The position numbers and the translations under genes were made by a program. From a virus (taxonomy: Duplodnaviria > Heunggongvirae > Uroviricota > Caudoviricetes): 64,000 bases of DNA. Under the pieces are notes generated by a model, which saw nothing but the letters and a program-made list of their open reading frames with translations, searched no databases and had not been told where the DNA came from. How positions within the stretch are numbered: position 1 is the stretch's first letter; each line of letters opens with the position of its first letter. This document shows, piece after piece, positions 1-64,000 of the stretch. The stretch is from the IMG/VR virus record IMGVR_UViG_3300021440_000001, one strand, 5' to 3'.

Positions 1-74
1 GGTAATCTCTGCATTCCTCGCTGCGTTGAACTGAGACGAACAGGGGCTACGGCCCCTCCTACAAGGAGAAACAC

Positions 75-326
75 ATGTCTATCAATACTGACCTGTATTC
101 CCACCTGACTGAAGACCTTGGAATCCCGCATGCATGGGCTTCACATATGGCAAGCTCGCCAAAGCCTGACACATTCCCATATGACTCAGCATTTGCTGCA
201 TTGATGTCGTTTGATAACTGGAGCTTCACGGAAGAGGGTTTTGGCTTCTGGTACAACGTCTTGTGTACTGTCAGCGAGCACGGCGTTGCCGGCTTTGACA
301 AGCACAACTTGCTTGAACTGTCATGA
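75..326 (+). CDS. hypothetical early protein (83 aa)
   Basis: ORF with GGAGA RBS-like sequence upstream; no recognisable motif. Confidence 0.4.
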   Translation: MSINTDLYSHLTEDLGIPHAWASHMASSPKPDTFPYDSAFAALMSFDNWSFTEEGFGFWYNVLCTVSEHGVAGFDKHNLLELS

Positions 327-546
327 TAGGCTACAGTGAGTGCCAGTACCACTCGTGCAATTTTGTAGAGGACGAGGGATCGTTCTGCTACGAGAGAATG
401 CCTTGCAACAGCAGAGCAGATTGTGGTATTCTCTCGTAAGCGCGAAGCACCAGACAAGGGTACATACCGACGAAGACTCCAGCTACAATTCGTCAGAATG
501 AGTCGTAACCAGCTACCAACTACAAAAGAAGTCTGAGGGGTTACTT

Positions 547-741
547 ATGAAGTATGGGATAGAGGAAGGTCAGGTCTACATATCGTGCTCTGGTGAGACG
601 GTAAAAGTAGTTGACTGCGAAACTTATTCTTGGTGCGACGATGTTGTTGTGGAGTGCCTTACGAGAGGCGTGATCTACAGAATCGATGCATTCAAGCTTG
701 CAATGGTGAGATATTCACTACTCGAAGGAGGAGAAGAATGA
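547..741 (+). CDS. hypothetical protein (64 aa)
   Basis: ORF preceded by GAGGGG; overlaps next gene start. Confidence 0.35.
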   Translation: MKYGIEEGQVYISCSGETVKVVDCETYSWCDDVVVECLTRGVIYRIDAFKLAMVRYSLLEGGEE

Positions 742-935
742 GCAATTTTGGAACAGCCGCAATTGCGGTAGCTGGGTGGAGCATCCTCCCGCCAGAAGAC
801 GACAAGCCACAGCGCTGGCACTGCTACATTTCCGCAGACTTCTGCCTTACGCCTAAACCCGGAGAACAACCAAATGCCTTCCAGCGAAAAATGCAGGAAG
901 TGTTTTTTGGGTGGAAGTGGGTACGCATAGAATGA
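738..935 (+). CDS. hypothetical protein (65 aa)
   Basis: internal ATG of ORF 630..935 preceded by strong RBS AAGGAGGAG. Confidence 0.5.
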   Translation: MSNFGTAAIAVAGWSILPPEDDKPQRWHCYISADFCLTPKPGEQPNAFQRKMQEVFFGWKWVRIE

Positions 936-1165
936 CGGAAGTCTTCGTCCTCTGTGAAGAGGTTGACCTTGGATACCACGTCATCTGTGGCTACCACGAC
1001 TCCGAAAGAGCTGAAGCAGACTGCGCGCAGCGCAACATGAGGCATGTCAAAGAGCTTACTACGGCATTGCAGCGGGGCTGTGGATACGACGAAGCCAAGG
1101 CAGTCACATACGCATCACAAAATAGGCCGAGGTTCTTCGTAGAGCCTCTGGAGCTGCGCAAGTGA
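932..1165 (+). CDS. hypothetical protein
   Basis: ORF 911..1165; second ATG overlaps stop of previous gene (ATGA). Confidence 0.4.
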   Translation: MTEVFVLCEEVDLGYHVICGYHDSERAEADCAQRNMRHVKELTTALQRGCGYDEAKAVTYASQNRPRFFVEPLELRK

Positions 1166-1166
1166 T

Positions 1167-1430
1167 ATGGATAACGCGATGAGCGCGGAGTGTATACCGA
1201 TCCCAAAGAACTGCCCGTTCTGCGGCAAGGGGAGCGCCCTGAAGCTGATAACTTCGCAGGCACTGGCAGAGCAAGATAGTGGCTATGACAATGAGTTTTG
1301 GGGTCACTCGGAATCGTGGGTAATGCTCTGCGATGCCAGCCAGCCAGATGGTTTCGGCGGATGTGGCGGGAGTAGTGGGTTCTTCCCAACGACGCGCGAG
1401 GCCGTAGAGGCTTGGAACCGGAGGGCCTAA
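1167..1430 (+). CDS. small zinc-ribbon protein (CPFCG...CGG)
   Basis: Cys pairs typical of a zinc ribbon. Confidence 0.45.
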   Translation: MDNAMSAECIPIPKNCPFCGKGSALKLITSQALAEQDSGYDNEFWGHSESWVMLCDASQPDGFGGCGGSSGFFPTTREAVEAWNRRA

Positions 1431-1448
1431 CAAGGCAAAGGAGTTACA

Positions 1449-1592
1449 ATGAGTTTTACGGAGTCAGAGATCGAAGCCATTGCAGGCCACATGAGACATG
1501 CGGGCTTTAGCATACCGCAAGATTGGGATGCTGACCAGCTTGGCCTGCTGGCTACGGCGGTTCTTGAGGCGCTCGATGTGCCACACGGATAG
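1449..1592 (+). CDS. hypothetical small protein (47 aa)
   Basis: AAGGAG RBS 7 nt upstream of ATG; not in ORF track because <60 aa. Confidence 0.45.
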   Translation: MSFTESEIEAIAGHMRHAGFSIPQDWDADQLGLLATAVLEALDVPHG

Positions 1593-1656
1593 CCCTACGA
1601 ATTGCGCCGGCACGCTGCAAAGCGCTGATGCCCAACAAGGCACTAGACTAGGAGGT

Positions 1657-1785
1657 ATGATGTACTCTCGACTTACTATGCTGGGCTGTACTCTGTGTGG
1701 TAGCTATAACCACAACAGAAGTAAATGTCCTTGGGACTCACAACACATATTGAAAGGACTGCATAACCATGCAATTTCTACTTGA
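1657..1785 (+). CDS. small Cys-rich protein (42 aa)
   Basis: AGGAGG RBS then ATGATG; C..C...C motif. Confidence 0.4.
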   Translation: MMYSRLTMLGCTLCGSYNHNRSKCPWDSQHILKGLHNHAIST

Positions 1786-2071
1786 AGTGGTTGGCGATGC
1801 CAACGATGGTGACTACGTTCGAGAGCTGACAGAGCTTCAAGAAGTACAACTGCCACTCTTACACAAGCTAGTTGCTGCACTAAAAGCCAACTACAACTAC
1901 TGGCCGTCTAATGAGTACGTGGACGATGACGTTGAAGACATCTATGAGAACTACTTCACAGAAGAGGAGCTGGACGAGGTTCTGGATTGGATTCCGTATG
2001 GAGAGTATGGCATCCACACGGTTAACGATATCACTCTCTACGAGTTTGTCGGGAAGAAGGAGCTACTATGA
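1769..2071 (+). CDS. acidic hypothetical protein (100 aa)
   Basis: D/E-rich C-terminal half; typical phage early protein. Confidence 0.5.
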   Translation: MQFLLEVVGDANDGDYVRELTELQEVQLPLLHKLVAALKANYNYWPSNEYVDDDVEDIYENYFTEEELDEVLDWIPYGEYGIHTVNDITLYEFVGKKELL

Positions 2072-2274
2072 AGATTAAAACCAAGGAGCCTGAATTCAAC
2101 CCTATTGAGATTGTCATTGAGAGCCAGGAAGAACTTTATGAGATTGTCATTGAGAGCCAGGAAGAACTTTACGCCCTTTCTCGGATCGTACTCAAAGCCC
2201 ACGCTAACGTAGAAGTTGGAGATAGTGCTGTCAATGAAATGTGCGAAACGCTGGTTATCGGGCTAGGCCTATGA
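2068..2274 (+). CDS. hypothetical protein with internal in-frame 33-bp tandem duplication
   Basis: IVIESQEELYE repeated twice (nt 2110-2175). Confidence 0.5.
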   Translation: MKIKTKEPEFNPIEIVIESQEELYEIVIESQEELYALSRIVLKAHANVEVGDSAVNEMCETLVIGLGL

Positions 2275-2660
2275 GGTTAATCATCGCAGGCAGCCGTAAC
2301 GTAGATGACTACGAAGCCCTACGCTTTGCGATGGTTGACAGCGGGATGTGGAAGCAACACAAGCAGTCTATCGAGGTTGTCTGTGGAATGGCCCGAGGCG
2401 CTGATGCCTTGGGCCTTTTGTTTGCCGAACGAAACAACCTTGCGGTTCACAAGTTCCCAGCAGACTGGGACAAGCACGGCAAGAAGGCTGGGTACCTACG
2501 CAACGCAGAAATGGCTAAGTTTGCGAATGCTTGCCTTATCTTGTGGGATGGACAATCAAAAGGCAGCGCCCACATGAAAGACCTAGCAATAAAGAAGGGT
2601 CTTCCTACATTCGTTTACAAGTGGACTGCTGATACAAGAGACGTTGTAAGGCTACTGTAA
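2271..2660 (+). CDS. SLOG/DprA-like Rossmann-fold nucleotide-binding protein (DUF2493-like)
   Basis: IIAGSR...GMARGADALG motif resembling the LOG/DprA/Smf SLOG superfamily; ATG overlaps upstream stop. Confidence 0.55.
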   Translation: MRLIIAGSRNVDDYEALRFAMVDSGMWKQHKQSIEVVCGMARGADALGLLFAERNNLAVHKFPADWDKHGKKAGYLRNAEMAKFANACLILWDGQSKGSAHMKDLAIKKGLPTFVYKWTADTRDVVRLL

Positions 2661-2720
2661 GCTTGCTCTGCCACTATTCACACATCAACAAACGGAACAG
2701 CCTATCGAAAGGAGCCCTCC

Positions 2721-3200
2721 ATGAAGAACATCATCGCCGCAGCAATCCTCGCCATCGCTGCATCAGCCTCTGCCCAAGAACTTAAGCCTCTAGACTTGGA
2801 GTACAAGGGCGGAAGTCATCACGTCGAAGTCGTTCAAGTGGAGTGGGCCTCTGTGGAGCAGCCCAAGTTCGAGGCCACTTCGTCGTGTGCCGTCAACCTG
2901 AAGACCGACCCGCTCGCCTACGCAACTGTCGCAGCTCTTGTAGCTGACTGGGGCACGACTCGAAACATTGCCAAAGACCCGAGGCACTACCGGGAGACTG
3001 GACCGGCCTCTATCTTCATCGGTAACACTCCGAGCATGGGAGAAGTCAACGTGTACTTCATGTCGCTGATTGCACTCAACCTTGCCACTCGTTGCTACGC
3101 CCCGAAGTGGGCCAGCAACATCATTCTCAGCGTCAACACTGTCGCTCATGGCAGTGCAGCCATTGGCAACTACCGTGTTGGTGCGAAGTTTTCATTCTGA
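2721..3200 (+). CDS. secreted protein with Sec signal peptide
   Basis: N-terminal MKNIIAAAILAIAASASA|QE signal peptide; GGAG RBS. Confidence 0.55.
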   Translation: MKNIIAAAILAIAASASAQELKPLDLEYKGGSHHVEVVQVEWASVEQPKFEATSSCAVNLKTDPLAYATVAALVADWGTTRNIAKDPRHYRETGPASIFIGNTPSMGEVNVYFMSLIALNLATRCYAPKWASNIILSVNTVAHGSAAIGNYRVGAKFSF

Positions 3201-3202
3201 AG

Positions 3203-3469
3203 ATGTACAAGTACACTCCAAAGAAGTCCGTACTCCGAGACTTGCAAGTTAGCAGGACGGGAGCATGGTGGGACAAAGAGTATTACAAACGTATGGAAGT
3301 CCTGAAGGCCTTCGGGGCCGACTCTGGCTATGCGATGTGTACTGCCCTGGCACGGTACTACAAGGGGGTGTGCTTCTACAGCCCTACACCTAGGCGAGAG
3401 ATACCCGTAAACGGCTTACTATTCCCAGTAGCCATGTTCAACGAAGACCAACTGAAAGGAACTTCATGA
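3203..3469 (+). CDS. hypothetical protein
   Basis: ATG immediately after previous stop inside ORF 3092..3469. Confidence 0.4.
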   Translation: MYKYTPKKSVLRDLQVSRTGAWWDKEYYKRMEVLKAFGADSGYAMCTALARYYKGVCFYSPTPRREIPVNGLLFPVAMFNEDQLKGTS

Positions 3470-3705
3470 CTTCAATTCTCAACGCTGTTATCGCTGACAA
3501 CGGTGATGGCGCTCAGAGCATCCACTGGGTTGTCGATTCTGACGTACTCGCCCAGATGGACGAAGCCGCTAGTCAAGGCGATGGACAGTACGCCAGCGGT
3601 GATGGCCTACAAGTGACTGAGCTGAAGTTCAACTCCGAGGAAGAGCGCGATGCGTTCATCTTGATGAACAGGCTGCGGATCAAGACGGAGTACGTTAGCT
3701 ACTGA
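3466..3705 (+). CDS. acidic hypothetical protein (79 aa)
   Basis: ORF with overlapping start/stop (ATGA). Confidence 0.5.
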   Translation: MTSILNAVIADNGDGAQSIHWVVDSDVLAQMDEAASQGDGQYASGDGLQVTELKFNSEEERDAFILMNRLRIKTEYVSY

Positions 3706-3746
3706 AAATCCAAAGTCAGAGGTTTAATGGTTGAAAAAAGGAGTAA

Positions 3747-4331
3747 ATGTTGGTCATTGAGGATTTCAAGAATGAGTGTGGCAAGTGGACGTATACATTA
3801 AATGTGAGCGGTAGGCATACTTTCACTGTCGGTGGAAAGTATTACAACAATATGACTAACAGGTGCAAAATCGGAGGGAGCTTTCAGAAGCTTAATCCGA
3901 CCTACATTGGCTGTACAACCACTTTTAAGTCTTGTCATGACTTCGTGGAGTGGGCCATAACACAAGTAGGTTACGGAGAAGGCACCTTAGATAAGGACAT
4001 ACTGTTGAAAGGAAATAAGGTCTACTGTCCAGAACTCTGCGTATTTGTGTCAGCGGAGGTCAATTCCACTCTGACAAAAAGTAATGCTATCAGAGGTGAG
4101 TGGCCTATCGGAGTTTGCTTGGACAAGAAGCGGAATAAGTTTTATGCGTATGTAAAAGTGAAGGGAAAACAAAAACACCTAGGCTCTTTTACTTCACCGC
4201 AGGCCGCTTTCGCGGCTTATAAGAAAGCTAAAGAAGACGAATGCAAGACTCTAGCTGAAGAGTACAAGTCACAAATCGACCATCGTGTATACCAAGCCCT
4301 GCTAGCGTACACTGTCGAAATTGACGACTGA
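3747..4331 (+). CDS. HNH-AP2 homing endonuclease, family A, copy 1
   Basis: FKNExGxWTY...GGxYYN...RCK...YIGCTTxFKSCHDFxEW (HNH_3-like) plus AP2 domain WPIGV...F.A...G..KHLG.F...EAA.AY; four paralogs in this window. Confidence 0.8.
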   Translation: MLVIEDFKNECGKWTYTLNVSGRHTFTVGGKYYNNMTNRCKIGGSFQKLNPTYIGCTTTFKSCHDFVEWAITQVGYGEGTLDKDILLKGNKVYCPELCVFVSAEVNSTLTKSNAIRGEWPIGVCLDKKRNKFYAYVKVKGKQKHLGSFTSPQAAFAAYKKAKEDECKTLAEEYKSQIDHRVYQALLAYTVEIDD

Positions 4332-4383
4332 AACTTTCAAAAAAAAAAAAATTTGATAACCAGTAAGCACTGGTCTTTGCAAT

Positions 4384-4420
4384 AAACCCGCCCAGGAATA
4401 TATCTGTGGCGGGTTTTTCG
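4384..4420 (+). terminator. rho-independent terminator
   Basis: AAACCCGCC-loop-GGCGGGTTTTTCG after an A-run. Confidence 0.7.
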
Positions 4421-4667
4421 TACTTGTGCGAGCGAGGTGTTTAACCGACGCCGCAGTGGGCTTATGCCACGCCATGAGACTGCAAAATATCCGCATACCT
4501 CATTCTAGCACTAGTTTCAATCCCATGTCAAGCGTAGGGTCTGACTGTTACTCTTCGTCGCGTATACACCACGGAATCGACCTAGAACAAAACCTAATGT
4601 CCCTTTGGTCTTGTTCTTACGGCCTATTTCGTGATAGGATATACCTATAGCAACGAAAAGGAATCTG

Positions 4668-5366
4668 ATGGACTGCATCACATACACCCGCGTATCGACC
4701 CGTGAACAAGGCGACAGTCGCAATGGACTAGAGGCGCAGACCGCCAGACTAGAACAGTTCGCATCCTCTAGCGGGGTGAATATCCTTGCTACCTATGAAG
4801 AGGTAGCTAGCGGGGCTAAGGGCGTGGACGGCAGGCCCGTCCTAGCGGCTGCACTGGCCCATGCTAAGCGGTCTAAGGCCGTCCTGCTGGTGGCGAAGCT
4901 AGACCGGCTAAGCCGCTCAGTGGAGTTCATAGCGGGCCTAATGAACCGGCAAGTACGCTTTGCCAGTGCAGAGGATGGCTTACACTGTGAGCCGTTTATG
5001 CTGCACCTAAAAGCGATGCTTGCCGAGCAAGAACGGCGAATGGTTAGTGAGCGCACTAAGGCGGCGCTGCAGGCTAAGAAAGCACGCGGTGAACCCCTCG
5101 GAGTACACACGCACAAGACACCCCTAGATACTAGCGCTAGGGCTGGCCTAGCGTCCGCTGCTGCTGTGGCTGCTGTGGCCGATCAGTTCGCGCTGCGGCT
5201 GGCTAGCGTGGTGTTACCACTGCGACGCACTGGGATGACGACAGCACAAATAGCTACAACCCTGAACACACAAGGTGTGTATACTGCGAGGGGCGGGCAG
5301 TGGCACGGGTCAACCGTGAACAATATCCTGAAAAGACTGACACAAATGGGGCAAATTGTAGGATAA
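4668..5366 (+). CDS. small serine recombinase (resolvase/invertase family) with C-terminal HTH
   Basis: N-terminal YTRVSTREQ (catalytic Ser), LVAKLDRLSRS, ...ERTKAAL motifs. Confidence 0.8.
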   Translation: MDCITYTRVSTREQGDSRNGLEAQTARLEQFASSSGVNILATYEEVASGAKGVDGRPVLAAALAHAKRSKAVLLVAKLDRLSRSVEFIAGLMNRQVRFASAEDGLHCEPFMLHLKAMLAEQERRMVSERTKAALQAKKARGEPLGVHTHKTPLDTSARAGLASAAAVAAVADQFALRLASVVLPLRRTGMTTAQIATTLNTQGVYTARGGQWHGSTVNNILKRLTQMGQIVG

Positions 5367-5402
5367 TTGCGGCTGGCTTGAAATCCGCCCGGCTAGCCTA
5401 TG

Positions 5403-5432
5403 GCCCGCCCTATAGGGCGGGCTGTTTGCTGT
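5403..5432 (+). terminator. hairpin GCCCGCCCTATAGGGCGGGC followed by T-rich tract
   Basis: perfect 8-bp stem just downstream of the recombinase gene. Confidence 0.5.
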
Positions 5433-5763
5433 GGCTCGCCTGTGGTGGCGGGCTTTCTGCTGCAATTTCAGGCTGTTTTGCTTAACTACGAAAACTGCAT
5501 TTTTAAGCAAACCCTGCTTTTTCTATTGCAGCCTATCCGCTGGTGATGCCCGATGGCTATCCTAGGGCATAGAATGGCCCTACAAGGGCCTGAAACCGCC
5601 TAAGCCACACTCGCCTCTTCGGGGCCGGGTGAAACCCGTCACGCCTGCGGCGTGCCTCGCTTCAGGCCATTGCATGGCGTTTTAATGCCTCGCGTGTTAC
5701 ATTCTAGATACTGCATTTTTGTGCATATAAGCTGCTGATTTTATTGTAGTTTTGCTCAACAGC

Positions 5764-6063
5764 ATGTATGGCGCCATAGGCGCCAGCAATCAAAGGCGTG
5801 CCACACGCGGGCGAGCGGGCGAACCCGTCCGCGTGTTTATTGTGCAATGCTTGCCCCTTCGGGGCTTGTTTGTGGTGCAAGGAATGGCGCCTAGGCGCCT
5901 TTTTATGGCGGACCAGTCCGCAAGCAAGAAAGGCCCCAAAAGGGGCCAAAACAGGCGCAAAAGCGCCTATAAATCCGGCTTTTTGGGGCGGCTTGTCCGC
6001 CACTCGCCCGGCAAAAAGAAAACCCGCCCAAGGCGGGCTGTATGGCGCCTAGGGCGCCTTTAA
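5764..6063. repeat. three copies of palindromic motif ATGGCGCC-TA(G)-GGCGCCTTT among dense GNRA/UUCG-loop hairpins
   Basis: copies at 5764-5787, 5881-5905 and 6039-6063; two further copies at 11443-11462 and 11645-11662. Confidence 0.6.
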
Positions 6064-6264
6064 TCAATAGCCTAGCACTGCGCGAGACTGTGCCAGAGTC
6101 TCGACACAATCGAACACAGAAACCGCCGTTCCATCCGGCAGGATGTCGATTGATTCAATCCGCACAAACCCGCCTTGAACCAAAACGGCACGCTGACCGG
6201 CAAGCCCGATATCGTTGGAGTTTACAAATTTTGCGATCCGGACTAGTTCTTGAGAATGTGACAT
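6064..6264 (-). CDS. hypothetical protein (66 aa)
   Basis: ORF at the distal end of the minus-strand cassette. Confidence 0.4.
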   Translation of the reverse strand: MSHSQELVRIAKFVNSNDIGLAGQRAVLVQGGFVRIESIDILPDGTAVSVFDCVETLAQSRAVLGY

Positions 6265-6277
6265 TTTTAGCTGCGGT

Positions 6278-6429
6278 TATTTGCCGGGGAAAAGCTTTTC
6301 CGCCATCTCTCCCATCTTTGCTCTAGCCCACTGCGCGCGCTTCCAGTCACCGGACTGGGCGTATTCTTGTTCAAGCTTTTCCAGCTTTGCCCAGATGGAC
6401 AGGACTTTAGATGCGTGATCGTGTGCCAT
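6278..6429 (-). CDS. hypothetical small protein (50 aa)
   Basis: ATG-initiated ORF MAHDHASKVL...; below ORF-track cutoff. Confidence 0.3.
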
Positions 6430-6531
6430 GTGTTTAACTCAGTTAGCTCAGTTGGTTAGCGAGTGAATAAATTCTGAAGCTTTTCAAAGCCCCTGTCGAG
6501 AGTCTTAGAAAAGCCCTTTCGGGCTTTGTGG

Positions 6532-6960
6532 TTATTCTTCGCTGAAGTATTCAAAGGCGCGGCAGACTTCCTCAAGCATGAACCATGCCAGCGCGTTGTA
6601 AATCACGGTTTCGCCCTTGCTCTTCGGGCCGTGCAGCGTGTCGATAACTTCGTCGTACGAAAAATCGCCCTTCAGGCAGTTGAAACCCTGCACCATTTCT
6701 GCCGTATTCATGCCGTATTCACGGGCCTGCAACTTGCAGAACGCCACTATTTCCGGGCGGTACTTTTTGGCAAATGCTTCAGTTTCGGTGTAGTAGATGA
6801 AGCCAGAGAAACCAGAGTCAGCGCCGTGGTTGCACACATCCTGTGCCGTTTCCTTGAACGCTTGCCAGCCGCCCAGATTGCGCACGATGGCGCGGATCAC
6901 GCGGCTGTCGATTTCGGTGGAAGCGATGAAGGCGCGCAGGGTCTTGATGGTCTTGGTCAT
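6532..6960 (-). CDS. hypothetical early protein (142 aa)
   Basis: ATG preceded by GAAAGA SD and a TTGACA/TAGAAT promoter. Confidence 0.6.
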   Translation of the reverse strand: MTKTIKTLRAFIASTEIDSRVIRAIVRNLGGWQAFKETAQDVCNHGADSGFSGFIYYTETEAFAKKYRPEIVAFCKLQAREYGMNTAEMVQGFNCLKGDFSYDEVIDTLHGPKSKGETVIYNALAWFMLEEVCRAFEYFSEE

Positions 6961-6997
6961 TTTGTTCTTTCGGGGGTGTTTGGGAGTCGATGAACGT

Positions 6998-7024
6998 ATT
7001 CTAGGGCTTGTTTTTGTTTGTCAA
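6998..7024 (-). promoter_or_regulatory. sigma70-like promoter (TTGACA-N15-TAGAAT) for gene 6532..6960
   Basis: reverse complement of 7019-7024 is TTGACA; -10 TAGAAT. Confidence 0.5.
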
Positions 7025-7045
7025 TCCCCTTTTTACTGTAGGGCT

Positions 7046-7357
7046 TTAGATTTCGCGGATCAGGTTTTTCTCTACCATATCCGCCCAGCAAGCAACAATT
7101 AACCGATGTCCGATAAAAACAACAGTTGTTGCGTATGCGTCGCCTGTGTTTGCATAGTATACATGATCGCCGGAAGGTTTGTAAATACCTAAATATTCAA
7201 TTCCAAATGTTTGCAGAATTCCGTCGATTTTTTCACGGGCGGGGCCACGCTTCAGGTTTTCTTCCTTCCACGCTTTGCGGATGGCGCGGGCGTCAGCGCG
7301 CGTCACATCCTTGATTGTTTCCAGCTTTTCAACACTTGCGGCGGTGCGAATGTTCAT
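7046..7357 (-). CDS. hypothetical early protein (103 aa; ORF-track start 7387 is a GTG upstream of the promoter -10)
   Basis: ATG at 7357 lies downstream of promoter 7388-7416. Confidence 0.5.
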   Translation of the reverse strand: MNIRTAASVEKLETIKDVTRADARAIRKAWKEENLKRGPAREKIDGILQTFGIEYLGIYKPSGDHVYYANTGDAYATTVVFIGHRLIVACWADMVEKNLIREI

Positions 7358-7387
7358 TTCTGTTCCCGGTTTGTTTACTGTGTTCAC

Positions 7388-7416
7388 AGTGTAGGGGCCT
7401 GTTCTGGTCTTGTCAA
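7388..7416 (-). promoter_or_regulatory. sigma70-like promoter TTGACA-N17-TACACT
   Basis: read on the minus strand. Confidence 0.55.
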
Positions 7417-7435
7417 GCCCCTACAGCTTGCAGGG

Positions 7436-7744
7436 TTATTTGTAGTCGCGGATTCGCTTGTCTCGTTCGTTTTCTTCGTCCGTCACAGCCTGCCCATGAA
7501 TTCCGATAACCACAGGCGCCACCTTATAGCCAGCTTCCACAATCTCGCCATTGTGCATTGTGAAATGCCAGCCTTTGCCCTTGTGATTTATCCACATTTC
7601 ACGCCATGCGCCAGCGTATCGGCCGGGCTGTTCATCGTTCCATTCTTTATCTGTCACGATGTCGCCATATCGGCGGATTTCCGCGTAAACGTCGCGGAAA
7701 TCTCCCATTTCGTAAGCTTTTTGCAGTTGCTTGGCGGTTTTCAT
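7436..7744 (-). CDS. hypothetical early protein (102 aa; first ATG of ORF lies in the promoter -10/leader)
   Basis: second ATG (MKTAKQLQ...) follows conserved leader GCGAAGCATCAAAACC. Confidence 0.5.
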   Translation of the reverse strand: MKTAKQLQKAYEMGDFRDVYAEIRRYGDIVTDKEWNDEQPGRYAGAWREMWINHKGKGWHFTMHNGEIVEAGYKVAPVVIGIHGQAVTDEENERDKRIRDYK

Positions 7745-7775
7745 TTCGTGCCTGTCTTTGGTTTTGATGCTTCGC

Positions 7776-7803
7776 ATTCTGCCATAAAATGCGAGACAGT
7801 CAA
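7776..7803 (-). promoter_or_regulatory. sigma70-like promoter TTGACT-N16-CAGAAT
   Basis: minus strand; the motif block CTTGTCAAGCCCCT...TGCATGG recurs at 7390 and 9530. Confidence 0.5.
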
Positions 7804-7987
7804 GCCCTTACAGCTAGCATGGTCAAAACCTATTAAAACGCCCTAGAACGGCCTGCAATGCTTCGCCTGTGTGGTTGCCTTACCGTGCCAGCGTTCGACG
7901 CCTGTGGCGCATTCCAGCGCGTTCCTGCGGCATCCTTTCGACTCACAAAAGCAAAACCCGCACTAAGCGGGCTTTGTTGCTGGCGGG

Positions 7988-8119
7988 TCAGACTGCTTCC
8001 CTCTTGGTGTTCGTTCGTTCCCACTTGCGGCGCTTTTGCAAGCGTGCGCGCTGTTCTTCGCTCTTCTGTTCCTGCTGGCGGGTCTTGAGGGTCTTTGCGT
8101 AATGTGCGTTATTTTGCAT
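7988..8119 (-). CDS. K/R-rich small protein (43 aa)
   Basis: ATG ORF followed on the minus strand by hairpin AAAGCCCGCTTAGTGCGGGTTTTGCTTTT (plus 7945-7975). Confidence 0.3.
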   Translation of the reverse strand: MQNNAHYAKTLKTRQQEQKSEEQRARLQKRRKWERTNTKREAV

Positions 8120-8203
8120 TTTGGTATTCCTTCTATTTGTCGCGGGTTATCCGCAGGGGTTTGGTTAGGCGGGGTTATTAGAAATAGTCTTTGAAAAGCC
8201 CCT

Positions 8204-8222
8204 GCGGGCTTGTGGTTATTCT
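8204..8222 (-). terminator. terminator-like hairpin AAGCCCCTGCGGGCTT
   Basis: downstream of gene 8366..8719; short U tract only. Confidence 0.4.
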
Positions 8223-8365
8223 GGGTTGTTTGCTCTCATCCAGTCCGTGCAGTTTGCACGGCTTAAGCTTCGGAATTGAACAATCCCGGCGCTGCTGCGC
8301 ACTTCCCAAAATGCGCCGTTCTTTTTCAGGGTGTACATGATTTTATTTCCAGTAGTCAAGTGTGG

Positions 8366-8719
8366 TTATTCGATTTCGCTTGCAATTTCAGCTTCGATTA
8401 CTCGCTTGTAAGTGTCGCCATAAGGCGAGCCATCGGGGCCAAAATCAATTCCGCCTAAGTTTGAAACGTGCTCGCCGGCTTCATTATACATCGTGCAAAG
8501 CCACGTTTCATGATCCATATCAGTAGACCAGTCTGCGGCCGTCACATCCGGGTCAATCTGCCATTCAAACGCATAACCGCCTTGCCGGGCTTTTTCTTCA
8601 GCCTGTGCCAGTTGCACGGCGCAGCGTGCGCGGCCTTGCTCTTCCGTTTCAGCCTGCGGATTGTAGCTGTAGCCCGCGTGAGCATAGAAAAACTTTTGAT
8701 CGGCGTTCAGGTTTTGCAT
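8366..8719 (-). CDS. highly acidic protein (117 aa, about 22% D/E), candidate DNA-mimic anti-restriction protein
   Basis: composition only; located in the early cassette with its own promoter. Confidence 0.5.
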   Translation of the reverse strand: MQNLNADQKFFYAHAGYSYNPQAETEEQGRARCAVQLAQAEEKARQGGYAFEWQIDPDVTAADWSTDMDHETWLCTMYNEAGEHVSNLGGIDFGPDGSPYGDTYKRVIEAEIASEIE

Positions 8720-8745
8720 TTTGTGCTTTCCGTTGACATGAGGAA

Positions 8746-8773
8746 ATTCTAAGCTTTTCTAAAGCCCTGTCAA
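8746..8773 (-). promoter_or_regulatory. sigma70-like promoter TTGACA-N16-TAGAAT
   Basis: minus strand, directly after hairpin 8784-8799. Confidence 0.55.
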
Positions 8774-8783
8774 GAGCCTTAGA

Positions 8784-8799
8784 AAGCCCTTCCGGGCTT
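8784..8799 (-). terminator. terminator-like hairpin AAGCCCTTCCGGGCTT
   Basis: UUCC-loop stem-loop between genes. Confidence 0.4.
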
Positions 8800-8805
8800 G
8801 TGGTT

Positions 8806-9078
8806 TTAAAACATCGTGAAAGTGTCCGGCTGTTTTCCGTCACGCGCTTGAGCGTATGACACGCGGCGCGATGCGCCGGCAGCTTTCAAGATTTCATTGA
8901 TGTGGCTTGCCGTTGTTGTGGAGTAGAAACCACAGAACGAGAATTCGATTTGTCCGGTTTCCGTGTGGCGGGCGATGGTGCTGCCGTGCAGCTTATATGC
9001 CGTGCCGTCAGTCTTTGCATTGTGGCATGCGCCGGGCTTGTGGGCGAGGAACGCCCGGGCGAGTTCTGTCTTGTTCAT
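8806..9078 (-). CDS. hypothetical early protein (90 aa)
   Basis: ATG ORF with promoter 9117-9145. Confidence 0.55.
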   Translation of the reverse strand: MNKTELARAFLAHKPGACHNAKTDGTAYKLHGSTIARHTETGQIEFSFCGFYSTTTASHINEILKAAGASRRVSYAQARDGKQPDTFTMF

Positions 9079-9116
9079 GGATTGCTTTCGTTAGCGGGGT
9101 TGTGATTCAGTGCCTG

Positions 9117-9145
9117 AATTTTGAGGCTTTCAAAAAACCCTGTCA
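9117..9145 (-). promoter_or_regulatory. sigma70-like promoter TTGACA-N17-CAAAAT
   Basis: minus strand, after hairpin 9159-9174. Confidence 0.5.
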
Positions 9146-9158
9146 AGGGCTTTTTTGA

Positions 9159-9174
9159 AAACCCCTTTCGGGGT
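9159..9174 (-). terminator. terminator-like hairpin AACCCCTTTCGGGGTT
   Basis: GAAA-loop hairpin followed by TTTCAAAAAAG on the minus strand. Confidence 0.4.
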
Positions 9175-9180
9175 TGTGGT

Positions 9181-9471
9181 TTATGCGTAGTACTTGCCGA
9201 CGATCACGGATTCTGCGTAAGCATCCACAAACTTGACAACCACGCTAGAAAAATAAGAATACGATGCGTACCCGTGCCAGCCTTTCAGATCGCCGGCTTC
9301 GTCTTGAACTCGCATGAATTCTGCGAGGTCATATACGCTTTCACGATAGCGGAAAAATACGGCGCTGTTCAGTTCTTCAGGACTGTAGTGGTCGAATTCT
9401 GCACGCTCACGCTTTGTAAGGTCGAATCCGTTAACAGTAAATCGCGGGACATTGTTCGTGACAATTTTCAT
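9181..9471 (-). CDS. hypothetical early protein (96 aa; ORF-track start 9585 lies upstream of the promoter)
   Basis: ATG at 9471 after conserved leader; promoter 9511-9539. Confidence 0.5.
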   Translation of the reverse strand: MKIVTNNVPRFTVNGFDLTKRERAEFDHYSPEELNSAVFFRYRESVYDLAEFMRVQDEAGDLKGWHGYASYSYFSSVVVKFVDAYAESVIVGKYYA

Positions 9472-9510
9472 AACTGGCTTTCGTTTGCGTTTCAGGTTTT
9501 GATGCTTCGC

Positions 9511-9539
9511 ATTGTGCAGGGGCTTTTTGATCTTGTCAA
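9511..9539 (-). promoter_or_regulatory. sigma70-like promoter TTGACA-N17-CACAAT
   Basis: minus strand. Confidence 0.55.
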
Positions 9540-9638
9540 GCCCCTGCTGTTTGCATGGTTGTTCGTGGTCAAACGCGATGAACATTACTTGACATGCGCG
9601 TTTGATTTATAGTTGTAACAATTCGATTTTCTGTTGAC

Positions 9639-9668
9639 TTCCTGCGGCGCAGGGGTCAGAATACGCTC
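9639..9668 (+). promoter_or_regulatory. plus-strand sigma70-like promoter TTGACT-N17-CAGAAT pointing into the iteron array
   Basis: divergent from the cassette promoters. Confidence 0.4.
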
Positions 9669-9753
9669 ATTCTGAAATCGACCGAAGGGCATGCCACGCC
9701 CGAAACATTTATATGCAGAAAATGAAAGTCAGCAAACACTAACGTAAGAGGAA

Positions 9754-9892
9754 GCTTATATACTGAAACGCCTATATTCTAAGTAGCTTATATAAGTGTT
9801 CGCTTATATATTGAATGGCTTATATAAGCCGCCGCTTATATAAGAATCCGCTTATATAAGCCAGCGGTTATATTCGCCAGGGCTTATATACG
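9754..9892. repeat. array of 9 copies of the 10-bp palindrome (G)CTTATATAAG with exact 16-bp periodicity
   Basis: copies start at 9754, 9770 (degenerate), 9786, 9802, 9818, 9834, 9850, 9866, 9882. Confidence 0.85.
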
Positions 9893-9900
9893 AGGTGCTG

Positions 9901-9956
9901 CCCTGGGGAGGGAGGGAGGTTCCATTAATAGGGAAAACTGCATTTTTATTTTCCCC
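9901..9956. repeat. G-tract CCCTGGGGAGGGAGGGAGG followed by hairpin GGGAAAACTGCATTTTTATTTTCCCC
   Basis: four G-runs; the motif GAAAACTGCATTTTTA also occurs at 5490 and 5705. Confidence 0.5.
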
Positions 9957-10226
9957 AGAAAACTTCGGCCAGAATTTCAAACGGTAGCCGAGACTGAATC
10001 ACTGTAGAATTCCACTTCAGAGTGAGGCCCGCCTGTGCGCGGGCTTATTGTATTTGCGAGTTTGTTTAAGAACAGCCAATGTTCTTGCGCGCCTGAAAGT
10101 TTCATGGCAACTTCCGCGCTATATAGGAGAAGTTGCCTCAAATTTTTCCTCGGCTGTGGCTTTCTGAGTAGTTCTGCGCAACAGTATGAAGCCAAGTCGC
10201 CATGCAACTCGGCCGTGCCTCAATCG

Positions 10227-10697
10227 TCAGACAACAGCACGAAACTCTGTGTCAGAGTAGCTTACGCTCTTCAGGAACTTACCTTTCGGAGCGTCTGGCT
10301 GATCGCACGAACTCTTCAGAACCATCGTCGGAAACTGACCTTCCGTGTATGTTTCGGTAACGCCGCGTAGCCAGTGGAACGCACGAGTATTTTCGAGGTC
10401 TTCCGGGCTCTTGATGAAGCGAGTCATAACGCCGTCAACGACATCCTTCATATCGTTGTCGCCATCGATGCCCATTAAGTGTTGTGCGCCCATGGCGAAC
10501 ACCTGAATATCACACAATGCGTCTCGCGTCTTAATCTTGCTCTTTTCTTCAAGAGCTTCCAAAAGTTCGTTGTACTCGTCCAAGATGTTCTTGCACTGAG
10601 ACTTCAGTCGATCCCAGTCAACAGCGTCGTAGTTTCCACGACTATTGCCGAACGCTGTGTTCATGGCGGAGACAGACTGGAAGGAGGTATTTGACAT
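10227..10697 (-). CDS. hypothetical early protein (156 aa; start MSNTSFQ with AAAGGA SD)
   Basis: first ATG of the track ORF (10748) lacks an SD; the second has one. Confidence 0.55.
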   Translation of the reverse strand: MSNTSFQSVSAMNTAFGNSRGNYDAVDWDRLKSQCKNILDEYNELLEALEEKSKIKTRDALCDIQVFAMGAQHLMGIDGDNDMKDVVDGVMTRFIKSPEDLENTRAFHWLRGVTETYTEGQFPTMVLKSSCDQPDAPKGKFLKSVSYSDTEFRAVV

Positions 10698-10949
10698 TAG
10701 TGTCCTTTCGTTTTTACAGTTGGGGTAAATCATACCCAGTTTACCCAAGGTTTAAGTATACCTAACTAAGAGTCGCAGGAGGACATGTAGCGGAGATGCC
10801 ACAAATCCGGGATCGACCTTGGAAATCCTCGAAGTGTTTCCAAAAAGTCTGAAGTGTAGGCAAAATGCTGCTAGTTATCACATAACTTAGGAGTTTGTTC
10901 GTAAAACACCCATAGCTCTCCTAATGTTAGAGCAGCTTTGGAACCTCAA

Positions 10950-11102
10950 TTAGAGTTCATTGCCGGCCATGTACATACCAAGTTCGTCGGCACTATCTGC
11001 GCCGTCAATAGGCAGAGTCAACATCCAACCTGTGAAGAACTTCGCATTGAACACCTCCTCTACCAAATCCGGCGCTCCATTAACAATGCGTTGCAAATCC
11101 AT
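10950..11102 (-). CDS. hypothetical small protein (about 50 aa)
   Basis: minus-strand ATG with GAAAGGAAT SD; preferred over overlapping plus ORF 10938..11264. Confidence 0.35.
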   Translation of the reverse strand: MDLQRIVNGAPDLVEEVFNAKFFTGWMLTLPIDGADSADELGMYMAGNEL

Positions 11103-11260
11103 GAGATTCCTTTCAAATGTTTGACCACTACTGTCTTCATGCCAGCAATGGTTGCTTTACCGATCAATGTTGTCTTGATAACAGATTGTGCTTCACTTTG
11201 GCATCTTCGTCAAGAGATTTTTGACACCAATGTAGGTGTGCCTAAAAAGCAACACAACTA

Positions 11261-11289
11261 TTGACAAAGTTCTCGGACTGTGCTATATA
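11261..11289 (+). promoter_or_regulatory. sigma70-like promoter TTGACA-N17-TATATA firing into the (TA)n tract
   Basis: consensus -35 and near-consensus -10. Confidence 0.5.
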
Positions 11290-11330
11290 TATATATATAT
11301 TATATATTATATATATTATATATCTTGCCT
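11281..11330. repeat. (TA)n / TATATAT low-complexity tract (about 50 bp)
   Basis: direct inspection. Confidence 0.9.
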
Positions 11331-11661
11331 AAGTATTGTCTAAGTAGCTAAAGCTATTCGTCTACTACGTAGACTCATGCTTTAGCTCATGGCCGTACCG
11401 GCGAGCGAGTGGCGGACAAGCCGCACGCCGGAAACCTCAGTCGTTGGCGCCTAGGGCGCTGGTTAGTGCGAATACTGGAACAACGCTTTGGGCTGCTTGC
11501 ACCGTCGGTGCCAACAACCCTAGAACGCTCTAAAAGAGCCATAGAGCGCTTTAAACAGCCCAAGCTATGCCATGGTAGCCATGTGGTACCAACCAGGGCT
11601 TGTAGCCCGTTTAAACGGCTCTGAATACTGCCGTTCTTGTGCAAATGGGCGCCCTAGGCGC

Positions 11662-11690
11662 TTGACAGCCCGGCGTGAGTGCGGTAGACT
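11662..11690 (+). promoter_or_regulatory. sigma70-like promoter TTGACA-N17-TAGACT for the ligase operon, abutted by a GGCGCC-CTA-GGCGC palindrome
   Basis: consensus -35; RBS AGAGGAGAAAG and the ligase ATG follow. Confidence 0.6.
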
Positions 11691-11722
11691 CTCAGTCTTA
11701 GCAACTAAGAGGAGAAAGATAC

Positions 11723-12703
11723 ATGACAGCTTCCCAGCTCAAGCCTGAAATACGCCCCCAGCTAGCCTGTGACTTTGAACAGGACAAGCTCAAGTTTCCC
11801 GTAATCGTGTCCCCGAAGATCGACGGTGTACGTGGCATCAATCTTGACGGGAACTTGACTGGACGCTCTCTGAAGGCTTTCAAAAATGGCTTCGTGACGC
11901 GCCGATTTTCAGGTCCGCAATTCATGGGCTTTGATGGAGAACTGGCGCTTGGTAACTGGACATCTGCGACCCTATGCAGCGACACAACGGGCTTCGTGAC
12001 TCGCAAGTCTCCAAAGCCCGGCAAACCGACGGAAAGCGAAGAGCTTGTCTGGTATATCTTCGACTACTTGGCCGACGAGGTGATTGGCCTGCCATATGCC
12101 GAACGCATTGCAGCGGCGCAGGCCAAGGTAGGGCAAATGCAAGAGTTCCCAGCCAGCATCTCGGTTGTACCATACAAACTGGCACACTCCACTGAGGAGC
12201 TTCTTGCTTTTGAGCAATTGTGCCTGGACGACGGCTTTGAGGGCGTAATCATCCGCGACCCCAATGGCAAGCACAAATCCGGGCGTGCCACTGTGAAGGG
12301 CGGGAGCTACCTGCGAATCAAGCGGTTCATCGACTTTGAGTTCACTATCGACGGTTTTGATGAGGCTCAGGAGAATTTAAACGAGGCGAAGGTTAATGAG
12401 CTTGGATACACCGAGCGCAGCAGCCACAAAGAAAACAAAATTGGCAAGGGTATGGTGGGCTGCATTCACGGCACGCTACTCGAAGATGTAGTGTTCGAGG
12501 GCAAAGTTCTCAACGGCATGGGGAAAGGCACACCTGTTGACGTATCTCCAGGGGCTTTGACACATGGCGAGCGCATTGCAATTTTTAACGACCCGACAGG
12601 ATTTATCGGCGCAATCGGGAAGGGAAAGATGTTCCCGAAGGGCCATAAAGACAAGCCAAGGTTCCCGCAATTCCAAACTGTTCGGGCCAAGGAGGATATG
12701 TGA
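11723..12703 (+). CDS. ATP-dependent DNA ligase (T7 gp1.3-like)
   Basis: adenylation motif KIDGVRG (KxDG), ...GFEGVIIRD..., size 326 aa. Confidence 0.85.
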   Translation: MTASQLKPEIRPQLACDFEQDKLKFPVIVSPKIDGVRGINLDGNLTGRSLKAFKNGFVTRRFSGPQFMGFDGELALGNWTSATLCSDTTGFVTRKSPKPGKPTESEELVWYIFDYLADEVIGLPYAERIAAAQAKVGQMQEFPASISVVPYKLAHSTEELLAFEQLCLDDGFEGVIIRDPNGKHKSGRATVKGGSYLRIKRFIDFEFTIDGFDEAQENLNEAKVNELGYTERSSHKENKIGKGMVGCIHGTLLEDVVFEGKVLNGMGKGTPVDVSPGALTHGERIAIFNDPTGFIGAIGKGKMFPKGHKDKPRFPQFQTVRAKEDM

Positions 12704-13293
12704 TTACAGTGATTGTAGATGACTTTACCCGAGACGGTTTGTGGGTGAAGCAGATGTGGACAGAAGGAGAGAAGCACCTTACTCGGGCATATCTTCGTTG
12801 GAGGGCGATGAACAACCGCTGCAAACCTGGCGGGTGTACGCAGCGCAGGTCGGTAACATATATTGGTTGCTACATGTCTCCAGAATTTCAAGACTTTCAA
12901 CTATTTACGGGGTGGTGTCAGCGCCAACCCGGCTACGATAAGGTGGGGTGGCAACTCGACAAGGATATTCTTATAAAAGGGAACAAGTGCTACAGTCCTG
13001 ATACGTGCGTGTTTGTCCCGCGCGAATTGAATGCGCTGACACTGAAGCACGACAAACTGAGGGGTGAGCTTCCGATAGGAGTCAGCCGTAAAGGGTTGAA
13101 ATTTCAGGCGCAGTGCAATGTGGAGGGTAGGCGAAAGTGCATCGGGATATTCAACACAGCGGCAGCGGCATTTCTTGCGTACAAGAGCCTCAAAGAGGCT
13201 ACAGTACGGTGTATGGCAGAGAAATACAAGAGCGAGATTGACCCGAGGGCCTACGAGGCGTTGATGAGCTTTACAGTGGGCCTTGACGACTAG
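12700..13293 (+). CDS. HNH-AP2 homing endonuclease, family A, copy 2
   Basis: paralog of 3747..4331 (CKPGG...YIGCY..FQDF..W, AP2 tail); start overlaps ligase stop (ATGTGA). Confidence 0.8.
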   Translation: MITVIVDDFTRDGLWVKQMWTEGEKHLTRAYLRWRAMNNRCKPGGCTQRRSVTYIGCYMSPEFQDFQLFTGWCQRQPGYDKVGWQLDKDILIKGNKCYSPDTCVFVPRELNALTLKHDKLRGELPIGVSRKGLKFQAQCNVEGRRKCIGIFNTAAAAFLAYKSLKEATVRCMAEKYKSEIDPRAYEALMSFTVGLDD

Positions 13294-13384
13294 CCGACCT
13301 TCCTCTGCATCCGTGCTGAAGAGGATATGTCCGAGTAAATCTGTCAACTACATACCTCGACAGAGGTTGCTCACCACTAACAAC

Positions 13385-13412
13385 TGGGGCCGAAAGGCCC
13401 CATTTTCATTTG
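13385..13412 (+). terminator. terminator hairpin GGGGCCGAAAGGCCCC + ATTTTCATTT
   Basis: GAAA-loop perfect stem plus T-rich tract. Confidence 0.55.
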
Positions 13413-13420
13413 GAGGTTTC

Positions 13421-13660
13421 GTGAACACTGAAGAACTTAAGCGGCCTGTTGTAAAGGCTCCAGAAATGATGGACATCATCGACTACCCGCCACCGATAGG
13501 AAACAACTTGCTCGCCATCAGCATCGGTGGTAAACTTTGCGAAGTTACATGGAAGCGCGGAGACGAAAAGCACTTTGTCTCTTGGATGCCGTACCCTAGA
13601 ATTCCAGCCAAGTCGAAGCAAAGGATGCATGACCTGTACTTCAATGGCTGGCGAACGTGA
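13421..13660 (+). CDS. hypothetical protein (80 aa, GTG start with GGAGG RBS)
   Basis: in frame with track ORF 13283..13660, but a better RBS at the GTG. Confidence 0.35.
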   Translation: MNTEELKRPVVKAPEMMDIIDYPPPIGNNLLAISIGGKLCEVTWKRGDEKHFVSWMPYPRIPAKSKQRMHDLYFNGWRT

Positions 13661-13667
13661 AGAAAGT

Positions 13668-14180
13668 ATGAAAAATGCGCGCAGTTATCGTTACAGTTCT
13701 CGCAGCGGTAGTAAGTTTCGCCGCTATTGTCGCAGGGCTTTCGCATTGTCAGTGAAGTCTGTTATAGTGGCAGCATGCGTGCTCTACATGCCGACGTTTG
13801 CAGAGGCAATTCCAGAGCGCCACGAGAAGTGTCTGGCGTCTGCTGTTTACTATGAGGCCCGTGGAGAGCCCCTCGGGGCTCAGCGTGCAGTCATTGACGT
13901 GATCGTCAATAGAGCCGTAGAATCTGGGCAGACTTACTGTCAGGTTGTGGCGGAGAAGCACCAGTTCTCGTGGTACAGGCGCAACGGCATAAAAAAGTTT
14001 GACTCTGCGCAGAAAAAGCTGCTACACTCTGCACTGTCTCACAGGCTGGTTCTCAAGTACAAGAACTTCAAGTTCTTCTACAGTGGTAGGAAGCCTTACT
14101 GGGCAGTTAACATGGCTTGCAAGCCAATAGGGAAACTGACGTTCTGTAAGGAACGAGATTACCGTTATAAAGGCGGTTGA
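13668..14180 (+). CDS. SleB-like cell-wall hydrolase (Hydrolase_2 family) with N-terminal signal-anchor
   Basis: motif CLASAVYYEARGEPLGAQRAVIDVIVNR; TM segment VIVAACVLYMPTF. Confidence 0.6.
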   Translation: MKNARSYRYSSRSGSKFRRYCRRAFALSVKSVIVAACVLYMPTFAEAIPERHEKCLASAVYYEARGEPLGAQRAVIDVIVNRAVESGQTYCQVVAEKHQFSWYRRNGIKKFDSAQKKLLHSALSHRLVLKYKNFKFFYSGRKPYWAVNMACKPIGKLTFCKERDYRYKGG

Positions 14181-14199
14181 CTTTACAAGGAGAATTTTA

Positions 14200-14862
14200 A
14201 TGCTGAATGCAAAACTAATCGCTGTCACTGCACCCGTCGTTACAGGTATTCATGATGCTTCTGAACTAATTTCATACTGTGCTCGGGTGAGTAATCCAAG
14301 CAACCAGTTCAATATGGACACTGCGAAAAAGCTTGTTGCATATCTTAAGAAGCACAAGCACTGGTCTCCATTTGAAATGGCAAATGCTGTCGTCGAAGTT
14401 GAAGCCCCGCGTGACATTGCACGACAACTTTTACGCCACCGGAGCTTCTCTTTTCAGGAGTTTAGCCAACGATATGCTGATGTGCGTGACCTTGAGGCGA
14501 CTTTCTGCCTACGAGAGCTTCGTCTTCAAGACGTAAAGAACCGCCAAAACAGTCTTGAAACTTTTGGAGAAGACGCTCACGGACTGAAAAGTGAGTGGGA
14601 ACGACGACAACGCGAACTCCTGGCTGCCGTAAAAACTCATTATGAGTGGGCTATAAACAACGGGCTAGCCAAAGAAGTCGCGCGCGTAATTCTGCCAGAA
14701 GGTCTTACGATGAGTAGGCTGTACGTGAATGGCACTATCCGGTCATGGATGCATTACCTAGAAGTACGCACAGAAGACGGCGTTACGCAGAAGGAACACG
14801 TCGAACTTGCAAAACTTATCGCATCACAAATTGGTGCAGCATTTGAGGTGGTGAGTTGCTAA
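14200..14862 (+). CDS. thyX: flavin-dependent thymidylate synthase ThyX
   Basis: ThyX motif RHRSFSFQEFSQRY (RHRxxxxxS), ...R...YLE; 220 aa. Confidence 0.85.
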   Translation: MLNAKLIAVTAPVVTGIHDASELISYCARVSNPSNQFNMDTAKKLVAYLKKHKHWSPFEMANAVVEVEAPRDIARQLLRHRSFSFQEFSQRYADVRDLEATFCLRELRLQDVKNRQNSLETFGEDAHGLKSEWERRQRELLAAVKTHYEWAINNGLAKEVARVILPEGLTMSRLYVNGTIRSWMHYLEVRTEDGVTQKEHVELAKLIASQIGAAFEVVSC

Positions 14863-15052
14863 GACTTATTGGCGTTTTCGTAATAACTTGGCTTCTCTCG
14901 TTTCTGTGCTACACTGCGTTGCGTAGTTCAACTTTCAAACAGAAGCTGAGCTTTGCAAAATGGGCGCTAGTCGCCCTTCTCACCGCATCTGTGGCAACCG
15001 CTGCACTGGCAGCGATTGTCATTTGTTTCTAACCAGTACAAGGAGAAAGTCA

Positions 15053-15850
15053 ATGAAGAAGTTTTTCGCTGCTACCGCAATCGCTGCCTTGGCAATCATG
15101 TCCGCTGGATGCACTCGAATCGAAACCGGCGAAGTCGGTGTGCGTATTGGCTATGACAAGCAAATCAAGCAGGGCGAGCTACTGCCAGGCAGCTTCAACC
15201 AAACCTTGGTGGGATCGATCATCACGTTCCCAATCAAGGACGTGTCGGCTGTCATCGAGAACATGACCCCGATTGCAAAAGACAACAGCACGATGAAGGA
15301 CTTTGACCTGTCTGTCATCTACAGCATCAATCAAAGTCAGGTCGCGGAACTGTACAGCTCGAAGAGCCGTAGCTTTCACGCTGAAGCGAACGGCGACATC
15401 TACTTGATGTACAATTACGTCACCCAGACGGCCCGAAACGCCGCGTACAAGTCTGCGCGAGAGTACGAGGCCCTGACGATGAACGACAATCGCGAGGCGA
15501 TGGAGACGCAAATCAAGGCGATCATCAACGCAACGCTGCAAGCCGAAGGTCTTGGCAACTCGATCACGATTTCTCGTGTTCAAATCCGTGGCGTTGTCCC
15601 GGCAGATTCCATCGTTGCAAGCGCAAACGAGCTTGTGCGCGCCAAGAACGGCCTGCTGCAAAAGGAAGTCGAAGTTCGCACGGCAGAGGCCGAGAGCCGG
15701 CGAATCGCTGCCCTGAATGCCAATACTGGCGCGATCCAATACATGCAGGCAGCGGCACAGATGAAGATTGCGGAAGGTATCGCTGCTGGCAAGGTCCAAG
15801 CAATCGTTGTGCCCTACGACTTCCGAGGTATTGTTGACACCCGTAAATGA
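15053..15850 (+). CDS. lipoprotein, possible SPFH/band-7-like domain
   Basis: lipobox LAIMSAG|C after AAGGAGAAAG RBS; the SPFH resemblance is weak. Confidence 0.5.
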   Translation: MKKFFAATAIAALAIMSAGCTRIETGEVGVRIGYDKQIKQGELLPGSFNQTLVGSIITFPIKDVSAVIENMTPIAKDNSTMKDFDLSVIYSINQSQVAELYSSKSRSFHAEANGDIYLMYNYVTQTARNAAYKSAREYEALTMNDNREAMETQIKAIINATLQAEGLGNSITISRVQIRGVVPADSIVASANELVRAKNGLLQKEVEVRTAEAESRRIAALNANTGAIQYMQAAAQMKIAEGIAAGKVQAIVVPYDFRGIVDTRK

Positions 15851-16398
15851 TTGAGATAGACTACGAAAAAGCTAGTGGGAAATTTTACTACGACGAGACG
15901 AGTACCTCTTGCCTTCGCCATATGACAGGCCAACCGGCTGGTTATCTGTGTAAGACAAGTGGGTACTATAAAGTCACTATTGCAGGCCAAGACGTTATGG
16001 CTCATAGGGTTGTCTTCTGCCTTAATAATAGAGGCATACCAAACAACTTAACTGTAGATCATATAAATGGCGTTAAAAGTGACAACAAAATAGAAAATTT
16101 GCGTTGCGTCCCTCAAGTAGTAAATACTCACAATACGGGTGTAAGATGTGATAACACATCCGGAGTAAAAGGCGTCCACAATAAAGTCAGGGAAATCCCA
16201 AGCGGAAAGACATTCAGCTATTGGGTAGCGACGTGGATGGAAGGCGGAAAGGTCAAAGAGAAGGCGTTTTCTATGCTAAGACACGGAGATAGTGCTTTTG
16301 ATCTTACCGTTAAGTTCAGACTCGCCAAGCTAGATGCCTTAAACTCGACTGGTGCTGAATACACTGCAAGACACAAGGGCATCATCAACACCAAGTAA
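15847..16398 (+). CDS. HNH-AP2 homing endonuclease, family B, copy 1
   Basis: FYYDETS.SCLRH..., VDHINGVKSDN (HNH), AP2-like C-terminus; paralogs at 39946, 40839, 42518. Confidence 0.75.
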   Translation: MIEIDYEKASGKFYYDETSTSCLRHMTGQPAGYLCKTSGYYKVTIAGQDVMAHRVVFCLNNRGIPNNLTVDHINGVKSDNKIENLRCVPQVVNTHNTGVRCDNTSGVKGVHNKVREIPSGKTFSYWVATWMEGGKVKEKAFSMLRHGDSAFDLTVKFRLAKLDALNSTGAEYTARHKGIINTK

Positions 16399-16401
16399 AT
16401 C

Positions 16402-16445
16402 TTGACAACTTGCCGAAGCCGCATACAATAGCGGCTTCGGCTCAG
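16402..16445 (+). promoter_or_regulatory. sigma70 promoter TTGACA-N16-TACAAT overlapped by hairpin GCCGAAGCCGC...GCGGCTTCGGC
   Basis: near-consensus elements upstream of the primase-helicase operon. Confidence 0.6.
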
Positions 16446-16470
16446 AAACAACCAGAAAGGAACTTACAAG

Positions 16471-16722
16471 ATGGCGATGTCCCTCAACAAACTGATTTCC
16501 AGTGTCCAATCTCGAATTGCGCAGCGTGCAAACTCCATCTCTGTACGTGAGCAAGACTACCTACTGTTCAAGTTTCTTAGCCAGTACCAAGTGACCAAAG
16601 CAATTCGTGAAGAATTGAAGGTGATGGGCAAAGATCAAAAACTGGACAAGGACGTTCTGCGGGAGCTTTGCTGGACTCGCCAGCGACGCCTCGCTACGAA
16701 GCGTTTGATTTCACTGGCGTGA
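16471..16722 (+). CDS. hypothetical protein (83 aa)
   Basis: ORF with AAAGGAAC RBS. Confidence 0.5.
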   Translation: MAMSLNKLISSVQSRIAQRANSISVREQDYLLFKFLSQYQVTKAIREELKVMGKDQKLDKDVLRELCWTRQRRLATKRLISLA

Positions 16723-16726
16723 CCTG

Positions 16727-18505
16727 ATGACGACACCAGCAGAGAAATACGGGATTGACACGAGCTATGCCCATAAAACAGCATGCCCGCGATGCCGACG
16801 TAACGGCCGCGATAACGCTGGTAACAATATGCATGTATATGGCGCCGGTAACGGCGCCTTTTGCTGGTCTTGCAATTTCACTATCCCTTCAGATGAGCAC
16901 ATGGCTAAGATGGGGTGGGATGCCGAAGAGGAAGAGGATCAAGAAGTAATGACCAGAGAAAAAATCACAGACGAACAGAACGCTGAAATCAAGAGCTACA
17001 CCGGGACGAAGGGCCACGGCTACCGTGGAATCCGGGACGAAACCAACAAGTATTTCGGAGTTCGCTACGAGTACGACGCCGAAACTGGCGAGCCATGCAA
17101 ACAGTATTTCCCGACCACAATAGACGGCCAGCTAGCTGGATATCGCACTCGCGTATTCCCTAAAGACTTTTCTAATCCGATTGGGCAGGTCGGCAAGGAA
17201 TGCGATATGATCGGCGAGTTCCGCTTCAAGAACTCGAAGCGCACAGTGATTATCGTAGGGGGTGAAACCAAGCTCCTGAACACGTACCAGATGCTCAAGG
17301 ACGACCTCGAACGTCGAGGGAAGTCTGAATTTGAACCACCTGCTGTCGTTTGCTCCACGCTCGGCGAGAGCGGCGCATACAAGCAGGTGCAAAGTCGCTA
17401 CGAATTCTTCAACCAGTTTGAAAAGATCATCGTCTGCATGGATGCCGACAAAGCTGGCGAAGAGGCTGCTGAGAAGATAGCAAAAGTCCTACCAAAAGGT
17501 CGAGCCTATATAATGTCTATGCGCTTCAAAGACGCTGATGACTACGTTAAGGCTGGAAAAGAGAGGGACTTCATTCAGGACTTTTGGAATGCAAAGCAGC
17601 ATGTACCAGCCGGGATTGTCGGTAGTGGCGACCTTGGTAAACGCCTGCGGGATGAGGTGAGTTCGGAGAAAATCCCCTTCCCGCCGTTTATGAAGGAGCT
17701 AAACGAACTGACTGCGGGAGGCATCTCACTCGGAAAGATCGTTAACTTGGCATCTGGGTCAGGGACCGGTAAGACGACATGGGTTGATACGATGATTTAT
17801 CATTGGATTTTCAACAGCCCGCACAAGATCGGGGTAGTGTCGATGGAATTGAATGCTGGGCAGTATGGGTTATCAATGCTATCTAGGCACATTGGCAAGA
17901 AGATCAATAATATCCAATCAAGAGAGGAGCAGCAACGCTTCCTGGACTCGCAGTGGGTAAAAGACAAAGAGCGTGAGTTGTTCTTCAATGAAGATGGTTC
18001 CCATCGTTGGCACCTCGTTGACGACAGGGATGGCTCTGTAGACGATATAAAACGGCTGATAGAGGAACTCGTCATTGGAATGGATGTAAAAGTCATCGTT
18101 ATTGATGTTCTGTCAGACGTACTAGACGGGTTATCGATCGAAGAACAGGCGCTATTCATGAAATGGGAGAAAGGCATGGTAAAGAGTCACAGTGTTACGT
18201 TCTTCAACGTGAGTCACATCAGAAAAGCAGGGGCTGGGGCGACAAGTGCCAGTAGGGGTGGCATGCCAGACGAGGAATCCATGATCGGCAGCTCTACTAT
18301 TTTCAAGTCAGCCGCATTGAACATTCTTCTGCAACGTGATAAGATGGCCGAAGATGAAATAGCTCGCAACACTACCAGTGTGTACCTGTCCAAGAACCGG
18401 GACAACGGTAGGACTGGCCCGTGCGGAGAGTTTCTGTACGATAATGACTCGCACCAGTTGATGCACAAGGACGACTGGCTTAGTAAGAATACTGCTGAGT
18501 ATTGA
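16727..18505 (+). CDS. bifunctional DNA primase-helicase (T7 gp4-like)
   Basis: N-terminal Zn finger CPRCRR...CWSC, TOPRIM region, Walker A GSGTGKTT and DnaB-type helicase motifs. Confidence 0.9.
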   Translation: MTTPAEKYGIDTSYAHKTACPRCRRNGRDNAGNNMHVYGAGNGAFCWSCNFTIPSDEHMAKMGWDAEEEEDQEVMTREKITDEQNAEIKSYTGTKGHGYRGIRDETNKYFGVRYEYDAETGEPCKQYFPTTIDGQLAGYRTRVFPKDFSNPIGQVGKECDMIGEFRFKNSKRTVIIVGGETKLLNTYQMLKDDLERRGKSEFEPPAVVCSTLGESGAYKQVQSRYEFFNQFEKIIVCMDADKAGEEAAEKIAKVLPKGRAYIMSMRFKDADDYVKAGKERDFIQDFWNAKQHVPAGIVGSGDLGKRLRDEVSSEKIPFPPFMKELNELTAGGISLGKIVNLASGSGTGKTTWVDTMIYHWIFNSPHKIGVVSMELNAGQYGLSMLSRHIGKKINNIQSREEQQRFLDSQWVKDKERELFFNEDGSHRWHLVDDRDGSVDDIKRLIEELVIGMDVKVIVIDVLSDVLDGLSIEEQALFMKWEKGMVKSHSVTFFNVSHIRKAGAGATSASRGGMPDEESMIGSSTIFKSAALNILLQRDKMAEDEIARNTTSVYLSKNRDNGRTGPCGEFLYDNDSHQLMHKDDWLSKNTAEY

Positions 18506-18515
18506 AAGGTGTCGG

Positions 18516-19098
18516 ATGAATATAGAAGACTTCAAGACTGAAAGTGGAGAGTGGGCGGGGACGGATACGTTAGGCGGAAAGACCGTATTCACTATTGGCG
18601 GACGGTACTACCATAATATGCGACAACGCTGCAAGGCGGGTGGGGCTAATCAGGGACGAAGGCCGACATACACTAGCTGCACTACAACTTTCAAGTCTTG
18701 CCATGAGTTTATTGAGTGGGGCAGGAAGCAAGTTGGGTACGGGACTGGGGGAGTTGGACAAGGACATTTTGCTGAAGGGCAATAAGGTCTATTGCCCAGA
18801 GTTGTGTGTATTTGTCCCTAGACAGGTAAACCTGCTACTTGTAAGCTGCAACAACAGCAGAGGAGCCTACCCGCTGGGCGTCTCTTACAACAAGAAGGCT
18901 GCTAAATTTGTTGCTCAACTGCGTTGCAACGGACGGGTGGAGTACCTTGGGCTGTTTCCCTCGCCAGAAGCCGCATTCGCAGCCTACAAAGTTGCAAAGG
19001 AAGCTGAAATCAAGCGTGTTGTCAATTTACACATTGATAGTCTTGATTCGCGTGTGTCTACGGCTCTGATGGGCTATAATGTTGATATCAACGACTGA
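18516..19098 (+). pseudogene. HNH-AP2 homing endonuclease family A, copy 3, interrupted by a +1 frameshift in a G5 run (about 18748)
   Basis: N-terminal half in ORF 18516..18785, C-terminal half in ORF 18595..19098; removing one G from ACTGGGGGAG restores ...QVGYGTGELDKDILLKGNKVYCPELCVFV... Confidence 0.7.
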
Positions 19099-19108
19099 AA
19101 GGAGAACG

Positions 19109-19297
19109 ATGAGTCTGCATCAAAAAGAGGCAATCAACAAGATTGCGCAACTAATTGCAGAAGCGCAAGAGAAGATTTCTGAAGCTGAGGCTATTGCTGA
19201 CGAGGCACGCGTCGGCTTCAACATGAGCATTGCCGGCTACGGTATTGTCGGACACTACTCCCCTCATACACAAGAGTGGGAGCCTTTGTATTGCTGA
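19109..19297 (+). CDS. hypothetical protein (62 aa)
   Basis: AAAGGAGAACG RBS + ATG. Confidence 0.5.
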   Translation: MSLHQKEAINKIAQLIAEAQEKISEAEAIADEARVGFNMSIAGYGIVGHYSPHTQEWEPLYC

Positions 19298-19302
19298 CAG
19301 AT

Positions 19303-19470
19303 ATGGAACAGCTCGAACTTTTTGAGCCTATTCCTGAATTCCTAGTTGGCGTTCGCGTCGGCGACGAAATTCAGCAATACGAAGTAGGCGAACTGACGCA
19401 TGAGACTGCGGCGGATTTCATCAGGAAAGAGATTCCGCAAGCAAGTACCGTGTTGGTGAGAGTGAAGTGA
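19303..19470 (+). CDS. hypothetical protein (55 aa)
   Basis: ATG within ORF 19276..19470. Confidence 0.35.
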   Translation: MEQLELFEPIPEFLVGVRVGDEIQQYEVGELTHETAADFIRKEIPQASTVLVRVK

Positions 19471-19590
19471 ATCCGTACTACGCGGCTATAGCATTCACAG
19501 CTCCAGTGCTTGTATTCTTTCCATTCTTGATCTTTGGATTTGAATACAAGCAAGAACAAACCCTCAAAACTGAAAAGGAGAAATCTGAAA

Positions 19591-19836
19591 ATGGCAAAGA
19601 CTGAATTCATTGTTGGTGGTATTGACCTCAACGAGTACAAGAAGGCAAAAGAAGCTGTCACTCAAGTGGCTGTTCAAGCCGTCGCTGAGCGCGTCGAGAA
19701 CATCAAGAAGCTTCTCGGAGAAATCAAGGACATCCAGCAAGCATCCGGTATCGATGTGGACCTCTATAGTCTCAGGTGGCCGCTGGAAGACATTGATACC
19801 GTCAACGACTGGGACTCTTCGTCTGCCCACTGCTGA
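19591..19836 (+). CDS. hypothetical protein (81 aa), paralog of the next gene
   Basis: AAAAGGAGAAATC RBS; N-terminus MAKTEFIVGGIDLNEY resembles MSKIILGGVDIDQIQ. Confidence 0.5.
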   Translation: MAKTEFIVGGIDLNEYKKAKEAVTQVAVQAVAERVENIKKLLGEIKDIQQASGIDVDLYSLRWPLEDIDTVNDWDSSSAHC

Positions 19837-19845
19837 GAGGTACAC

Positions 19846-20259
19846 ATGAGCAAGATCATTCTAGGCGGCGTTGACATCGATCAGATTCAGGCTCAACGCT
19901 CAGCAATGCGAAAAGATGCCGTCAAGTTTATATCCGACGGCATCGAAGAGGCTACGAAGCAGTTCAACGAACTGATGATGTTGGGAGCAGGCTCTGAAGC
20001 AGAAGCAGAGGCTCTTGCTGACCACATCAACAGCCTTCTCAAAGATGTCGCTGTCGTCTCTGACGCTTCTGGTGTGTCGTACCAACTTCCGTACAGTGGT
20101 GAGGACTACGACGAACGCCCGCTATCGTATCGCCTAGAAGACCCGAGAGACGAGGGCGCGGCCGTCGATGCATATATGTCAAGGACTATGGTAAGGCTTC
20201 TTGACACTCTTCAGGAAATGGAAGCTCAGTGTCGGGCCTGGTACTCAAGCAACTGCTGA
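19846..20259 (+). CDS. hypothetical protein (137 aa), tandem paralog
   Basis: shared N-terminal ..I..GG.D.. motif; acidic C-terminus. Confidence 0.55.
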   Translation: MSKIILGGVDIDQIQAQRSAMRKDAVKFISDGIEEATKQFNELMMLGAGSEAEAEALADHINSLLKDVAVVSDASGVSYQLPYSGEDYDERPLSYRLEDPRDEGAAVDAYMSRTMVRLLDTLQEMEAQCRAWYSSNC

Positions 20260-20316
20260 ACAGGGCGACAGATAGCCCAGAAGCCCGGGCTGTTCTGTAA
20301 CTCACGAAAGGATGGT

Positions 20317-21237
20317 ATGATTGTTATCGGATCAACTGCACTGAAGCATCACGGATTTGATGTAACGCCGAAAGACTTAGACCTTGTTGGAACATACGAG
20401 GAGGTTATGAACTTCAAGCATAAGTTCGGAGCAGTTTCATACTATCCAATCAACAGCGGCGCGTCAATGTACATGCGCAACGCTCGCGGAGACGTGTGTG
20501 AAATCGAGCTTGCATGGGAGGGGTCAAGGGCTTGGAAGCTCATCAAATTCGTGCAAGAGCAAGGCGGGAGCGCATGGCGAAACATCGTTGACATCCACGG
20601 GAACGCGTGTCACCTTCCGACGACAGAATTGCTGTACATGCTCAAGATGTCGCACAGATACCTGAGAGACTCTCCGCACTTTCTAAAAACAATGCGAGAC
20701 ATTCAATTGCTTCGTAGCAAGGGTTGTGAAATCCCGCCGAGTTGGAATGACTTCTACCAAGAGCGGATGCGAGACACGTACACGTACAAGCATCCAAACT
20801 TAAAAGTCAACAAGGGGGTGTTCTTCGATGCTACAATGACCGGAGTTGTCCAAAAGTACGACCACGACACTATGCATATCGCTGTTGCACACCTTGACAA
20901 ACCGGCCTACCTGTATTTCAAACCGGAAGACGAAGAGGTGATGTGCAGTAGGGAAATGTTCCTTGCATGTGACAGGCAGATTCAGCTATACTCTATCGTA
21001 GAGGAAGCGATGGTGCTTGCACTAGAAAGAAGCCTCGTGCCATACCCCGGAAAGAAAACCCCGAAAGAGGCGTTTACGCTTGCCTTGATGAAGGTCTGTA
21101 CGTCCATTACGTCAGGCTGGTGGAGGGAATTTGCATGGGAGAACTACGATGCAGCTCTCGCCCTGTACTCTGATACCTACGTTGAGCGTTTCAACGCTGG
21201 TGTCGCAAACCAAACCGTCAAACTGAAGGAGAATTGA
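20317..21237 (+). CDS. hypothetical protein, possible Pol-beta-superfamily nucleotidyltransferase fold at the N-terminus
   Basis: IGSTAL-x13-DLDLV resembles the hG[GS]...DhD signature; weak. Confidence 0.5.
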   Translation: MIVIGSTALKHHGFDVTPKDLDLVGTYEEVMNFKHKFGAVSYYPINSGASMYMRNARGDVCEIELAWEGSRAWKLIKFVQEQGGSAWRNIVDIHGNACHLPTTELLYMLKMSHRYLRDSPHFLKTMRDIQLLRSKGCEIPPSWNDFYQERMRDTYTYKHPNLKVNKGVFFDATMTGVVQKYDHDTMHIAVAHLDKPAYLYFKPEDEEVMCSREMFLACDRQIQLYSIVEEAMVLALERSLVPYPGKKTPKEAFTLALMKVCTSITSGWWREFAWENYDAALALYSDTYVERFNAGVANQTVKLKEN

Positions 21238-21238
21238 T

Positions 21239-21418
21239 TTGAAGAAGTTTTCGACTTTCGCCGTTGCCGCTCTGCTGGCTGTTTCGCTGACCGCTTGCGG
21301 TGGTGGCGAGTCCTATGCTGCGGCGCCTCAACCTGTCGCCCCGCTGCCAGTTGCCGTTGACGCCTCAGGCGTGCCGCTGCCGCAGCAGGGGCGTTTGATG
21401 GAGAGCAGAGATGCCTGA
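21239..21418 (+). CDS. short lipoprotein-signal ORF (TTG start) in the high-GC island
   Basis: LKKFSTFAVAALLAVSLTAC lipobox; GC-rich; possibly a captured host gene fragment. Confidence 0.3.
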   Translation: MKKFSTFAVAALLAVSLTACGGGESYAAAPQPVAPLPVAVDASGVPLPQQGRLMESRDA

Positions 21419-22247
21419 TACCGAAGCGAAACCACTGGTGATTTACCACGGCAACTGTGCGGACGGCTTTAGCGCCGCCTGGTGCTTCTGGCGCTACCAC
21501 CGCGACACCGCTGACTATGTGGCCGGCGTGTACCAGACCCCGCCGCCCGACGTGACCGGGCGCGACGTGTACTTGGTGGACTTCAGCTACAGGCGCGCCG
21601 TGGTAGCCGACATGCTGAACAAGGCTGCGCGGGTGACGCTGATTGACCACCACAAGACGGCCATTGAAGACTTGGCCGGGCTTGAAGGGCTGCGCCAGTA
21701 CACAGACCTTGACCGCAGCGGGGCAACGCTGGCATGGGACTTCCTGTTTCCCGGCGAAGACCGGCCGTTGCTGCTGGGCCACGTTGAAGACCGCGACCTG
21801 TGGCGCTTCAAGTTGGCCGGCACGCGCGAGATTCAGGCGCTGGTCTTCAGTTACGAATATAGCTTTGAGTTGTGGGACAAGCTGATGAGCGCCGATCAGG
21901 TGGAACTGCTGAAGATGACCGCCGCAGGCGCTGCCATTGAACGCAAGCACCACAAGGATGTGGCCGAGCTGGTGAAGGTGTGCCGGCGCCGCATGGTGAT
22001 CGGAGCCTATGACGTGCCGGTGGCGAGCCTGCCTTACACGCTGGTGAGCGATGCCGCGCACTTGATGGCGCAAGGTGAACCGTTTGCGGCCTGCTATTGG
22101 GACACGGCCGAGGGGCGCGTGTTCGGCCTGCGCGCCACCGACGACGGCGTGGACGTGTCGGATGTGGCCAAGCAGTACGGCGGCGGCGGGCACGCCAAAG
22201 CGGCAGGCTTCAAGGTGCCACGCGGGCACGTCTTGGCGGTGGCGTGA
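21411..22247 (+). CDS. DHH-family phosphoesterase (NrnA/RecJ-like core)
   Basis: motifs IYHGNCADGFSAA and LIDHHK (DHH); markedly higher GC than the flanks. Confidence 0.65.
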   Translation: MPDTEAKPLVIYHGNCADGFSAAWCFWRYHRDTADYVAGVYQTPPPDVTGRDVYLVDFSYRRAVVADMLNKAARVTLIDHHKTAIEDLAGLEGLRQYTDLDRSGATLAWDFLFPGEDRPLLLGHVEDRDLWRFKLAGTREIQALVFSYEYSFELWDKLMSADQVELLKMTAAGAAIERKHHKDVAELVKVCRRRMVIGAYDVPVASLPYTLVSDAAHLMAQGEPFAACYWDTAEGRVFGLRATDDGVDVSDVAKQYGGGGHAKAAGFKVPRGHVLAVA

Positions 22248-22400
22248 GGAAGCGCCATAACTGCATCAAGGGCGTTGTGCTCAGCTTGGCACAAAAGCTG
22301 TGGAACGAGCGGACCAAGACCACTAGCCCTGTGCTTGCAACGCACGACACGGATGCACCGATTGTACGGTGTACTTTCTACGTTCAAGAAAAGGAGAAGG

Positions 22401-24004
22401 ATGAGAGGCGTATTTGACATCGAAGCCAACGCACTTCTTGACCACACTACAATCGACTACTTGGCTAGCCCATTCAAGCTCAAGCCTACGTTCATGGTTT
22501 GGTGCTTGGTTGTTCAAGACATCGACACTGGAGCTGTGTACAGGTTTGTAGGTGACGAGGTTCGGACTGAATTTCCCCGCCTGCTGGCAAAGATGACGAC
22601 CATCATCGGCCACAACATCATAGACTATGACTTGCTGGTGCTAAAGCTCTGGCTCGGAATAGACTATGAAATCGGCGAGCAGTGCTACATCGACGGCAGA
22701 CCTGTTGAAATTATCGACACACTGGTTTTGTCCAAAGTGTTGAACCCAGACCGATACGGCGGACACTCTCTTGACGAGTGGGGTAAGCGCCTAGGACTCG
22801 ACAAGATCGACTGGCGTGCAAAAGCAATTGAGCTTGGGCTTATCCAGTACAACTCGCCAAAGGGTGCAGAGTTTGCCCAGTATCACCCAGAAATGCTTGT
22901 GTACAACGAGCGTGACGTTGCAGTTAACGCTAAACTCTATTTCAACCTTGTGGATGAAATGGGCAGTTGGAACTGGCAAGGCCCGTTTGTGCTTGAGCAG
23001 ATGACACGGGACATTATCACCCGACAGTCGCACAGAGGGTTCTGGTTCAACGCTGAACTCGCAGAGGCAAATGTCCGAGAACTTGACGCCAAGATGGAAG
23101 AGATTAGGCTGTTGGTCGAGCCGCTACTGCCGCCGAAGCCGATGGGGTTGACGAAGCTGAAAGGGTACATTCCTCCGAAGATTCAGTTCAAGAAGAATGG
23201 CGAGCCTTCTGCCGTTGTTTTGAAGTGGGTGGAGCGCCACGGGGGCTCGATTTGGGAGGAATCAGGGCACTGGTGGTACAAGGTCTACGACAAGCAGGGT
23301 AAGATGCCAATGCCAGCCGACGAGGCTGTTGTGACGCACGAGCCAGCAACTGTCAAGGACACTACCCACATCAAGGGGTGGCTTGTTGAACTCGGGTGGC
23401 GTCCTACGCAATACAAGGAGCGTGATATAACCTGTGACAGCAAGAAGAAAAAGCTCACACCAGATAAGTTTGCCGACACTGTTGAACGCTACGTAGAGCA
23501 AACGCTGTCTAGTCCATTCAAGCGTGACCGTTGCAACGAACTTGACGTGTCTGCTTCGAGACTCAGAGACAAGTTGCTTAAGCACGACCTGAAGAGGCCG
23601 CTGAAGGTCTACACCAATCCCACCATTACCGTGGGTATGGAAAAAGAAATCGACCCTGCGCTTCTTGAGCTTGCAGACCAGTTCCCGCATGCGAAGCTTG
23701 TGTCAGAGTACCTGACGTATGCTCACAGGCGTAACAGCATCCTGGGCGGAGGGTTTGATCCTGACGACCTAGACGATGATGACGAGTTCGCTGGTAAGGG
23801 TTTTATGGCCGCTGGGCGCATTGCGGAAGACGGCCGTATCCAGACCCCTGCGGACTCCTGCGGAGCTGGCACAAGCCGTTTTAAGCACCGTCTCGTGGCT
23901 AATGTTCCGCGTGTGACCAGTTTGTATGGCAGGAACATGCGGGCTCTCTTTGGAGTTGACAAGGATGACGGATTTCTGCAACTGGGTTACGACTTTGATT
24001 CGTT
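22401..24004 (+). CDS. DNA polymerase I family (T7 gp5-like), exon 1: 3'-5' exonuclease plus N-terminal polymerase region ending in motif A
   Basis: Exo I VFDIEANAL, YNERDV; ends ...LQLGYDFDSL (motif A DxSxxE.R interrupted); AAGGAGAAGG RBS. Confidence 0.8.
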
Positions 24005-24814
24005 AATGACTGGCGAATGTAAAACCTGTTGAATTGCTGGGACACCCTAACGTACAATGGCGAGGGCAATCAGCAGCGAAGACGTGAGCTACCTCTTATT
24101 TGAAAGGAGGTAGGTATGGAAAGAAAGACTGTGCGTTGGTCGCCGTCTTATGATGTTTACGAGGATGGCAGGGTTTGGAGCAGGCACACAGGGAGGTTAT
24201 TGAAGCCCTTCTTGTCCACACAATCTGACGAGTACTTGTCAGTGAAGCTGTGCGAAGACTGCGAAGAACGGACAATCAGTGTGCATAGGCTTGTAGCCGA
24301 GCACTTTGTCCCTAATCCTGACAACCTAGGAACTGTCAATCATAAAGACGGCAACAAACAGAACAACCATCGTAGTAACCTAGAGTGGATGACTCAAGGC
24401 GATAACAAGCGGCATGCGTTCCAAACCGGAGTGTCTGTTGCTTGGTGGCAAGGAGATACACACTCTAGAAGCACTTTCACCAACGAAGAAGTGCATGAGA
24501 TTTGCAGCCTGTTCCAAAGCGGTGTGAAGCCGCTGGACTTGGCGAAGTCCACGACGCTCTTGTACCAGAAGCTGTTTAGAATCTGGAACAGAGATAACTG
24601 GAAGTCGATTTCTAAAGACTATAGTTGGTAGCTCACGTAACGTTCAACGACTATCGAAACCACGCAGCAATGCGGAAGGGAGTAGAGTAGGAAGCAAGCC
24701 TATGGCTTCCGAAGTGGCAGGGGACGAAAGTCCATGATATAGTCTGAACACGCAGGAGACTGCGTGCGGAGGTTAAATCCTCGGGTGGTTGTTGCGAAGC
24801 CACTGAACAAATTG
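24005..24814 (+). other. group I intron in the DNA polymerase gene (carries an HNH ORF)
   Basis: exon ends in U, with P1 pairing ATTCGU/GCGAAU; intron ends in G; conserved core GACTATCGAAA...GAGTAGAGTAGGA...GATGATATAGTCYGA shared with the nrdA introns; spliced product gives DFDSL|EAKIEAH matching T7 DASGLELRCLAH. Confidence 0.7.
24116..24631 (+). CDS. intron-encoded HNH homing endonuclease (NUMOD-like N-terminus + HNH_3)
   Basis: VNHKDGNKQNNHRSNLEW; GAAAGGAGGTAGGT RBS inside the intron; paralog at 37487. Confidence 0.75.
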   Translation: MERKTVRWSPSYDVYEDGRVWSRHTGRLLKPFLSTQSDEYLSVKLCEDCEERTISVHRLVAEHFVPNPDNLGTVNHKDGNKQNNHRSNLEWMTQGDNKRHAFQTGVSVAWWQGDTHSRSTFTNEEVHEICSLFQSGVKPLDLAKSTTLLYQKLFRIWNRDNWKSISKDYSW

Positions 24815-25614
24815 TGGAAGCGAAGATCGAAGCCCACTACGTCTACCGCTATGCGGGAGGTCCGGAGTATGGGGTGAGTCTGACGGCTGAAAAACCGAAT
24901 GACTGCCATAGCGTTCTTGCGCGTAAGATCACGGGAATACTCGGACGTGAGTTTCCTCGGTCAACTGCGAAGAACGTCAAGTATGGGTGCAGCTACAATG
25001 CTCAACCAACGCGTGTGGCTAAGACGGTGGGCTGCGATCTGGATACAGGTCAGATCATCTTCGATGCGTTCTGGGAGCAGGCTAGCCCGCTGAAAGAACT
25101 CAAGGAAAAGATGCAGAAATACTGGGAAGGTCCGGGCCAGAAGAAGTTCCTCATGGGCATCGACAACCGAAAGTTGCCGATCCGCGCAAAAGGGAACGTC
25201 ATCAACACGGCATTCCAGTCTGCTGGCGTCATCTGTGCTAAGCGGGCGATGGTTATCCACGAAAAAATGTTGAAAGACGAGGGTTTGTGGGTTGACTTTT
25301 TCCGCGATGACTGGAAGAATAAGGACTTCTGCCAACAACTGATCGCCTACCATGATGAGGCGCAACTAGAGGTTCGCCGTAGCATGGTGACGTGGAAGAA
25401 GTTCAGTAGCGAAGCTGAGTGCAAGGCGTTCAAGAGCGACGACGGAAAGGTGTGGAGCGACCCTGTTCACAATGACAAGGGCTGGTTCCGTGGCTACTGT
25501 CGTGCTGGCGAGCTTGCAACAATCGCTGTAAGAGAGGCTGGACAACACTACAAACTTAACGTAGAATTGTCGGCTGGATACATGCTAGGCACCGACTGGG
25601 CTAGCTGCCACTAA
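24815..25614 (+). CDS. DNA polymerase exon 2 (motifs B and C, C-terminus)
   Basis: R..AKNVKYGCSYN (motif B), LIAYHDEAQLE (motif C HDE), C-terminal ...GTDWASCH matches T7 ...GPNWAICH. Confidence 0.8.
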
Positions 25615-25620
25615 AACTGC

Positions 25621-25700
25621 GCGTCTGTAGTTCAATGGATAGAGCAAGAGTGTTCTAGGCTCCGGGCTCCGGGTTGTGGGTTCGAGTCCTACCAGACGCG
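25621..25700 (+). tRNA. tRNA-like gene, anticodon UCU (Arg), with a 7-bp tandem duplication GCTCCGG that creates a long extra arm
   Basis: acceptor GCGTCTG/CAGACGC, D-arm GTTC-AATGGATA-GAGC, anticodon loop GTTCTAG, T-arm GTGGG-TTCGAGT-CCTAC; 80 nt instead of 73. Confidence 0.65.
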
Positions 25701-25729
25701 CAAATCTCAATGACGAGAAAGGAGAAAGA

Positions 25730-26020
25730 GTGAATACAGTTCATACCGAACTAACTGCCCGTTTTGAAGCCTTTGATGCTGAAAATCCGCAAGTCTACGA
25801 CCTGTTCAAGCAGTTCAGCTTCGAGCTGATTGCAACTGGCAAGAAGAAGAGCAGCGCATGGCTTGTTGCGAACCGGCTTCGCTGGGAGACTGCAATCAAG
25901 ACGACTGGCGGAGACTTCAAGATCAGCAACGACTTCATCGCGCTGTATGCCCGCAAGTTCATGCGAAACTACCCGATCTATCATGGCTTCTTTGTGACGA
26001 AGCCGATGAAGCGGGCTTGA
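25730..26020 (+). CDS. hypothetical protein (GTG start after AAGGAGAAAGA)
   Basis: ORF 25676..26020 begins inside the tRNA; the GTG with RBS is the plausible start. Confidence 0.45.
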   Translation: MNTVHTELTARFEAFDAENPQVYDLFKQFSFELIATGKKKSSAWLVANRLRWETAIKTTGGDFKISNDFIALYARKFMRNYPIYHGFFVTKPMKRA

Positions 26021-26088
26021 GCAGACGACTATCCAAGGCAGGCACAAGAGATTACGAAAAACTTGTCACTGCCTGTCTGACGGCGTTG

Positions 26089-26340
26089 CTTTCAGGAGAG
26101 AAAGACGTTAACATAGCTTTCTCTACTTGGATTCGCTTTCCAAAAGACTTCCCAAAGGGAGTTCTAAGTAGCGGCAGCGGCGACGTGCAGGTTCGTCGCA
26201 TCAAAGCACTGAAATTACTTGCATGGCTGAGAGAAAGAGGCTATACTGATGTAACATCAGAGCACATACGGGTGCAGCGGATTCAGTTCACAATGTTTGA
26301 AAAGGAGATTGCAAATGGGATTTTTGGGCAAGAGCCGTGA
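26089..26340 (+). CDS. possible small protein (TTG start)
   Basis: only open frame in the 26021-26314 gap; no ATG start. Confidence 0.2.
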   Translation, partial: LSGEKDVNIAFSTWIRFPKDFPKGVLSSGSGDVQVRRIKALKLLAWLRERGYTDVTSEHIRVQRIQFTMFEKEIANGIFGQEP

Positions 26341-26674
26341 CTTCAGCGTTCTGCGTGGCAAGGTTATCAAGGAAATTAAAGTGCAAGACGCCAACAAGAT
26401 CATCTTCTACACTGAAGACGGCAAGACGTATGAAATGTACCACGACCAAGAATGCTGCGAGGATGTCTATATTGAGTCGATTGTCGGCTACTTGGACGAC
26501 CTGATTGATTCCCCGATCCTTGTGGCCTCAAAGGAATCCCAAGAAGACCCAACATACCGCATCGGTACTTGGACCTTCTACAAGCTAGCTACTCGCCACG
26601 GCTACGTTGATATCCGCTGGAACGGCGATAGCAACGGCTTCTACAGTGAAGATGTCAGCTTCTATGAGGTGTGA
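26315..26674 (+). CDS. hypothetical protein (119 aa)
   Basis: AAAAGGAG RBS 7 nt before the ATG. Confidence 0.55.
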   Translation: MGFLGKSRDFSVLRGKVIKEIKVQDANKIIFYTEDGKTYEMYHDQECCEDVYIESIVGYLDDLIDSPILVASKESQEDPTYRIGTWTFYKLATRHGYVDIRWNGDSNGFYSEDVSFYEV

Positions 26675-26677
26675 GCG

Positions 26678-27469
26678 ATGCTAAAAGCTACGAGTATGGC
26701 GGGATGGGACATCCCTCTGAAGGTGTGGAAGTTCCCGTGTGGCGAAGTCGGCGTAAAGATTGAAAGCGGGTTCGCTAATGGTGAAGTGGAAGTGGCAGTG
26801 ACGCTGATGTGGGAGGGCAATGACGACCTGATTGCGCTTGGGCAGTTAGTCGATGCGCTGCGGCACGCGGGTGTTGAACGTATCTCACTGAACATTCCAT
26901 ACTTCCCCTATTCACGCCAAGACCGCCGCTGCAATTCCGGAGAGGGTCACGCCCTTAAAATGGTTGCCGCCTACATCAACAGTCTGAATTTCTCCACCGT
27001 CTACACAATGGACGCTCACAGCTATGTGCTTGAAGCTGTCGTCAACAACCTGCGGGTGACTGAACAAGAAGATTGTGCATTTATGCTGCCGAGCTTTGAT
27101 GTCTTTGTGGCCCCTGACGCAGGCGCCAGCAAGAAGATTTTCAAGCTGACTTCCACCTTTGAGGGTGCGGAAGTTCTTGTTGCTGACAAGAAGCGTGACG
27201 CTATTGGAAGGATAATTGAAACCCGCGTCAGCGGTGGAGAGTCCATTACCGGCAAGTCAGTGTGTGTTGTTGATGACTTATGCGACGGCGGCGCAACATT
27301 CGTTGAGCTTGGCAAGGTGCTTAAAAAGTACGAACCGGCCTCTCTCAACTTGTACGTGACACATGGGTTTTTCACGAAGGGTGTTGAAATTCTGACACCG
27401 TTCTACGAGACAATCTACGTCTCAAACTTGATGAACAACGCGGCAAAGCCGCATGTAAAGGAGATTTGA
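26678..27469 (+). CDS. ribose-phosphate pyrophosphokinase-like protein (Prs / candidate ADPR-PP synthetase Adps)
   Basis: PRPP-binding loop VVDDLCDGGATF, ...YSRQDRR...; 263 aa, shorter than cellular Prs. Confidence 0.7.
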   Translation: MLKATSMAGWDIPLKVWKFPCGEVGVKIESGFANGEVEVAVTLMWEGNDDLIALGQLVDALRHAGVERISLNIPYFPYSRQDRRCNSGEGHALKMVAAYINSLNFSTVYTMDAHSYVLEAVVNNLRVTEQEDCAFMLPSFDVFVAPDAGASKKIFKLTSTFEGAEVLVADKKRDAIGRIIETRVSGGESITGKSVCVVDDLCDGGATFVELGKVLKKYEPASLNLYVTHGFFTKGVEILTPFYETIYVSNLMNNAAKPHVKEI

Positions 27470-27470
27470 T

Positions 27471-29066
27471 TTGAAGAGCTTTCCACTGACCCAAGCCGAC
27501 TTCTACAAGCTGTCGCACAAAAAGTTCATGGTTGATGGCGTGACCAAGATTTACGCCAACTTCACGGCGCGTTCTGGCAAGTATGCAAAGTGGGCAGATG
27601 ACAGAAAGCGAGTAGTGTTTGCTGGCCTTCAGCACTTCATCAAAGACTTCTTGATTGAAGAGTGGAATAGGGAGTTCTTCAAGAAGCCAAAAGCGCAGGT
27701 GATTGCCAAATTCAAGCGACGCGTTGAAACGTCTCTTGGCGTTGGCTCAGTGAGCATGGCCCACTTTGAAGCTCTGCATGACCTTGGCTACCTGCCACTG
27801 AAGATCAAGGCTCTGCCTGAAGGCTCGAAGGTTCCTTTCAAGGTTCCTCTACTGACCGTTGTCAACACTGACGACGATTTTGCATGGCTTGTCACGTACA
27901 TCGAAACTGCCCTTTCGACGGAGCTGTGGGCTACTACCACTGCTGCGACCACTGCGTACCAGTTTCTGACTCTGTGCAACAGTTTTGCAGACCAAACAGT
28001 AGGCAACCGCAATCATGTCATGTTCCAGTGTCATGACTTCTCTGCGCGTGGTGTCATCGGTCGCAATGGTGGGGCTCTAACGGGTCTTGGACATTTGATG
28101 TCGTTCAATGGCACAGATACTATCGCGGCAATCGACCTTGTTGAAGACTATTACAACGTGGATGCCAGCAAGTATTTCATTGCTGCATCGGTTCCTGCCA
28201 GTGAGCACAGCGTAACGTCGCTCGGAAGCAGCGTTCTCGGAGAGTTCGGTACTATCAAGAGCTGGATAACCGAGGCCTACCCGACAGGTATTGTATCAGT
28301 TGTGTCGGATACCTACGATTATTGGCGTGTTCTCACCAAGTACCTACCACTGATGAAGGACGATATCAAGGCACGTAAGCCGAACGAGCTTGGACTTGCA
28401 AAGGTTGTTGTGCGCCCTGACAGCGGCGAGCCTGCACGAGTCATTGCTGGATATCGACCCGACGAGTTTTACTCTGAAGTGAAAAACATTCAGCGAGACG
28501 GCTGGACTGAGTGTGTAAGCGTGTTCACTTGCAAGAGCACTGGAAAGCAGTTGACTGAAGATGAAATCAAGGGTAGTATTGAGATTCTGTGGGAGACATT
28601 TGGTGGCACGACTAACAAGTTTGGCTACCGTGAACTCGACCCGTGCATCGGTTTGATCTACGGCGACAGCATCACGCTGGAGCGGGCTGACGATATATTC
28701 CGCCGATTGCAGCAGCGAGGGTTTGCAAGTAGCAACGTCGTGTTTGGCGTAGGCTCTTACACATACCAGATGGTCAGCCGCGACACGCTTGGCATGGCAG
28801 TTAAAGCCACTGCTGCTGTTGTTGACGGCGAGCTGAAGGCACTATTCAAAAACCCGGCGACTGACGACGGGACGAAGAAGTCTGCACGCGGCCTCATGCG
28901 CGTCGAGCTGATCGACGGTGAGTACGTGATGTTTGACCGCCAAACCGAGGCTCAGGAGGCTTCTGGTGAGCTTCGAACTGTGTTTGAAGACGGCGTGCTG
29001 TTGATTGACGAAACATTTGAGGTCATCCGGGCACGGGTCCAAGACATCGTGCTTGAAAAGGCGTAA
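27471..29066 (+). CDS. nicotinamide phosphoribosyltransferase-like protein (NAMPT/NadV family; candidate Namat)
   Basis: 531 aa; type II PRTase-like with GTDT..., ...YGDSIT... regions; TTG start overlapping the upstream stop. Confidence 0.7.
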   Translation: MKSFPLTQADFYKLSHKKFMVDGVTKIYANFTARSGKYAKWADDRKRVVFAGLQHFIKDFLIEEWNREFFKKPKAQVIAKFKRRVETSLGVGSVSMAHFEALHDLGYLPLKIKALPEGSKVPFKVPLLTVVNTDDDFAWLVTYIETALSTELWATTTAATTAYQFLTLCNSFADQTVGNRNHVMFQCHDFSARGVIGRNGGALTGLGHLMSFNGTDTIAAIDLVEDYYNVDASKYFIAASVPASEHSVTSLGSSVLGEFGTIKSWITEAYPTGIVSVVSDTYDYWRVLTKYLPLMKDDIKARKPNELGLAKVVVRPDSGEPARVIAGYRPDEFYSEVKNIQRDGWTECVSVFTCKSTGKQLTEDEIKGSIEILWETFGGTTNKFGYRELDPCIGLIYGDSITLERADDIFRRLQQRGFASSNVVFGVGSYTYQMVSRDTLGMAVKATAAVVDGELKALFKNPATDDGTKKSARGLMRVELIDGEYVMFDRQTEAQEASGELRTVFEDGVLLIDETFEVIRARVQDIVLEKA

Positions 29067-29081
29067 CCGGCTAAGGAAACT

Positions 29082-29342
29082 ATGATAAACTACGCACTTG
29101 CTTTCACCTCTTCATTCATTTTCGTTGCGTTAAAGTCGTGGCAGCAATTGAATGTAGTCCACAAGAAATACTGGTGGATTCTTCCGACAAGCATGGCGAT
29201 GGCGTTGTGCGAAGTTTATGTAGTTGCAACAGTGGCAAAGAATGGCTGGGGCATTATTGCCCTGGCTATTGGCCTAGGAGCTGGACTTGGCTCAATGCTT
29301 GCAACATGGTTACATAGTAAGTTAACAGCGAAAGGAGAGTAA
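29082..29342 (+). CDS. small two-TM membrane protein
   Basis: two hydrophobic helices. Confidence 0.45.
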   Translation: MINYALAFTSSFIFVALKSWQQLNVVHKKYWWILPTSMAMALCEVYVVATVAKNGWGIIALAIGLGAGLGSMLATWLHSKLTAKGE

Positions 29343-29944
29343 TGGTGGCTAAACCCCAGTCAATCCAGGCTCAACTCGGCTTTGGAGAAGTCGATAAGAG
29401 CGCATTTTTTGCACTGCCAAAGCCAAAAATAATTGGGCTGTCAGGTAAAGCGCGAAGCGGCAAAGACACTGCTGCTGGCATGCTTGAGGCGGCATTCAAC
29501 GCAAAAACAGTTGCATTCGCCGACCCTATTCGAGACGCAATGCGCGCCATTTTTGGCTTCAATGAGGCTCACTTCAATGGGAGTCTGAAAGAAGTTGTCG
29601 TTCCATGGATCGGCAAATCTCCACGCCAACTGATGCAAACACTCGGAACCGAGTGGGGTCGCAACATCGTAAACAACGATCTATGGCGAACTCTTGCGGC
29701 TCGGAAAATCGAACAAATCACTGACAGCTTTGACCACGCAGTTGTGACTGATGTGCGGTTTGAAAACGAAGCCGAAATGATCCGCTCTATGGGTGGCCGC
29801 GTCTGGCACATCGTTCGAGACAACATTCCGACCGTCAGCGCACATGCTAGCGAACGTGGCATTGATGTTCACGCCGGTGACGTTATCATTTACAACAACG
29901 GGACGATGGAAGACTTGTTAGACTCTGTGTGTGGTAACTTCTGA
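29342..29944 (+). CDS. deoxynucleoside monophosphate kinase (T4 gp1-like)
   Basis: P-loop IIGLSGKARSGKDT resembles T4 gp1 LIFLSGVKRSGKDT. Confidence 0.65.
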   Translation: MVAKPQSIQAQLGFGEVDKSAFFALPKPKIIGLSGKARSGKDTAAGMLEAAFNAKTVAFADPIRDAMRAIFGFNEAHFNGSLKEVVVPWIGKSPRQLMQTLGTEWGRNIVNNDLWRTLAARKIEQITDSFDHAVVTDVRFENEAEMIRSMGGRVWHIVRDNIPTVSAHASERGIDVHAGDVIIYNNGTMEDLLDSVCGNF

Positions 29945-29952
29945 AAGGTCGC

Positions 29953-30180
29953 ATGACTAAACCTATCGTGAAGTACGCCAGCATGTACTTCTTCGGATTC
30001 ACCGATCCAATCGGACATTCAGTGTTCGTCGTACCCGTTGACCACCCCGGTCACGCGTCAAATGGCAAGTTTACAACCACATCGGCTGTTAAGTCTTATG
30101 ACGAAACGACTGGAATCTTTGAGACGAAGAATACTGTCTACGTGCCTGCACCGAACATTGACAAGAAAGGCAAAACGTAA
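29953..30180 (+). CDS. hypothetical protein (75 aa)
   Basis: ORF. Confidence 0.4.
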   Translation: MTKPIVKYASMYFFGFTDPIGHSVFVVPVDHPGHASNGKFTTTSAVKSYDETTGIFETKNTVYVPAPNIDKKGKT

Positions 30181-30184
30181 TACA

Positions 30185-30472
30185 ATGACTGACTCAAACA
30201 TTGCAGCTCGCCGAGTGACTGAATTGTCACTTCGAATGGCAGATCAGGTCTCGCAAGACAACACTATCTCGGAAGTGTTTAACGCCCTCGGCCAGACCGT
30301 TGTCGCGTTTGTCATCGACTACCTCGTTGCAAACGGCAAGGCGCTCAACAACGAAAATGTTGTTGGCGAGCTGAACAGGTTCTGCGCACTCGCATCTATG
30401 CAGGCTGGATTCATTCTCAGCAAGCCTGAAATTCACCAGCAAAGCGCTGAGTACCGAAGTTCTCAAGCTTGA
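30185..30472 (+). CDS. hypothetical protein (95 aa)
   Basis: internal ATG of ORF 30038..30472 directly after the previous stop. Confidence 0.4.
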   Translation: MTDSNIAARRVTELSLRMADQVSQDNTISEVFNALGQTVVAFVIDYLVANGKALNNENVVGELNRFCALASMQAGFILSKPEIHQQSAEYRSSQA

Positions 30473-30493
30473 GAACAACCAAAGGAGAATTAA

Positions 30494-30730
30494 ATGCTGA
30501 ATACCATCTTCCCGACCAAGACCGTTGACTCTGTTCTGTCTACATTCAACAAAGTGGTCACCGACCTGCAAGAAGTCGTAGCAAAGAATGAAGCTGAAGT
30601 CTCGAAGCAACACCAAGTCATTTTGGATGCTCAAGCACGCTCGCGCGCTGCTGAAGACCAAATCTCTCGTGCAAACGCTGTCGCAGACAAGATCAACGAC
30701 ATGCTATCGCCCTGGCCGCTGGGCAACTAA
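30494..30730 (+). CDS. hypothetical coiled-coil protein (78 aa)
   Basis: AAAGGAGAATTAA RBS. Confidence 0.5.
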   Translation: MLNTIFPTKTVDSVLSTFNKVVTDLQEVVAKNEAEVSKQHQVILDAQARSRAAEDQISRANAVADKINDMLSPWPLGN

Positions 30731-30856
30731 GTGCTTCAGGACGAGAGTAAAGAAACAGAAATAAAGCGATGCGCAGAGGTATCCTCTACGCTGCTTGACC
30801 CTCGCGTCAAAGACGCACTACTGGCGTACAACGTCCAACGAAACTGAAAGGAATTT

Positions 30857-31756
30857 ATGAGCTTCAAACCTGTAAATGCTTCGCGTACCTCTGGCGGCAA
30901 CTTCGAGCCGAGCAATTTCCCCACCCCGCGTGCTGGTAGCCGCAAGGCACGAGTTTCGCTGATCGTGGATATGGGTGTCCAGAACCGCGAACCTTTTGAA
31001 GACCCGAACACCAAGGAAATGAAGGAACAGAAGCCCTGTCAACAGGTTGCTGTGTTCGCTGACCTTGTTGCAGACACCGTTGACTACGGTGGCTCGATTG
31101 GCAAGCAACACTACCGCCTGCTTCTGAACAAGAGCTTCCAAGGCAATATCCAAGGCGTCAACTTCGTCGCTACTCCGCCGAAGGATGCCAAGGGCAATCT
31201 GATCGCTGGCAAGCCGTGGGGTTTCCATCCTGCGAACCTTCTGACCAAGGTTGCCAAGGCTGTCGGTCGCCCGGATGTCATCGAGTCGATGGACGTTGAA
31301 GAGCTGATGGGCCTGCCCTTCATGGCTCAAGTTGAAGTCAAGGAAACCGAAGACAAGAACGGCAAGAAGGACAAGGACGGCAACGTGCTGGTCTACAAGA
31401 ACGTCAATTTCAAGGGCGCTGCTGAAGTTCCTGAAGATGACGACGGCAATCCGCTGCCTGTGGCTGAGCTGAACAACCCGGCTCTGTGCATCACGTTTGA
31501 CAACGCTCGCAAGGAAGACATCAAGTGGATTCGTGCAAGCCTCGTCAAGCAAATCAAGCTGGCGAACAACTACGCTGGCTCTGCGATGCAAAAGGCAATC
31601 GAAGCCTTTGAAGCTGAAAACGCTCAAGGCGGCGACGAAGGTGAAGACGAAGCGCCGGCTCCGAAGCCTGCTGCAAAGTCGGCGCCTGCGAAGAAGACGG
31701 CTGCAAAGCCGAAGCCGGTCCCTCAAGACGACGCTGATGACGATGTGCCGTTCTGA
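30857..31756 (+). CDS. single-stranded DNA-binding protein (T7 gp2.5-like) with acidic C-terminal tail ending in Phe
   Basis: C-terminus ...QDDADDDVPF; AAAGGAATTT RBS; size and composition. Confidence 0.75.
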   Translation: MSFKPVNASRTSGGNFEPSNFPTPRAGSRKARVSLIVDMGVQNREPFEDPNTKEMKEQKPCQQVAVFADLVADTVDYGGSIGKQHYRLLLNKSFQGNIQGVNFVATPPKDAKGNLIAGKPWGFHPANLLTKVAKAVGRPDVIESMDVEELMGLPFMAQVEVKETEDKNGKKDKDGNVLVYKNVNFKGAAEVPEDDDGNPLPVAELNNPALCITFDNARKEDIKWIRASLVKQIKLANNYAGSAMQKAIEAFEAENAQGGDEGEDEAPAPKPAAKSAPAKKTAAKPKPVPQDDADDDVPF

Positions 31757-31757
31757 T

Positions 31758-31988
31758 ATGGAGTTTCATCGTTATGCCCGAAAGGGCTTTGCTGAAGCCC
31801 GCAGCCTTTCAGACGGTGAGGGCCTTCAAGAGCTGCGAAACGCAGGTATCAGCGTCACGACTGAAGACGCAATTGCATTCGATTCGCTTCCGGCTGGAAT
31901 GGTTTTCAGGAACCCTGTGAACCACTCGGACCAGTGGTACGTCGCCCGAGCGTTCTTCGACAAGAACTACGACACGACGCCAGCGTAA
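31758..31988 (+). CDS. hypothetical protein (76 aa)
   Basis: ATG overlapping the SSB stop. Confidence 0.45.
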   Translation: MEFHRYARKGFAEARSLSDGEGLQELRNAGISVTTEDAIAFDSLPAGMVFRNPVNHSDQWYVARAFFDKNYDTTPA

Positions 31989-31994
31989 AGCTGC

Positions 31995-32030
31995 TGCCCG
32001 CTACCTTCACGGGTAGCGGGCTTTTGTTTT
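31995..32030 (+). terminator. rho-independent terminator GCCCGCTACC...GGTAGCGGGCTTTTGTTTTG
   Basis: perfect stem plus T-run. Confidence 0.75.
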
Positions 32031-32044
32031 GAAAGGAGAAGAGA

Positions 32045-32248
32045 TTGGTTGTTGAAGATTTCAAGAATGAAAAGGGCGAGTGGGTATATGGTAGACAGAT
32101 ACAGGGGAAGAGATCAATTACAGTTGGAGGTGGGTACTTCAACAGCATGAAGACTAGGTGCAAGAGAGTCGCCGAAGAGTACAAAGACCAGATTGATCCG
32201 CGTGTGTATCTGGCCTTGCTTGATTACACTGTTGAAATTGACGATTGA
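32045..32248 (+). pseudogene. internally deleted remnant of a family A HNH-AP2 endonuclease (N-terminal 40 aa fused to C-terminal 27 aa)
   Basis: MVVEDFKNEKGEWVY...GGGYFNSMKTRCK | RVAEEYKDQIDPRVYLALLDYTVEIDD. Confidence 0.7.
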
Positions 32249-32260
32249 AAAGGAAAATGA

Positions 32261-33295
32261 ATGGCAACCTTGTGTTTTGACTACGATTACGTTTTATATG
32301 CCGCTGGGTTCGTCGGGGAGACTCGTTCGATCCGAGTAGTCCACAGGGCATCAGGAGACGAATACGAGTTTGCGAACAGGACGGCTTTTTTCGGTCACTG
32401 GAAAACTAAGTCTGGCGGTTGGCTGTCAGAGTATAATGCAGCCAAGAGCGAAGGCAAAAGGCGTGCAGTAGACGAGTTTGACATTACAGATGTACAGACT
32501 CCTGAACCATTGTCCAACTGCCTGCACACGGCTAAACGTATTATCGAGGGAATTGTAGAGACTTTAGGAGCGGATTCGTACTATGGATACTCTGGCAGGG
32601 GTAAGACTTTTAGAGAAGATGTCTCGACTGTCATTCAGTACAAAGGGCAGAGAAAAGACTCTCTAAGACCCGTACACTTAGATGCTCTAAGGGAGTACCT
32701 TGTAAAGCACCACTCTTGTACAGTCGTAGAGACTATTGAAGCCGACGATGCGTGCTCAATTGACAGTTACACGGCATATCAGAAATGGAAAAAATCTCGA
32801 AAGGATTCTGACAAGCTTGTTCTCGTTGCAGTAGATAAAGACGCTCTGGGTACAGCCTGTCACTTGTATAATCCGAACGAGCCAGAAAAAGGCATAGACT
32901 CTTACGAAGGCTTTGGCAGGCTGTACCTAAACGAAAAAGGTGCAGTCAAAGGCCGTGGCAGAATGTGGCTCTATCAACAGGTTCTGAACGGGGATGATGC
33001 TGACAACTACTTTGCCAACTCTGCTAGTGACATGAGTTGGGGCGAGAAGTCAGCGTATGCTCTCTTGAAGGACTGCAAGAACGACAAGGAAGCCTTTGAG
33101 GCGCTTGTAAAGGGCTACAAGACCCTCTACCCTCAACCTAAGACAATTACGGGCTGGAGAGGCGATACGCTCGACATTACGTGGCTAACGATGCTGCAAG
33201 AGAACTTCACGCTGGCGCACATGCTGCGCCACAAGGAAGACAAGGTAGACGTTGTTGCTACGATGAAAAAGCTCGGCGTGGAGTTTGAAGACTGA
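32261..33295 (+). CDS. 5'-3' exonuclease (T7 gp6-like)
   Basis: conserved blocks IEADDACSIDSY / VAVDKDALG / NGDDADNY align with T7 gp6 LEGDDVMGV / ISCDKDF / KGDITDGY. Confidence 0.75.
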   Translation: MATLCFDYDYVLYAAGFVGETRSIRVVHRASGDEYEFANRTAFFGHWKTKSGGWLSEYNAAKSEGKRRAVDEFDITDVQTPEPLSNCLHTAKRIIEGIVETLGADSYYGYSGRGKTFREDVSTVIQYKGQRKDSLRPVHLDALREYLVKHHSCTVVETIEADDACSIDSYTAYQKWKKSRKDSDKLVLVAVDKDALGTACHLYNPNEPEKGIDSYEGFGRLYLNEKGAVKGRGRMWLYQQVLNGDDADNYFANSASDMSWGEKSAYALLKDCKNDKEAFEALVKGYKTLYPQPKTITGWRGDTLDITWLTMLQENFTLAHMLRHKEDKVDVVATMKKLGVEFED

Positions 33296-33846
33296 TGAGC
33301 AAGACCTTTCAACAACCTTGGGAGGTCTTCCCAGACATCTGGAAGACTAAGGCCGCGTTCTTTTCGTACCTGCGCGGCGGTCTGCGGATGATTTGGTCAA
33401 GATACCCTGCAAAGCTGGAATGGAAGAAAAAGCAGTTGACACCTGAGCGACCTCCGGGTTACACTGGGCGTGGCAAGAGCTTTGGGAAGTGCCACTACTG
33501 TGGGTGCATGTTCACCGGGTCTGCTCTCGAAGTTGACCACGTAGAGCAGGTGGGTTCGTGCAACTCGTGGGAAACTGCTGGGCACTTCATGGAAAATCTG
33601 CTAGACTGTAATGACAACTGGGTGCTGGCTTGTAAGCCGTGTCACAAAGTAAAATCTCACGCAGAAAAGACTGGCGCCTCATTTGAAGAGGCCGCAATCC
33701 AGAAGCGAGTGATTGCCATGACGAAGAACAGCAAAGATTTTGTTGTTGACTTCTGCAAGAAAAATGGTTATAATGCCGACCAACTCACCAACTCCGAAAA
33801 GCGCAAAGCCGCGTTGACGGAAATTTTCACAAAGGAGCTTCAATGA
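33295..33846 (+). CDS. HNH endonuclease (free-standing, small)
   Basis: CHYCG...EVDHV...N...CKPCHKVKS HNH motif. Confidence 0.65.
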   Translation: MSKTFQQPWEVFPDIWKTKAAFFSYLRGGLRMIWSRYPAKLEWKKKQLTPERPPGYTGRGKSFGKCHYCGCMFTGSALEVDHVEQVGSCNSWETAGHFMENLLDCNDNWVLACKPCHKVKSHAEKTGASFEEAAIQKRVIAMTKNSKDFVVDFCKKNGYNADQLTNSEKRKAALTEIFTKELQ

Positions 33847-34064
33847 CTTTCCAAGTAGGCGACATCGTTCGTGTCACGTCTCGCGGCACCACTCTTGACC
33901 CGAACGGTATGGGGGAAGGCAAGGTGTGGAACAACGTCTGGGTTCCCGACATGGACGAGGCAATTGGCAAGACCTTTGTGATTGACTCAATCGAGCCTGA
34001 AGGCATCTGTTTCGATCCTGATGGGTATATGTTCCCCGCGAGCGTTCTTGAACTCGCAAACTGA
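33843..34064 (+). CDS. hypothetical protein (73 aa)
   Basis: ORF with start overlapping the upstream stop. Confidence 0.5.
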   Translation: MTFQVGDIVRVTSRGTTLDPNGMGEGKVWNNVWVPDMDEAIGKTFVIDSIEPEGICFDPDGYMFPASVLELAN

Positions 34065-34074
34065 AGGGAGTTTT

Positions 34075-34914
34075 ATGAGTAACGATTGGCAGCAAAAAGC
34101 TGCTACACTAGCTCAAACAAATATACTGTCGTGGCGTCAAATTGCCGGTGCGCTGCAGGTGCCGAAGAGTACCGTTTCAGACTACCTGCGAAAAAACTCC
34201 GGCCTCACTGAAGAGTCTGTAGAAGTCAAGGAGCCACCGACGCACGACAACTCTCGCATCCTGTTCATCAGTGACATGCACATCCCATACCAACACGAAG
34301 GTGTACTCCCCTTCCTTGAGGGACTGAAGAAACGCTATGAACCCACACGAGTTATTTGCCTGGGCGATGAGCTTGACAAGCACGCAATGTCGTTCCACGA
34401 CAGTGACCCTGACCTCGATAGTGCAGGCCCTGAGCTTGAAAAAGCTTTGCCTGTTATCGCTCAAGTTGAAAGTCTTTTCCCTGTAATGGACCTGATCGAC
34501 AGCAACCACGGCTCGATGGTGTACCGAAAAGCAAAGCATCACGGTATTCCGCGCCGATACCTTCGGCCGTACAACGAAGTGCTTGGAGTCGGCGAAGGAT
34601 GGAAATGGCACATCGACATGACTCTGACCCTGCCTGACGGACAGAAGGTCTACGTGCATCACGGCAAGTCGACTGACGCTATCAAGGTCAGTCAAGCAAT
34701 GGGAATGTCGCACGTATGTGGACACTATCACGAAAGCTTTGGCGTCAAATACTGGGCAAACCCACTTGGCCTGTACTGGGCCATGAATGTGGGTTGTCTT
34801 ATTGATGACAAGTCACTCGCCTTTGCGTACAATAACGCAAATCTGAAGCGTCCGATTATTGGAACTGGTCTCATCATTGATGGCATTCCAATTCTGGAAG
34901 CCATGCCACTTTAA
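34075..34914 (+). CDS. calcineurin-like metallophosphoesterase with N-terminal HTH-like segment
   Basis: ISDMH...GDELDKH...NHG...HHGK...GHYH phosphoesterase motifs. Confidence 0.65.
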   Translation: MSNDWQQKAATLAQTNILSWRQIAGALQVPKSTVSDYLRKNSGLTEESVEVKEPPTHDNSRILFISDMHIPYQHEGVLPFLEGLKKRYEPTRVICLGDELDKHAMSFHDSDPDLDSAGPELEKALPVIAQVESLFPVMDLIDSNHGSMVYRKAKHHGIPRRYLRPYNEVLGVGEGWKWHIDMTLTLPDGQKVYVHHGKSTDAIKVSQAMGMSHVCGHYHESFGVKYWANPLGLYWAMNVGCLIDDKSLAFAYNNANLKRPIIGTGLIIDGIPILEAMPL

Positions 34915-34925
34915 GGAGAAACATA

Positions 34926-35204
34926 ATGCTACAACAAATTCAAATCCCCATCCGTGGTCTTCCGATTCACCTTGTTCTCTTGAGCAATGGTATGGTAGTC
35001 TTTGTCAGGGTTGCAGCATTCACTGCTATCCTCGAAGCTACAAAGCTTGACGGCTCGCCTTATGGGTACTTCTTTGAAGAAGACTTCACCTTGTACGCCG
35101 ACAAAGAGAGCAACGAATTCTCGTACAATACGATGTACGCCTACAAAACAATCCCCGTAATGCTCAAGTGGCTGAAGTCCCAAGAGCTGCAAAACCCTTT
35201 CTGA
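34926..35204 (+). CDS. hypothetical protein (92 aa)
   Basis: AAGGAGAAAC RBS. Confidence 0.5.
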   Translation: MLQQIQIPIRGLPIHLVLLSNGMVVFVRVAAFTAILEATKLDGSPYGYFFEEDFTLYADKESNEFSYNTMYAYKTIPVMLKWLKSQELQNPF

Positions 35205-35215
35205 AAGGAATAGAC

Positions 35216-35365
35216 ATGGAACAAAAATGTATTGTGTGCGGTGCAGACGCCACTACCTATTTCGCAGGTAATCCGGCAATTCAACTTTGCAGCAACCCGG
35301 TCTGCGAACAAGTCATCTTGGACGACATCAACGCTGAGATTGCAGCAGAAGAGGAGGATGCATGA
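35216..35365 (+). CDS. small zinc-ribbon protein (50 aa)
   Basis: CIVCG...C..PVC. Confidence 0.4.
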   Translation: MEQKCIVCGADATTYFAGNPAIQLCSNPVCEQVILDDINAEIAAEEEDA

Positions 35366-35892
35366 GCCGAGTGTTTTCGTTCCGCGATCTACGCCTTATC
35401 CCTGCTTTGTCAAAGTTCAATGAAATCGATCTTCTGCAAATATCAAACGACGCTCTAGTCAACTCCTACCTTGCGCAGCTTGGTTTCAATGTATCACGCG
35501 CTATCCTATATGTTCCCGCGAAGCACCGTGACCTGCAAGGAAATGTGGGCATCGGATTCCGTGCAGTAGGAGAAATCAGCCGTGACCGTGGATTCCTGAC
35601 AAGCCGACTTTGCACGGCGACCGAGCGCCTGATTGCTGCATCGTACTACGATATGTCGCTGACCAAAGAGCTGGCAAAGCTTCTTGGAAATTCAGTTGAC
35701 CTGAGAAGTGACGTTGGCGACGAAGAAGATTCAAACTTCCCAGCAGAGCTTATTGAGCCAGATTACAAGGAAGTGACGATTGAAATTCTCACGCTTGAGA
35801 AGATTCGTGACCGTATCAGAGGAACCCCGTACAACGATGCAGGCTCGCTGAAGACGCCTGAAGAGTACGCTGAAACAGGGAGTGTAAAGTGA
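35362..35892 (+). CDS. hypothetical protein (176 aa)
   Basis: ORF, start overlapping the upstream stop. Confidence 0.5.
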   Translation: MSRVFSFRDLRLIPALSKFNEIDLLQISNDALVNSYLAQLGFNVSRAILYVPAKHRDLQGNVGIGFRAVGEISRDRGFLTSRLCTATERLIAASYYDMSLTKELAKLLGNSVDLRSDVGDEEDSNFPAELIEPDYKEVTIEILTLEKIRDRIRGTPYNDAGSLKTPEEYAETGSVK

Positions 35893-36299
35893 AGCTGTTC
35901 GCAGTTCGTAAAGACGGCGGGCCTGATTCAAACGTAACTGGGTATTGGCTTGTTGAGTGCAAGCCTTTATTCTCAATAGCCCTGTTGAAGTTTGAGAAAG
36001 GCTCTAGAGAGGCGTTTCACTCTCACGCATTCAACGCAGTATCTTGGATACTGAGTGGCGAGTTGAAAGAAGAGCGCATCATCGACGGGCAGAAGGTGCT
36101 GAAGACCTTCAAACCAAGTCTAAAGCCGATCATCACGACTAAGCATAATCTACACCGTGTACACGGTATCACAGCAACGACGTGGGCACTCTCATTTCGA
36201 GGCCCTTGGGACAAGACGTGGATTGAAATGTTTGACGACGGATCAACAGTCACACTTACAAATGGCCGCCGCATTATTGAAAGGGCTAAGTCACAATGA
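35889..36299 (+). CDS. hypothetical protein (136 aa)
   Basis: ORF, GTGA overlap. Confidence 0.5.
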   Translation: MKLFAVRKDGGPDSNVTGYWLVECKPLFSIALLKFEKGSREAFHSHAFNAVSWILSGELKEERIIDGQKVLKTFKPSLKPIITTKHNLHRVHGITATTWALSFRGPWDKTWIEMFDDGSTVTLTNGRRIIERAKSQ

Positions 36300-36475
36300 C
36301 TCTTAATCAAGAACAAATGACTCCGTGGGAACCTGAGCGTGACCGTCTGACGTTGAAGATTCTCGGCAAACAACTTGAAGAGCTGAATGAACTCGGCTCT
36401 GCAACTGCCCGGTGCATCATTCAAGGCATCGAGGGGCGCGAGCCGGTCACAAAGAAGCCGAGTGCAAGAGAGTAG
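36296..36475 (+). CDS. hypothetical small protein (59 aa)
   Basis: ATGA overlap with the upstream gene. Confidence 0.35.
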   Translation: MTLNQEQMTPWEPERDRLTLKILGKQLEELNELGSATARCIIQGIEGREPVTKKPSARE

Positions 36476-36552
36476 CCGAAGAGTACAAATCCAAAATTGA
36501 CTCTCGTGTATACAAAGCACTGCGGAGTTACACTGTAGACATTACTGATTAA
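36458..36552 (+). pseudogene. C-terminal remnant of a family A HNH-AP2 endonuclease (CKRVAEEYKSKIDSRVYKALRSYTVDITD)
   Basis: matches the last 29 aa of copies 1-4; no upstream coding partner. Confidence 0.55.
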
Positions 36553-36561
36553 AGGAGTAAA

Positions 36562-37362
36562 ATGCTTAGAGCAATTCGTAAACGAAGTGGGGAAGTTGTC
36601 TGGTTTGATGCAAACAAATTAAATCGCTGGGGAGAATGGGCCGCTGGGATCGGAGTAGACTGGAGCGGAGTCGCCCTTGAAGCTACCCGCAAGTGTTTTG
36701 ACGGCTGCACAACTGATGATCTTCACAAGGCATTGATTGCTGCTTGCGTTGACCGAGAGACTACCGCACACCTGAAAATGGCTGGGCGCCTGTATATCGG
36801 CGCAATCTACAAGCAAGCCTTCGGCGATTGGCGTGAAATTCCGAGTGTGCAGGATATGTACCGCAAGATGTCCAAACTCGGCCTATGGGCAGAAATGGAC
36901 TACGCGGAAGAAGAGCTGAGCTACTGCAACGAGTTCATCAACCACGAACTCGACATGCAGGCCACGCTGACGGAAACCAAGCAGATCATCGACAAGTACG
37001 CTATCTCAGACCGGGTTGACAAGAAGGTCTATGAAACTCCGCAGTTTGTGTATATGCGGATGGCCCTCGGCAACATGGAGAAGATGCCGAAAGATCGACG
37101 TATGCAGGACGTGAAGAAGCTGTACACCTTCCTGTCACAGAAGAAGATCAATCCGCCTACGCCGTTCAGCCTAAACCTTGGGACTGAGAAGAAGCAGTAC
37201 GCTTCGTGTTGCGTCTTTACAACAGAGGACTCCGCTTCGAGCCTTGCTGCTGCTGACCACATCGCCTACATGATGACCTGCGCATCGGCTGGCATTGGTG
37301 GGCACATCAAGACCCGTAGCAAGGGCGATAAGGTCCGCCAGGGCGCTATTCAGCACATGGGT
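36562..37362 (+). CDS. nrdA: class I ribonucleotide reductase large subunit NrdA, exon 1 (3' boundary approximate, 37362-37370)
   Basis: ATP-cone-like N-terminus; ...SAGIGGHIKTRSKGDKVRQGAIQHMG aligns with E. coli GGGIGINAGRIRALGSPIRGGEAFHTG. Confidence 0.75.
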
Positions 37363-38181
37363 AAATATTTGCCCCTGTAAGCCGGAAGGTTTACAGAAAA
37401 CCTATTGAATTGCTGGAAGGCTAAGGCGCAAGCTATGCTAATCAGCAGGGAAGGCTTCAAGTACGACCTTTACGAAAGGAGGTTGTATGCGAAAATACTG
37501 GACGACAGAAGAGATAGAGCTACTGACAGAGTTTGCCTCGTGTGGCAGGTCATTTATTGAACTTGCTACAATGCTTGGGAGAACACTGCAAAGCGTGCAG
37601 CATAAAGCTAGCAAGCTGTCAATTACGTTTGTACGAAAACCTGCCAAAACACTGTACGGTGAAGTGTGGGCGAAGTCTTACGTAGATGATGTTCTAGTCT
37701 CAAATCATGGAAGATTCAAGCGGGCCAGCACCAACTCTCTCCTAAGCGGAACTGTTCTTCAAGACGGCTACGTTCAAGTAGAGGTTTCCAGAAGTGGAGG
37801 CGCGGTCAAATGCTATGCACACCGGCTTGTTGCAGAGGCGTTCGTGGAGAACCCAGACAACAAGCCAGAGGTCAACCATAAGAATAGGAACAAAGCTGAC
37901 AACTCGGCAGAAAACCTAGAATGGGTGACAAGAAGTGAGAACATGATTCACGCCCATGCTACGGGATTTATCCGTAGGTAGGCTATTGTCGTACTTGAAG
38001 CAACCTTCAGAGACTATCGAAAGCACGCGAAAGCGGAAGCGAGTAGAGTAGGAGAGCGAAGCCGATGCGCCTCCGAAGTGGTAGGCACCTGTTTACAGGT
38101 GATGATATAGTCCGATCCTACGCGAAAGCGTATGGCAGCACGTTATGGTGCGGGGCACACTTGCAAAGTGTCCGAACTTTG
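37363..38181 (+). other. group I intron 1 of nrdA with HNH ORF (boundaries approximate to within 10 nt)
   Basis: 5' region AAAACCTATTGAATTGCTGG and 3' core GACTATCGAAAGCACGCGAAAGCGGAAGCGAGTAGAGTAGGA...GATGATATAGTCCGA nearly identical to the pol intron. Confidence 0.65.
37487..37981 (+). CDS. intron-encoded HNH homing endonuclease (paralog of 24116..24631)
   Basis: VNHKNRNKADNSAENLEW; GAAAGGAGGTTGT RBS. Confidence 0.75.
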   Translation: MRKYWTTEEIELLTEFASCGRSFIELATMLGRTLQSVQHKASKLSITFVRKPAKTLYGEVWAKSYVDDVLVSNHGRFKRASTNSLLSGTVLQDGYVQVEVSRSGGAVKCYAHRLVAEAFVENPDNKPEVNHKNRNKADNSAENLEWVTRSENMIHAHATGFIRR

Positions 38182-38658
38182 AAACTTCCATACTACAAGG
38201 TCCAGCAAGCGGCTGTATCGGCCAATTTGCAGGCTTCCCGTGGTGGTGCTAACACGATGCACTTCAACGTCATGGACCCGGAGATTTTCGACCTGCTGAA
38301 GTTGAAGAACGTCCAGACCATTGCCGACAAGCGTATCAAGGACATTGACTACTCTGTAGGGTACAATGACGAGTTCGCCCGACGTGTAGCTGCGAACGAG
38401 TCTTGGATGCTGGTCAGTTACGGTGACGCCCCAGAGTTGTACGAGGCCATGTATGACGGTGACTCGAAGAAGTTTGTCAAGCTCTACTCTGAGGTAGAGG
38501 TAGACGAGAGCATTCAGAAGCAGTTCGTGAGCGCAAGAAAAATTGCCATCACGTTCTTGACTGAAGCTGTTGAAACTGGCAGACTATACGAGCACAACAC
38601 AAGCGAGCTGAATCGTCACACGCCTTTCAAGGACACTATCTACTCTAGCAATTTGTGT
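38182..38658 (+). CDS. nrdA: nrdA exon 2
   Basis: KLPYYKVQQAAVSANLQASRGGANTMHF aligns with E. coli CIPFYKHFQTAVKSCSQGGVRGGAATLFY; ends ...YSSNLC. Confidence 0.7.
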
Positions 38659-38905
38659 TAAATCTAGCACCCTTGCACGGTGACGTGCATTGAACAACCC
38701 ATTGAACTCAGGGGAAACGTAGGAAACGTAATCCTGATCGAAGCCTATTTATAGGAACGAGCAACGACTATCCCGAAAGGGAGTACACCCAAGCGGGTGG
38801 AAGCGGTGGGCATCTCTAAAGGAGATGATGATATAGTCTGGTCTGCATAGGGATATGCAGCAGCCGAAAGGCGGGAAGTGATTAGCGACCACTTCTGAAC
38901 TTACG
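38659..38905 (+). other. ORF-less group I intron 2 of nrdA (247 nt)
   Basis: exon ends in U, intron ends in G; contains GACTATCCCGAAAGGGAGTA...GGAGATGATGATATAGTCTGG core; splicing yields NLC|QEIGLPT, colinear with E. coli NLCLEIALPT. Confidence 0.7.
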
Positions 38906-39898
38906 CAAGAAATCGGCCTTCCGACTCTGGGCTACAACTCAGTGTATGACTTGTACCGGCCTGTGCCGGCTGCGTTCCAAGTTATCGAAGACATGGGCGA
39001 AATTGGCCTGTGCTCTCTTGCAGCTATTGCCGCAGGGCTAGTCAGTGACGAAGAGTATGAAGAGGTTGCCTATTATGCTTCGTTGATGATTGATAACGTC
39101 ATCGACATCATGGAATACCCGTTCCCGCAGTTGAAAGTCACAGCTCAGGCTCGCCGCAGCATTGGAGTAGGCATCACAAACCTCGCCTTTGCGATGGCCA
39201 AGGAAGGGCTGAAGTACAGTACGCTGGAAGGTAAGCAGTACATTTTCAGGCTTGCAGAGCGCCACAGCTATTACCTGCACAAGGCCTCGCTGCGGCTTGC
39301 CAAAGAGCGCGGCATCTGCGAATGGGCTGACCGAACGAAGTATTCTGAAGGCTGGCTTCCCATTGACACGGCGAACAAGGAAATCCAGCGTCTGATTGGA
39401 CAACCTCTGCTGTGTGACTGGGAAGCACTCCGCTCTGAAATGAAGGCTATTGGCGGACTCCGCTTCTCGGTACACGAAGCGCATATGCCATGCGAGTCCA
39501 GCAGCGTTGCTGGTGGGCACACGAACGGCCTGTACCCGATCCGTGCATACAAGGTTGTCAAGACATCTGGAACAAACAAAAACTTGTTCATTGCTCCAGA
39601 ACTTGATACACTTGCATCGAGCTATGAGCTTGCGTGGGAGATTCCTACGAACGACATGATCGACGTGTATGCTATTGTCCAGTGCTTCACTGGTCAGGCT
39701 ATCTCTGCCGACCTGTACATCAAGTACGACAAGGAAGGCAAACGAGAGCTGTCGGCGAAGACGCTGTTGCAAGAGTGGCTGCGACGTGTTAAACTTGGCA
39801 TGAAGACGAAATACTACACTAATTCTTCCACAGGTGTAGAGTTGGACGCTTCTCCGAAAGAAGAAGAAGCCCCGGTGTGTGACAGTTGCTCGCTTTGA
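38906..39898 (+). CDS. nrdA: nrdA exon 3 (C-terminal CxxC tail ...EEAPVCDSCSL)
   Basis: EIGLCSL..., PIDT..., HEAHMPCESSSVAGGHTNGLYP (essential Tyr-Tyr region), C-terminal redox-shuttle Cys pair. Confidence 0.8.
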   Translation, partial: QEIGLPTLGYNSVYDLYRPVPAAFQVIEDMGEIGLCSLAAIAAGLVSDEEYEEVAYYASLMIDNVIDIMEYPFPQLKVTAQARRSIGVGITNLAFAMAKEGLKYSTLEGKQYIFRLAERHSYYLHKASLRLAKERGICEWADRTKYSEGWLPIDTANKEIQRLIGQPLLCDWEALRSEMKAIGGLRFSVHEAHMPCESSSVAGGHTNGLYPIRAYKVVKTSGTNKNLFIAPELDTLASSYELAWEIPTNDMIDVYAIVQCFTGQAISADLYIKYDKEGKRELSAKTLLQEWLRRVKLGMKTKYYTNSSTGVELDASPKEEEAPVCDSCSL

Positions 39899-39899
39899 C

Positions 39900-39925
39900 G
39901 GAAAGGGCTTCGGCCCTTTAACAGT
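39900..39925 (+). terminator. hairpin AGGGCTTCGGCCCT (UUCG loop)
   Basis: stem-loop after nrdA; weak T tract. Confidence 0.35.
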
Positions 39926-39945
39926 TAAGAAAGGACAAAGGACAA

Positions 39946-40572
39946 GTGCCGAAGGCAAAGGACACATCACACATTGACTGGACCACTCACTTCTACTACG
40001 ATGAGATCAGTCCTTCTAAGTTGCGCTGGGCGAGGAATGCCGGCCAAAGGGCACCGATTGGCAGTGTTGCCGGGTGCCTGAACAAAAGTTCACCCTACTA
40101 CCGAGTCAGACTTGATGGGCAGACCTATCAAGTCCAGCGCATCATATGGGAGCTGCACTTCGATGGACTGAAGCCTGAAGATGTTGTTGACCACGAAGAC
40201 GGTAATAGCTTGAACAATTTAATCGGCAATCTTCGGAAAGTGACTACTGAAGTCAATACACGTAACAGGCGGGCACGTACAGACAACTCATCTGGTGTCC
40301 AAGGTGTATCACGTACATCAAACGGTAACGGCTCTTTCTACTGGACCGCTTGCTGGTGCGAATTGAACGGTAAGGCGTGCAGGAAAGCCTTTTCAGTCAA
40401 GAAGTACGGTGATGAAAAAGCATTCAACCTAGCTTGCGATTTCCGCGCTACAGTGATAGACTCCCTCAATGCAAACGGTGCAGGATACACCGACAGACAT
40501 ACCAACTCTTCGACTGGTGTCGATCTTCTGATCGAAGAGCCAGAGCCTGTTTGCGATAGCTGTTCACTGTGA
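39946..40572 (+). CDS. HNH-AP2 homing endonuclease, family B, copy 2, carrying a recoded duplicate of the nrdA C-terminal tail
   Basis: HFYYDEISPSKLRW..., VDHEDGNSLNN; last 22 aa ...TNSSTGVDLLIEEPEPVCDSCSL parallel the nrdA end ...TNSSTGVELDASPKEEEAPVCDSCSL. Confidence 0.75.
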   Translation: MPKAKDTSHIDWTTHFYYDEISPSKLRWARNAGQRAPIGSVAGCLNKSSPYYRVRLDGQTYQVQRIIWELHFDGLKPEDVVDHEDGNSLNNLIGNLRKVTTEVNTRNRRARTDNSSGVQGVSRTSNGNGSFYWTACWCELNGKACRKAFSVKKYGDEKAFNLACDFRATVIDSLNANGAGYTDRHTNSSTGVDLLIEEPEPVCDSCSL

Positions 40573-40614
40573 TACACTGCGGGGCGAAAGCCCCGCCCAT
40601 TCAAGGAGAAACCA

Positions 40615-40839
40615 ATGCCTGTGACTATTCACCGAAACGACTCCCGCGTTCGCACTTACGAAATTGAAGACCTGCAAGACGGGGACGCATACGAGTGCGA
40701 CGGAGACATCTACATCATAAACAAGCACCACGGGGCCGGTGTTGCCGGATTCTCAATCGACGGCAATAGCATCCTCTGGGAAGACAATCTCCATAGCGCC
40801 AAGCTGATCCCTATCAACCTCGAAATCACCGTCTGCTAA
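40615..40839 (+). CDS. hypothetical protein (74 aa)
   Basis: AAGGAGAAACC RBS. Confidence 0.5.
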   Translation: MPVTIHRNDSRVRTYEIEDLQDGDAYECDGDIYIINKHHGAGVAGFSIDGNSILWEDNLHSAKLIPINLEITVC

Positions 40840-41438
40840 TGACTGTATTCAACGCACAAAATACTGAATGGAAGAGCCACTTCTACTACGATGAGACGAG
40901 TCCGACTTGCCTGCGTTGGGCGAGGGAAGTCCGCAGAGGAAAGGAGCTAAGAATTCTATTCAAAGTTTTTGGTGATGTGGCAGGTAGCGTCTCGAAGGGC
41001 TACTCTCAGGTCAGTTTAAGTGGGCGCAATTACAAGGCAGCCAGAGTTGTGTGGGAACTCCACAACGGCCCGATAGAGCTTGGGTTGGACATTGACCACA
41101 TAGATGGGGACATACATAACAACCGTATCGGAAATCTCCGAGCGGTGAAAACCGTCGTAAACACCCGCAACTGTAGGCTGCGCATAGATAACAAGTCTGG
41201 TACAGCCGGTATCTCCAGAGTAGTTAAAAAAGGATATACATACTGGCGCGTAGTTTGGTATTCTATAGAATGTAAGCGACATGAGTTATACTTCTCTGCG
41301 CTAAAGCTTGGAGAGTGTTGGGCAGAAGCCTCTGCAACTAAATTTGCACTCGATAAGAAAATAGCCTTGAATGCTCAAGGTGCAGGGTACACAAATCGTC
41401 ACGGAAAGGAAGTAAATGCCTGTCTTCAATTGCAATAA
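40839..41438 (+). CDS. HNH-AP2 homing endonuclease, family B, copy 3
   Basis: MTVFNAQNTEWKSHFYYDETSPTCLRW, IDHIDGDIHNN. Confidence 0.75.
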   Translation: MTVFNAQNTEWKSHFYYDETSPTCLRWAREVRRGKELRILFKVFGDVAGSVSKGYSQVSLSGRNYKAARVVWELHNGPIELGLDIDHIDGDIHNNRIGNLRAVKTVVNTRNCRLRIDNKSGTAGISRVVKKGYTYWRVVWYSIECKRHELYFSALKLGECWAEASATKFALDKKIALNAQGAGYTNRHGKEVNACLQLQ

Positions 41439-42531
41439 TACTGAGTGGGTTAGCGGAGAGGGTACGCTGTTCCTCGGGCAACAGCCTGGGCTGCACGACA
41501 CTATCAACACGCGGTTCCCAGAGATTTCAAAACTTGCATTGCGGCAGGTATCTCAACGCTGGGTATTTGATGAGTTTAACCACGAGCAGTCCAGGCTCGA
41601 CCTACTGAACTGCCCTGAATCAGTGTACAAAGTAATGCTGATGAACTTGGCGTACCAGTGGCACGCCGACAGTGTAGCAAGCCGGGCTATCGCGCCACTG
41701 TTTGCACCGTTTGTGACAAACTCTGAACTATGGGAAGCACTGTTAGAAAATACCAACATGGAGATTACCCACGCTAAGACGTACAGTGAAATCGTTCGGC
41801 AGTGCGTTGCCGACCCGAGTGAAGTTTTCAAGATGGTAATGGAGAACGAAAAGACCATCGCCCGATCTTCCACGGTCAACAAGGTGTTCGATGGCCTTGC
41901 TGTTATTGGCGCCCTGCGCACGCTGAAAGAAAATGGCGTCAATCAGTTTGCTGTCGGAGAGCAGACGCAGTACAATACGGCGTTCATGGCCGTTGTCGCT
42001 TTGTACTGCCTTGAGCGAATTCAGTTCATGGCGTCATTTGCTGCAACCTTTGCTATTGTCGAGCAAGGCTACTTCCAGAGCATTGGCAAAGCTGTCCAGA
42101 AGATCATGCTTGACGAAATTGCAGTGCATGCAGCACTTGATGCCGAAGTGCTGAAGGTCGAACTTTCTACCGAACGTGGCTTGATCGCTCGAAAAGAGTG
42201 TGGTAAACTGATCCACATGATGCTACAAGAGGTTGTTGACCAAGAGCTTCAGTGGTCAGAATACCTGTTCAGCGAAGGCCGAGCTATCGTTGGACTGAAT
42301 CCTGCGCTGCTGAAAGACTGGGTACGCTACAATGCTCAGCCTGTGTTCGACGCCTTGGGCTATGATTTGGACTGGGATCGCATCACTGTCAACCCGCTTC
42401 CGTGGATGTTATCATGGATAAATATCGATAAAACCCAGAATGCCAACCAGGAGGCAGATGGGAACAATTACGCACTTAATGTCGTTAAAAACGACATTGG
42501 AATCAACGAGGTGTTCGATTTTGAGTTGTGA
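41416..42531 (+). CDS. nrdB: ribonucleotide reductase small subunit NrdB; the first 13 codons derive from a family B endonuclease N-terminus
   Basis: LFLGQQPGLHDTINTRF aligns with E. coli MFFGQPVNVARYDQQKY; ferritin-like E..H motifs; N-terminus MPVFNCNNTEWVS matches MTVFNAQNTEWKS of 40839. Confidence 0.75.
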   Translation: MPVFNCNNTEWVSGEGTLFLGQQPGLHDTINTRFPEISKLALRQVSQRWVFDEFNHEQSRLDLLNCPESVYKVMLMNLAYQWHADSVASRAIAPLFAPFVTNSELWEALLENTNMEITHAKTYSEIVRQCVADPSEVFKMVMENEKTIARSSTVNKVFDGLAVIGALRTLKENGVNQFAVGEQTQYNTAFMAVVALYCLERIQFMASFAATFAIVEQGYFQSIGKAVQKIMLDEIAVHAALDAEVLKVELSTERGLIARKECGKLIHMMLQEVVDQELQWSEYLFSEGRAIVGLNPALLKDWVRYNAQPVFDALGYDLDWDRITVNPLPWMLSWINIDKTQNANQEADGNNYALNVVKNDIGINEVFDFEL

Positions 42532-43327
42532 GTTTAATGAGTATTTCTACTACGATGAGAGTAGTCCGTCATGCTTGCGGTGGAGAATAGAAGTACGTTG
42601 TGGTAATGGGTATAATCGTGCTAAAACAGCAGTTGGCGACGTAGCTGGAACGATTCGTGTATGTACAAACGGTAGACGGTACTGGCAAGTAAAGGTGGCC
42701 GGCAGAGCATACTCTGCGCACCGGATAGTGTGGGAGATACACAACGGTACTATACCTAATGGTTGTGTCATTGATCACGAGAACCAGGATTCGCTTACGA
42801 ATAATATAAGCAACCTCCGCGCAGTAACTCAGGCAGTAAACTGTAGGAACATGCAGCGCAGTGTGGCGAATACCTCTGGTACAACAGGAGTTTGCTTGAG
42901 CACAAACTCCCATGGGACTAAAAGTTGGATGGCAAGCTGGTATGGTCTGGACGGTGTACGGAGGTTCAAGCAATTTAGTACAGGGAAGTTCGGTTACGAC
43001 GAAGGCTACCGCCTTGCATGCGAACACCGCGAAGCAATGATTCGACAACTAAACCTGCAAGGGTGCAGGATACTCTCAACGACATGGAAAGGAACTGATA
43101 CAATGATTTTTGTCTACAGCAAGGGCGCCTGCCCTCAGTGCGACAAACTGAAAGCCGAGCTGAAGATTCACGGAACTGAGTACACTGAGGTCCGCGTCGA
43201 TCAAGACTCAGACGCAATGAAATTTGTCCGAGAAGCAGGACATCGCAGCGTTCCGCAGGTATACTCTGCGTATTGCGGTGGCGAATACATCGGTCAACGC
43301 ATGGTTGACGTTGCCCGATTCATCTGA
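42518..43327 (+). CDS. HNH-AP2 homing endonuclease family B, copy 4 (TTG start), C-terminally truncated and open in frame into the glutaredoxin gene
   Basis: FYYDESSPSCLRW..., IDHENQDSLTNN; loses homology after ...RQLNLQG and runs without a stop into MIFVYSKGACPQCD. Confidence 0.6.
   Translation: MLSCEFNEYFYYDESSPSCLRWRIEVRCGNGYNRAKTAVGDVAGTIRVCTNGRRYWQVKVAGRAYSAHRIVWEIHNGTIPNGCVIDHENQDSLTNNISNLRAVTQAVNCRNMQRSVANTSGTTGVCLSTNSHGTKSWMASWYGLDGVRRFKQFSTGKFGYDEGYRLACEHREAMIRQLNLQGCRILSTTWKGTDTMIFVYSKGACPQCDKLKAELKIHGTEYTEVRVDQDSDAMKFVREAGHRSVPQVYSAYCGGEYIGQRMVDVARFI
43102..43327 (+). CDS. glutaredoxin (NrdH/T4 NrdC-like), 74 aa
   Basis: CPQC active site, ...HRSVPQVY...GG..IG; own AAAGGAACTGAT RBS + ATG inside the longer ORF. 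Confidence 0.7.
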
Positions 43328-43337
43328 AAGGAGAACC

Positions 43338-43541
43338 ATGTTCAAGTCGATTGCAGCTTTTCTTACTTCCCTAGGCGCGTTTGGAGTCCTGGCTTTCGTA
43401 GTCATTTGGATTCTGGCAATCGTTGGCTGGTTTATGAACGTCTACAAGCTGTTTGTGCATCTGCCGCTGTTCGACATCGAAACCATCGTCCGATTGATCG
43501 GACTCTTTCCGTCAGCGGGTGCAATCGTCGGATGGTTCTGA
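43338..43541 (+). CDS. small membrane protein (2 TM)
   Basis: AAAGGAGAACC RBS; hydrophobic. Confidence 0.5.
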   Translation: MFKSIAAFLTSLGAFGVLAFVVIWILAIVGWFMNVYKLFVHLPLFDIETIVRLIGLFPSAGAIVGWF

Positions 43542-43723
43542 TGCGATACATCTTTAACTGGCCTCAGAAAGAAGGTAACGACCTCGCCCCGTGGTACACT
43601 GTGCTGCGTCGGATTGTTGGCCTTCCGTTCGTGTATACTGGGCTGACGCTGACATTTATCGGTGGAACCATCGGGTGGGGTCTTGACTACGCCCGCGACT
43701 GGCTCTACAATCAATCCCGTTGA
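43541..43723 (+). CDS. small membrane protein (60 aa)
   Basis: ATGA-type overlap; hydrophobic segment GLPFVYTGLTLTFIGGTIGW. Confidence 0.4.
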   Translation: MRYIFNWPQKEGNDLAPWYTVLRRIVGLPFVYTGLTLTFIGGTIGWGLDYARDWLYNQSR

Positions 43724-43741
43724 ACTGAAAAGGAGAAAGCA

Positions 43742-43867
43742 ATGTACTTCCGCGATATCGAATCGAAGCCCGGCTACAAGGCCGCCCATGACAAGCTCCA
43801 CAAGGAGCTGTCGGCTGAGCGACTGAAGAAGGTCGTTGCGAAGAAGCGAGCCAAGAAGGCGGGTTGA
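43742..43867 (+). CDS. small basic protein (41 aa)
   Basis: AAAAGGAGAAAGCA RBS; below ORF-track cutoff. Confidence 0.4.
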   Translation: MYFRDIESKPGYKAAHDKLHKELSAERLKKVVAKKRAKKAG

Positions 43868-43982
43868 GCCGTAACAGGCCCGTGCCCAGCGGACACTGGG
43901 CATTTCTAGAAATCCAAACGCTTCTGATGTTTGGATGCACCTGTGGCAAGCTGCCAAAACGACTATACCCAAAGGAGAATAC

Positions 43983-44252
43983 ATGACCGCCATCGCAATC
44001 CAGACCACTGAAGGCACCGTCAACGTCAACGCTGAACTGCTTCGCGCCTACTACACCGAAGCCAGCGAGCTGCTTCAGAGCGAAGCCGACGCAAAAGAGC
44101 AATTCAAGGAAGTCATCGAAGCGCAAGCAGAAGCGATGAACATCGACAAGAAGACCTTGACAAAATACTTCAAGGCTAGGTTCAAGGAAGCCACCAAGGA
44201 GGCTTCTCAACAAGGTCAAGTTTTCGCTCAACTGGACGAAGCTTTCGAGTAA
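43983..44252 (+). CDS. hypothetical coiled-coil protein (89 aa)
   Basis: AAAGGAGAATAC RBS. Confidence 0.5.
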   Translation: MTAIAIQTTEGTVNVNAELLRAYYTEASELLQSEADAKEQFKEVIEAQAEAMNIDKKTLTKYFKARFKEATKEASQQGQVFAQLDEAFE

Positions 44253-44261
44253 GTAGTTGTG

Positions 44262-44295
44262 CTAGCCCGCAAATTGCGGGCTTTTCTTTATTTGA
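44262..44295 (+). terminator. rho-independent terminator GCCCGCAAATTGCGGGCTTTTCTTTATTTG
   Basis: perfect stem + T-run. Confidence 0.75.
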
Positions 44296-44309
44296 AGGAG
44301 AGAAAATAG

Positions 44310-44888
44310 TTGGTTGAAGACTTCAAAAACAATCGCGGGATGTGGACCTATCAGCCAAGAATTAACGGGAAGCAAGTGTTCACTGTCGGAGGCCAGTATT
44401 ACAATGCGATGGCTAATAGGTGCAAACCAGGAGGATACGTTCAGAAGAACCACCACACTTACATTGGCTGCACTACTACTTTCAAGTCTTGCCACGACTT
44501 TATTGAATGGGCAAGGAACCAAATTGGGTATGGATCAGGGCAATTAGACAAAGATATTCTGTTAAAAGGAAATAAAGTGTACTGCCCAGAGCTTTGCGTG
44601 TTTGTGCCAAAGGCAGTTAACGTGCTTTTTACAAAACATGATGCCGCGAGAGGTAACTGGCCGATTGGCGTGAGCTGGGATAAAGAAAAAGAGAAGTTTC
44701 AGGCAGGTTTCAGAGTCAAAGGAAAGCGGAAACACCTAGGCCGCTTCTCAACTCCAGAGGCAGCTTTCGCAGCTTATAAAACTGCCAAAGAAGCCGGATG
44801 TAACCGGCTCGCAGTAGAATATAAGCCACAAATCGACCCTCGTGTATACCAAGCCTTGCTTAACTACACTGTTGAAATTGACGACTAA
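44310..44888 (+). CDS. HNH-AP2 homing endonuclease, family A, copy 4 (TTG start)
   Basis: LVEDFKNNRGMWTY...YIGCTTTFKSCHDFIEW...AP2 tail; 70-80% identical at protein level to copy 1. Confidence 0.8.
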   Translation: MVEDFKNNRGMWTYQPRINGKQVFTVGGQYYNAMANRCKPGGYVQKNHHTYIGCTTTFKSCHDFIEWARNQIGYGSGQLDKDILLKGNKVYCPELCVFVPKAVNVLFTKHDAARGNWPIGVSWDKEKEKFQAGFRVKGKRKHLGRFSTPEAAFAAYKTAKEAGCNRLAVEYKPQIDPRVYQALLNYTVEIDD

Positions 44889-44947
44889 AAAAAAAAGCTA
44901 ACCCTTTCGAGTTAGCTCTAAATGCTTACCACAGCATAATCATTTAG

Positions 44948-44990
44948 CCCACCATGAGAAATCGTGGTGGGCTTTTGCTTTACTTGGCTT
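44948..44990. terminator. bidirectional terminator AGCCCACCATGAGAAATCGTGGTGGGCTTTTGCTTT at the replication/structural module junction
   Basis: 10-bp stem, T-run on plus, A-run (= U-run on minus) upstream. Confidence 0.65.
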
Positions 44991-45267
44991 GTTCTTTTGC
45001 TGGCAGGATGCCTGCACTTTCGGACGTTACCCACGTCAGTACGACGTTGACTACGCTTACAAGTCCTGCGCAGACCGACGTAATAAGGTCAGCGTCAAGG
45101 TTAGCCGGGATATGGTAGCCATAGGCTTGGGCGACGTTAACTGCCGCGACAACTACACCACCGACAACGGTTGCCGAGATTTGGCCCGACTTCCACGCTC
45201 CTTTGTTTGCAACAGCCTCGCCCTTGCGGAAGAGGTCTGATATTGCTACTACTTGAATCAGATTCAT
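44980..45267 (-). CDS. small membrane protein (possible holin/antiholin partner)
   Basis: hydrophobic segments; adjacent to a holin-like gene. Confidence 0.4.
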   Translation of the reverse strand: MNLIQVVAISDLFRKGEAVANKGAWKSGQISATVVGGVVVAAVNVAQAYGYHIPANLDADLITSVCAGLVSVVNVVLTWVTSESAGILPAKEQAK

Positions 45268-45514
45268 TTGTGTGTTTCCTTTCTAGTATGCCAAGGGCAC
45301 AACGACCAGTACAGGCTGCCCTAGAGGCGATTTTAGCCACGTAACGGAGCTGGCCTTACCAGTGTCATACCTAAGCCAAGAAAGCCGCTTGGCGGGCTTC
45401 TGAGTCGCTTTTGAGCCTTGTCATAGCATTGATTAAAGATGGTAGACTCCCCCACCACGCGTCTTCACATGTGGTATAATTGAGAGAAGCCGAGTCAACT
45501 AACGCCGGCTTTGT

Positions 45515-45844
45515 TTACTTTTCTTCCTTGTCGTCAATCACGTTGCGGACAATCCTGAGCTTCATGGCTAATGCAATGAGGGCTGGAGTTCCCATGTGAG
45601 CTGCAACACCGCAGAGAACGCCGACTAGCGGACCAGAAACGCCTGCGTATTCACACCCGAAGAATGTCATCATGCCTGCAAAGGATGCAGAGCTAAGATG
45701 CGCAATCAGGTTGTACCAAGAGAACTTCTCCTTCTTCTCAAAGTAGGATACAATCCCACCCCAAAGAGAAATACCAAGAACTCCGAGGTACGTCAGGATA
45801 CCAGAATGAATGAGTTCGTTTTTTGGGTCTAAATTGTCCATCAT
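45515..45844 (-). CDS. holin-like membrane protein (109 aa, 3 predicted TM, charged C-terminus)
   Basis: TM-rich with C-terminal DDKEEK; position next to the tail fibers. Confidence 0.5.
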   Translation of the reverse strand: MMDNLDPKNELIHSGILTYLGVLGISLWGGIVSYFEKKEKFSWYNLIAHLSSASFAGMMTFFGCEYAGVSGPLVGVLCGVAAHMGTPALIALAMKLRIVRNVIDDKEEK

Positions 45845-45845
45845 G

Positions 45846-46745
45846 TTAGACCATGTAACTGCCGTTGATAAGGAGATCGCCAGACGTGGCCACTGGCAAT
45901 GCCGTTAGTGTTGGAGCAGCGGACGACTGCTGTGCCAGCGTTACAACGCCAGCACCGGAGCTGATGTATGCAACGAGTGTCCCTGTGTACGTGACATTGA
46001 TACCGATCACGCTGAGGGGTGATGTCGGAGCTGCCCCGCTCAGCGTAAATGGCAGTCCAGCGATAGTAAGGCTACCCGTGCCTGTGTGAGCCGTCCACAG
46101 CACCCGCAGGGAGAATTCAACACGATTACCAATGCGGGTGTATGTACCTGTCTGAAGCGTGTATGTTCCTGCCCCAGCCGTTGTCAGTCCAACCACTGTC
46201 GGTACGAACGTACCCTCTTGGTAGTAGTCAAGTGTGTTGACATCCGCTGACAGCGTTGTGCCGATCTTGTAGCCCGATGCACTCGTAGGTGCAGCGTTAA
46301 ACGTGATTACGTTCGTCCCACCGCCTGACGTGCCGATGTTGATATTCGTTGTTGAACCAGCAACACCACCTGTACCGATGTTGACTGTCTTTGTCGTGGC
46401 TGTTACTGTAGCGCCCGTGCCGATGTTTATCGCTGTGGTTGCCGTAGAGTTGCCTAACGTCAGCGAAGTCCCGGTGACAGTGAACGTAGCATTAGAGTAC
46501 GTCGTAGGCCCAATGAATGTTTGTGTCAGGTTGCCCAGCGTTGCTAGCTGCCCTGTAATGGCAGGCAGCGCGAACGTGTAAGTCGTAGCAGTTGGAAAGC
46601 CAGATACAGCGAACTTCGCTAGCTTTGTTGCGTCTGTAGCGTCTGCGATGCCGAACGTATTCGAGTTTGCAGTGCCGCCAGAAGACGCAGCCAGTATATT
46701 AAGTTGTTCGATGTAGTCCGTCTGCCCTATGTAGAATGTTGGCAT
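45846..46745 (-). CDS. tail fiber protein (G/T/A-rich, beta-rich repeats)
   Basis: composition TGTxTVT repeats; tail-module position. Confidence 0.55.
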   Translation of the reverse strand: MPTFYIGQTDYIEQLNILAASSGGTANSNTFGIADATDATKLAKFAVSGFPTATTYTFALPAITGQLATLGNLTQTFIGPTTYSNATFTVTGTSLTLGNSTATTAINIGTGATVTATTKTVNIGTGGVAGSTTNINIGTSGGGTNVITFNAAPTSASGYKIGTTLSADVNTLDYYQEGTFVPTVVGLTTAGAGTYTLQTGTYTRIGNRVEFSLRVLWTAHTGTGSLTIAGLPFTLSGAAPTSPLSVIGINVTYTGTLVAYISSGAGVVTLAQQSSAAPTLTALPVATSGDLLINGSYMV

Positions 46746-47629
46746 CAGATTTCCTCAATTTGTAGTGATGTCGCAAACTGGTTCATGAACTGGTATTGCA
46801 GCCCCGAAGCTCGCGTCATCTTTCCGTATAGCTGGAAGATTTGCTCTTCCATTGTGTCACTAGACTCTGGGCACAGACTAACAAACACTGGCTTGTACAT
46901 CCCGTTTCCACGGATGATATTCCACATCTGGTTACGATCAGTCGTAGGCATAAGCCCAAGATCAAAAGTGAGCGTCTTGTAAGAAGCTCCGCGATCTGTA
47001 CGAAGATCACCTGCATCGCTGCGTTCGTGTTTTGTAGTCTCGTCAACCCCCACCTTTGCACCATACCCGGTGTTTACTGAAGGCGACCAATACTGCCCTA
47101 CAACAATCTTTGCAGCTTCTACATACCCAAGAGCATTAGCCGAGTCAACTAGGTCAATGACGACCTTCTTAACCGCTGCTGGCGTCAGCCATACATCCGC
47201 GTAGGCTGATCCACCGTAAGAGTATGCGTTGACGCCGAGCGGCATCGTGCCCCAGGTTGAGCTACCAAGAGAGCTTGGAGCTGCAAGGATTGTGCCAGAG
47301 TCTGTTACTGGCGTTACATCCGCTGTGCCTGTGTAGCACCGCACGCGAATTGTTGCAGTGGATGTCAAGCTGCAAAATGGCAATGCCACTGCACTAACTA
47401 CCTCCGCTGTGTTCCAAGTCAATGTGATGGTAGCCGAAGTCGAAGTGCTTCGCCATACCTCTGATTTGATATCCGTCAGCATGTTACTAGCTGCCAGAGT
47501 TCCTGCAGTAGTTGATGCTATGAGTGTTGCTGCACGGTTTGCAGCGTTGTCGTACACAATACGCAAGTTAGCCATTATACACCATCCATTCAAAACACAA
47601 GTAGGGAGGAGACACATAGCCTCCTCCAA
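46745..47629 (-). CDS. tail fiber / tail protein (true start probably MANLRIVYDN at about 47569)
   Basis: N-terminus MANL... resembles tail-fiber adaptor N-termini; the track start is a TTG. Confidence 0.45.
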   Translation of the reverse strand: MEEAMCLLPTCVLNGWCIMANLRIVYDNAANRAATLIASTTAGTLAASNMLTDIKSEVWRSTSTSATITLTWNTAEVVSAVALPFCSLTSTATIRVRCYTGTADVTPVTDSGTILAAPSSLGSSTWGTMPLGVNAYSYGGSAYADVWLTPAAVKKVVIDLVDSANALGYVEAAKIVVGQYWSPSVNTGYGAKVGVDETTKHERSDAGDLRTDRGASYKTLTFDLGLMPTTDRNQMWNIIRGNGMYKPVFVSLCPESSDTMEEQIFQLYGKMTRASGLQYQFMNQFATSLQIEEI

Positions 47630-47654
47630 GTTACTGGTAGTTCTGTAAACTCTG

Positions 47655-47683
47655 CAGATTCATTATAGGGACAGGTGGCCTGT
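47655..47683. promoter_or_regulatory. perfect 13-bp inverted repeat TTATAGGGACAGG-CCA-CCTGTCCCTATAA in the intergenic region
   Basis: direct inspection; contains TATAAT on both strands. Confidence 0.4.
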
Positions 47684-47701
47684 CCCTATAATGGCTTCTC
47701 A

Positions 47702-50700
47702 TCAACAATTGTTCACAACTATGTGTGTGTTTGAGGTAATCTCAGAGTACGCATCCACCATAGATATTTGATCGCCGAAGGAATTGTACGCTGTAACTAC
47801 TACCTTGACATACACGTTGTGTGACGTTGTTGTCACATTGTTTATGAACAAAGGTATTGTCAGTGCCACTGTACTTCTTGAGTAGTCTGTTGACCCTATA
47901 ACTGCAGGGAATACCAAGTCTGCCATAGAGAAAGTTCCAAGATTTGTATCCACTGGGTCTGGATTGTCTACTTGGGCATACACGCTTACATTAAACCAGC
48001 TTAGAGTATTTCCTGCGGGTGGAAAAGCCTCTAGTCTGAGCCGTACAGCTGATGTCACGAACACGTTAGCTATGGATGTTGCCCCTGACGGTATTGCAAG
48101 CGTGAACGGTAGGGCATACACTCCAGTGAATGACAAAACATTCCCATGGCTTATATTCCCAGAAGAACCTACAGAAGTGCCGGCCGTAGTCAGGTCGCCA
48201 ACTGTGATCTGACTAGCGACAAGCTTGCCAACAGTAATCTTTGCGGCACTTAGGTTGCCTACTTGGGCATCACCGATAGCAGCACTAGCGATAAACGTGC
48301 TAATGTTGGTTCCGGTAATCTGGCGAGAAGAGCTGATCCCAAACCCGGGAGGGTTCCACGGCCCAGCCGCAGTTGCCATCGCCCCAACCTCTTCGAGCTG
48401 TACCCGCACAACGAACATAAACGAATCTGTGTTCGGGGACTTTGTAGCATTCTTTCTCAGGCATACCTTTACGCTGGTGCAGCCAGCGGGGGCTGTAAAA
48501 GCCTGCTGGTGGCGCTTGTAACCCGCTAATGTCTGCCCGCCATTTGATGCTTCGTCGTTGATGTCTATGCCGGCTCCGAAGCTAGCCATGTTATTTCCGG
48601 CTGCATCAAAAGCATATACAAACACGTCTACGCTACAACGAAGCGCCCCTGTGTACGCACTTACTGCGTACCTTTTGCCAGCCACAACAATAATAGGATC
48701 GCTCTGAATTTCAAAGTATCCGGTTGTCGTGCTATTAGGTTGTTGCACATGGAGTGTCGTTGTTCCCTCTCCGATGCCTGCGTTCAATGTCCGTGCAGCG
48801 CCCGCCATAACGACGTGGCTGGAGTTACAGTAGTCGTAGGCGGCAGCAAACGGGTTGCTAGATACTGTCCAACCTTGCAAGCCGTGACTGAAGTCAGCAT
48901 TATAACACACGTTTCCAGCAAAGGCAATAACGTCGTTACTGACTGCCGTACCAGCTCCGGAAGCTACGCCCTGAATCTTACCCGCTGTATCTACGGATGT
49001 CGTATTTGCGTCAAGAGTACCCGTATACGCGTTTCTGTCTAGGTCTTGAACCCATGCGCCCCACGTAGTAGCGTCTCCAGCCGGGTCTGCTGAATATCTG
49101 CGCCAAGTTGTTGTGCCCTGATAGCCATACTGATATACGCCACCGCTCGCCGCCGTTGTAGCCTGCTTGGTAGTTTCTAGCGTACAGAATGCCCCGTTCA
49201 AGCTATTCAGGCCGACGTTGGTCGCCGTCTTGAGTTGCTTAGTCATTCCGTATGGGTACTCGCTGGGCGCGTCGTTTCTGGTTCTCGCCCCAAAGACTCC
49301 CGTAGCGGCCCCCAAATCAATAGTCGGCAGTGCAGTGACTTGCCCACCACCGGCACCGGAGAGTACCCCGGTAGAACTAATGGAGATTGCATTGTTCTGG
49401 AATGCTGACGGTGCAAAGAACTTGACAAGAGGATATTCAGAGCCGTCAACACTCTGCAGGAGAGGTTGCCCAAATTGAAGGGTAACATTCTGCGTGAAAG
49501 CTGTTGAACGATACAAGCCCTGGCGAGCAGCGAAGACCGTAGCTGAAGATGCCCAGCAAAAATTAGTGCCATTTACGATTTTGGCACCAGTCAATGCATC
49601 ATATATACCAGCGTCTGTGCTTGTCATGCCTGATGATCCAGCGGGATACACGTACCCTACAGCAATACCCCAGCGGTCTTGCGTAAGTCCGGCTAGTGAT
49701 GTTGCAGCAAAATATGCATTATTGCTTAGCGTGGAGGTGTTAAGGTCACAGACGTTAGAGTCAAACTGCTGGACTCCGATATATGCGAAGCCAGAGTCTA
49801 TATTAGCACCTACGCGCTTAACAGGGATGATGTAGCGATACGTCTTAGCCGGGTCAATAGTGATCCTGCGGGTGAGTGGGCCGCCTTGCCAATTGGCTTG
49901 ACCTATTGTGCTGGTAACTTGCCACACACGTTGCTGACTACCATCACTTCCAACAGCCATTAGCTGGGTTTGCGTTCCAGCCGTTCCATAGGCTGTCCAA
50001 CCATCTACGCCGACAGCCCAGCGCGAGGGGTCCACCATGTTCTTGCGAAGAGCTTCTTGGGCGAATCCAAACCCCTGCTGGTCAGCTAGGTTAGTAATCA
50101 ACAGCGGCGAGCCTGCGGCGAGAATGACATTGCCAGAGGCGTCTTTGATACTGAGTCCACGGGAGTCAATCTTTGTCGCTGTAAGCGACCCGTCAACGAC
50201 GACAGAGGCGTCGATAGCGTCAACAAGGCGAAGGTTTTGGCAGGCATGCGTGACGAGGTTTGAGCCGACCTGACTGTACTGCATCCATATACCGACTCGA
50301 ATGTATGCAACATTCACCGGTATCAACCGCGCGGCTACCCCCGCACCAAACTGTCCACCACACTCTACCCACTGGTTTTGAGGCGACACGAGCCCCCCGA
50401 AGACGTATCCAGAGTACAAACCACCCCAGCCCGTAGAGCCCACTTCAGTACCCGCTGCCGTGAACATCCGGACATACAGATACATATTTCGATCAGAGCC
50501 TGTCCCGGAGAACAGGTTAGCTGTCAACTTGTAAGTCTTGGAAGGATTGATCTGAATATTTCGGCTCTCTGCACGGGAGTCTAGAGTTGTGGAGTCAATA
50601 TAGAGGCTTCCAGCCGCGCCTGTGGCAGTTGTGTTGCTCTTGTATGCCACCGCGCCGGTCGTGACAGTCCACGCCGCAGGATCAGAGAACGCTGGGTCAT

Positions 50701-51838
50701 CATTAAGTGCGCTACCCTTGCCGGTTACCTTCAGTTTATCTGTAGTTACTTCGTTTGCACCAATTTTGCCAGCCGTGACGGCATTTGCCGCCAGGGCTGC
50801 TGTACCAACCGTTCCAGATACCAAAAGGTTCCCGTCAACAACTGTATTAACAAGAACCCATGCAGTACCGTTCCAGAACTTTGTCTGTGAAAAGCTGACA
50901 GAGTTGTTGTACTGAACAACAAAGTCATTCATAATAGGCCCGCCGTTAGACGTAGCCGTGGTGGTGGCCAGAGTATCGCTGTATGTGTTTGTACCGCCAG
51001 AGAGGGCGACGTAGAAGGTCTGCGAACCTCGGGCACCGGCTGTGCCTGTGGCGCCAGCAGCGCCCGGGGCACCGGCAGCCCCAGCATTCGCCTTCGACAC
51101 TGTGAAAATCTTGTCTATGGTCGATGTGCCGAAGGTTGCACGGAACGTAAGCGTTGTCACGTTCTTTGCCGTAGGATACCCTCCTGTCACAGAGAATGCA
51201 CCAGCACTTGCGCCTGCTGCAGTTAAGGTGTACGTCAGGTTATCAGGGTTTCCGCCAGCCACCAAGGCGAACGTGCAGACAGTTGTGACTTCAGTGGTTC
51301 CTTGAAATACCTTGAAGTTTCCGCCAGCCCCTGCGTAGTTTGTAACGCTGCCCGAGCTGTCTCCGGGCAGGGTGTGGGACTCGTTTGTCAGGAACCCCGA
51401 AATGGAGTCAATACCTTCACGAACCCTAACAACAGTTAAGTCGTCGGAGTATGTCACGCTGTTCTCCACCAGCGTAAGGCGCAGGGTAACAGCGTCCGAC
51501 GTAAGCTGGGCGGGCGTGAACGTGAATACACCGGCCGTGAGAGCTGGGACAACCGACATTGTGCCGCTACCTGCGACAATTGTCAGTGTAGGTGTAGTAG
51601 TCAAATTGCGCACGTTTGCCGTCACTGTGATTGACGCAGGCGTAGTGCTCCCCGCCTTGGGGACTTGGAAAATCTGGGAAGTTGAAGACAGCCAGATTTG
51701 CTTAGTACCAGCAACGATAAGGCCGAGCCCAGTCACATTCGACTGGTCTACCTGAATGTTACTGGCCATAGTGACAAGGTTCAGACGTTGGTTCGCTAGC
51801 GAGAGCTGCACGTCTCGCGCATTGACTACTGTTACCAT
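47702..51838 (-). CDS. central tail fiber / host-specificity (Tal/J-like) protein, 1378 aa
   Basis: size, position after a Dit-like gene, T/S/G/A-rich beta repeats. Confidence 0.6.
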   Translation of the reverse strand: MVTVVNARDVQLSLANQRLNLVTMASNIQVDQSNVTGLGLIVAGTKQIWLSSTSQIFQVPKAGSTTPASITVTANVRNLTTTPTLTIVAGSGTMSVVPALTAGVFTFTPAQLTSDAVTLRLTLVENSVTYSDDLTVVRVREGIDSISGFLTNESHTLPGDSSGSVTNYAGAGGNFKVFQGTTEVTTVCTFALVAGGNPDNLTYTLTAAGASAGAFSVTGGYPTAKNVTTLTFRATFGTSTIDKIFTVSKANAGAAGAPGAAGATGTAGARGSQTFYVALSGGTNTYSDTLATTTATSNGGPIMNDFVVQYNNSVSFSQTKFWNGTAWVLVNTVVDGNLLVSGTVGTAALAANAVTAGKIGANEVTTDKLKVTGKGSALNDDPAFSDPAAWTVTTGAVAYKSNTTATGAAGSLYIDSTTLDSRAESRNIQINPSKTYKLTANLFSGTGSDRNMYLYVRMFTAAGTEVGSTGWGGLYSGYVFGGLVSPQNQWVECGGQFGAGVAARLIPVNVAYIRVGIWMQYSQVGSNLVTHACQNLRLVDAIDASVVVDGSLTATKIDSRGLSIKDASGNVILAAGSPLLITNLADQQGFGFAQEALRKNMVDPSRWAVGVDGWTAYGTAGTQTQLMAVGSDGSQQRVWQVTSTIGQANWQGGPLTRRITIDPAKTYRYIIPVKRVGANIDSGFAYIGVQQFDSNVCDLNTSTLSNNAYFAATSLAGLTQDRWGIAVGYVYPAGSSGMTSTDAGIYDALTGAKIVNGTNFCWASSATVFAARQGLYRSTAFTQNVTLQFGQPLLQSVDGSEYPLVKFFAPSAFQNNAISISSTGVLSGAGGGQVTALPTIDLGAATGVFGARTRNDAPSEYPYGMTKQLKTATNVGLNSLNGAFCTLETTKQATTAASGGVYQYGYQGTTTWRRYSADPAGDATTWGAWVQDLDRNAYTGTLDANTTSVDTAGKIQGVASGAGTAVSNDVIAFAGNVCYNADFSHGLQGWTVSSNPFAAAYDYCNSSHVVMAGAARTLNAGIGEGTTTLHVQQPNSTTTGYFEIQSDPIIVVAGKRYAVSAYTGALRCSVDVFVYAFDAAGNNMASFGAGIDINDEASNGGQTLAGYKRHQQAFTAPAGCTSVKVCLRKNATKSPNTDSFMFVVRVQLEEVGAMATAAGPWNPPGFGISSSRQITGTNISTFIASAAIGDAQVGNLSAAKITVGKLVASQITVGDLTTAGTSVGSSGNISHGNVLSFTGVYALPFTLAIPSGATSIANVFVTSAVRLRLEAFPPAGNTLSWFNVSVYAQVDNPDPVDTNLGTFSMADLVFPAVIGSTDYSRSTVALTIPLFINNVTTTSHNVYVKVVVTAYNSFGDQISMVDAYSEITSNTHIVVNNC

Positions 51839-53307
51839 TAGATTAACACCTCAAAGTCTACTTTCGGGCTGATCCAATCTTTTGTGATCGAGATAATCTG
51901 CCCTGTTTTACCGCTTGATAGCCCGAAACGGCTGTGCCTGATTGTTTGACTATTACCGAGTTCTTCTTGAATCAACGAGTAATATCCTGTGTATTTGTAC
52001 ACCCTGCGCTGTACGTTGAACATATTCAAACGCCTCAGTGCCTCTGTGGTGGCGTCCGACGCTGTGAGAAGCAAAGTCTCAATCATTGTAGGCTCGGTGT
52101 ACAGATTGTAGTTTGCCGCTGCTGCGGTATCTGCCCGAGTAACTGTTAGCCACTCCTCTGCGTATAGCGCAATATGCGCCGCAGGGATGCCAGTTTCAAG
52201 ATTACTCTGAACTGTCCAGTTCTTGCAGTATCCTAGCTTTACACTCGCAACCACGGGAACCAGTTGTGAAACTTCAAGTGAACGCTCAACCATGTCTGCC
52301 GAGGTTACTGTCGTTCCCGCACTACCTTGAGGTAGCGTAAGTTTTACAATAGACATCAACCCGGCCTGAGACATTACGAGCCTTGCCCCGACACTCGACG
52401 CCACCTTATTACAAGCTTCAAGTACGTTTGTTCTGTCCTTCATGTACAGCCCGATTGGCGACGTGTTGGCCGTTGCAAATGCATACAGCTTAGCTGTGTC
52501 TAGGTCAGCCGTCGTAAACCTCTGAGTAGCACTTCCAAAGCCCGTTACAAGCCGTTGGACTATGCCAGCCACGTCATTCACATACGTCGTATTCTTGTCA
52601 CCTTGCACACTGCATGTGAGCGTCCCTACTGGCGGACTGGTCAGTCGGAACTTTCCCGTAGCCAAGAACGGAGTGATCGGCACAGGCACACCGTTGTCAC
52701 GAACTTCGATGATGCTCTCGATAGGTCCGTTGTGGACTTGGTACTCATACAGCGCCGCATCAACCAATACGGGTGTGATGTTGTGGCACTCCCCAAAGCA
52801 TATGGGGATGAGGTTATCAGCCAGCGACGAGGTGCCGCCGATTTTTGTTTCTGAAACTGGAGTGTTCAGTCTCTGAAGTTTGTCGCTAATCTTGATATTG
52901 ATTCTTGTACGTGACCTAGTATCAATACCTGTCGTAATTCCGTTGAAGATTTGCCTGAAGTCTGATCGCAGCCAAGACACGTCTCCTACGAAAATTTTAA
53001 GCTGCCTGTTGCTCCAATAATCATCCAGCCAACTGTCTAGTGAGCCATCGATATTGTTCAGTTCAATATCGCCGAAACTGAGTGACACATCGCCGGCCAG
53101 AGCTAGCGATTGAGTGTATTTGATTCCGCCTACTACCAAGGGACTGTAGAGGGTGTTGGCAGGGGTGTCTGACGGTCCAGTCACATACCCCCGATTAGAG
53201 AGGTAACGTGTTACCACGCTACCGCCCGCCTTCACATCTACTTCCACAAGGATACAGCGAATTGCAGCGGGGTTGTCTAGCCACGCTGCGAATTCTTGAT
53301 CCGTCAT
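51838..53307 (-). CDS. distal tail (Dit-like) protein, 489 aa
   Basis: position immediately after the tape measure; start overlaps the upstream stop. Confidence 0.45.
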   Translation of the reverse strand: MTDQEFAAWLDNPAAIRCILVEVDVKAGGSVVTRYLSNRGYVTGPSDTPANTLYSPLVVGGIKYTQSLALAGDVSLSFGDIELNNIDGSLDSWLDDYWSNRQLKIFVGDVSWLRSDFRQIFNGITTGIDTRSRTRINIKISDKLQRLNTPVSETKIGGTSSLADNLIPICFGECHNITPVLVDAALYEYQVHNGPIESIIEVRDNGVPVPITPFLATGKFRLTSPPVGTLTCSVQGDKNTTYVNDVAGIVQRLVTGFGSATQRFTTADLDTAKLYAFATANTSPIGLYMKDRTNVLEACNKVASSVGARLVMSQAGLMSIVKLTLPQGSAGTTVTSADMVERSLEVSQLVPVVASVKLGYCKNWTVQSNLETGIPAAHIALYAEEWLTVTRADTAAAANYNLYTEPTMIETLLLTASDATTEALRRLNMFNVQRRVYKYTGYYSLIQEELGNSQTIRHSRFGLSSGKTGQIISITKDWISPKVDFEVLI

Positions 53308-56300
53308 GAGAGAGTTACCTTAGCCCTTTCAGCATAAGAGTTTGCACCAACAGCGTCCATCGTACCTTCCACGACAGCCTGAGCATTACGCTCTTGGGCA
53401 TCGTAGTTGGCTGCAATGAGCTGACCAGTCTGTTCGCGTTGACCTTCCCGAAGGCTCTGAACCTCTTGGCGCAGGGCCTTGATTTCAGACACAAGAGCTT
53501 CGTCAGACTTCCGACCGTACTGAGCGTAGTCCATTTGATATGCCTTGTTTTCAGATGCCGTAAGCACTGCTTCGCCTTGGTGAAGTTCTGCAACATAGCC
53601 ATCAAATGGGACATACGAAAGCCCGTTTGCGTGGGAGCCATTAATGGTTGATGCCACAACACCCATGCCAACAACAGTCCGCAGCTTTTCAATTGCTTGA
53701 GCAACTGTGAGGATGCTTTCGTTGATCGTGATAAGCCCGTTGACTTGCTTGTTCAAGGCATCAAGACTCTGCTGCTGGACAGTTGCCCGGCCTGCTGTGC
53801 TGGCTTCGAGTGCCGTCGTTTCTGCAAGTACGCGATTAAAGTCTACCGTGTATTGGTTGCCAGAGGCAAACATACTGCGCGACATCTTCAGGAACTCTGT
53901 TGCTACGCTTTCAAAGTTCGAGATTGCAGTTTGGTCCCCAGCCTTGGCTCGCTTTGAAACTTCGTCGTATCTTGCCAGCCCTGTAAGGTACTTTTCAGTG
54001 CCAGACAGCGGTGACATATCTCCGGTGATGAGGGATGATTTAAAGTCTCCGAGAGACTTTGAGAAGTCCAAGAACTTGTCACGAAGGTTCGTGATAGACT
54101 CAGCTTCCTTGTCATACGCAGTACGGAGATTGTCTCTGGCAGTAGATACAGCAGCATCAGCGGCGGTTGCCAGTTCAGCAAATGCTCCCGAGAGGGTGAG
54201 CACCTTGATCGCAAGGGCTTCCCCTTCAGAGCCAGAGGCGTTGAGCTGGTCAATCAGGGAGCGGAAACCCACTCTCGTGATTGGCATTTCAACACCGAGC
54301 TTCTCAAACTCAATACGAAGCTTGGAGAGCTTAGATGCGTTCCGTTCTGCTTCACTGAAGAACCCTTCACTATATGCGTCGAGGGCACTAATCAGTCTTT
54401 GCAGGCCACCAGCAGCTCGAATCAGGTCACGGTCGAGGTCAGAGCCAAGACCGACCGCATTAAGCTTATCGCGTGCGCTTACGAGGTCTTTGTACAGGGC
54501 TACCATGTCTTCAACAGACCCTGAGAAGTCGTTGATGATTTCACCGATTCCGTTTGCTACCTGATTTTGGAACTCTAGAACATGTCCGAAGATATTGGTA
54601 GTAAAGTCTCGCAGCTCAGACTCTTGCTTCACAAGGCTTTGGCGCACAATCTCAGTAGCAACGTCGCCCTGCTTATTAATTATCGATGAAAAATCGACGG
54701 CTGCAATGCCAAGATTTTCAAGCTGAAACTTCGCTGCCTCTACGCCCGCTGCAACTCGAATAAGGGTTTCAAGGTATCCTTTACCGACCTTCTGGAACTC
54801 CTCAAGACCAGGAATGGCAGCCTTAGCGATTCTATCGCCGGCAGCACTGAAAACCGCGCCCAGCGTTTCCTTGATTTGTTCAGCCGACAATCCGTCAAGC
54901 TTAATCTTGCCGATGTCAACAACAAATCCACGCAAGCGTGCTTCGATGTCACTAAGAGGTGTTCCGAGGGATTCTCCAGCACCAGAAACAGCGTCGTTGA
55001 ACCCACGGAAAATCTTCGTGAACTGGTCAGACGTTTCAGCCCCAGCTTGGCCGTAGGCAGTAGAATTGCTGGTAGATGTCGTGATACCAAACACCTTATT
55101 CTTCTTCTCAATGTCTGCGTACACTTGAGCATTATATCCCCTGGATAGAATGCTGTCAAGGTTCTGTGCGCCGCCGTATAGTCCTTGACCCTTAACAGAG
55201 GTATTTGTCCCAAAGAGGCCTGCAATTTTCGTACCAACCATGCCGGACAGCATGTCGCCCATGCTGGCAAGAAAGTCTCCAACCCCAGCAATAGCGTTTC
55301 CAATCACGCTGCGCTCAAAACCAACATCAATACCCGCCTGCCCGAGATCAATACCCGCTCCGCGTGCAACAAGGTTAGCCAGTCCACCCATGCTCGCATC
55401 GATAGACCTCAGGCTCGCAGCCATCTGTGCCGAGTAGCGCATGGTTGTTGTATCAACGGCTTCAAGGGCTGAAATTGAGTTCTCGATACTCTTACTGGCA
55501 GCCCCTGGGGAGCCAAATACAGTACCAGTTCCAGTGTTTCCTTGGTCAACCGAACCCCCGCCCCCGCCACTAACCGCCACACCGATGGCCGCTAGCATAG
55601 CTGCAACCATGGCAAAAGCAGGGATGTTTTCAGGGAATGGTGCAGCTAATGCACTAGTCAACGCAGTGATTGCATTTGCACCCTGTTTTGCCGCTTCAGC
55701 TAAGAGGTGTGGCCCTACGGACCCCTCTTCAGCCGCAGTTTCAGTAGCCTTTGACGTAACAAACAAAGTTGTGAATGCTTCAAGGAGTCCAGACTTCTCT
55801 ACGAACGACTTGACAGCCATGGCAATTTCAAAAGCACGGAAAGTCTTTTCCGCAGCTTCGAGTGCCTTATATCCACGAGAGCCTTCAGCGAAGTACCCCT
55901 TTGCAGCCCCTGCCATATCTCCGTAAGACTTGATTCGAGCTTCGGCTTCAAACTCCGCAGCTTCCTTCGTCATCTTGGCCTTCTTGGTCGGGTCAGTTTC
56001 ATTGTTAACGAGTTCCCAAGCCTTCTTGACAGTGCTCATGCGTGCTTCATACTTGTCAAAAGCATTCATCAGCGCACCAACAGCCTTGAGACCCTTACCC
56101 ATCCCGTTTGCTAGGGCATCGCCGAACTTTTCGGCTCGCTTCGGGTCTAGCAGCTTATTAAACTCTGCCTCGACTTGGAGGGAGCCAAGCGTACCAGCCG
56201 CTGCGGCAATCCGCTCACGCATGGTCAGTTGAGCCTGAAGAGTCTCCACCAACTTTTGCTCAGCCTGTGACAACGGCCCAGCATTTAGCATCGCTGCAAT

Positions 56301-58481
56301 CTGTTGGCGGGTTTCAGCAGCTTCGAGTTCTTCAATAGCTCCCTTAGCCATACCATAAGTCTGCACCTTGTACTCGATAGCCTTCGCCTCTTCTTCAAGC
56401 GTCTTCAGCTTAGAATTGGCTTGATCTTGTCTAGCCTTCTCAATCTTGAGAGTTTCAAGAGTGTGCTCATTTTCTACTTCTATAGCGGCGGTCTTCTTGG
56501 CGATGGCGATCAACTCCTGTTGGTGGGAAATAGCCAGAGTTGTGGCGGCACCGGCCTTTTGTCCTTGCAGCCGTAGCAGATGTTCTTCGAGTTCAATAAC
56601 CTTCTTTTGAGCTGGCCCTACCTTGTCGTAGTCAAGACCGTGAGCTGCAAGGCGCTTGCGAAGTTCATCTTGCTCTTTCAGCTTTGCATTCAGAGCATCC
56701 AGCTCTTCGTTAAATTTTTTGGTAGCAGCCTCTGCTGCCTTCAGGGCCTTCTCATCTACGGGGACCTTCGGGTGGGGGTTTGCATTCCACTTCGTCGGGT
56801 CCATCTTAAGTGTCGTAGTAGCAGTAGAAGTAGCGAGCTTGTCGCCACCCTTCATGAGCTTATCCAGCTCACCATTACCTGCCTTCAAGTCCTTCACCCA
56901 GCTATCAGCAACTTCATGGGCCTTACCGAACGAAGCGATGACGTTTCCGTTGAAGTCCTTCACGCCAGTGGTGATATCACCAATAACACTAGAAGCCGTC
57001 TCAAAGCCTCCGGCTAGTCGGTCAGCGCCTACGGCCTTGGCTCCAGCCGCGAGGCCGCTGAAGAGCGATTTAATGGCATCGCCGACCATGCCGATTGCAG
57101 ACAGCAGCCATGTGAATGGAGCCACGACCAACTCAGCAACGCTGATACCGATCTTTGCAATAACCCATCCAGCAACCTTCAGGAGATCAATGGCACCAGC
57201 AATGAGCATGCGTACTGTAAACAGCGCAGCTCCAATCAGGCTGAAGCCTTCACCCGCACCAAAAATAGCACCAATCCAGTTACCAAGCATTCCGCCGATA
57301 TTCCAGATGTCCTTTCCAAGACCGACAATCTGGTCCCAGATTTCTCCGATGGTGTTCTTGTTCTCTTGCGCCCAGCGCATGACGCTGATGAATGCATCAC
57401 CGAGGCCCCGGGCCACGGCGGGGATCATTTCTTCTATTACACGGAGAGACTTCGAGAGTTCTTGATTGAACCCCGTGTCTTGCCCCATTTCACCGATAGC
57501 CTTTGTCCACGCATTTTTGATTCGTCGCACACCCCCTTCAAATGTCAGCGGCATCTTGTCAAACTGTTCGCGCCACTGTGGAAGGTTTTGTTCGATAGCC
57601 TTACCAACAATCTCCATAGAGAGTTTGCCAGTAGAGCCCATCTTCTTCAGCTCTGCTGTACTCTTCCCCGTGTACTTTTCAAGGGCGCGCATGAGCACCG
57701 AGCCGTTTTCGGCCACAGCATTAAATTCCGCACCATTGAGCACGCCAGAGCTGAATGACTGAGACAGCTGGAGCATCACTGAAGATGCTTCCGCGCCGTT
57801 TGCGCCGCCGAGTTGAAGTGCTGTAGCAATGCCTTCAACCATCTTTCGCGCATATTCCGAGTCCTTACCCATTCGCTGCATAGACGGCGCGAGGCGGGTA
57901 TACAACTTCACAGAGTCTTCAAGCGGAACTCGCAGACGTTGAGAAAGGGCATACATTTGAGACTGAGCAACCTTTGCATTGTTCATGCTTCCAGTTGCGT
58001 TTTCGAGTCGAGCTGTCATCATCTGCCACGAATCGGCTTGCTTGACAATACTCCCAGCAAAATTGAGCGCGGTGTAGACTGAGAAAGCTGTCGTCATCGC
58101 CGTGATTGTGCTGGTCATCACAGTGTTAGACGATGAATGACGAGCTACAGCACTTGCAGATTTGTTTGTTGCAGTTGTGGCAGTGCCGATGTCGTTGACC
58201 AACTGCTGTAGCGTCTTCGCAGTCGCTGTGGCGTTTTGGTTAATTGACGCCAAGGCCGTGCCTAGGCCAGCAAGAGATTGCGACCATGCAGCCATTGTCG
58301 CAGAGGTGTTAGTACCAAGCAAGCTAGTCAATGACGACGTAAGCCTGATAACATTCTTTTCCGCTTTATCGGCAGCCCCAGCCAGCCCGCCCTGACCATT
58401 ACGGCCGGCCAAGGCCTCTGTGGCCTCTGTAATACCTGTTGACTCAACTACGACGCCAAGACGAGATACGTCCATTGTCAT
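53304..58481 (-). CDS. tail tape measure protein, 1725 aa
   Basis: very long Ala/Gly/Leu-rich coiled-coil-type protein directly after the G/GT chaperones. Confidence 0.8.
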   Translation of the reverse strand: MTMDVSRLGVVVESTGITEATEALAGRNGQGGLAGAADKAEKNVIRLTSSLTSLLGTNTSATMAAWSQSLAGLGTALASINQNATATAKTLQQLVNDIGTATTATNKSASAVARHSSSNTVMTSTITAMTTAFSVYTALNFAGSIVKQADSWQMMTARLENATGSMNNAKVAQSQMYALSQRLRVPLEDSVKLYTRLAPSMQRMGKDSEYARKMVEGIATALQLGGANGAEASSVMLQLSQSFSSGVLNGAEFNAVAENGSVLMRALEKYTGKSTAELKKMGSTGKLSMEIVGKAIEQNLPQWREQFDKMPLTFEGGVRRIKNAWTKAIGEMGQDTGFNQELSKSLRVIEEMIPAVARGLGDAFISVMRWAQENKNTIGEIWDQIVGLGKDIWNIGGMLGNWIGAIFGAGEGFSLIGAALFTVRMLIAGAIDLLKVAGWVIAKIGISVAELVVAPFTWLLSAIGMVGDAIKSLFSGLAAGAKAVGADRLAGGFETASSVIGDITTGVKDFNGNVIASFGKAHEVADSWVKDLKAGNGELDKLMKGGDKLATSTATTTLKMDPTKWNANPHPKVPVDEKALKAAEAATKKFNEELDALNAKLKEQDELRKRLAAHGLDYDKVGPAQKKVIELEEHLLRLQGQKAGAATTLAISHQQELIAIAKKTAAIEVENEHTLETLKIEKARQDQANSKLKTLEEEAKAIEYKVQTYGMAKGAIEELEAAETRQQIAAMLNAGPLSQAEQKLVETLQAQLTMRERIAAAAGTLGSLQVEAEFNKLLDPKRAEKFGDALANGMGKGLKAVGALMNAFDKYEARMSTVKKAWELVNNETDPTKKAKMTKEAAEFEAEARIKSYGDMAGAAKGYFAEGSRGYKALEAAEKTFRAFEIAMAVKSFVEKSGLLEAFTTLFVTSKATETAAEEGSVGPHLLAEAAKQGANAITALTSALAAPFPENIPAFAMVAAMLAAIGVAVSGGGGGSVDQGNTGTGTVFGSPGAASKSIENSISALEAVDTTTMRYSAQMAASLRSIDASMGGLANLVARGAGIDLGQAGIDVGFERSVIGNAIAGVGDFLASMGDMLSGMVGTKIAGLFGTNTSVKGQGLYGGAQNLDSILSRGYNAQVYADIEKKNKVFGITTSTSNSTAYGQAGAETSDQFTKIFRGFNDAVSGAGESLGTPLSDIEARLRGFVVDIGKIKLDGLSAEQIKETLGAVFSAAGDRIAKAAIPGLEEFQKVGKGYLETLIRVAAGVEAAKFQLENLGIAAVDFSSIINKQGDVATEIVRQSLVKQESELRDFTTNIFGHVLEFQNQVANGIGEIINDFSGSVEDMVALYKDLVSARDKLNAVGLGSDLDRDLIRAAGGLQRLISALDAYSEGFFSEAERNASKLSKLRIEFEKLGVEMPITRVGFRSLIDQLNASGSEGEALAIKVLTLSGAFAELATAADAAVSTARDNLRTAYDKEAESITNLRDKFLDFSKSLGDFKSSLITGDMSPLSGTEKYLTGLARYDEVSKRAKAGDQTAISNFESVATEFLKMSRSMFASGNQYTVDFNRVLAETTALEASTAGRATVQQQSLDALNKQVNGLITINESILTVAQAIEKLRTVVGMGVVASTINGSHANGLSYVPFDGYVAELHQGEAVLTASENKAYQMDYAQYGRKSDEALVSEIKALRQEVQSLREGQREQTGQLIAANYDAQERNAQAVVEGTMDAVGANSYAERAKVTLS

Positions 58482-58945
58482 GCTAGCTCCTTAGACTCGT
58501 TATCGTCTTCTGCCCGCTTGCGATTGAATCCTCGCAGGACAGCCAGAATCTTGTTTTCAACCGCACTGCGGTCGATTTCCTCTTCATCTTCGACGTGACG
58601 GAACGGCGCCGGGCGATCTTTTGCAGTAGCTTGTGATAGCTCACCCACATATTCTTCGCTCAGATTCTTGATCGTCAACCTCTCCCACAAGGACAGATCA
58701 AGTTCCGTACATCTAATCCAACTTTCAATTTCAGACCATGAAAGTGGAACTGGCCCCATGCCATTGGATGACATGAGGCCAGCTTCATGCAGCAGACCAA
58801 CTAGGTATCCAGCCGCGTGTTCTTGTTCTATCTCGGGAAGCCTAAGCGACGGATGATTTTCATCCACCGACTTGAACGTAGCAAGGCGTGGCTTCTTTGA
58901 ACCTTCAGGCGTAGCATGCAGCCAGCCGAGCTGGCGTACATACAA
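58478..58945 (-). CDS. tail assembly chaperone T-segment (expressed as G-T fusion via -1 frameshift)
   Basis: in the -1 frame relative to G, open from the slippery site; no independent ATG (track start is a TTG). Confidence 0.55.
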   Translation of the reverse strand: MYVRQLGWLHATPEGSKKPRLATFKSVDENHPSLRLPEIEQEHAAGYLVGLLHEAGLMSSNGMGPVPLSWSEIESWIRCTELDLSLWERLTIKNLSEEYVGELSQATAKDRPAPFRHVEDEEEIDRSAVENKILAVLRGFNRKRAEDDNESKELA

Positions 58946-58959
58946 CGAGAGTGACTTGC

Positions 58960-59436
58960 TTACTGCGCCAAAAAATTTGACGTATCTCCTAGGGCTTCGT
59001 CAACTTGGTCCTTGATCCACGAGAGCTTCGGGTCCGAGAATACGGTACGGAATCCCGACTCGTCCTTCACAGCGCTTCCACCGATGCCGAGGTTCTGCGC
59101 CCCTGCGACACAAGCCACCAAGAGTTCGATGCCCTCTTCGCGCATCACTTCTGCCGAAACTTTTTCCTTCTTCGCGGTGCGCTTCAGTTGCCGGTTTTGC
59201 ATGGCAGTAACAGCGTTGCGGTATTGCTTCGAGCTAGTGCCGTATAGAGTGATTGTCACAGGCTTCTGCTTCCCTTCTCCGTCAGCGAACAGAGGCTCGC
59301 CCGAAACAGGGTGGCGCAGTTGCAGGTCGAAGGTGTCCTTGAGAGCCAGAGTGGTCAGATCAAACATTATAGTTCCTTTCAGTTGTGGTAAGATGACATC
59401 GTTCTCATCAATGAGAATCTTGTTGAGCCTTTGCAA
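58960..59436 (-). CDS. tail assembly chaperone G
   Basis: 158 aa between the major tail protein and the tape measure. Confidence 0.55.
   Translation of the reverse strand: MQRLNKILIDENDVILPQLKGTIMFDLTTLALKDTFDLQLRHPVSGEPLFADGEGKQKPVTITLYGTSSKQYRNAVTAMQNRQLKRTAKKEKVSAEVMREEGIELLVACVAGAQNLGIGGSAVKDESGFRTVFSDPKLSWIKDQVDEALGDTSNFLAQ
58969..58978 (-). promoter_or_regulatory. -1 programmed frameshift slippery sequence A_AAT_TTT_TTG at the 3' end of the G gene
   Basis: heptamers A AAT TTT and T TTT TTG both fit X XXY YYZ in the G frame; the -1 frame is continuous with the T ORF. Confidence 0.55.
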
Positions 59437-59484
59437 TGCACTATCTGAAGTACATTGAAAAGGCCCCGAAGGGCCTTCAATCGA

Positions 59485-59922
59485 TTAGACTTCGATGATA
59501 TCGGTAGTCACTTCGAGAGTCGTTGTTGCGCCCGTAATCTGGTCAACAGAGCCGACGTTGGTCTTGTAGCTCATCACCACGCCAGTGAAATAGAGCTTCT
59601 TACCGTTCTGGAGCGTAAGGCGGAACGTGTAAGCAGTGTCAACGCCAAGCGCAGTTTGCAGAGCGGTTTGCCCGGCATCAGTCGTGTCACGACCCATCTG
59701 CACTTGCAGGGAGCCGTTGTTGTACGACCCCTTGAACTTCTGCACGCGACGGTTGCCGAGCGGAGTGTGATTCACAAGGTTGTATTCACGTCCAACTTCG
59801 CCGAGGTCAGTAACTTCACCGACCAGGGTATATGTGAGAGCGTTGTAGCCAGTAGCGTCAAACGTAGCAGGCGCTGAGGCCGAGAGTGCTAGTGTTGAAC
59901 CAGCGGAGGTCATGACAGCCAT
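59485..59922 (-). CDS. major tail tube protein (145 aa)
   Basis: position upstream of G/GT/TMP; beta-rich. Confidence 0.55.
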   Translation of the reverse strand: MAVMTSAGSTLALSASAPATFDATGYNALTYTLVGEVTDLGEVGREYNLVNHTPLGNRRVQKFKGSYNNGSLQVQMGRDTTDAGQTALQTALGVDTAYTFRLTLQNGKKLYFTGVVMSYKTNVGSVDQITGATTTLEVTTDIIEV

Positions 59923-59944
59923 GATTTTTCCTTTTCAGAGAAGA

Positions 59945-60301
59945 TTAAACGTACAGGTGAGCCGTTAGGCCGGTTCCACCCGTTACAGTGACTGCACCTG
60001 TTCCGGCAAGAAACGCCCAGATGTCGTCAAGTTCGAGGAGGGTGCTTCCGCTGGCTGGGACAGTTACTGCCTTGCCGCCTGCGGTTGAGATAGTTCCACC
60101 AAACCCGTCTGGGTTGAGCGACACCGGCGCAGTGCCAGTAAGTGTCACAACAACTGGCGAGGCAGTGGTGTTGTACAGAAGCAGAATCTGATCGCTGCCC
60201 TGTTGGAAGGTTAGGGAATCTGATGCTGAAAGGGTTGTACGGGTGACGTTTACAGCGCCATTTGCATCCCTTACGCCGTTTACTTGGGTGATTACAGCCA
60301 T
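59945..60301 (-). CDS. tail-associated protein with Ig-like/beta-rich composition (118 aa)
   Basis: T/V/G-rich; adjacent to the major tail gene. Confidence 0.4.
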   Translation of the reverse strand: MAVITQVNGVRDANGAVNVTRTTLSASDSLTFQQGSDQILLLYNTTASPVVVTLTGTAPVSLNPDGFGGTISTAGGKAVTVPASGSTLLELDDIWAFLAGTGAVTVTGGTGLTAHLYV

Positions 60302-60313
60302 TGGTTTCCTTTG

Positions 60314-60724
60314 TTATACCGACTCGTATCGATACTTAATGAGAACTGGAACGATGACCCAGCCAGAATCGTCAGGAATCGCCCGTTCAATTGAGGGAGT
60401 CTCTTCGACAGATACTACACCAGTCTTCGGCACAATCGGATAAAGATCGACAATGCTCTGTGACAGTGCTTCTACCTGCCTCATCCCGTTGCCTTTCGGT
60501 GCCCAGCAGTTGACTTGAAACAACCCCTTCAAAGTCTTTCGACTTCCAGAGAGTTCGTTGTTAACTGTCAGGTTAGGGATAAGAAAGCACTCCAAAAATA
60601 TAGCCCCGGCTGGCTTAGTGAACGCTATGTTCTGGAACGAAACCGGGATAGGTGTCGGAGTTTGGGAGTTAGCCCAGGTCATCAATCGAGACTCAAGAGC
60701 TGAGCGAATTAGTGCGTTGCTCAT
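60314..60724 (-). CDS. tail terminator / completion protein candidate
   Basis: gene order only. Confidence 0.35.
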   Translation of the reverse strand: MSNALIRSALESRLMTWANSQTPTPIPVSFQNIAFTKPAGAIFLECFLIPNLTVNNELSGSRKTLKGLFQVNCWAPKGNGMRQVEALSQSIVDLYPIVPKTGVVSVEETPSIERAIPDDSGWVIVPVLIKYRYESV

Positions 60725-61149
60725 TTATATTTCGTGGCGATTGCTTGGATTGACAGGGCCACCATACGATACGGACCTACTTGCCCAGACCAGCCATCGG
60801 AAATAGGCCAGCCCAGAACTTCGGCTCTATAGGCGTATGAGAGGTTGTTTGTGAGTGTCAACTTTCCGTCTTTCCCAAAGAATTCCCGTCCACGGAGGGC
60901 GTTGATTCTGTTGAGGCTATCGGCGCCGCTTGGGCTTTTTGAGCTGCTAAGCTCTTCTGAAAAAGAGCCGGACTCCGGATACCACTGGTTAGACAGCCAG
61001 CCGTGGGCGTAGTGCCCAGGATTTGAAGGAGAAGGAGTGAGTTCTACAACTGATGTGAAAAGCTCTTTGGCAATTTGAAAACATTGCCGGTTGATTTTCA
61101 TCAATACTCTCGTATTGTTGGCCCTCACCGAGTCCGCGAATTGTCCCAT
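60721..61149 (-). CDS. head-tail joining protein candidate
   Basis: gene order only. Confidence 0.35.
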   Translation of the reverse strand: MGQFADSVRANNTRVLMKINRQCFQIAKELFTSVVELTPSPSNPGHYAHGWLSNQWYPESGSFSEELSSSKSPSGADSLNRINALRGREFFGKDGKLTLTNNLSYAYRAEVLGWPISDGWSGQVGPYRMVALSIQAIATKYK

Positions 61150-61222
61150 CGCTTCCTTTAGTATTTATGATTGTAGCACGTCGTCCTGATATTGTCAAGA
61201 CTCGCCCAATCCGTTGTTAGAA

Positions 61223-61648
61223 CTACTTCCGCACGTAGAAACTGTACAGAAGTGGATCATTGCCCGTAGGGTTGATTTCCTTTTGGGTAACAATTTTGTA
61301 GCTCACACCACGAATCTCAATGACATCTGTAGCAGGGTCTATTGTGATAGGAGTTAGAGTAGTTCCAACCTTGTGAGGTGGGCGGACAAATACTTCTTTG
61401 TCGCCTGCTTGAACCATCGTACCGTACTTCACACTATAGCCATTACTTTGGAGTGTAAGGTCAGTCAACACCGCCTGAATCTGGTACTCAACAACTGTGG
61501 TAGAAACCTCTCCAAGCTCCGCAGAGTATGTGCTGGCGATGATCTTCCTGTACTTGTTCTCTCCGTTAGATGCCAGCCCGAACTCACCGATTAGGTCGGC
61601 CACTGCATCATCAAAGTCCTGAGAATACACCGTGGACCTCTCTGTCAA
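61223..61648 (-). CDS. head-tail connector/adaptor candidate
   Basis: gene order only. Confidence 0.35.
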   Translation of the reverse strand: MTERSTVYSQDFDDAVADLIGEFGLASNGENKYRKIIASTYSAELGEVSTTVVEYQIQAVLTDLTLQSNGYSVKYGTMVQAGDKEVFVRPPHKVGTTLTPITIDPATDVIEIRGVSYKIVTQKEINPTGNDPLLYSFYVRK

Positions 61649-62015
61649 GCGCGTAACTGTCGTTCCATTGTTTTACAAATGCAATCAATGGATGGTCGCC
61701 AGTCGCGTTCCCCGTATATGGTACAGGTGACGTTGACATCATATTTGGGTTCAAAATAGTCAACTTCAGAAACTCTACATAGTTCTTGAACTGTTCTCCA
61801 GACCAAGTTTCAAGTTGAGAAATTTTCCGGTGAGTTTTTGCAGTCAGCGTGGCAAGAACATATTGCGCACTGAGGCTCGCAGCACGCGGGACGTTACCTT
61901 GACAGTCATCTAGAGCAGACTGTATAACGCTATCCGGCAGAATGGTAATGTCGCGCCAATCCCCAATTCTGAGACGAATCTTCCCAATTGGGGTTGAAGG
62001 ATCAATGACGGGCAT
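61611..62015 (-). CDS. head-tail adaptor candidate
   Basis: gene order only. Confidence 0.35.
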   Translation of the reverse strand: MPVIDPSTPIGKIRLRIGDWRDITILPDSVIQSALDDCQGNVPRAASLSAQYVLATLTAKTHRKISQLETWSGEQFKNYVEFLKLTILNPNMMSTSPVPYTGNATGDHPLIAFVKQWNDSYALDREVHGVFSGL

Positions 62016-62177
62016 AGTGGCTTTCAGTTTAATTGGTTAGTTGTCTAACAGAGGCTATTAGTGCTTGTAGCCCATACAGCGGGGCAATTGCTTCGCTCAT
62101 AAATCCTCCAATAGGCGAGAGGCGACCCCATTGCTTGAGATCGCCTCTTCAGCCAGCTCCCGTAGACTCCTCGGGAG

Positions 62178-64000
62178 TTAGACTACACGGTCAGCTTCAA
62201 TTGCCCCGATGGTGGGCTTAGACTGCCGTCGGCGTCCGATGGCATCAAACATTGGCTGATACCCAAGCGCGTAGCCTGCCATTGATAGCGGACTGACAGG
62301 TGTAGGATACACACTGTCCGACTTAATCCTTAAGGACACAGCAGTACCGTCAACGTCTCCGCCGAGAAGGACAGCTCCGGCGCCGCCAGAGAACATCCCT
62401 GACGCGCAGTTCGTCCACGCATTGTACCCGACGCGGGTTGACGCACCGGCGCGGATTGCGCAATACGCGGAGTTCTTGCCGACGCCGATGACTAGATTGT
62501 TATAGACATCAATGACGTTACCAGTACCCCAGTTGAACACACCGAAACAGTCGGAAGTTTCCCCGCCATTTACAAGGAATGTGTTGTTGTATATGGAGGA
62601 TTGTCGGCTATCAGATGTCCAAGTACCACCGCTACCACTACCAGTGGCGTACCCAGCCTCAACAGCGCGTGACTGTCCTCTACTTGAGACAGATACGACG
62701 TTGTTGTAGAACTGAACTCCAGCAAACAAGTGGATTGCAGTACCCAGGCTAGTACCACTGTATTTGGAGATAAACACGTTGTTGAATACCTCCCCGCTAA
62801 ATCCAGACAAGTACGCAGCAGGAATACACATTAGCGGATCATCTGTTCCTACCTCAACACTGTTGAATGCAATTATATATCCAGTAGAGCGGAGACTACG
62901 TAAGTTAGCATCCATCGTCGATACTTCAGGATTGATAATCAGCCCATGCTTGCGTGCCGTGTACTTTGTGATCCTGTTATACAGGAAGTATAGGCCAGCG
63001 GTGGGTGTATTCCCATTGCCGTTGAGAAGTGATGAGTTAATTTGCGCGCCGTCCCCACGCTCTCGGTTTGGATACACTGTAGTGGCATAGCCCCCGTTAT
63101 AAGAGGCGCAATGGCACATTGATAGGTTTGAACCGATCAGCCAGTAGGCATCATCCCACTGATTGTTTACCCGACAGCCGTACAAACTGTTATTTGCGCC
63201 AGTCAGCTTGATACCGTTTACGTCGAGGCCAGTTTCAGTCCGAGTTGCAACACTAGGGTGAAAGTCAGAAACTACGCAATTAAAGACATGTACACTTGTG
63301 TCTAATGTCGTGTACGTGCTAGGATTTGCAGTATCACAGATTCCCCAGATTGCCCCACACTCGGCTGTATTATCCGCCCCACCTACCCCGTTAACAACAG
63401 GAGAAGATACAGCAATATCTTGGATTGTGATATAGCCGTTGATGCGACTTGTAGTAGAGTATGCTAGTCGAATTCCAAACCGAAGGCCCGTGGCGTTGAT
63501 TAGCGGAGCCGCGCCGGTGCCGTATGAAATTACAGACCGATAGTACGGCGGTACAATGCTGGCGTCACCACTGGCTGGGCGGTCGATATATAGACGGGCG
63601 AAGTTATTGCTGTATTGATCAAATTTTACGCCTCGTGAGAGGGCTACAGCACGTCCAGACTGCAAACCCGTAAGGATTGCGCGTGGGTCAGATTTTGGGT
63701 CCGCTTGTGTGCCGACACCTGCATTGTTTCCCTGAACGCCAGCAACGGTTGACGATGAAATACATGTAATGTTGAACAGTCTCCACGTTACCGTGCCATC
63801 AACAATTTCATAAGTCGCTGGGAGCGTGTGGTAATCGTCTACTGTTGACGTAGGCCATACCGGCTCGGTGTTACCAGTTACTCCCGGTACGACACAGCGC
63901 GCAATTTTATAGCCCGAGCTAGTTCCCCACACGTACCACCCACTCGGTAGCCTAGCTCCGTGCAGGCCGACAGCTTGCTTTGCCTTCCAAGGTCTGACTT
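62178..64000 (-). CDS. right-handed beta-helix (pectin-lyase fold) protein, 5' end outside the window
   Basis: reiterated [FILV]YNN[VTLI] rungs (VYNNLVIG, IYNNTFLVNG, FYNNVVSVS, FNNVFISKY, LYNRITKY); ORF continues to the window edge. Confidence 0.55.
   Translation of the reverse strand, partial: VRPWKAKQAVGLHGARLPSGWYVWGTSSGYKIARCVVPGVTGNTEPVWPTSTVDDYHTLPATYEIVDGTVTWRLFNITCISSSTVAGVQGNNAGVGTQADPKSDPRAILTGLQSGRAVALSRGVKFDQYSNNFARLYIDRPASGDASIVPPYYRSVISYGTGAAPLINATGLRFGIRLAYSTTSRINGYITIQDIAVSSPVVNGVGGADNTAECGAIWGICDTANPSTYTTLDTSVHVFNCVVSDFHPSVATRTETGLDVNGIKLTGANNSLYGCRVNNQWDDAYWLIGSNLSMCHCASYNGGYATTVYPNRERGDGAQINSSLLNGNGNTPTAGLYFLYNRITKYTARKHGLIINPEVSTMDANLRSLRSTGYIIAFNSVEVGTDDPLMCIPAAYLSGFSGEVFNNVFISKYSGTSLGTAIHLFAGVQFYNNVVSVSSRGQSRAVEAGYATGSGSGGTWTSDSRQSSIYNNTFLVNGGETSDCFGVFNWGTGNVIDVYNNLVIGVGKNSAYCAIRAGASTRVGYNAWTNCASGMFSGGAGAVLLGGDVDGTAVSLRIKSDSVYPTPVSPLSMAGYALGYQPMFDAIGRRRQSKPTIGAIEADRVV

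What the first reader, a model, noticed from the sequence alone, without database searches (positions are those of the whole stretch)
4668..11700. Serine recombinase next to a self-contained minus-strand early-gene cassette, bracketed by shared motifs
A resolvase/invertase-family serine recombinase (4668-5366) is unexpected in a genome that otherwise has a lytic T7-like replication module. Immediately downstream lies a 5.5-kb block of about 10 small minus-strand genes, each with its own promoter. The block is bounded on the left by a hairpin-dense spacer with three ATGGCGCC-TA(G)-GGCGCC palindromes (5764-6063). It is bounded on the right by two more copies of the same palindrome (11443-11462, 11645-11662). 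A 16-nt near-palindrome GAAAACTGCATTTTTA occurs at 5490 and 9936 in the same orientation, and ACTGCATTTTTG occurs at 5709. This architecture is compatible with a recombinase-addressed segment (invertible or excisable early-gene module) or with a recombinase that resolves replicon multimers at a nearby site. No described phage family is obviously matched.
Basis: partly seen in the sequence, partly recalled or inferred. Interest (0 to 1): 0.75.

Follow-up and report, generated by a model that had tools for sequence, protein, structure and literature searches.

The report
Phage recombinase beside ordinary early-gene block
An intact small serine recombinase sits next to this uncultured phage's early-gene region, but comparison with related phages shows the block is an ordinary, fast-evolving early region that the recombinase does not flip or cut out.

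Summary
The sequence features are real. There is a catalytically intact 232-aa serine recombinase (4668-5366). A hairpin-dense spacer, S1 (5367-6063), follows it. Next come 12 small minus-strand genes (6064-11102), most with their own sigma70-like promoter. A divergent promoter region, S2 (11103-11722), separates them from the ligase gene.

The recombinase-addressed-cassette reading fails on comparison. Eight related uncultured phages (recombinase 53-71% identical) all show recombinase, then a 355-910 nt spacer, then a minus-strand block of small genes. That block can exceed 9 kb. So this layout is the clade's standard early region, built from repeated terminator-promoter cassettes like the PeSLs of T4-type phages.

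The nearest relative ("phage B") has window 7758-13351 inverted. The endpoints are not in S1 or S2 and share only 7 nt (CAACTAC). Each orientation is fixed across independent samples. S2 lies inside that inversion, so any S1/S2 motif pair reverses its relative orientation between the two phages. Such pairs therefore cannot be conserved recombination sites. The second GAAAACTGCATTTTTA copy and the 20-nt inverted repeat are specific to this phage.

What remains is a clade-conserved recombinase of unknown role. Beside it lies a conserved TGCA-centred element (5478-5515), the best candidate for a single res- or lox-like site.

The parts
4332..4667 (.). Noncoding region upstream of the recombinase gene. 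It holds a conserved minus-strand sigma70-like promoter (4531-4502) and a bidirectional terminator hairpin (about 4390-4425).
   Evidence: Promoter scan, 11 of 12 matches. The block GCAAAATATCnGCAnnCCTCATT and the TGTCAA motif are conserved in W (the window phage), phage B and L012.
4668..5366 (+). Small serine recombinase, 232 aa. It has a catalytic domain, an E-helix and a C-terminal helix-turn-helix-like piece that matches the start of the large-serine-recombinase 'Recombinase' domain.
   Evidence: Pfam PF00239 at 1.7e-27 and PF07508 at 3.2e-06, covering profile positions 16-58 of 102. PHROG 125 'DNA invertase' at 8.5e-34. The motifs YTRVSTREQ, KLDRLSRS and ExER are invariant across 36 homologues.
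5367..6063 (.). S1, a hairpin-dense convergent spacer. It contains the recombinase terminator (5403-5422) and several plus- and minus-strand terminator-like hairpins.
   Evidence: Sequence and terminator scan. No Rfam family matches. W against phage B is 60-72% identical in the left half and 86-98% over 5732-6231.
5478..5515 (+). It reads as two 9-bp direct repeats (AACTGCnnA) followed by TTAAGCAAACC, or as an imperfect dyad GCnnAAAC-TGCA-TTTnAAGC. It is the candidate recombinase site.
   Evidence: It lies at the same relative position (about 110-150 nt after the stop codon) in W, B, L185, L184, L183 and L012, and partly in L013. The surrounding spacer is otherwise not alignable between subgroups.
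5770..6058 (.). Three GGCGCC-N(2-3)-GGCGCC palindromes at 5770-5784, 5886-5899 and 6044-6058.
   Evidence: Three exact copies against 0.02 expected. The copy at 5886-5899 followed by TTTTTAT scores as an intrinsic terminator.
5988..6007 (+). Left arm of a 20-nt perfect inverted repeat (GCGGCTTGTCCGCCACTCGC). It is itself a GC hairpin.
   Evidence: The partner arm is at 11405-11424. In phage B the sequence occurs only in S1.
6064..11102 (-). Early-gene block of 12 small ORFs. They include a DUF7222 protein (6532-6960) and a MazG-like pyrophosphatase (10227-10748). The block is organised as stop codon / terminator hairpin / TTGACA promoter / next gene cassettes.
   Evidence: ORFs and gene calls. 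Pfam and PHROGs. Repeat families D2, D3 and D4. Promoter and terminator enrichment. Upstream regions.
7758..13351 (.). 5.6-kb segment inverted relative to the closest relative, phage B. It carries six minus-strand genes with homologues in B, the B-absent 9586-10226 insert, S2, the ligase gene and an HNH gene.
   Evidence: blastn and tblastn of the window against L026. Junction sequences. The B arrangement is seen in 4 samples. The window arrangement is seen in 12 contigs.
9586..10226 (+). Noncoding insert absent from phage B. It holds a plus-strand promoter (9634-9662), nine GCTTATATA sites at 16-bp spacing (9754-9890), the second copy of the 16-mer (9933-9948) and a plus-strand terminator (10025-10046).
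11103..11722 (.). S2, the divergent promoter region. It contains a minus-strand promoter (11342-11315), a (TA)n-like tract (11285-11325), the right arm of the inverted repeat (11405-11424), degenerate palindromes (11446-11460 and 11648-11662) and the ligase promoter TTGACA-17-TAGACT (11662-11690). The last palindrome abuts the -35 hexamer of that promoter.
   Evidence: The same palindrome-plus-promoter arrangement is conserved in phage B.
11723..13351 (+). ATP-dependent DNA ligase (11723-12703), an HNH-AP2 homing endonuclease inserted at its 3' end (12700-13293), a duplicated ligase 3' remnant (13294-13338) and the right inversion breakpoint with CAACTAC microhomology (13345-13351).
   Evidence: Pfam and PHROGs. 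Comparison with B.

Best explanation
This region is the junction between the left arm and the host-polymerase early region of an uncultured tailed phage of about 81 kb. It is not a recombinase-controlled cassette.

The minus-strand block is a hyperplastic early region. Small genes are separated by repeated terminator-hairpin / sigma70-promoter cassettes, comparable to the PeSLs of T4-type phages. The block diverges from the ligase and replication genes at S2 and converges on the recombinase gene at S1.

The GGCGCC palindromes and GC hairpins shared by S1 and S2 are regulatory modules. Some are terminators. One abuts the -35 of the ligase promoter and is a probable operator or activator site.

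Part of the block, together with S2 and the ligase gene (7758-13351), differs from the nearest relative by a single fixed inversion. Its breakpoints share only 7 nt, so it looks like illegitimate recombination and not site-specific recombination.

The recombinase is an intact, clade-conserved gene that appears to form its own transcription unit. It most likely acts on a single site in the spacer just downstream of its gene, the conserved TGCA-centred element at 5478-5515. There it would recombine two copies of that site carried on replicating, concatemeric or terminally redundant phage DNA. This is a resolvase/res-like or Cre/lox-like resolution or circularisation role.

Shown: the anatomy, the synteny, the inversion and its breakpoints, and the non-conservation of the motif pairs.

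Inferred: the function of the palindromes and the role and site of the recombinase. My sub-confidence in the single-site resolution or circularisation role is about 0.3.
For: Synteny. The order recombinase (+), spacer of 355-910 nt, minus-strand small genes is found in W, B, L012, L013, L019, L183 and L184. L185 ends inside the spacer.

Cassettes. Repeat families D2, D3 and D4 in the window and D1-D4 in L012 combine a hairpin with TTGACA. Promoters and terminators are enriched 3-fold. The left end of W/B homology falls inside such a cassette, the 16-mer repeat at 7760/9495.

Inversion. Window 7758-13351 maps in reverse to L026rc 14424-9988, and both flanks are collinear. The breakpoints share only CAACTAC/GTAGTTG, and their flanks are dissimilar. 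The B orientation occurs in 4 samples. The W orientation occurs in 12 contigs.

Motif pairs are not conserved. The outgroup S1 and S2 share at most 10 nt. The 20-mer occurs once in B. ACTGCATTTTT occurs once in B, and the 9586-10226 insert is absent there.

The recombinase is intact and under selection. The catalytic residues are invariant in 36 homologues.

A conserved element lies next to the gene in 6 members. No second rec-proximal-like site of 20 nt or more with at most 3 mismatches exists elsewhere in the 64 kb.

The palindrome abutting the -35 of the ligase promoter is conserved in B.
Against: No read-level data were available, so low-frequency inversion or excision cannot be excluded.

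The conserved element at 5478-5515 is only an imperfect dyad. It can equally be read as two direct 9-mers, so it could be a promoter or a binding site for another protein.

The near-identity of 5732-6231 between W and B extends into the neighbouring gene. It may therefore reflect a recent mosaic exchange and not functional constraint.

A T7-like replisome that makes linear concatemers has no obvious need for a multimer resolvase.

Seventeen kb of the genome lie outside the window and were not searched for a partner site.

The polarity of the inversion is ambiguous. The outgroup has the window-like ligase orientation. The window also carries what could be a 12-codon remnant of a gene that is intact in B.
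Confidence: 0.55

Rival explanations
1. Programmed inversion. The recombinase flips the minus-strand block between inverted sites in S1 and S2, using the 20-nt repeat at 5988-6007/11405-11424 or the palindrome-plus-flank pair at 6029-6058/11648-11677. This would work like Gin on the Mu G segment.
For: Real inverted repeats flank about 5.4 kb next to a serine recombinase gene. One Logan contig pair breaks inside the left arm, at 5979-6005. The region has undergone an inversion during evolution.
Against: The second arm is absent from phage B, whose recombinase and S1 are conserved. The outgroup shows no S1/S2 similarity. S2 is inverted in B relative to S1, so the pairs would become direct repeats that delete the ligase gene. 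The real inversion has different endpoints. All 12 contigs across S2 and all contigs across S1 show one orientation. The contig break implies variant bases at 5975 and 6009, which does not fit a junction at the repeat. The repeat is a GC hairpin that lacks the A/T-rich core flanks of hix, gix or res sites (from knowledge).
Confidence: 0.04
2. Programmed excision. The two identical, directly repeated 16-bp cores at 5490 and 9933 are recombinase sites. Recombination between them releases a 4.4-kb circle carrying 10 early genes and the iteron-like array, and leaves a deleted phage genome.
For: The 16/16 identity is in direct orientation, and both copies lie in noncoding DNA. The first copy lies in the clade-conserved element beside the recombinase gene. 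Two contigs from different assemblers end at 5504. PeSL mini-circles provide a precedent for circles excised from early regions (PMC2839356).
Against: The second copy and the whole 9586-10226 insert are missing in phage B. An exact 16-mer pair is expected about 1.4 times by chance, and the window has 18 such events. The contigs ending at 5504 carry a cluster of B-like SNPs at 5445-5488, which points to a strain-mosaic boundary. No contig shows the deletion junction.
Confidence: 0.05
3. The recombinase is an integrase and S1 contains attP. On this reading the phage is temperate or a phage-plasmid.
For: The gene sits at an arm junction beside a long conserved noncoding region, as int-attP pairs do. 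At least 571 family members lie in bacterial chromosomes, some next to prophage-type genes such as a P27-like small terminase subunit, a ParB-methylase and a tyrosine integrase.
Against: None of the 80 best bacterial loci shares any other gene with this phage. No repressor, partition or other lysogeny gene was seen in the 64 kb. The protein lacks the zinc-ribbon and coiled-coil parts that known serine integrases need, since it matches only the first 43 profile positions of PF07508. S1 contains no tRNA or other host-like fragment.
Confidence: 0.07
4. The recombinase does not act on phage DNA in cis to this region. It might target the host chromosome or another part of the phage genome (17 kb unseen), act mainly as a DNA-binding regulator, or be a tolerated selfish gene.
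For: No convincing paired site exists in the 64 kb. Homologues are scattered through unrelated virulent phages and have no known role. Bacterial contexts are heterogeneous.
Against: Strict synteny holds, and divergence matches that of neighbouring core genes in all 8 clade members. This argues against a roaming selfish gene. The catalytic residues are invariant, which argues against a purely regulatory role.
Confidence: 0.2

Closest known systems
Small serine recombinases of the resolvase/invertase family (Tn3 and gamma-delta resolvase; Gin, Hin and Cin invertases)
   Same: The catalytic domain carries the YxRVSTxxQ serine motif, the D-R-x-x-R motif and an E-helix. The protein is about 200-230 aa, and the gene lies beside a long noncoding region. 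The best solved-structure matches are Gin, a resolvase-family protein, TP901-1 integrase and gamma-delta/Tn3 resolvase, all through the catalytic domain.
   Different: No HTH_7-type C-terminal domain was detected. The C-terminus instead matches the start of the large-serine-recombinase 'Recombinase' domain. No NCBIfam equivalog reaches its cutoff; XisF and Mpi score about 44 bits against cutoffs of 375 and 272. No conserved pair of inverted sites or three-subsite res was found.
Large serine recombinases (phiC31, Bxb1, TP901-1 and A118 integrases)
   Same: The C-terminal region carries the TARGGxWxxSTV-type motif and matches PF07508. It also matches PHROG 95 'integrase' over residues 1-230.
   Different: The protein is only 232 aa and matches profile positions 16-58 of 102. 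It lacks the zinc-ribbon and coiled-coil domains (from knowledge of the family). No prophage form was found.
Invertible segments of phages Mu (G segment/Gin) and P1 (C segment/Cin)
   Same: A serine recombinase gene is adjacent to a multi-kb block on the opposite strand, with short inverted repeats at its two ends.
   Different: The repeats are not conserved in relatives. The block holds early genes, not alternative tail-fibre ends. Only one orientation is seen in every assembly. The inversion that did occur has other endpoints with 7-nt microhomology.
PeSL (promoter-early stem-loop) cassettes of T4-type phages (PMC2839356, PMC4122927)
   Same: Composite sigma70-like promoter plus stem-loop terminator motifs are repeated between small, poorly conserved early genes. 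Gene content differs between close relatives, with homology ending inside a cassette.
   Different: The phage lineage is different: a siphovirus- or myovirus-like phage with a T7-type primase-helicase, not a T4-like phage. Cassette function and mini-circles are untested here.
Cre/loxP of phage P1 and plasmid multimer-resolution systems (ParA/res of RK2, Tn3 res). This is a functional analogy only.
   Same: A site-specific recombinase with a single cognate site next to its gene could circularise terminally redundant DNA or resolve multimers. This is the role I infer here.
   Different: Cre is a tyrosine recombinase. P1 is a plasmid prophage. No plasmid maintenance genes were seen here, and the role is not demonstrated.

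Membership tests
Serine recombinase superfamily (Pfam PF00239 Resolvase) | Profile match above the curated threshold | tested here: met
   96.8 bits against a cutoff of 23.3, covering residues 4-142.
Serine recombinase superfamily (Pfam PF00239 Resolvase) | Catalytic serine in the YxRVSTxxQ motif, plus the conserved Arg/Asp cluster and E-helix acidic and basic residues | tested here: met
   Y6, R8, S10, Q14, D79, R80, R83, E120, E122 and R123 are present and invariant in 36 homologues.
Classical small resolvase/invertase (Tn3, gamma-delta, Gin, Hin) | C-terminal HTH_7-type DNA-binding domain | tested here: not met
   No HTH_7 match appears in the Pfam scan. The C-terminus (residues 188-230) matches PF07508 instead. 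PDB matches stop near residue 150-159.
DNA invertase system (Gin/gix, Hin/hix, Cin/cix) | Two conserved, inverted, dyad-symmetric crossover sites flanking a segment next to the gene | tested here: not met
   The only inverted pairs (5988-6007/11405-11424 and 6029-6058/11648-11677) are not conserved in phage B or the outgroup. Their relative orientation changes in B.
DNA invertase system (Gin/gix, Hin/hix, Cin/cix) | Both orientations of the segment coexist in a population | tested here: inconclusive
   Assemblies show a single orientation in 12 contigs. Raw reads were not available.
DNA invertase system (Gin/gix, Hin/hix, Cin/cix) | Fis-dependent enhancer | not testable with these tools
   This would need biochemical or genetic assays.
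Resolvase/res system (Tn3-like, or ParA of RK2) | A res site with a crossover subsite plus accessory subsites adjacent to the recombinase gene | tested here: inconclusive
   A conserved element lies at 5478-5515 in 6 clade members. L012 has three 46-48-bp tandem repeats at the homologous place. No clear three-subsite dyad architecture is visible in the window.
Large serine recombinase / phage serine integrase | Full recombinase domain plus zinc-ribbon and coiled-coil domains (about 450-700 aa) | tested here: not met
   The protein is 232 aa. PF07508 is matched only over profile positions 16-58 of 102. All family members listed are 219-265 aa.
Large serine recombinase / phage serine integrase | Integrated prophage form with attL and attR in host genomes | tested here: not met
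   The 80 best of at least 571 bacterial loci share no other gene with this phage.
PeSL-type regulatory cassettes (PMC2839356, PMC4122927) | Repeated composite motif combining a sigma70-like promoter with a stem-loop terminator between small early genes | tested here: met
   Families D2, D3 and D4 in the window and D1-D4 in L012. Upstream regions of the 12 genes. Enrichment against shuffles.
PeSL-type regulatory cassettes (PMC2839356, PMC4122927) | Cassettes mark the boundaries of indels and replacements between close relatives | tested here: met
   W/B homology ends at 7758-7782, inside a cassette leader that is repeated at 9495.
PeSL-type regulatory cassettes (PMC2839356, PMC4122927) | Demonstrated promoter and terminator activity, and mini-circle formation | not testable with these tools
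   This would need reporter assays or PCR on phage DNA.

The most novel reading that the evidence does not exclude
The recombinase recognises the conserved TGCA-centred element beside its gene. In this particular phage, an acquired second identical core 4.4 kb away in direct orientation would let it excise a circle (5506-9948). That circle would carry ten early genes and a 9 x 16-bp iteron-like array of a type that sits beside DnaA-box origins in other viral contigs. The result would be an excisable and possibly self-replicating early-gene mini-replicon inside a virulent-type phage.
Probability: 0.04. Interest if true: 0.75.

Novelty: new member of a known kind. Interest (0 to 1): 0.3.

Why it matters
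Small serine recombinases occur in many virulent-looking phages, and their role there is essentially unstudied. This locus shows that, in one uncultured clade, the gene is a syntenic, selectively maintained core gene with a conserved short DNA element beside it. That gives a concrete site to test. It also gives a clean example outside the T4-like phages of early regions built from terminator-promoter cassettes that turn over and even invert between close relatives. The specific claim that drew attention, a recombinase-flipped or excised early-gene module, does not hold. The finding is therefore mostly ordinary.

Tried and rejected
1. Near-identity DNA search of 4000-12000 against 50,697 phage records found no match. 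Only the primase-helicase links the phage, at 49% aa identity, to Otagovirus phages. The first 16 kb share nothing else with Bobbio or phiPsa374.

2. Contig ends as evidence of recombination junctions. Two contigs end at 5504 and one pair overlaps at 5979-6005. I rejected this. The 5504 contigs carry a B-like SNP cluster just before the end, which indicates a strain mosaic. The k-mer arithmetic for the Logan pair implies variant bases at 5975 and 6009, not a junction at the 20-nt repeat.

3. Metagenome scan for recombinase relatives gave only 4 distant loci. A viral-contig scan with the ligase gave one distant locus without a nearby recombinase.

4. A viral-contig scan for the 16-mer gave 54 hits. 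All were chance matches except the two known contigs. A scan for the conserved block pattern added 2 chance hits in coding DNA.

5. Rfam searches of S1, at the gathering threshold and at E<=1, gave nothing credible.

6. A search for partner sites of the recombinase-proximal noncoding DNA across the 64 kb (20-mers with at most 3 mismatches) gave only chance-level hits.

7. DnaA boxes are not enriched in the window: 11 found against 11.6 expected.

8. Neighbour clustering in 49 bacterial loci found no dominant conserved neighbour. The best family occurs in 8 loci.

9. I first read the 12-codon match at 13342-13380 as a gene fossil proving that the window arrangement is derived. I withdrew this. 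B's ORF may simply read into that sequence, and the outgroup has the window-like ligase orientation.

10. A literature search found no study of these recombinases in virulent phages.

Full report
WHAT THE WINDOW IS. The window is 64 kb of an uncultured phage genome of about 81 kb. It is identical to ENA contig ERZ27251996:k141_727048, and window position 1 equals L005 position 5333. It has no near-identical DNA among 50,697 deposited phage records. Its T7-type primase-helicase is 49% identical to those of Otagovirus phages (phiPsa374, Bobbio). Nothing else in the first 16 kb matches them. The window encodes a ligase, ThyX, a family-A DNA polymerase, RNR, NAMPT, one tRNA, a 1725-aa tape measure protein and many HNH-AP2 endonucleases. 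I call the window phage W.

CHECK OF THE OBSERVATION. The recombinase ORF 4668-5366 is real. Pfam Resolvase scores 96.8 bits against a 23.3 cutoff, and there is a short match to the start of PF07508 'Recombinase'. It also matches PHROG 125 'DNA invertase'. The motifs YTRVSTREQ, KLDRLSRS and ExER are present and invariant across 36 homologues, so the enzyme looks active.

Downstream lie a 697-nt noncoding spacer (S1, 5367-6063), twelve small minus-strand ORFs (6064-11102), a 620-nt divergent region (S2, 11103-11722) and then the plus-strand ligase gene. Sigma70-like promoters are enriched in 4400-12000: 20 against 5.9 +/- 2.4 in shuffles, mostly on the minus strand. Intrinsic-terminator-like hairpins are also enriched: 30 against 9.7 +/- 3.0. 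About 8 of the 12 genes have a TTGACA-17-nAnAAT match within 100 nt upstream.

The three GGCGCC-N(2-3)-GGCGCC palindromes are exact and unique to S1 (3 against 0.02 expected). The two S2 copies each carry one mismatch. The 16-mer GAAAACTGCATTTTTA is at 5490 and 9933, not 9936, and ACTGCATTTTT is also at 5710. An exact 16-mer pair is expected about 1.4 times by chance in a sequence like this. The window has 18 such events, several unexplained, so the pair is not remarkable on its own.

This is a 20-nt perfect inverted repeat at 5988-6007 and 11405-11424, together with a 30-nt 83% inverted pair at 6029-6058 and 11648-11677.

THE LAYOUT IS THE CLADE'S STANDARD ARCHITECTURE. The recombinase has more than 3000 homologues of 219-265 aa. 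Several sit on contigs of 77-92 kb. I examined eight relatives: phage B (L004, L025-L028; 67% identity), L185 (71%), L183 (63%), L012 (61%), L184 (59%), L013 (57%) and L019 (53%). In every one, the recombinase is the last gene of a plus-strand arm that carries PhoH, a ClpP-like protease, RNA ligase or RtcB, and YAcAr. A noncoding spacer of 355-910 nt follows, and then minus-strand small genes. The minus block is about 1.5 kb in B, 5 kb in W, more than 9 kb in L012 and L019, and about 11 kb in L013/L100. Its gene content is almost entirely different from one phage to the next.

Within the blocks, a composite motif recurs between genes. It runs stop codon, GC hairpin with a T-run, TTGACA, then a -10 hexamer. 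These are families D2, D3 and D4 in W and D1-D4 in L012. This matches the description of PeSL cassettes in the hyperplastic regions of T4-type phages, where recombination between cassettes shuffles small early genes (PMC2839356, PMC4122927). So the 'self-contained cassette' is the phage's host-polymerase early region.

THE DECISIVE COMPARISON: PHAGE B. The ligase of B (P0122, 74% identical) lies on contigs up to 77.6 kb in four samples. I aligned W to B with the recombinase on the plus strand (L026rc).
- W 4484-6266 is collinear with B 6690-8472.
- W 7758-13351 maps in reverse to B 14424-9988.
- W 13345 onward is collinear again with B 14654 onward.

In B, therefore, the ligase and an HNH gene are minus-strand genes next to S1. 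The homologues of W's 50-aa gene, its MazG-like gene, and w9181, w8366, w8216 and w7988 are plus-strand genes that run on into the replication module. S2, with its divergent promoters, is inside the inverted segment.

The breakpoints share only CAACTAC/GTAGTTG. The sequences on either side are unrelated and show no dyad symmetry. The left limit of homology falls inside a repeated cassette leader, the 16-mer shared by 7760 and 9495. The B orientation is the same in four samples. The W orientation is the same in 12 contigs from several projects (left side).

Polarity is uncertain. The outgroup L013/L100 has the recombinase and the ligase on the same strand, as in W. W also has a 12-codon stretch at 13342-13380 that matches the end of a gene intact in B. 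Either way, this is a one-off, lineage-fixed rearrangement with microhomology and not a programmed switch.

CONSEQUENCES FOR THE 'SHARED MOTIFS'. S1 is outside the inverted segment and S2 is inside it. Any S1/S2 motif pair that is inverted in W is therefore direct in B, as seen for the palindrome-plus-flank pair (family D5). Yet the recombinases are 67% identical and S1 is 89% identical. Sites that must be inverted for inversion, or direct for excision, cannot tolerate this. In B they would delete the ligase gene. In addition:
- the second arm of the 20-nt repeat is missing from B's S2;
- the outgroup's S1 and S2 share at most 10 nt;
- ACTGCATTTTT occurs once in B;
- the whole 640-nt insert 9586-10226, which holds the second 16-mer, is absent from B, where the MazG-like and w9181-like genes abut.

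A more mundane reading fits better. The hairpins are terminators at a convergent junction. The palindrome at 11648-11662 abuts the -35 hexamer of the ligase promoter TTGACA-17-TAGACT in both W and B. That is where an operator or class-II-type activator site would sit. This last point is an inference.

WHAT THE RECOMBINASE MIGHT DO. Its strict synteny, its level of divergence (comparable to neighbouring genes) and its invariant catalytic residues make it a maintained clade gene and not a stray mobile gene. By sequence it is equidistant from Gin, gamma-delta/Tn3 resolvases and the catalytic domains of serine integrases. No NCBIfam equivalog comes near its cutoff. Its C-terminus resembles the first helices of the large-serine-recombinase domain and not HTH_7.

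About 110-150 nt after the stop codon, six clade members share a block of about 35 bp in otherwise unalignable spacers. In W it reads TTAACTACGAAAACTGCATTTTTAAGCAAACCC. It can be read as two 9-bp direct repeats, or as an imperfect dyad around TGCA with A- and T-tracts on either side. No second similar site exists in the 64 kb apart from the W-specific copy.

A single conserved site next to the gene is what resolvase/res and Cre/lox systems look like (from knowledge). My preferred but unproven mechanism is recombination between copies of this site on replicating, concatemeric or terminally redundant DNA.

I also tested the integrase alternative. At least 571 family members lie in bacterial chromosomes, mostly Alphaproteobacteria and sometimes near prophage-type genes. 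None of the 80 best loci shares any other gene with W, and the contexts are heterogeneous.

THE CONSERVED PATCH. W and B are 86-98% identical over 5732-6231, against 52-80% in the recombinase gene and 60-72% in the left half of S1. The patch runs into the adjacent gene (w6064, 85% aa identity). It is at least as likely to be a recent mosaic exchange as a constrained element.

VERDICT. But the block is an ordinary, rapidly evolving early region. The bracketing motifs are regulatory repeats whose arrangement is not conserved. No evidence ties the recombinase to the block. The remaining open item is a conserved small serine recombinase of unknown role with a candidate site beside it. That is modestly interesting and experimentally tractable.

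Noticed in passing
window 9754-9890 (within the noncoding insert 9586-10226): Nine GCTTATATA sites lie at an exact 16-bp period, against 0.18 expected occurrences of the 9-mer in the window. A plus-strand promoter (9634-9662) and a plus-strand terminator (10025-10046) bracket them. The same 16-bp-spaced array occurs in 13 unrelated IMG/VR contigs. In at least five of these (L030/L035, L031, L033, L041, L042) it directly follows a cluster of perfect DnaA boxes, so it looks like an origin-type iteron array or a host-factor binding array. The window has no DnaA-box cluster and shares no protein with those contigs. The insert is absent from the closest relative.
   Followed up: partly
window 38649-38860 (+): A group I intron (Rfam RF00028, 81.8 bits) splits the ribonucleotide reductase large-subunit gene into exon ORFs 38065-38661 and 38942-39898. 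An HNH-AP2 gene follows at 39946-40572. The RNR N-terminal domain is on a separate ORF (36562-37380), so the gene may be interrupted more than once.
   Followed up: partly
window 3747-4331, 12700-13293, 15847-16398, 18595-19098, 39946-40572, 44310-44888: There are at least six paralogous HNH-AP2 homing-endonuclease genes. The one at 12700-13293 sits on the 3' end of the ligase gene, and a duplicated remnant of the ligase 3' end lies at 13294-13338. Phage B lacks this insertion but has a different HNH gene upstream of its ligase. The family-A DNA polymerase also appears split (22275-24032 and 24814-25614).
   Followed up: partly
window 4385-4531 (-): A strong sigma70-like promoter (TTGACA-18-TAGAAT with TG, 4531-4502) points away from the recombinase gene toward a bidirectional terminator hairpin at about 4390-4425. 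The promoter and the first transcribed bases are conserved in W, B and L012. This could be a small RNA of about 100 nt divergent from the recombinase gene.
   Followed up: no
L012 10846-10990 and 11154-11600: In the relative L012, the spacer after the recombinase gene holds three 46-48-bp tandem repeats, each with TGTTCnnCTATAGAACA. They start where W has the conserved element. The same spacer has a perfect 23-nt inverted repeat (11154-11176 and 11578-11600) enclosing 401 bp. This small, invertase-style arrangement was not seen in W.
   Followed up: no
window 5445-5504: Two contigs from different projects and assemblers (ERZ27251998 and JGI 3300022748) both end at 5504. Both carry five SNPs at 5445-5488 that match the phage-B allele. 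This indicates a co-occurring mosaic strain whose sequence beyond 5504 was not assembled.
   Followed up: partly
window 11285-11325: An irregular (TA)n / TATATATTA low-complexity tract lies between the divergent promoters of S2. Phage B has a shorter version at the homologous place.
   Followed up: no
window 2106-2171: A 33-nt tandem duplication inside ORF 2068-2274 gives the protein repeat EELYEIVIESQ twice. Two Logan contigs break at 2142 there.
   Followed up: no
window 5900-5916 versus L004 11240-11256: The hairpin GCGGACCAGTCCGC in W reads GCGGACTGGTCCGC in B. This is the exact reverse complement of the loop, so it is either a small hairpin-loop flip or a double substitution within otherwise identical sequence.
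   Followed up: no

Follow-up and report, generated by a model that had tools for sequence, protein, structure and literature searches.

Short sites repeated in non-coding DNA are found in several known systems. In the iteron origins (P1 oriR, F, pSC101 and RK2 oriV, lambda ori, and P4 ori and crr) such sites lie in tandem and in the same orientation with G+C- and A+T-rich flanks, and P1 oriR, F, pSC101 and RK2 oriV have the classical layout in which DnaA boxes adjoin the iterons. Clusters of short non-coding repeats are also present at terminase sites, such as the lambda cosB R sites, SPP1 pacL, the P1 pac hexamers and the T7 short-repeat arrays. The R-loop origins (the T7 primary origin, T4 oriF and oriG, ColE1 and the mitochondrial LSP-CSB II region) have an upstream promoter and an easily melted region. 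T7-type systems start at transcribed, easily melted sites, the T7 primary origin being located upstream of ligase gene 1.3, and in human mitochondria a T7-type replisome is primed from an R-loop at CSB II, which reads G5-6AG7-8. Many copies of one short intergenic site also occur in multi-site operators, including the mycobacteriophage L5 stoperators, ParR-parC and the omega heptads.

The window analysed here is a stretch of 64,000 nucleotides from a virus of the Caudoviricetes (IMG/VR record IMGVR_UViG_3300021440_000001), and a non-coding array within it shares features with all of these systems. It has the tandem same-orientation sites and the G+C- and A+T-rich flanks of the iteron origins, but its 16-bp period does not approach a whole number of helical turns (~19-23 bp), the window yielded no initiator of the Rep, O or alpha type, and this copy has no DnaA boxes. 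Two such arrays a few kb apart in Limnohabitans phage DC31 recall P4 ori and crr. It is a non-coding cluster of short repeats as at terminase sites, but is ~20 kb from the terminase gene of its own genome. As in the R-loop origins there is an upstream promoter-like site and an easily melted region; the replisome is T7-type, as in the T7 and mitochondrial examples, and a G4-6AG3-4 run on the non-template strand resembles CSB II. R-loop origins, however, have no phased array of protein sites, and the promoter in the window is weak. The many copies of one short intergenic site are shared with the multi-site operators, but no ArsR, ParR or omega-type gene adjoins the array, the ArsR-like pairs of Actinobacteria have two copies as against nine here, and the L5 stoperators are dispersed whereas this array is tandem. 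By its period, and by the lack of a cognate initiator, an adjacent terS, a partition gene and a plasmid match, the array is therefore set apart from each known family.

Repeat region 3 of the T5 LTR also has DnaA boxes, nine direct repeats and a G-rich stretch, but differs in sequence (the T5 DRD repeat is GTGCAAATCCGACA). The T5 terminal repeat is an analogy, taken from work on T5, DnaA and origins, and not the same element (Davison, bioRxiv 10.1101/866236). No description of the motif or module was found in the searchable literature, in which matches to the motif string were irrelevant. Judged from sequence, the element appears to be a phased, putatively protein-binding repeat array in phage control regions that resembles iteron or terminase-site arrays. 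Replication origins and packaging signals are hard to predict by sequence for most uncultured phages; a rigidly phased motif that many unrelated phages have in common would be a landmark by which control regions could be annotated, and would serve as bait for the protein that reads it.

Structure and setting of the array

The phage genome is about 81 kb (~80.8 kb) and contig ERZ27251996:k141_727048 (80,767 bp) contains the window, where window coordinates are 30389 minus the position in that contig. The tail, head, portal and TerL genes are on the minus strand and are followed in gene order by tRNA genes; a plus-strand block encodes PhoH, a ClpP-like protease, an RNA ligase and a serine recombinase. 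Small genes read leftward form a block from 10748 down to ~6065, a divergent promoter region occupies 10.75-11.7 kb, and a rightward block carries genes for replication and nucleotide metabolism (ligase, ThyX, primase-helicase, polymerase, exonuclease, NrdAB, and NAMPT with PRPP synthetase). In this rightward block the ATP-dependent ligase is located at 11723, the T7 gp4-like primase-helicase (Pfam Toprim_2 and DnaB_C) at 16727-18505 on the plus strand, and the family-A polymerase is split. An identical ligase gene with the same neighbours was present in 12 contigs. The primase-helicase shares 49% identity with that of Pseudomonas phage phiPsa374 and 47% with that of DC31, and judged from these values the nearest cultured relatives are distant; megablast of positions 9000-11500 found no close relative among isolate phages.

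The array is 1.8 kb upstream of the ligase gene, and the main divergent promoter region is ~1 kb away from it. It occupies a gap of ~640-755 bp that contains no genes, within the leftward small-gene block. The gap is bounded by a gene of 96/134 aa (phrog_1845) at 9181-9585 and by a MazG-like gene at 10227-10748. The TerL gene (429 aa) is ~20 kb away, beyond the tRNA genes and the plus-strand block. GC skew tracks gene orientation and is therefore uninformative on the origin.

A first-pass annotation of this DNA had described nine palindromes at a strict 16-bp spacing. The periodicity was confirmed by sequence reading, TRF (which gave periods of 16 and 32) and motif counts, with nine 16-bp units in perfect register at 9754-9897 on the plus strand. 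The units start at 9754 (GCTTATATACTGAAAC), 9770 (GCCTATATTCTAAGTA), 9786 (GCTTATATAAGTGTTC), 9802 (GCTTATATATTGAATG), 9818 (GCTTATATAAGCCGCC), 9834 (GCTTATATAAGAATCC), 9850 (GCTTATATAAGCCAGC), 9866 (GGTTATATTCGCCAGG) and 9882 (GCTTATATACGAGGTG). All nine open with the half-site G(C/G)(T/C)TATAT (GCTTATAT) in a single orientation, the period corresponds to ~1.5 helical turns, and the spacers of 5-6 nt between units show no conservation. The exact palindrome CTTATATAAG is present only in units 3, 5, 6 and 7 (palindrome starts 9787, 9819, 9835 and 9851), in which the half-site is extended to (G)CTTATATAAG(C), and the other five of the nine have the left half only (GCTTATATAC, GCCTATATTC, GCTTATATAT, GGTTATATTC and again GCTTATATAC). 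With four exact palindromes among nine units, the array is a head-to-tail half-site repeat; it is real, but had been over-described. Allowing up to one mismatch, CTTATATAAG was matched seven times against 0.93 expected, a count that was reached in none of 100 shuffles, and GCTTATATA 19 times against 6.8 expected. The claim that no coding sequence explains the array was borne out, as every unit contains stop codons and no gene is called at 9586-10226 on identical metagenome contigs. The array sequence was unchanged in the four contigs aligned over this region, which include independent metagenome contigs.

A G-run, GGGGAGGGAGGGAGG (9905-9919), comes seven bp past the last unit; it is on the plus strand and shares the polarity of the half-sites, and its position downstream and on the non-template strand is as expected of an R-loop origin. 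The G-tract had been credited with quadruplex potential, but it consists of three runs of at least three G plus one GG, so that a canonical three-tetrad quadruplex is not available. The A+T-rich segment that follows, TTCCATTAATAGGGAAAACTGCATTTTTATTTTCCCC (9920-9960, from sequence reading), is a candidate unwinding region. Upstream, a weak sigma-70-like promoter match on the plus strand (9634-9662; TTGACT at 9634-9639, a 17-nt spacer and CAGAAT at 9657-9662) points into the array, as had been noted, but fits the consensus at only 9 of 12 positions. An inward promoter-like site accompanies 25 arrays of the wider family and an outward one 27, and with the two equally common the promoter in the window is tentative.

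A plus-strand hairpin with a T tail, resembling an intrinsic terminator (AGGCCCGC-CTGTGC-GCGGGCTT followed by ATTGTATTTG; 10025-10055), had been missed in the earlier annotation. It would close a predicted plus-strand transcript of ~385 nt that contains the array. Folding of the RNA from 9668-10060 gave z = -2.25, and an Rfam scan at the gathering threshold had no match at 9600-10100, the only matches in the window being a tRNA and a group I intron. The tract previously given as (TA)25 is indeed TA-rich but is interrupted, extending for ~41 bp at 11284-11324 (TRF: 21.5 copies, 85% matches, 14% indels); it holds the -10 hexamer of a leftward promoter match (11/12), and contigs of the window phage break there. 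No DnaA boxes were found within ~1.5 kb of the array.

Related arrays in other phages

The search of other phage genomes that the first-pass annotation had proposed was carried out. Two palindromes 16 bp apart were found in 20 stretches in IMG/VR by an exact-pattern scan, and a three-unit pattern in 38 stretches in metagenomes. Using blastn with the array, one isolate was recovered, Limnohabitans phage DC31, in which the array is unannotated, and a consensus-array search of 50,697 phage records found DC31 alone. With identical copies removed, viral and metagenome contigs and DC31 together gave ~58 non-identical arrays of 3-11 units with a 16-bp period, a count for which the loci and the detection rule both demanded 16-bp spacing. 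Fairer support for the period is that the units beyond those demanded by the search stay in register. The recurrence of core and period in unrelated lineages upholds the earlier proposal that the array consists of phased sites bound by a sequence-specific protein.

The family unit profile is G0.66 C0.90 T0.95 T A T A T A0.92 A0.79 G0.62, then five uninformative positions, and the 5-nt spacers vary freely across the arrays. Position 2 (C) carries 1.41 bits against 0.45 bits for its mirror G at position 11, and a truncated GCTTATG often closes arrays. As the left flank is more informative than its mirror and the ends are truncated, a directional iteron-like site fits better than strict two-fold symmetry, and the earlier argument from a palindrome to a dimeric protein is less secure, the invariant part being a directional half-site. 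The invariant core with variable spacers, the half-site-only units in register and the rigid period point to recognition of the DNA by a protein and not to RNA structure.

The two-unit pattern was found 22 times in bacterial genomes (596 Gb), nearly always as isolated pairs. In Actinobacteria (Streptomyces and relatives) pairs of the form CTTATATAAG-N6-CTTATATAAG are located just upstream of genes that are ArsR-like by sequence. A synthetic array consensus had no blastn match in 72,556 PLSDB plasmid records, and with bacterial pairs so rare the array is apparently phage-restricted. Among the matches listed in a variable-gap scan, copies of the same 10-mer in other phages favour distances of 10, 23, 30, 32/33 and 37/38 bp, suggesting that the core is shared more widely and that the phasing is lineage-specific.

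The G-run is a recurrent partner of the motif. Either GGGGAGGG or GGGAGGGG was found within 250 bp of a motif cluster at 13 of 167 motif-bearing loci (~2.8 expected), which include the window (same polarity), group A (L017) and the 'c18' lineages. By this co-occurrence, the array and the adjoining GGGGAGGG run form a two-part non-coding module recurring in many phages. Four or more independent lineages (DC31-like, L010, L086 and L124) have at least three consensus DnaA boxes no further than 250 bp from the motif.

Gene context and candidate binding proteins

Group C comprises the DC31-like phages, which are syntenic with the window phage, sharing the order of a plus-strand block with PhoH and ClpP, leftward small genes and a rightward replication block. 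On these comparisons they are the array-bearing lineage most similar to it in gene order. Their array I abuts DnaA boxes, with 4-6 consensus boxes within 250 bp at seven loci (~0.1 expected) and variant boxes at the remaining loci, and a further repeat set is found beside it. A second array is located 3 kb from array I at the distal end of the same operon. In DC31 the arrays are away from the main divergent strand-switch. Two DC31-like contigs of 4.2 kb span only the stretch from array I to array II and have one end point in common.

Group A is a 37-kb circular assembly in which two inverted arrays flank a gene for a small basic protein; they have a P4-alpha/D5-like primase-helicase gene on one side and, on the other, a TerS-like gene that is followed by TerL. 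Group B has consensus sigma-70 promoters that fire straight into the arrays, forming compact units of promoter, motif(s) and terminator of ~90-110 nt. Arrays begin within ~10 nt of the start site of promoters that match the consensus at 12 of 12 positions (L004, L012, L057 and L074), further copies of this promoter are followed by single sites, and a multi-copy helix-turn-helix family accompanies the arrays at 14 loci. A subset of group B has terS (phrog_3802) and terL ~1 kb downstream.

At 25 of 25 loci belonging to one TerL clade (Terminase_6N/6C, ~420-450 aa), the motif cluster is 0.6-3.1 kb upstream of TerL and immediately precedes the first gene of the packaging operon, which is TerS-like. 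Four TerS-like families are found by the motif, one of them phrog_3802, terminase small subunit; they are mutually not detectably homologous, and a common TerS specificity is therefore not evident. The TerL of the window phage is only remotely similar to this clade, with a best blastp E value of ~1e-6 over 58 residues and at most 24% identity over ~240-260 residues at E values of 1e-5 or weaker. The 'c18' lineages have the order repeats, GGGGGGAGGGG, TTAGGGACAG box, consensus promoter and terS. In one of them, L124, consensus DnaA boxes are positioned between the repeats and the G-run (three by strict pattern and more by eye), and 6 of the 11 'c18' loci are less than 260 bp from a contig end. 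Contig ends in general were rejected as evidence for termini, as several are assembly breaks at other repeats: the L001 and L011 contigs share a 59-bp overlap within a tandem repeat in coding sequence, and group B contigs end in repeated promoters.

No protein family was common to the array neighbours across lineages in an all-vs-all blastp of ORFs or in hhalign comparisons between neighbour families. When HMMs of 106 neighbour families were searched against the whole window phage and DC31, only HNH endonucleases were matched in the window phage. The adjacent 96/134-aa gene was rejected as the binder, since the contig with its 84%-identical homologue has no array upstream and the same is true of contigs with 48% homologues. 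TRF and sequence reading showed no tandem array upstream of the primase-helicase gene of phiPsa374 or over the first 9 kb of PaP1, and on this survey the array is sporadic even among relatives of the window phage. No Rep/O-type initiator was matched among the neighbouring and replication-module proteins that were scanned (ten with Pfam, the remainder with PHROGs); nor were there matches to partition families (ParA/ParM/TubZ and ParB/ParR-type) in the scanned subset of window ORFs (Pfam or PHROGs), or ArsR-like matches in the scanned ORFs adjacent to the array. To our knowledge, the array fits none of the consensuses for IHF, Fis, Lrp, NrdR, LexA, Fur, CRP, the T4 MotA box or the T4 late promoter.

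Possible roles of the array

The best explanation, though a tentative one, is that this is an iteron-type protein-binding array marking the start of replication in this phage. Cooperative loading of a sequence-specific protein onto the nine GCTTATAT half-sites, at the fixed 16-bp (~1.5-turn) phasing, would distort the easily melted TATATA cores. Transcription from the flanking promoter would then leave a G-rich RNA on the C-rich template past the array as an R-loop, and the opened DNA would load the T7-type primase-helicase and DNA polymerase. If the array is an origin, the primase-helicase at 16727-18505 would be the trans-acting partner that is loaded there. This explanation is ranked first because the DC31-like phages, closest in gene order, have an array beside an oriC-like cluster of DnaA boxes; because the order of array, G-rich run and A+T-rich segment resembles that of iteron origins; because the replisome is T7-type and has no recognisable initiator among the proteins scanned; because the G-run resembles the R-loop anchor of mitochondrial CSB II; and because the array is positioned between the leftward block and the replication genes, like the T7 primary origin. 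The iteron origin was among the functions listed in the first-pass annotation, and it gains comparative support. It is also favoured by the three further lineages (L010, L086 and L124) in which the motif is paired with DnaA boxes, by the G-run as a conserved partner, by the promoter-like site and terminator-like hairpin that bracket the array on the plus strand, and by the clear promoter-motif-terminator units of group B. Against it, the array in the window has no DnaA boxes nearby, neither its surroundings nor the replication module gave a Rep/O-type initiator, the period is not an integral number of turns as in classical iterons, and the window promoter is a 9/12 match in a family without an orientation bias. 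The sporadic distribution among relatives is unexpected for a fixed, essential origin, the DC31 arrays are not at the main divergent strand-switch, and the invariable position upstream of terS-terL in one TerL clade fits packaging at least equally well.

Packaging is for that reason the strongest rival to the origin, although on balance it is unlikely. The array and G-run would here be the terminase recognition region (a pac site or the boundary of a direct terminal repeat) at which packaging of the concatemer starts. A pac or terminase small-subunit site had also been listed previously, and gains comparative support from the terS-terL position in that clade (25/25 loci, directly before the TerS-like gene). 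The window has exactly the composite of repeats plus G-run, with the same polarity, that precedes the promoter and terS in the 'c18' lineages, where contig ends are often close by; the T5 terminal repeat has DnaA boxes, repeats and a G-rich stretch at its inner end, and the paired 4.2-kb DC31-like contigs run from one array to the other with a shared end point. The TerL gene of the window phage is nevertheless ~20 kb off and its product only remotely similar to that clade, the motif-adjacent TerS-like families have no detectable homology to each other, three assemblies run uninterrupted through the array, and several of the contig ends near arrays are explained by other repeats. A role in transcription control is just as doubtful. 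Under this explanation the array would be a multi-copy operator at which a regulator blocks, times or insulates the distal part of the leftward block (9585 to ~6065), as a roadblock or 'stoperator'. It is in keeping with the intergenic and often promoter-proximal location of arrays and single sites, with the group B arrays that begin ~10 nt from the start sites of 12/12 promoters and their helix-turn-helix family (14 loci), with the DC31 operon that is bracketed by two arrays and has single sites in other gaps, and with the fact that, in DC31 as in the window, the array lies close upstream of the distal leftward operon. The two-copy, 16-bp-spaced pairs upstream of ArsR-like genes in Actinobacteria point the same way. 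A run of nine to eleven tandem sites is long for an operator, however, no regulator family is common to the lineages, the array-neighbour families lack a homologue in the window phage, and the associations with DnaA boxes, the G-run and terS are left without an explanation.

The remaining explanations are less likely than the origin, packaging or transcription control. Titration or recruitment of a host nucleoid protein or other DNA-binding protein, or a partition site, is improbable. A host factor would explain why the motif is found in phages without a common neighbouring gene, many array-bearing contigs are from freshwater samples and DC31 infects Limnohabitans, and TpA-rich cores are favoured by H-NS-like proteins; but bacterial genomes show essentially only two-copy pairs. 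The plasmid-like centromere suggested earlier is disfavoured, as the consensus had no match in the 72,556 plasmids and no partition family was matched among the scanned window ORFs. The least probable is an element acting as RNA, with the array in a short non-coding transcript whose A/U-rich hairpins serve as a protein sponge, a seed-pairing regulator or an RNase target. The plus strand does carry a promoter-like site, the array and a terminator-like hairpin, several group B units are compact enough for this (~90-110 nt), the spacers are complementary about a central spacer in some arrays (L057 and L012), and the fold z-score is -2.25. It is the sequence that is conserved, however, and not pairing alone, and half-site-only units are unable to pair; the exact 16-nt period and the neighbouring DnaA boxes point to recognition of DNA, promoter orientation is unbiased across the family, and the Rfam gathering-threshold scan gave no family at the array.

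Returning to the replication origin, the binding of a protein, R-loop formation and origin function are inferred. The phased (G/T)CTTATATAAG sites, the GGGGAGGG run and, in some phages, DnaA boxes make up a cis-element family that looks phage-specific and was not found described. It is possible, if short of probable, that this family is a new T7-type (Twinkle-like) initiation module composed of an iteron filament and a CSB II-like R-loop anchor, or a shared control of the start of replication and packaging; there is a real chance that the full module is a new type of initiation or packaging control element. Should the G-run prove to be an R-loop anchor for a T7-type replisome, it would be a bacterial-virus counterpart of mitochondrial CSB II, with a mechanism that could become testable in a simpler system. 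One further lineage (c22), with adjacent CTTATATAAGCTTATATAAG, was set aside: there, a 36-bp perfect palindrome is followed by a T-run, and this is terminator-like and probably unrelated in function.

Palindromic and paired sequences in other genomes

A perfect 36-bp palindrome, GCTTAAGGCTTATATAAGCTTATATAAGCCTTAAGC, followed by a T-run, is located directly upstream of a TerS-like (terminase small subunit) gene in the viral contigs L102, L105, L114, L118 and L128 and their relatives. Together, the palindrome and the T-run look like a terminator hairpin composed of the 10-mer also found in the array. Pairs of the form CCTTATATAAG-N6-CTTATATAAGG were found in loci L021-L029 and L038, which belong to the genomes of actinobacteria, among them Streptomyces, Nonomuraea and Glycomyces, and the DNA around them has a G+C content of 67-73%. 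The genes directly downstream resemble, by sequence, either ArsR genes or the usual partner of these, and the pair itself looks like an operator.

Repeats, contig ends and a gene-free stretch

Upstream of the ligase gene, the divergent promoter region contains a perfect 13-bp inverted repeat, GCGCCTAGGGCGC / GCGCCCTAGGCGC (11447-11459 and 11649-11661), with arms 189 bp apart. A leftward promoter match (11/12; TAGACA, 16 nt, TATAAT) has its −10 within an interrupted TA-rich tract at 11284-11342, and two independent metagenome contigs, L196 and L216, end precisely at this tract. Elsewhere, a perfect tandem duplication of 33 bp, comprising two copies of TGAGATTGTCATTGAGAGCCAGGAAGAACTTTA, is present at 2106-2171 within a plus-strand gene block.

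Among metagenome contigs resembling the Limnohabitans phage DC31, L072 and L081 (4.2 kb each, from different strains) cover only array I to array II when compared with L062. They share one end point, at L062 position 2172, which could be the edge of a repeat or a change in coverage, for example that of a terminal repeat.

In the window phage itself, a 1.6-kb stretch without genes (L206 1663-3281) precedes window position 1 by ~6.6-8.3 kb and separates the terminase operon from the divergent gap. It contains tRNA-like T-arm sequences and is probably a tRNA cluster resembling that of DC31.

Split genes, metabolic genes and a recombinase

As a group I intron (38649-38860; Rfam RF00028, 81.8 bits) sits between the two pieces of nrdA, the ribonucleotide reductase large subunit gene (36562-37380 and 38942-39898), this is an intron-split gene. 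At 22275-25614, the family-A DNA polymerase is encoded by two ORFs, 22275-24032 and 24814-25614, with an HNH endonuclease ORF (24116-24631) between them. The latter is one of at least eight HNH endonuclease ORFs dispersed across the window (3747, 12700, 15847, 18595, 24116, 33295, 39946 and 40839).

Two NAD salvage genes lie next to each other, one at 26678-27469 for ribose-phosphate pyrophosphokinase and one at 27471-29066 for nicotinamide phosphoribosyltransferase; this pair is also found in Pseudomonas phage PaP1. A serine recombinase/invertase-type gene with a Resolvase domain is present at 4668-5366, although the remainder of the phage genome seems virulent.

Follow-up and report, generated by a model that had tools for sequence, protein, structure and literature searches.

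The closest described counterparts of the protein considered here include stand-alone DHH-DHHA1 enzymes, namely NrnA (B. subtilis, S. aureus Pde2), Rv2837c/CdnP and T. maritima TmPDE, with B. burgdorferi DhhP, V. cholerae PggH and the GdpP catalytic domain as further comparators. NrnA and NrnB use short linear RNAs and dinucleotides as substrates, as summarized in a review (PMC9779919). [quoted passage not shown] In RecJ, the OB and extra domains confer ssDNA grip and processivity. Phages also possess enzymes that degrade nucleotide immune signals, namely Acb1, Apyc1 and AcrIII-1. An anti-signalling role was predicted for phage DHH enzymes in PMC7824862, which also cites a membrane DHH-DHHA1 nuclease as degrading cA4. 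Degradation of 3'3'-cGAMP and further messengers was reported for a mimivirus DHH protein, and blocking of 3'3'-cGAMP-STING signalling for one DHH protein of a phage. The same study described viral DHH groups with an ordered interdomain helix and disordered interdomain residues in CdnP-like enzymes (bioRxiv 10.64898/2026.07.21.739742).

The window, i.e. the whole stretch of 64,000 nucleotides analyzed here, belongs to a lytic-type phage of about 50% GC that is a distant relative of phiPsa374-like myoviruses. On its plus strand, positions 21411-22247 encode a DHH/DHHA1 phosphodiesterase of 278 aa, as assigned from Pfam, PHROG 4771, an AF2 model and fold matches. PHROG 4771 was matched with E 7.3e-102, residues 1-275 aligning to positions 11-289 of the 363 in the profile. 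The Pfam DHHA1 model gave 28.7 bits, over its cut-off of 25.9, and the DHH model (PF01368) 17.8 bits, under its cut-off of 28.1. The AF2 model (pLDDT 95.7) consists of two domains joined by a long helix (residues 163-191), and Foldseek matched it to NrnA, the GdpP catalytic domain, Rv2837c and PggH with E values of about 1e-11. A preliminary description of this DNA had proposed a DHH-family phosphoesterase without a RecJ OB domain. This agrees with the 278-aa protein, which is composed of the two core domains only; the OB-fold or C-terminal domains and the length of more than 500 aa that accompany DHH/DHHA1 in a RecJ are missing. Compared to the GdpP-type architecture, it starts just 8 residues before beta-1 of the DHH domain.

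The DHH motifs are H13, C16-x-D18-G19, D57, D79-H80-H81, D127-R-D129 and G257-GGG-H261; IYHGNCADGFSAA occupies residues 11-23 and LIDHHK residues 77-82. In an alignment of 41 diverse homologues, motif III (D79-H80-H81), D57 (LVDFSY) and D127/D129 (EDRDLW) are invariant, as are G258 and G260, and G257, G259 and H261 are nearly so. From their order and spacing relative to RecJ, D57 probably represents motif II and D127/D129 motif IV. Motif I (C16-A17-D18-G19) departs from the canonical Asp-x-Asp in that the first Asp is replaced by Cys and the second is kept. This Cys is present in 266 out of 270 homologues. Alignment of the family profile with E. coli RecJ by hhalign covered 15 residues containing the GGH motif only. 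Hence, the position of motif I was set by direct inspection, by which C16-A-D-G lines up with D81-A-D83-G of the E. coli enzyme. In the AF2 model motif I comes after beta-1 (residues 9-13).

With the stand-alone DHH-DHHA1 phosphodiesterases the window protein shares only 12-19% identity. The DHHA1 stretch GLRxxxxxDVxxxAxxxGGGGHxxAAGF aligns with DhhP, SH1221, GdpP and NrnA. The NrnA equivalog NCBIfam NF053633 was matched in the GGGH region only, with 14.9 bits compared to a cut-off of 350, and of the Arg residues in the NrnA RxRxR stretch only the final one is conserved. Motif I is Cys-x-Asp in contrast to Asp-x-Asp in NrnA-type enzymes. The interdomain residues, disordered in CdnP-like enzymes, form a long ordered helix in the model, as in groups 4 and 5 of bioRxiv 10.64898/2026.07.21.739742. 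Very close structural models were found among giant-virus and jumbo-phage DHH proteins (TM 0.79-0.89, 22-32% identity), including those of Marseillevirus, Pithovirus, Klosneuvirus and the phages Erwinia PhiEaH1, Pseudomonas PaBG and Acinetobacter ME3. Mimivirus R106, which was assayed in bioRxiv 10.64898/2026.07.21.739742, is not among the structural matches listed. Evidence of repeated horizontal transfer exists for these proteins as well as for the family of the window protein.

Phage proteins of PHROG 4771, from 123 GenBank phage records, have the same two-domain size and full-length homology to the window protein. Amino acid identity amounts to 54% for gp027 of Polaromonas phage Tiera, 45-47% for Caulobacter phiCbK-like phages and 41% for Vibrio anguillarum H20-like phages. 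Among the phages of the isolate collection, none showed a near DNA match to the DHH gene, and amino acid identity did not exceed 54%. The window copy groups tightly (80-95% aa identity) with copies from temperate phages of Burkholderiales, a clade not represented in this collection. The folds of Acb1 (2H), Apyc1 (MBL fold) and AcrIII-1 (DUF1874) are unrelated to that of the window protein. Like these three, it is encoded by a small, early and horizontally mobile gene and would be a possible analogue if it served counter-defence. The metallophosphoesterase paper PMC12287305 deals with another fold and was set aside as irrelevant.

The DHH gene lies in a region of conspicuous base composition. 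The GC content of 21239-22260 is 64.1%, compared to 50.5±2.1% in the other non-overlapping 1022-bp intervals of the window (z 6.5), of which the highest, at 4671, has 57.5%. Maximum likelihood placed GC change-points at 21259 and 22256. A 300-bp profile rises from 0.52 to 0.60-0.67 and is back at 0.51 by 22300. GC3 is 82% in the DHH ORF and 52-64% in resident genes. These values bear out the sharp GC jump of the preliminary description. Its view of 21239-22260 as one foreign island holds for the base composition and not for the origin of the DNA, as the import starts only at 21373-21388. Positions 21239-21372 are resident phage sequence, which is GC-rich (62.7%) because it encodes an Ala/Pro/Gly-rich stretch and shows a resident-like GC3 of 60% (GC1 71%, GC2 58%).

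The imported cassette comprises 889 bp on the plus strand (21373-22261, GC 64.3%). It begins with a leader of 38 nt that contains a GGAG ribosome-binding site of its own, continues with the DHH/DHHA1 coding sequence and ends 14 nt past the stop codon. Four Burkholderiales phage or prophage contigs (L012, L004, L013 and L094) share exactly these homology end points with 88.5-90.2% nucleotide identity; L094 is a Rubrivivax MAG. The contigs carrying close relatives of the cassette have GC contents of 59-68%. Identical end points at this level of identity in high-GC contigs show that the DHH gene is an imported cassette. More than 7,000 homologues were found. The closest, 80-95% identical on amino acid level, are located in viral contigs and prophages of 59-68% GC, for instance next to an integrase in Paraburkholderia caballeronis, within a RecT/YqaJ early region (L006) or, with 93% identity, in a Rubrivivax MAG. 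The cassette thus stems from high-GC Burkholderiales, where its source was a temperate phage or prophage. Changes specific to the window lineage comprise 17 from GC to AT and 2 from AT to GC, and early GC amelioration is visible in this bias. Acquisition from a high-GC donor, as previously proposed, is therefore backed by the 88.5-90% nucleotide matches, the GC3 value and the substitution bias. That it was recent applies in a relative sense only, because even the closest relative sampled differs by about 10% in nucleotide sequence (dS 0.35-0.47); the true donor is unsampled.

Both ends of the cassette are flanked by remains of resident genes. At the left end, a chimeric ORF of 59 codons with a TTG start (21239-21418, plus strand) was recognized from the ORF list and by comparison with L093, L012 and L004. 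It encodes a signal peptide, a lipobox (LAVSLTAC; LTAC) and a Pro-rich linker, and an AAGGAG Shine-Dalgarno sequence (21227-21232, plus strand), read from the sequence, is located 6 nt before its TTG within the 3'-end of the upstream gene. The translation of 21239-21388 is 96% identical to codons 1-50 of a 165-aa lipoprotein in the sister phage contig L093 (3001-3498), and this gene is full-length in the sister phages L092 and L093. The remainder of the ORF consists of about 10 imported DHH-leader codons joined in frame (GRLMESRDA*), and the same tail, ...QGRLMESRDA*, occurs in the ORFs preceding DHH in the donor-like loci L012 and L004. A 59-codon TTG-initiated lipoprotein-signal ORF overlapping the DHH start, as described previously, does exist. 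It was misplaced as a component of the island, being the 5'-stub of a resident gene fused to the cassette leader.

The left junction, derived from blastn end points and a three-way alignment, is a 16-nt overlap (21373-21388) in which homology to L093 stops at 21388 and homology to donor-like cassettes starts at 21373. The overlap contains the imperfect microhomology GCCGCTGCCGCAGCAG. On the right side, 22259-22351 (plus strand) encodes a 31-codon relic of a UvrD-like SF1 helicase (NCIKGVVLSLAQKLWNERTKTTSPVLATHDT), recognized by comparison with the L093 helicase (3589-5178, 529 aa), to whose residues 175-205 it is 68% identical in amino acids, and with the homologue in L009 (54%). The L093 protein matches Pfam UvrD-helicase (E 6.7e-17). 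A second helicase copy was sought in the 64-kb window and not found. Beyond the relic follows the resident family-A DNA polymerase gene, whose N-terminal part maps to 22401-24032 (plus strand) and which was assigned from its sequence and from similarity to L009 from 22383 onward. Its ribosome-binding site AAGGAG is located at 22391-22396, and Pfam DNA_pol_A matches the C-terminal part (24814-25614).

The polymerase gene is the downstream limit of a variable slot that begins behind the core DUF7277/DUF7275 gene and is situated within a replication and nucleotide-metabolism operon. In L009 and L010 this slot carries different cargo, and in the closest sister phages it contains the 165-aa lipoprotein gene together with the UvrD-like helicase gene. 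In the window phage the cassette took the place of the 3' two-thirds of the former and the 5' third of the latter by illegitimate recombination at the 16-nt microhomology, and the remainder of the helicase gene was lost as well, leaving a 50-codon lipoprotein stub and the 31-codon helicase relic. As these remains flank the cassette, about 1 kb of resident DNA was replaced. The event was no insertion between genes; two resident genes were destroyed by the replacement. A search for flanking direct or inverted repeats of a transposon or integron-type insertion yielded only short repeats at chance level. Neither the island nor 21200-21420 matched any GenBank phage in megablast and blastn searches. 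Exact searches with the junction sequences, both of them in IMG/VR and the left one in JGI metagenomes, had no match either; no second instance of the chimeric arrangement was thus seen in these collections.

The uniformly high GC content over 21239-22260 and the overlapping ORFs could also be read as a single import of this whole region, including the lipoprotein ORF and paired with the upstream nucleotidyltransferase-like gene. However, 21202-21388 is 84% identical on nucleotide level to the 50% GC sister phage in which the full-length lipoprotein gene begins, GC3 of the stub is at resident level, and donor-like homology starts only at 21373. The homology end points, the stub match to L093 and the GC3 value refute this reading, to which we attach hardly any probability.

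The upstream gene (20317-21237, plus strand) is a resident core gene with DUF7277 and DUF7275 domains (Pfam E 8.6e-66 and 4.9e-11) and belongs to PHROG 2141 (E 9e-97). Its homologues in L009-L011 share 47-57% identity, and each is followed by different cargo. The gene is a neighbor of the import and not a component of it. The previously noted nucleotidyltransferase signature is conserved as a motif (G5-S6...D20-x-D22...E62/E64); the fold found no confirmation, as the DUF7275 protein had no PDB sequence or profile match. A nucleotidyltransferase fold thus is suggested on the motif level. The proposal that the two genes form a pair is contradicted by the different cargo behind this core gene in every relative and by the lack of a fixed DHH partner in 72 other loci.

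No promoter-like or terminator-like site was found on the plus strand of 19500-23000 by a scan limited to the sigma-70 consensus. The earlier classification as a moron, in the strict sense, does not fit a gene that lacks its own promoter and terminator and whose import truncated two resident genes instead of separating intact ones. Because such signals are missing, the DHH gene presumably is transcribed along with the replication operon. Its own GGAG site would serve for translation, with probable coupling to the stub ORF, whose 3'-end overlaps the first 8 nt of the DHH gene (ATGCCTGA).

Arrival by destructive illegitimate recombination, with two gene relics alongside, may indicate a functionless cassette that hitch-hikes and decays like the adjacent stubs. 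This is very improbable. The ORF is intact, its ribosome-binding site is kept, and the window copy retains all residues that are invariant in the alignment of the 41 homologues. Compared to the closest relatives dN/dS is 0.08-0.13, and the lineage-specific codon changes comprise 28 synonymous and 13 non-synonymous ones. The gene thus is intact and under purifying selection.

We favor a role as a divalent-metal phosphodiesterase. The DHH site (H13, C16, D18, D57, D79-H80-H81, D127) would face the DHHA1 motifs GGGGH and L-R-(S/A) across a cleft set by the rigid helix. Substrates may be short linear 5'-phosphorylated oligo- and dinucleotides, possibly also pAp, which would be converted to mononucleotides feeding the dNMP kinase, RNR and ThyX module of the phage. 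The overall account, import by replacement of a gene for a nanoRNase-like oligo- and dinucleotide phosphodiesterase, is held with middling confidence. Its weakest part is the substrate and physiological role, for which the nanoRNase-like function is the favored suggestion from sequence and model. Similarity to characterised NrnA-type enzymes is limited to the DHHA1 motif, and another metal or chemistry could follow from the Cys that invariably replaces the first motif I Asp; both observations speak against a nanoRNase.

The window context tells little about function because it was produced by a chance replacement. The operon includes genes for ligase, ThyX, primase/helicase, DNA polymerase, dNMP kinase and RNR, and additionally for NAMPT and PRPP synthetase. 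Among 72 viral loci no conserved partner gene of DHH was found. The commonest neighbor is an integrase (25 out of 72); orphan C5-methyltransferases (9), DNA pol A (9) and dNMP kinase (6) also occur. In temperate phages the gene mostly lies close to the integrase, together with other accessory genes of the early region, a setting that suits counter-defence equally well as nucleotide salvage or better. In phage Tiera its neighbors are primase and DNA pol I, and in CcrSwift a dNMP phosphatase and RNase H. Together with the window operon and the DNA pol A and dNMP kinase loci, these neighborhoods count in favor of the nanoRNase-like role. The homologues carry the JGI label 'oligoribonuclease NrnB/cAMP/cGMP phosphodiesterase (DHH superfamily)'.

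The neighboring replication and recombination genes in Tiera, CcrSwift, the DNA pol A loci and the RecT/YqaJ region of L006, the RecJ-like long rigid helix between the domains and the correspondence of C-A-D-G to motif I of E. coli RecJ are consistent with a minimal RecJ-like ssDNA or RNA exonuclease serving phage replication or recombination by flap trimming, RNA primer removal or end resection. We consider this unlikely. A protein of 278 aa lacks the OB and extra domains, hhalign recovered no more than the GGH motif of RecJ, RecT loci already have the YqaJ exonuclease, and replication genes accompany the DHH gene in only a minority of loci.

A stronger competitor of the nanoRNase-like role is counter-defence, in which the DHH protein would keep effectors off by degrading c-di-AMP, 3'3'-cGAMP or other CBASS products, cA3/cA4/cA6 of type III CRISPR or linear intermediates, an idea also raised in the preliminary description. 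DHH enzymes are capable of such chemistry, and GdpP, DhhP and Rv2837c/CdnP are structural matches. The cA4-degrading membrane nuclease and the prediction for phage DHH enzymes (PMC7824862), messenger degradation and STING blockage by viral DHH proteins and the ordered helix shared with the model (bioRxiv 10.64898/2026.07.21.739742), and the best viral structure matches to giant-virus and jumbo-phage proteins point in the same direction. Furthermore, the gene is accessory-like. Its cassette of about 1 kb moves among unrelated phages, lies near integrases and orphan methyltransferases in temperate phages and occupies a hypervariable slot here, and the operon's NAMPT and PRPP synthetase are candidates for NAD+ counter-defence. 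On the other hand, PADLOC models matched neither the DHH protein nor the upstream protein, and no fixed link to a defence or anti-defence gene was seen. Several lytic phages carry the gene inside replication modules, NrnA and NrnB act on linear substrates (PMC9779919), and the published evidence for signal degradation comes from other DHH groups. In sum, we regard counter-defence as a tentative alternative of clearly lower probability than the nanoRNase-like role.

Thousands of phages and prophages carry the Cys-x-Asp DHH/DHHA1 clade, which is structurally near the giant-virus DHH proteins. It is conceivable, if rather doubtful, that this clade is a distinct class whose Cys metal site and rigid helix are suited to destroying nucleotide immune signals, cyclic or linear, and that its cassette-like spread between unrelated phages, the present replacement included, reflects selection for counter-defence.

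The case is a clean but ordinary instance of gene shuffling among phages; its family, fold and functional hypothesis have all been described before. The horizontal transfer is unusually well resolved, with both junctions, the microhomology, two relics, the donor lineage and early amelioration readable from the sequence. The import suggests that the phage encounters Burkholderiales prophages in its host. The viral DHH subfamily is very large, comprising 11,872 clusters at 50% identity with an invariant Cys at the canonical Asp metal position, and viral DHH enzymes are only now under test as antagonists of nucleotide immune signalling. Thus, the function of the window protein would bear on thousands of genes.

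The jump in GC content that the preliminary description had placed at 21239-22260 was borne out. This island has a GC content of 64.1%, compared with a mean of 50.5% (sd 2.1, maximum 57.5%) in the 1022-bp windows covering the rest of the 64-kb sequence (z = 6.5). A 300-bp profile gave the same step, and a two-state likelihood scan put the change-points at 21259 and 22256. Both ORFs described there are present. The DHH ORF (21411-22247, 278 aa) carries IYHGNCADGFSAA and LIDHHK. The overlapping 59-codon TTG-initiated ORF (21239-21418), here called the stub, encodes a textbook signal peptide with the lipobox LAVSLTAC, has an AAGGAG site 6 nt 5' of its start and shares 8 nt with the DHH start. Flanking repeats, a promoter and a terminator were sought at the island and none was found.

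The window represents a plus-strand replication and nucleotide metabolism operon encoding ligase, ThyX, primase/helicase, DNA polymerase A, PRPP synthetase, NAMPT, dNMP kinase, ribonucleotide reductase (RNR) and many HNH proteins. Its primase/helicase shares 49% identity with the counterparts of phiPsa374-like Pseudomonas myoviruses; the phage is only a distant relative of known phages. The gene upstream of the island (20317-21237; DUF7277 and DUF7275, PHROG 2141) has homologues with 47-57% aa identity in three viral contigs (L009-L011). Quite different genes lie between this homologue and the DNA polymerase gene there, and this interval is therefore regarded as a hypervariable slot. Two much closer sister phage contigs, L092 and L093, were retrieved with the 59-aa stub peptide. 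They have 50% GC, match window positions 19097-21388 with 77-79% nt identity and show the gene order DUF7275, full-length 165-aa lipoprotein, 529-aa UvrD-like helicase (Pfam UvrD-helicase, E = 6.7e-17). The DUF7275 homologue of L093 (2105-2933) is divided into three ORFs (2105-2308, 2396-2590 and 2622-2933), which reflects frameshift decay or else errors in metagenome assembly.

The upstream gene had been suggested for testing together with the DHH gene on account of a weak nucleotidyltransferase-fold signature. Its product indeed conserves the G5-S6...D20-x-D22...E62/E64 pattern that minimal nucleotidyltransferases typically show, but PDB and profile searches for this fold gave no match. The pairing itself did not hold, since the upstream gene is followed by different cargo in L009-L011 and by the lipoprotein gene in L092 and L093. 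Its position beside the DHH gene is an accident of the replacement event.

Comparison with L093 and with four independent high-GC contigs (L012, L004, L013 and L094, the last a Rubrivivax MAG) delimited the imported segment. Window positions 21202-21388 correspond to L093 2964-3150 and span lipoprotein codons 1-50 (96% aa identity), and 22259-22351 correspond to L093 4111-4203, i.e. helicase residues 175-205 (68% aa identity; 54% to the L009 helicase homologue). The segment between, 21373-22261, matches the four high-GC contigs with 88.5-90.2% nt identity and identical homology end points in all of them. Because L093 homologies flank a donor-like segment, we conclude that a cassette replaced resident DNA. 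In a three-way alignment both homologies overlap at the left junction (21373-21388) in a 16-nt imperfect microhomology, GCCGCTGCCGCAGCAG. The 889-bp cassette took the place of the equivalent of L093 3151-4110. Lost with this stretch were the lipoprotein gene's 3' two-thirds, the spacer and the initial third of the helicase gene. The remainder of the helicase gene is also missing from the window, where homology to the DNA polymerase leader restarts at 22383.

The island had been interpreted as a single import including the lipoprotein ORF, a view that has to be revised. The stub is a chimera in which resident codons 1-50 are joined to the cassette leader; the ORFs that in L012 and L004 lie ahead of the DHH gene share its tail, QGRLMESRDA and stop. 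Codon statistics agree with this anatomy: GC3 of the stub is 60%, like that of resident genes (52-64%), its GC richness being confined to the first two codon positions (Ala, Pro, Gly), and GC3 of the DHH gene is 82%. In L012 (3538-3678) and L004 (460-600) a conserved 46-codon TTG ORF ending in ARHERMPYPACADCVDLAAAKQGRLMESRDA and a stop codon precedes the DHH gene and overlaps its start by the same ATGCCTGA as in the window. This ORF may represent a genuine small gene or a translation-coupling leader peptide; only its last ~15 codons moved into the window phage. The full-length resident lipoprotein (L093 3001-3498, 165 aa), of which window positions 21239-21388 are the stub, combines a lipobox with a linker rich in Pro and Gln, a hydrophobic segment resembling a glycine zipper (GVGAGTAAAAGVIGGGLLGYMMG) and a basic tail rich in Q and P; it has no Pfam match. 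Against L093 the stub shows a dN/dS of 0.014, and it matches PHROG 542 only weakly (E = 1.3e-4). Superinfection exclusion is one possible role.

The proposed acquisition from a high-GC donor is supported by the match to the four contigs and by the GC3 value. More than 7,000 homologues of the DHH protein were found at E <= 1e-5, the best 120 being 78-95% identical. The best homologues with known context reside in phage or prophage DNA of 59-68% GC. They include a copy adjoining an integrase in Paraburkholderia caballeronis (L005), one from a RecT/YqaJ-containing early region (L006) and copies in the genomes of Rubrivivax (93% aa), Paraburkholderia tuberum and Sterolibacterium. The four closest relatives have only ~1 kb around the DHH gene in common, and therefore it also travels between those phages as a cassette. 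Even the nearest sampled relative differs by ~10%, and thus the actual donor is unsampled. Neither junction sequence occurred elsewhere in IMG/VR, nor the left one in JGI metagenomes. With dN/dS of 0.08-0.13 against the four relatives, and lineage-specific codon changes of which 28 are synonymous and 13 non-synonymous, the gene appears to be functional; that it is a neutral passenger is very improbable. Polarised substitutions (17 GC-to-AT versus 2 AT-to-GC) show that amelioration has only begun.

Several other features of the window deserve mention. The family-A DNA polymerase gene (22401-25614; split 24032/24814) is broken inside motif A (...GYDFDSL/EAKIEAHY...) by ~780 bp with an HNH_3 endonuclease ORF (24116-24631). 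Rfam group I intron RF00028 matches across 23979-24766 over the whole model (1-253), but with 21.9 bits against a gathering threshold of 50 (E = 0.005). A group I intron carrying a homing endonuclease is the probable explanation, the alternative being a gene split by a free-standing endonuclease. Just 3' of the polymerase gene, PRPP synthetase (26678-27469) and NAMPT (27471-29066) form a NAD+ salvage pair of the kind linked to phage counter-defence against NAD+-depleting immunity. The RNR large subunit is encoded as separate ORFs in a region rich in HNH and AP2-HNH endonuclease genes (features at 36562-37380, 38942-39898, 41416-42531 and 42440-43327, the last an HNH_3, AP2 and glutaredoxin fusion; also 15847-16398, 18595-19098 and 33295-33846); homing endonuclease genes have spread heavily through the operon. 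An SPFH/Band-7 (prohibitin/flotillin-like) protein, unusual for a phage, is encoded among early/replication genes (14960-15850). A possibly truncated serine recombinase (4668-5366, 232 aa; Resolvase domain and start of the Recombinase domain) lies in the second most GC-rich stretch (57.5% over 1022 bp). The genome otherwise looks lytic, and this may be another gene that was acquired or is decaying.

Assignment of the imported protein to the DHH phosphoesterases was supported by PHROG 4771 (E = 7e-102) and by Pfam DHHA1 above threshold; Pfam DHH stayed below it. The family comprises 11,872 clusters at 50% identity (E <= 1e-3). In 41 homologues (42-95% identity) H13, C16, D18, G19, D57, D79, H80, H81, D127, D129, G258 and G260 are invariant, and R241 and H261 nearly so. 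Beside RIIVVGDFDADGATS of E. coli RecJ, motif I (LVIYHGNCADGFS) aligns C16 with the first of the two Asp residues of D-x-D. This Cys (H-x-x-C-x-D-G) is found in 266 of 270 homologues and could confer a different metal preference; no description of the variant was found in the publications consulted. The AlphaFold model (pLDDT 95.7) has two domains linked by a 29-residue helix (163-191) and is matched by models of giant-virus and jumbo-phage DHH proteins at TM 0.79-0.89. Sequence likeness to solved DHH proteins is limited to the DHHA1 'LRS...GGGGH..AAGF' region, and the protein fails the NrnA equivalog model.

No fixed partner gene was found across 72 viral loci, where neighbours included integrase (25), DUF2303 (14), DNA polymerase A (9), C5-methyltransferase (9), DUF4224 (8) and dNMP kinase (6). 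In isolated phages the gene follows primase (Tiera), lies near dNMP phosphatase and RNase H (CcrSwift) or is located among early genes (Vibrio P2). Sequence, model and context do not discriminate between possible substrates. We give about an even chance to a nanoRNase/pAp-phosphatase-like oligo- or dinucleotide phosphodiesterase acting in nucleotide turnover. Degradation of nucleotide immune signals would be a less probable, tentative alternative, and a RecJ-like nuclease is an improbable reading. This counter-defence idea is not new, having already been predicted for phage DHH enzymes (PMC7824862). A July 2026 preprint (bioRxiv 10.64898/2026.07.21.739742) reports that a mimivirus DHH protein degrades cGAMP and that one phage DHH protein inhibits signalling; it also describes, in some viral groups, an ordered helix between the domains as well as repeated horizontal transfer.

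The observations in the preliminary description thus stand, and its interpretation was partly right. The imported gene is a member of a very large viral DHH subfamily with an unusual Cys-x-Asp metal motif, and the case is a clean, well-resolved example of a cassette replacing resident DNA at a variable slot of a phage.
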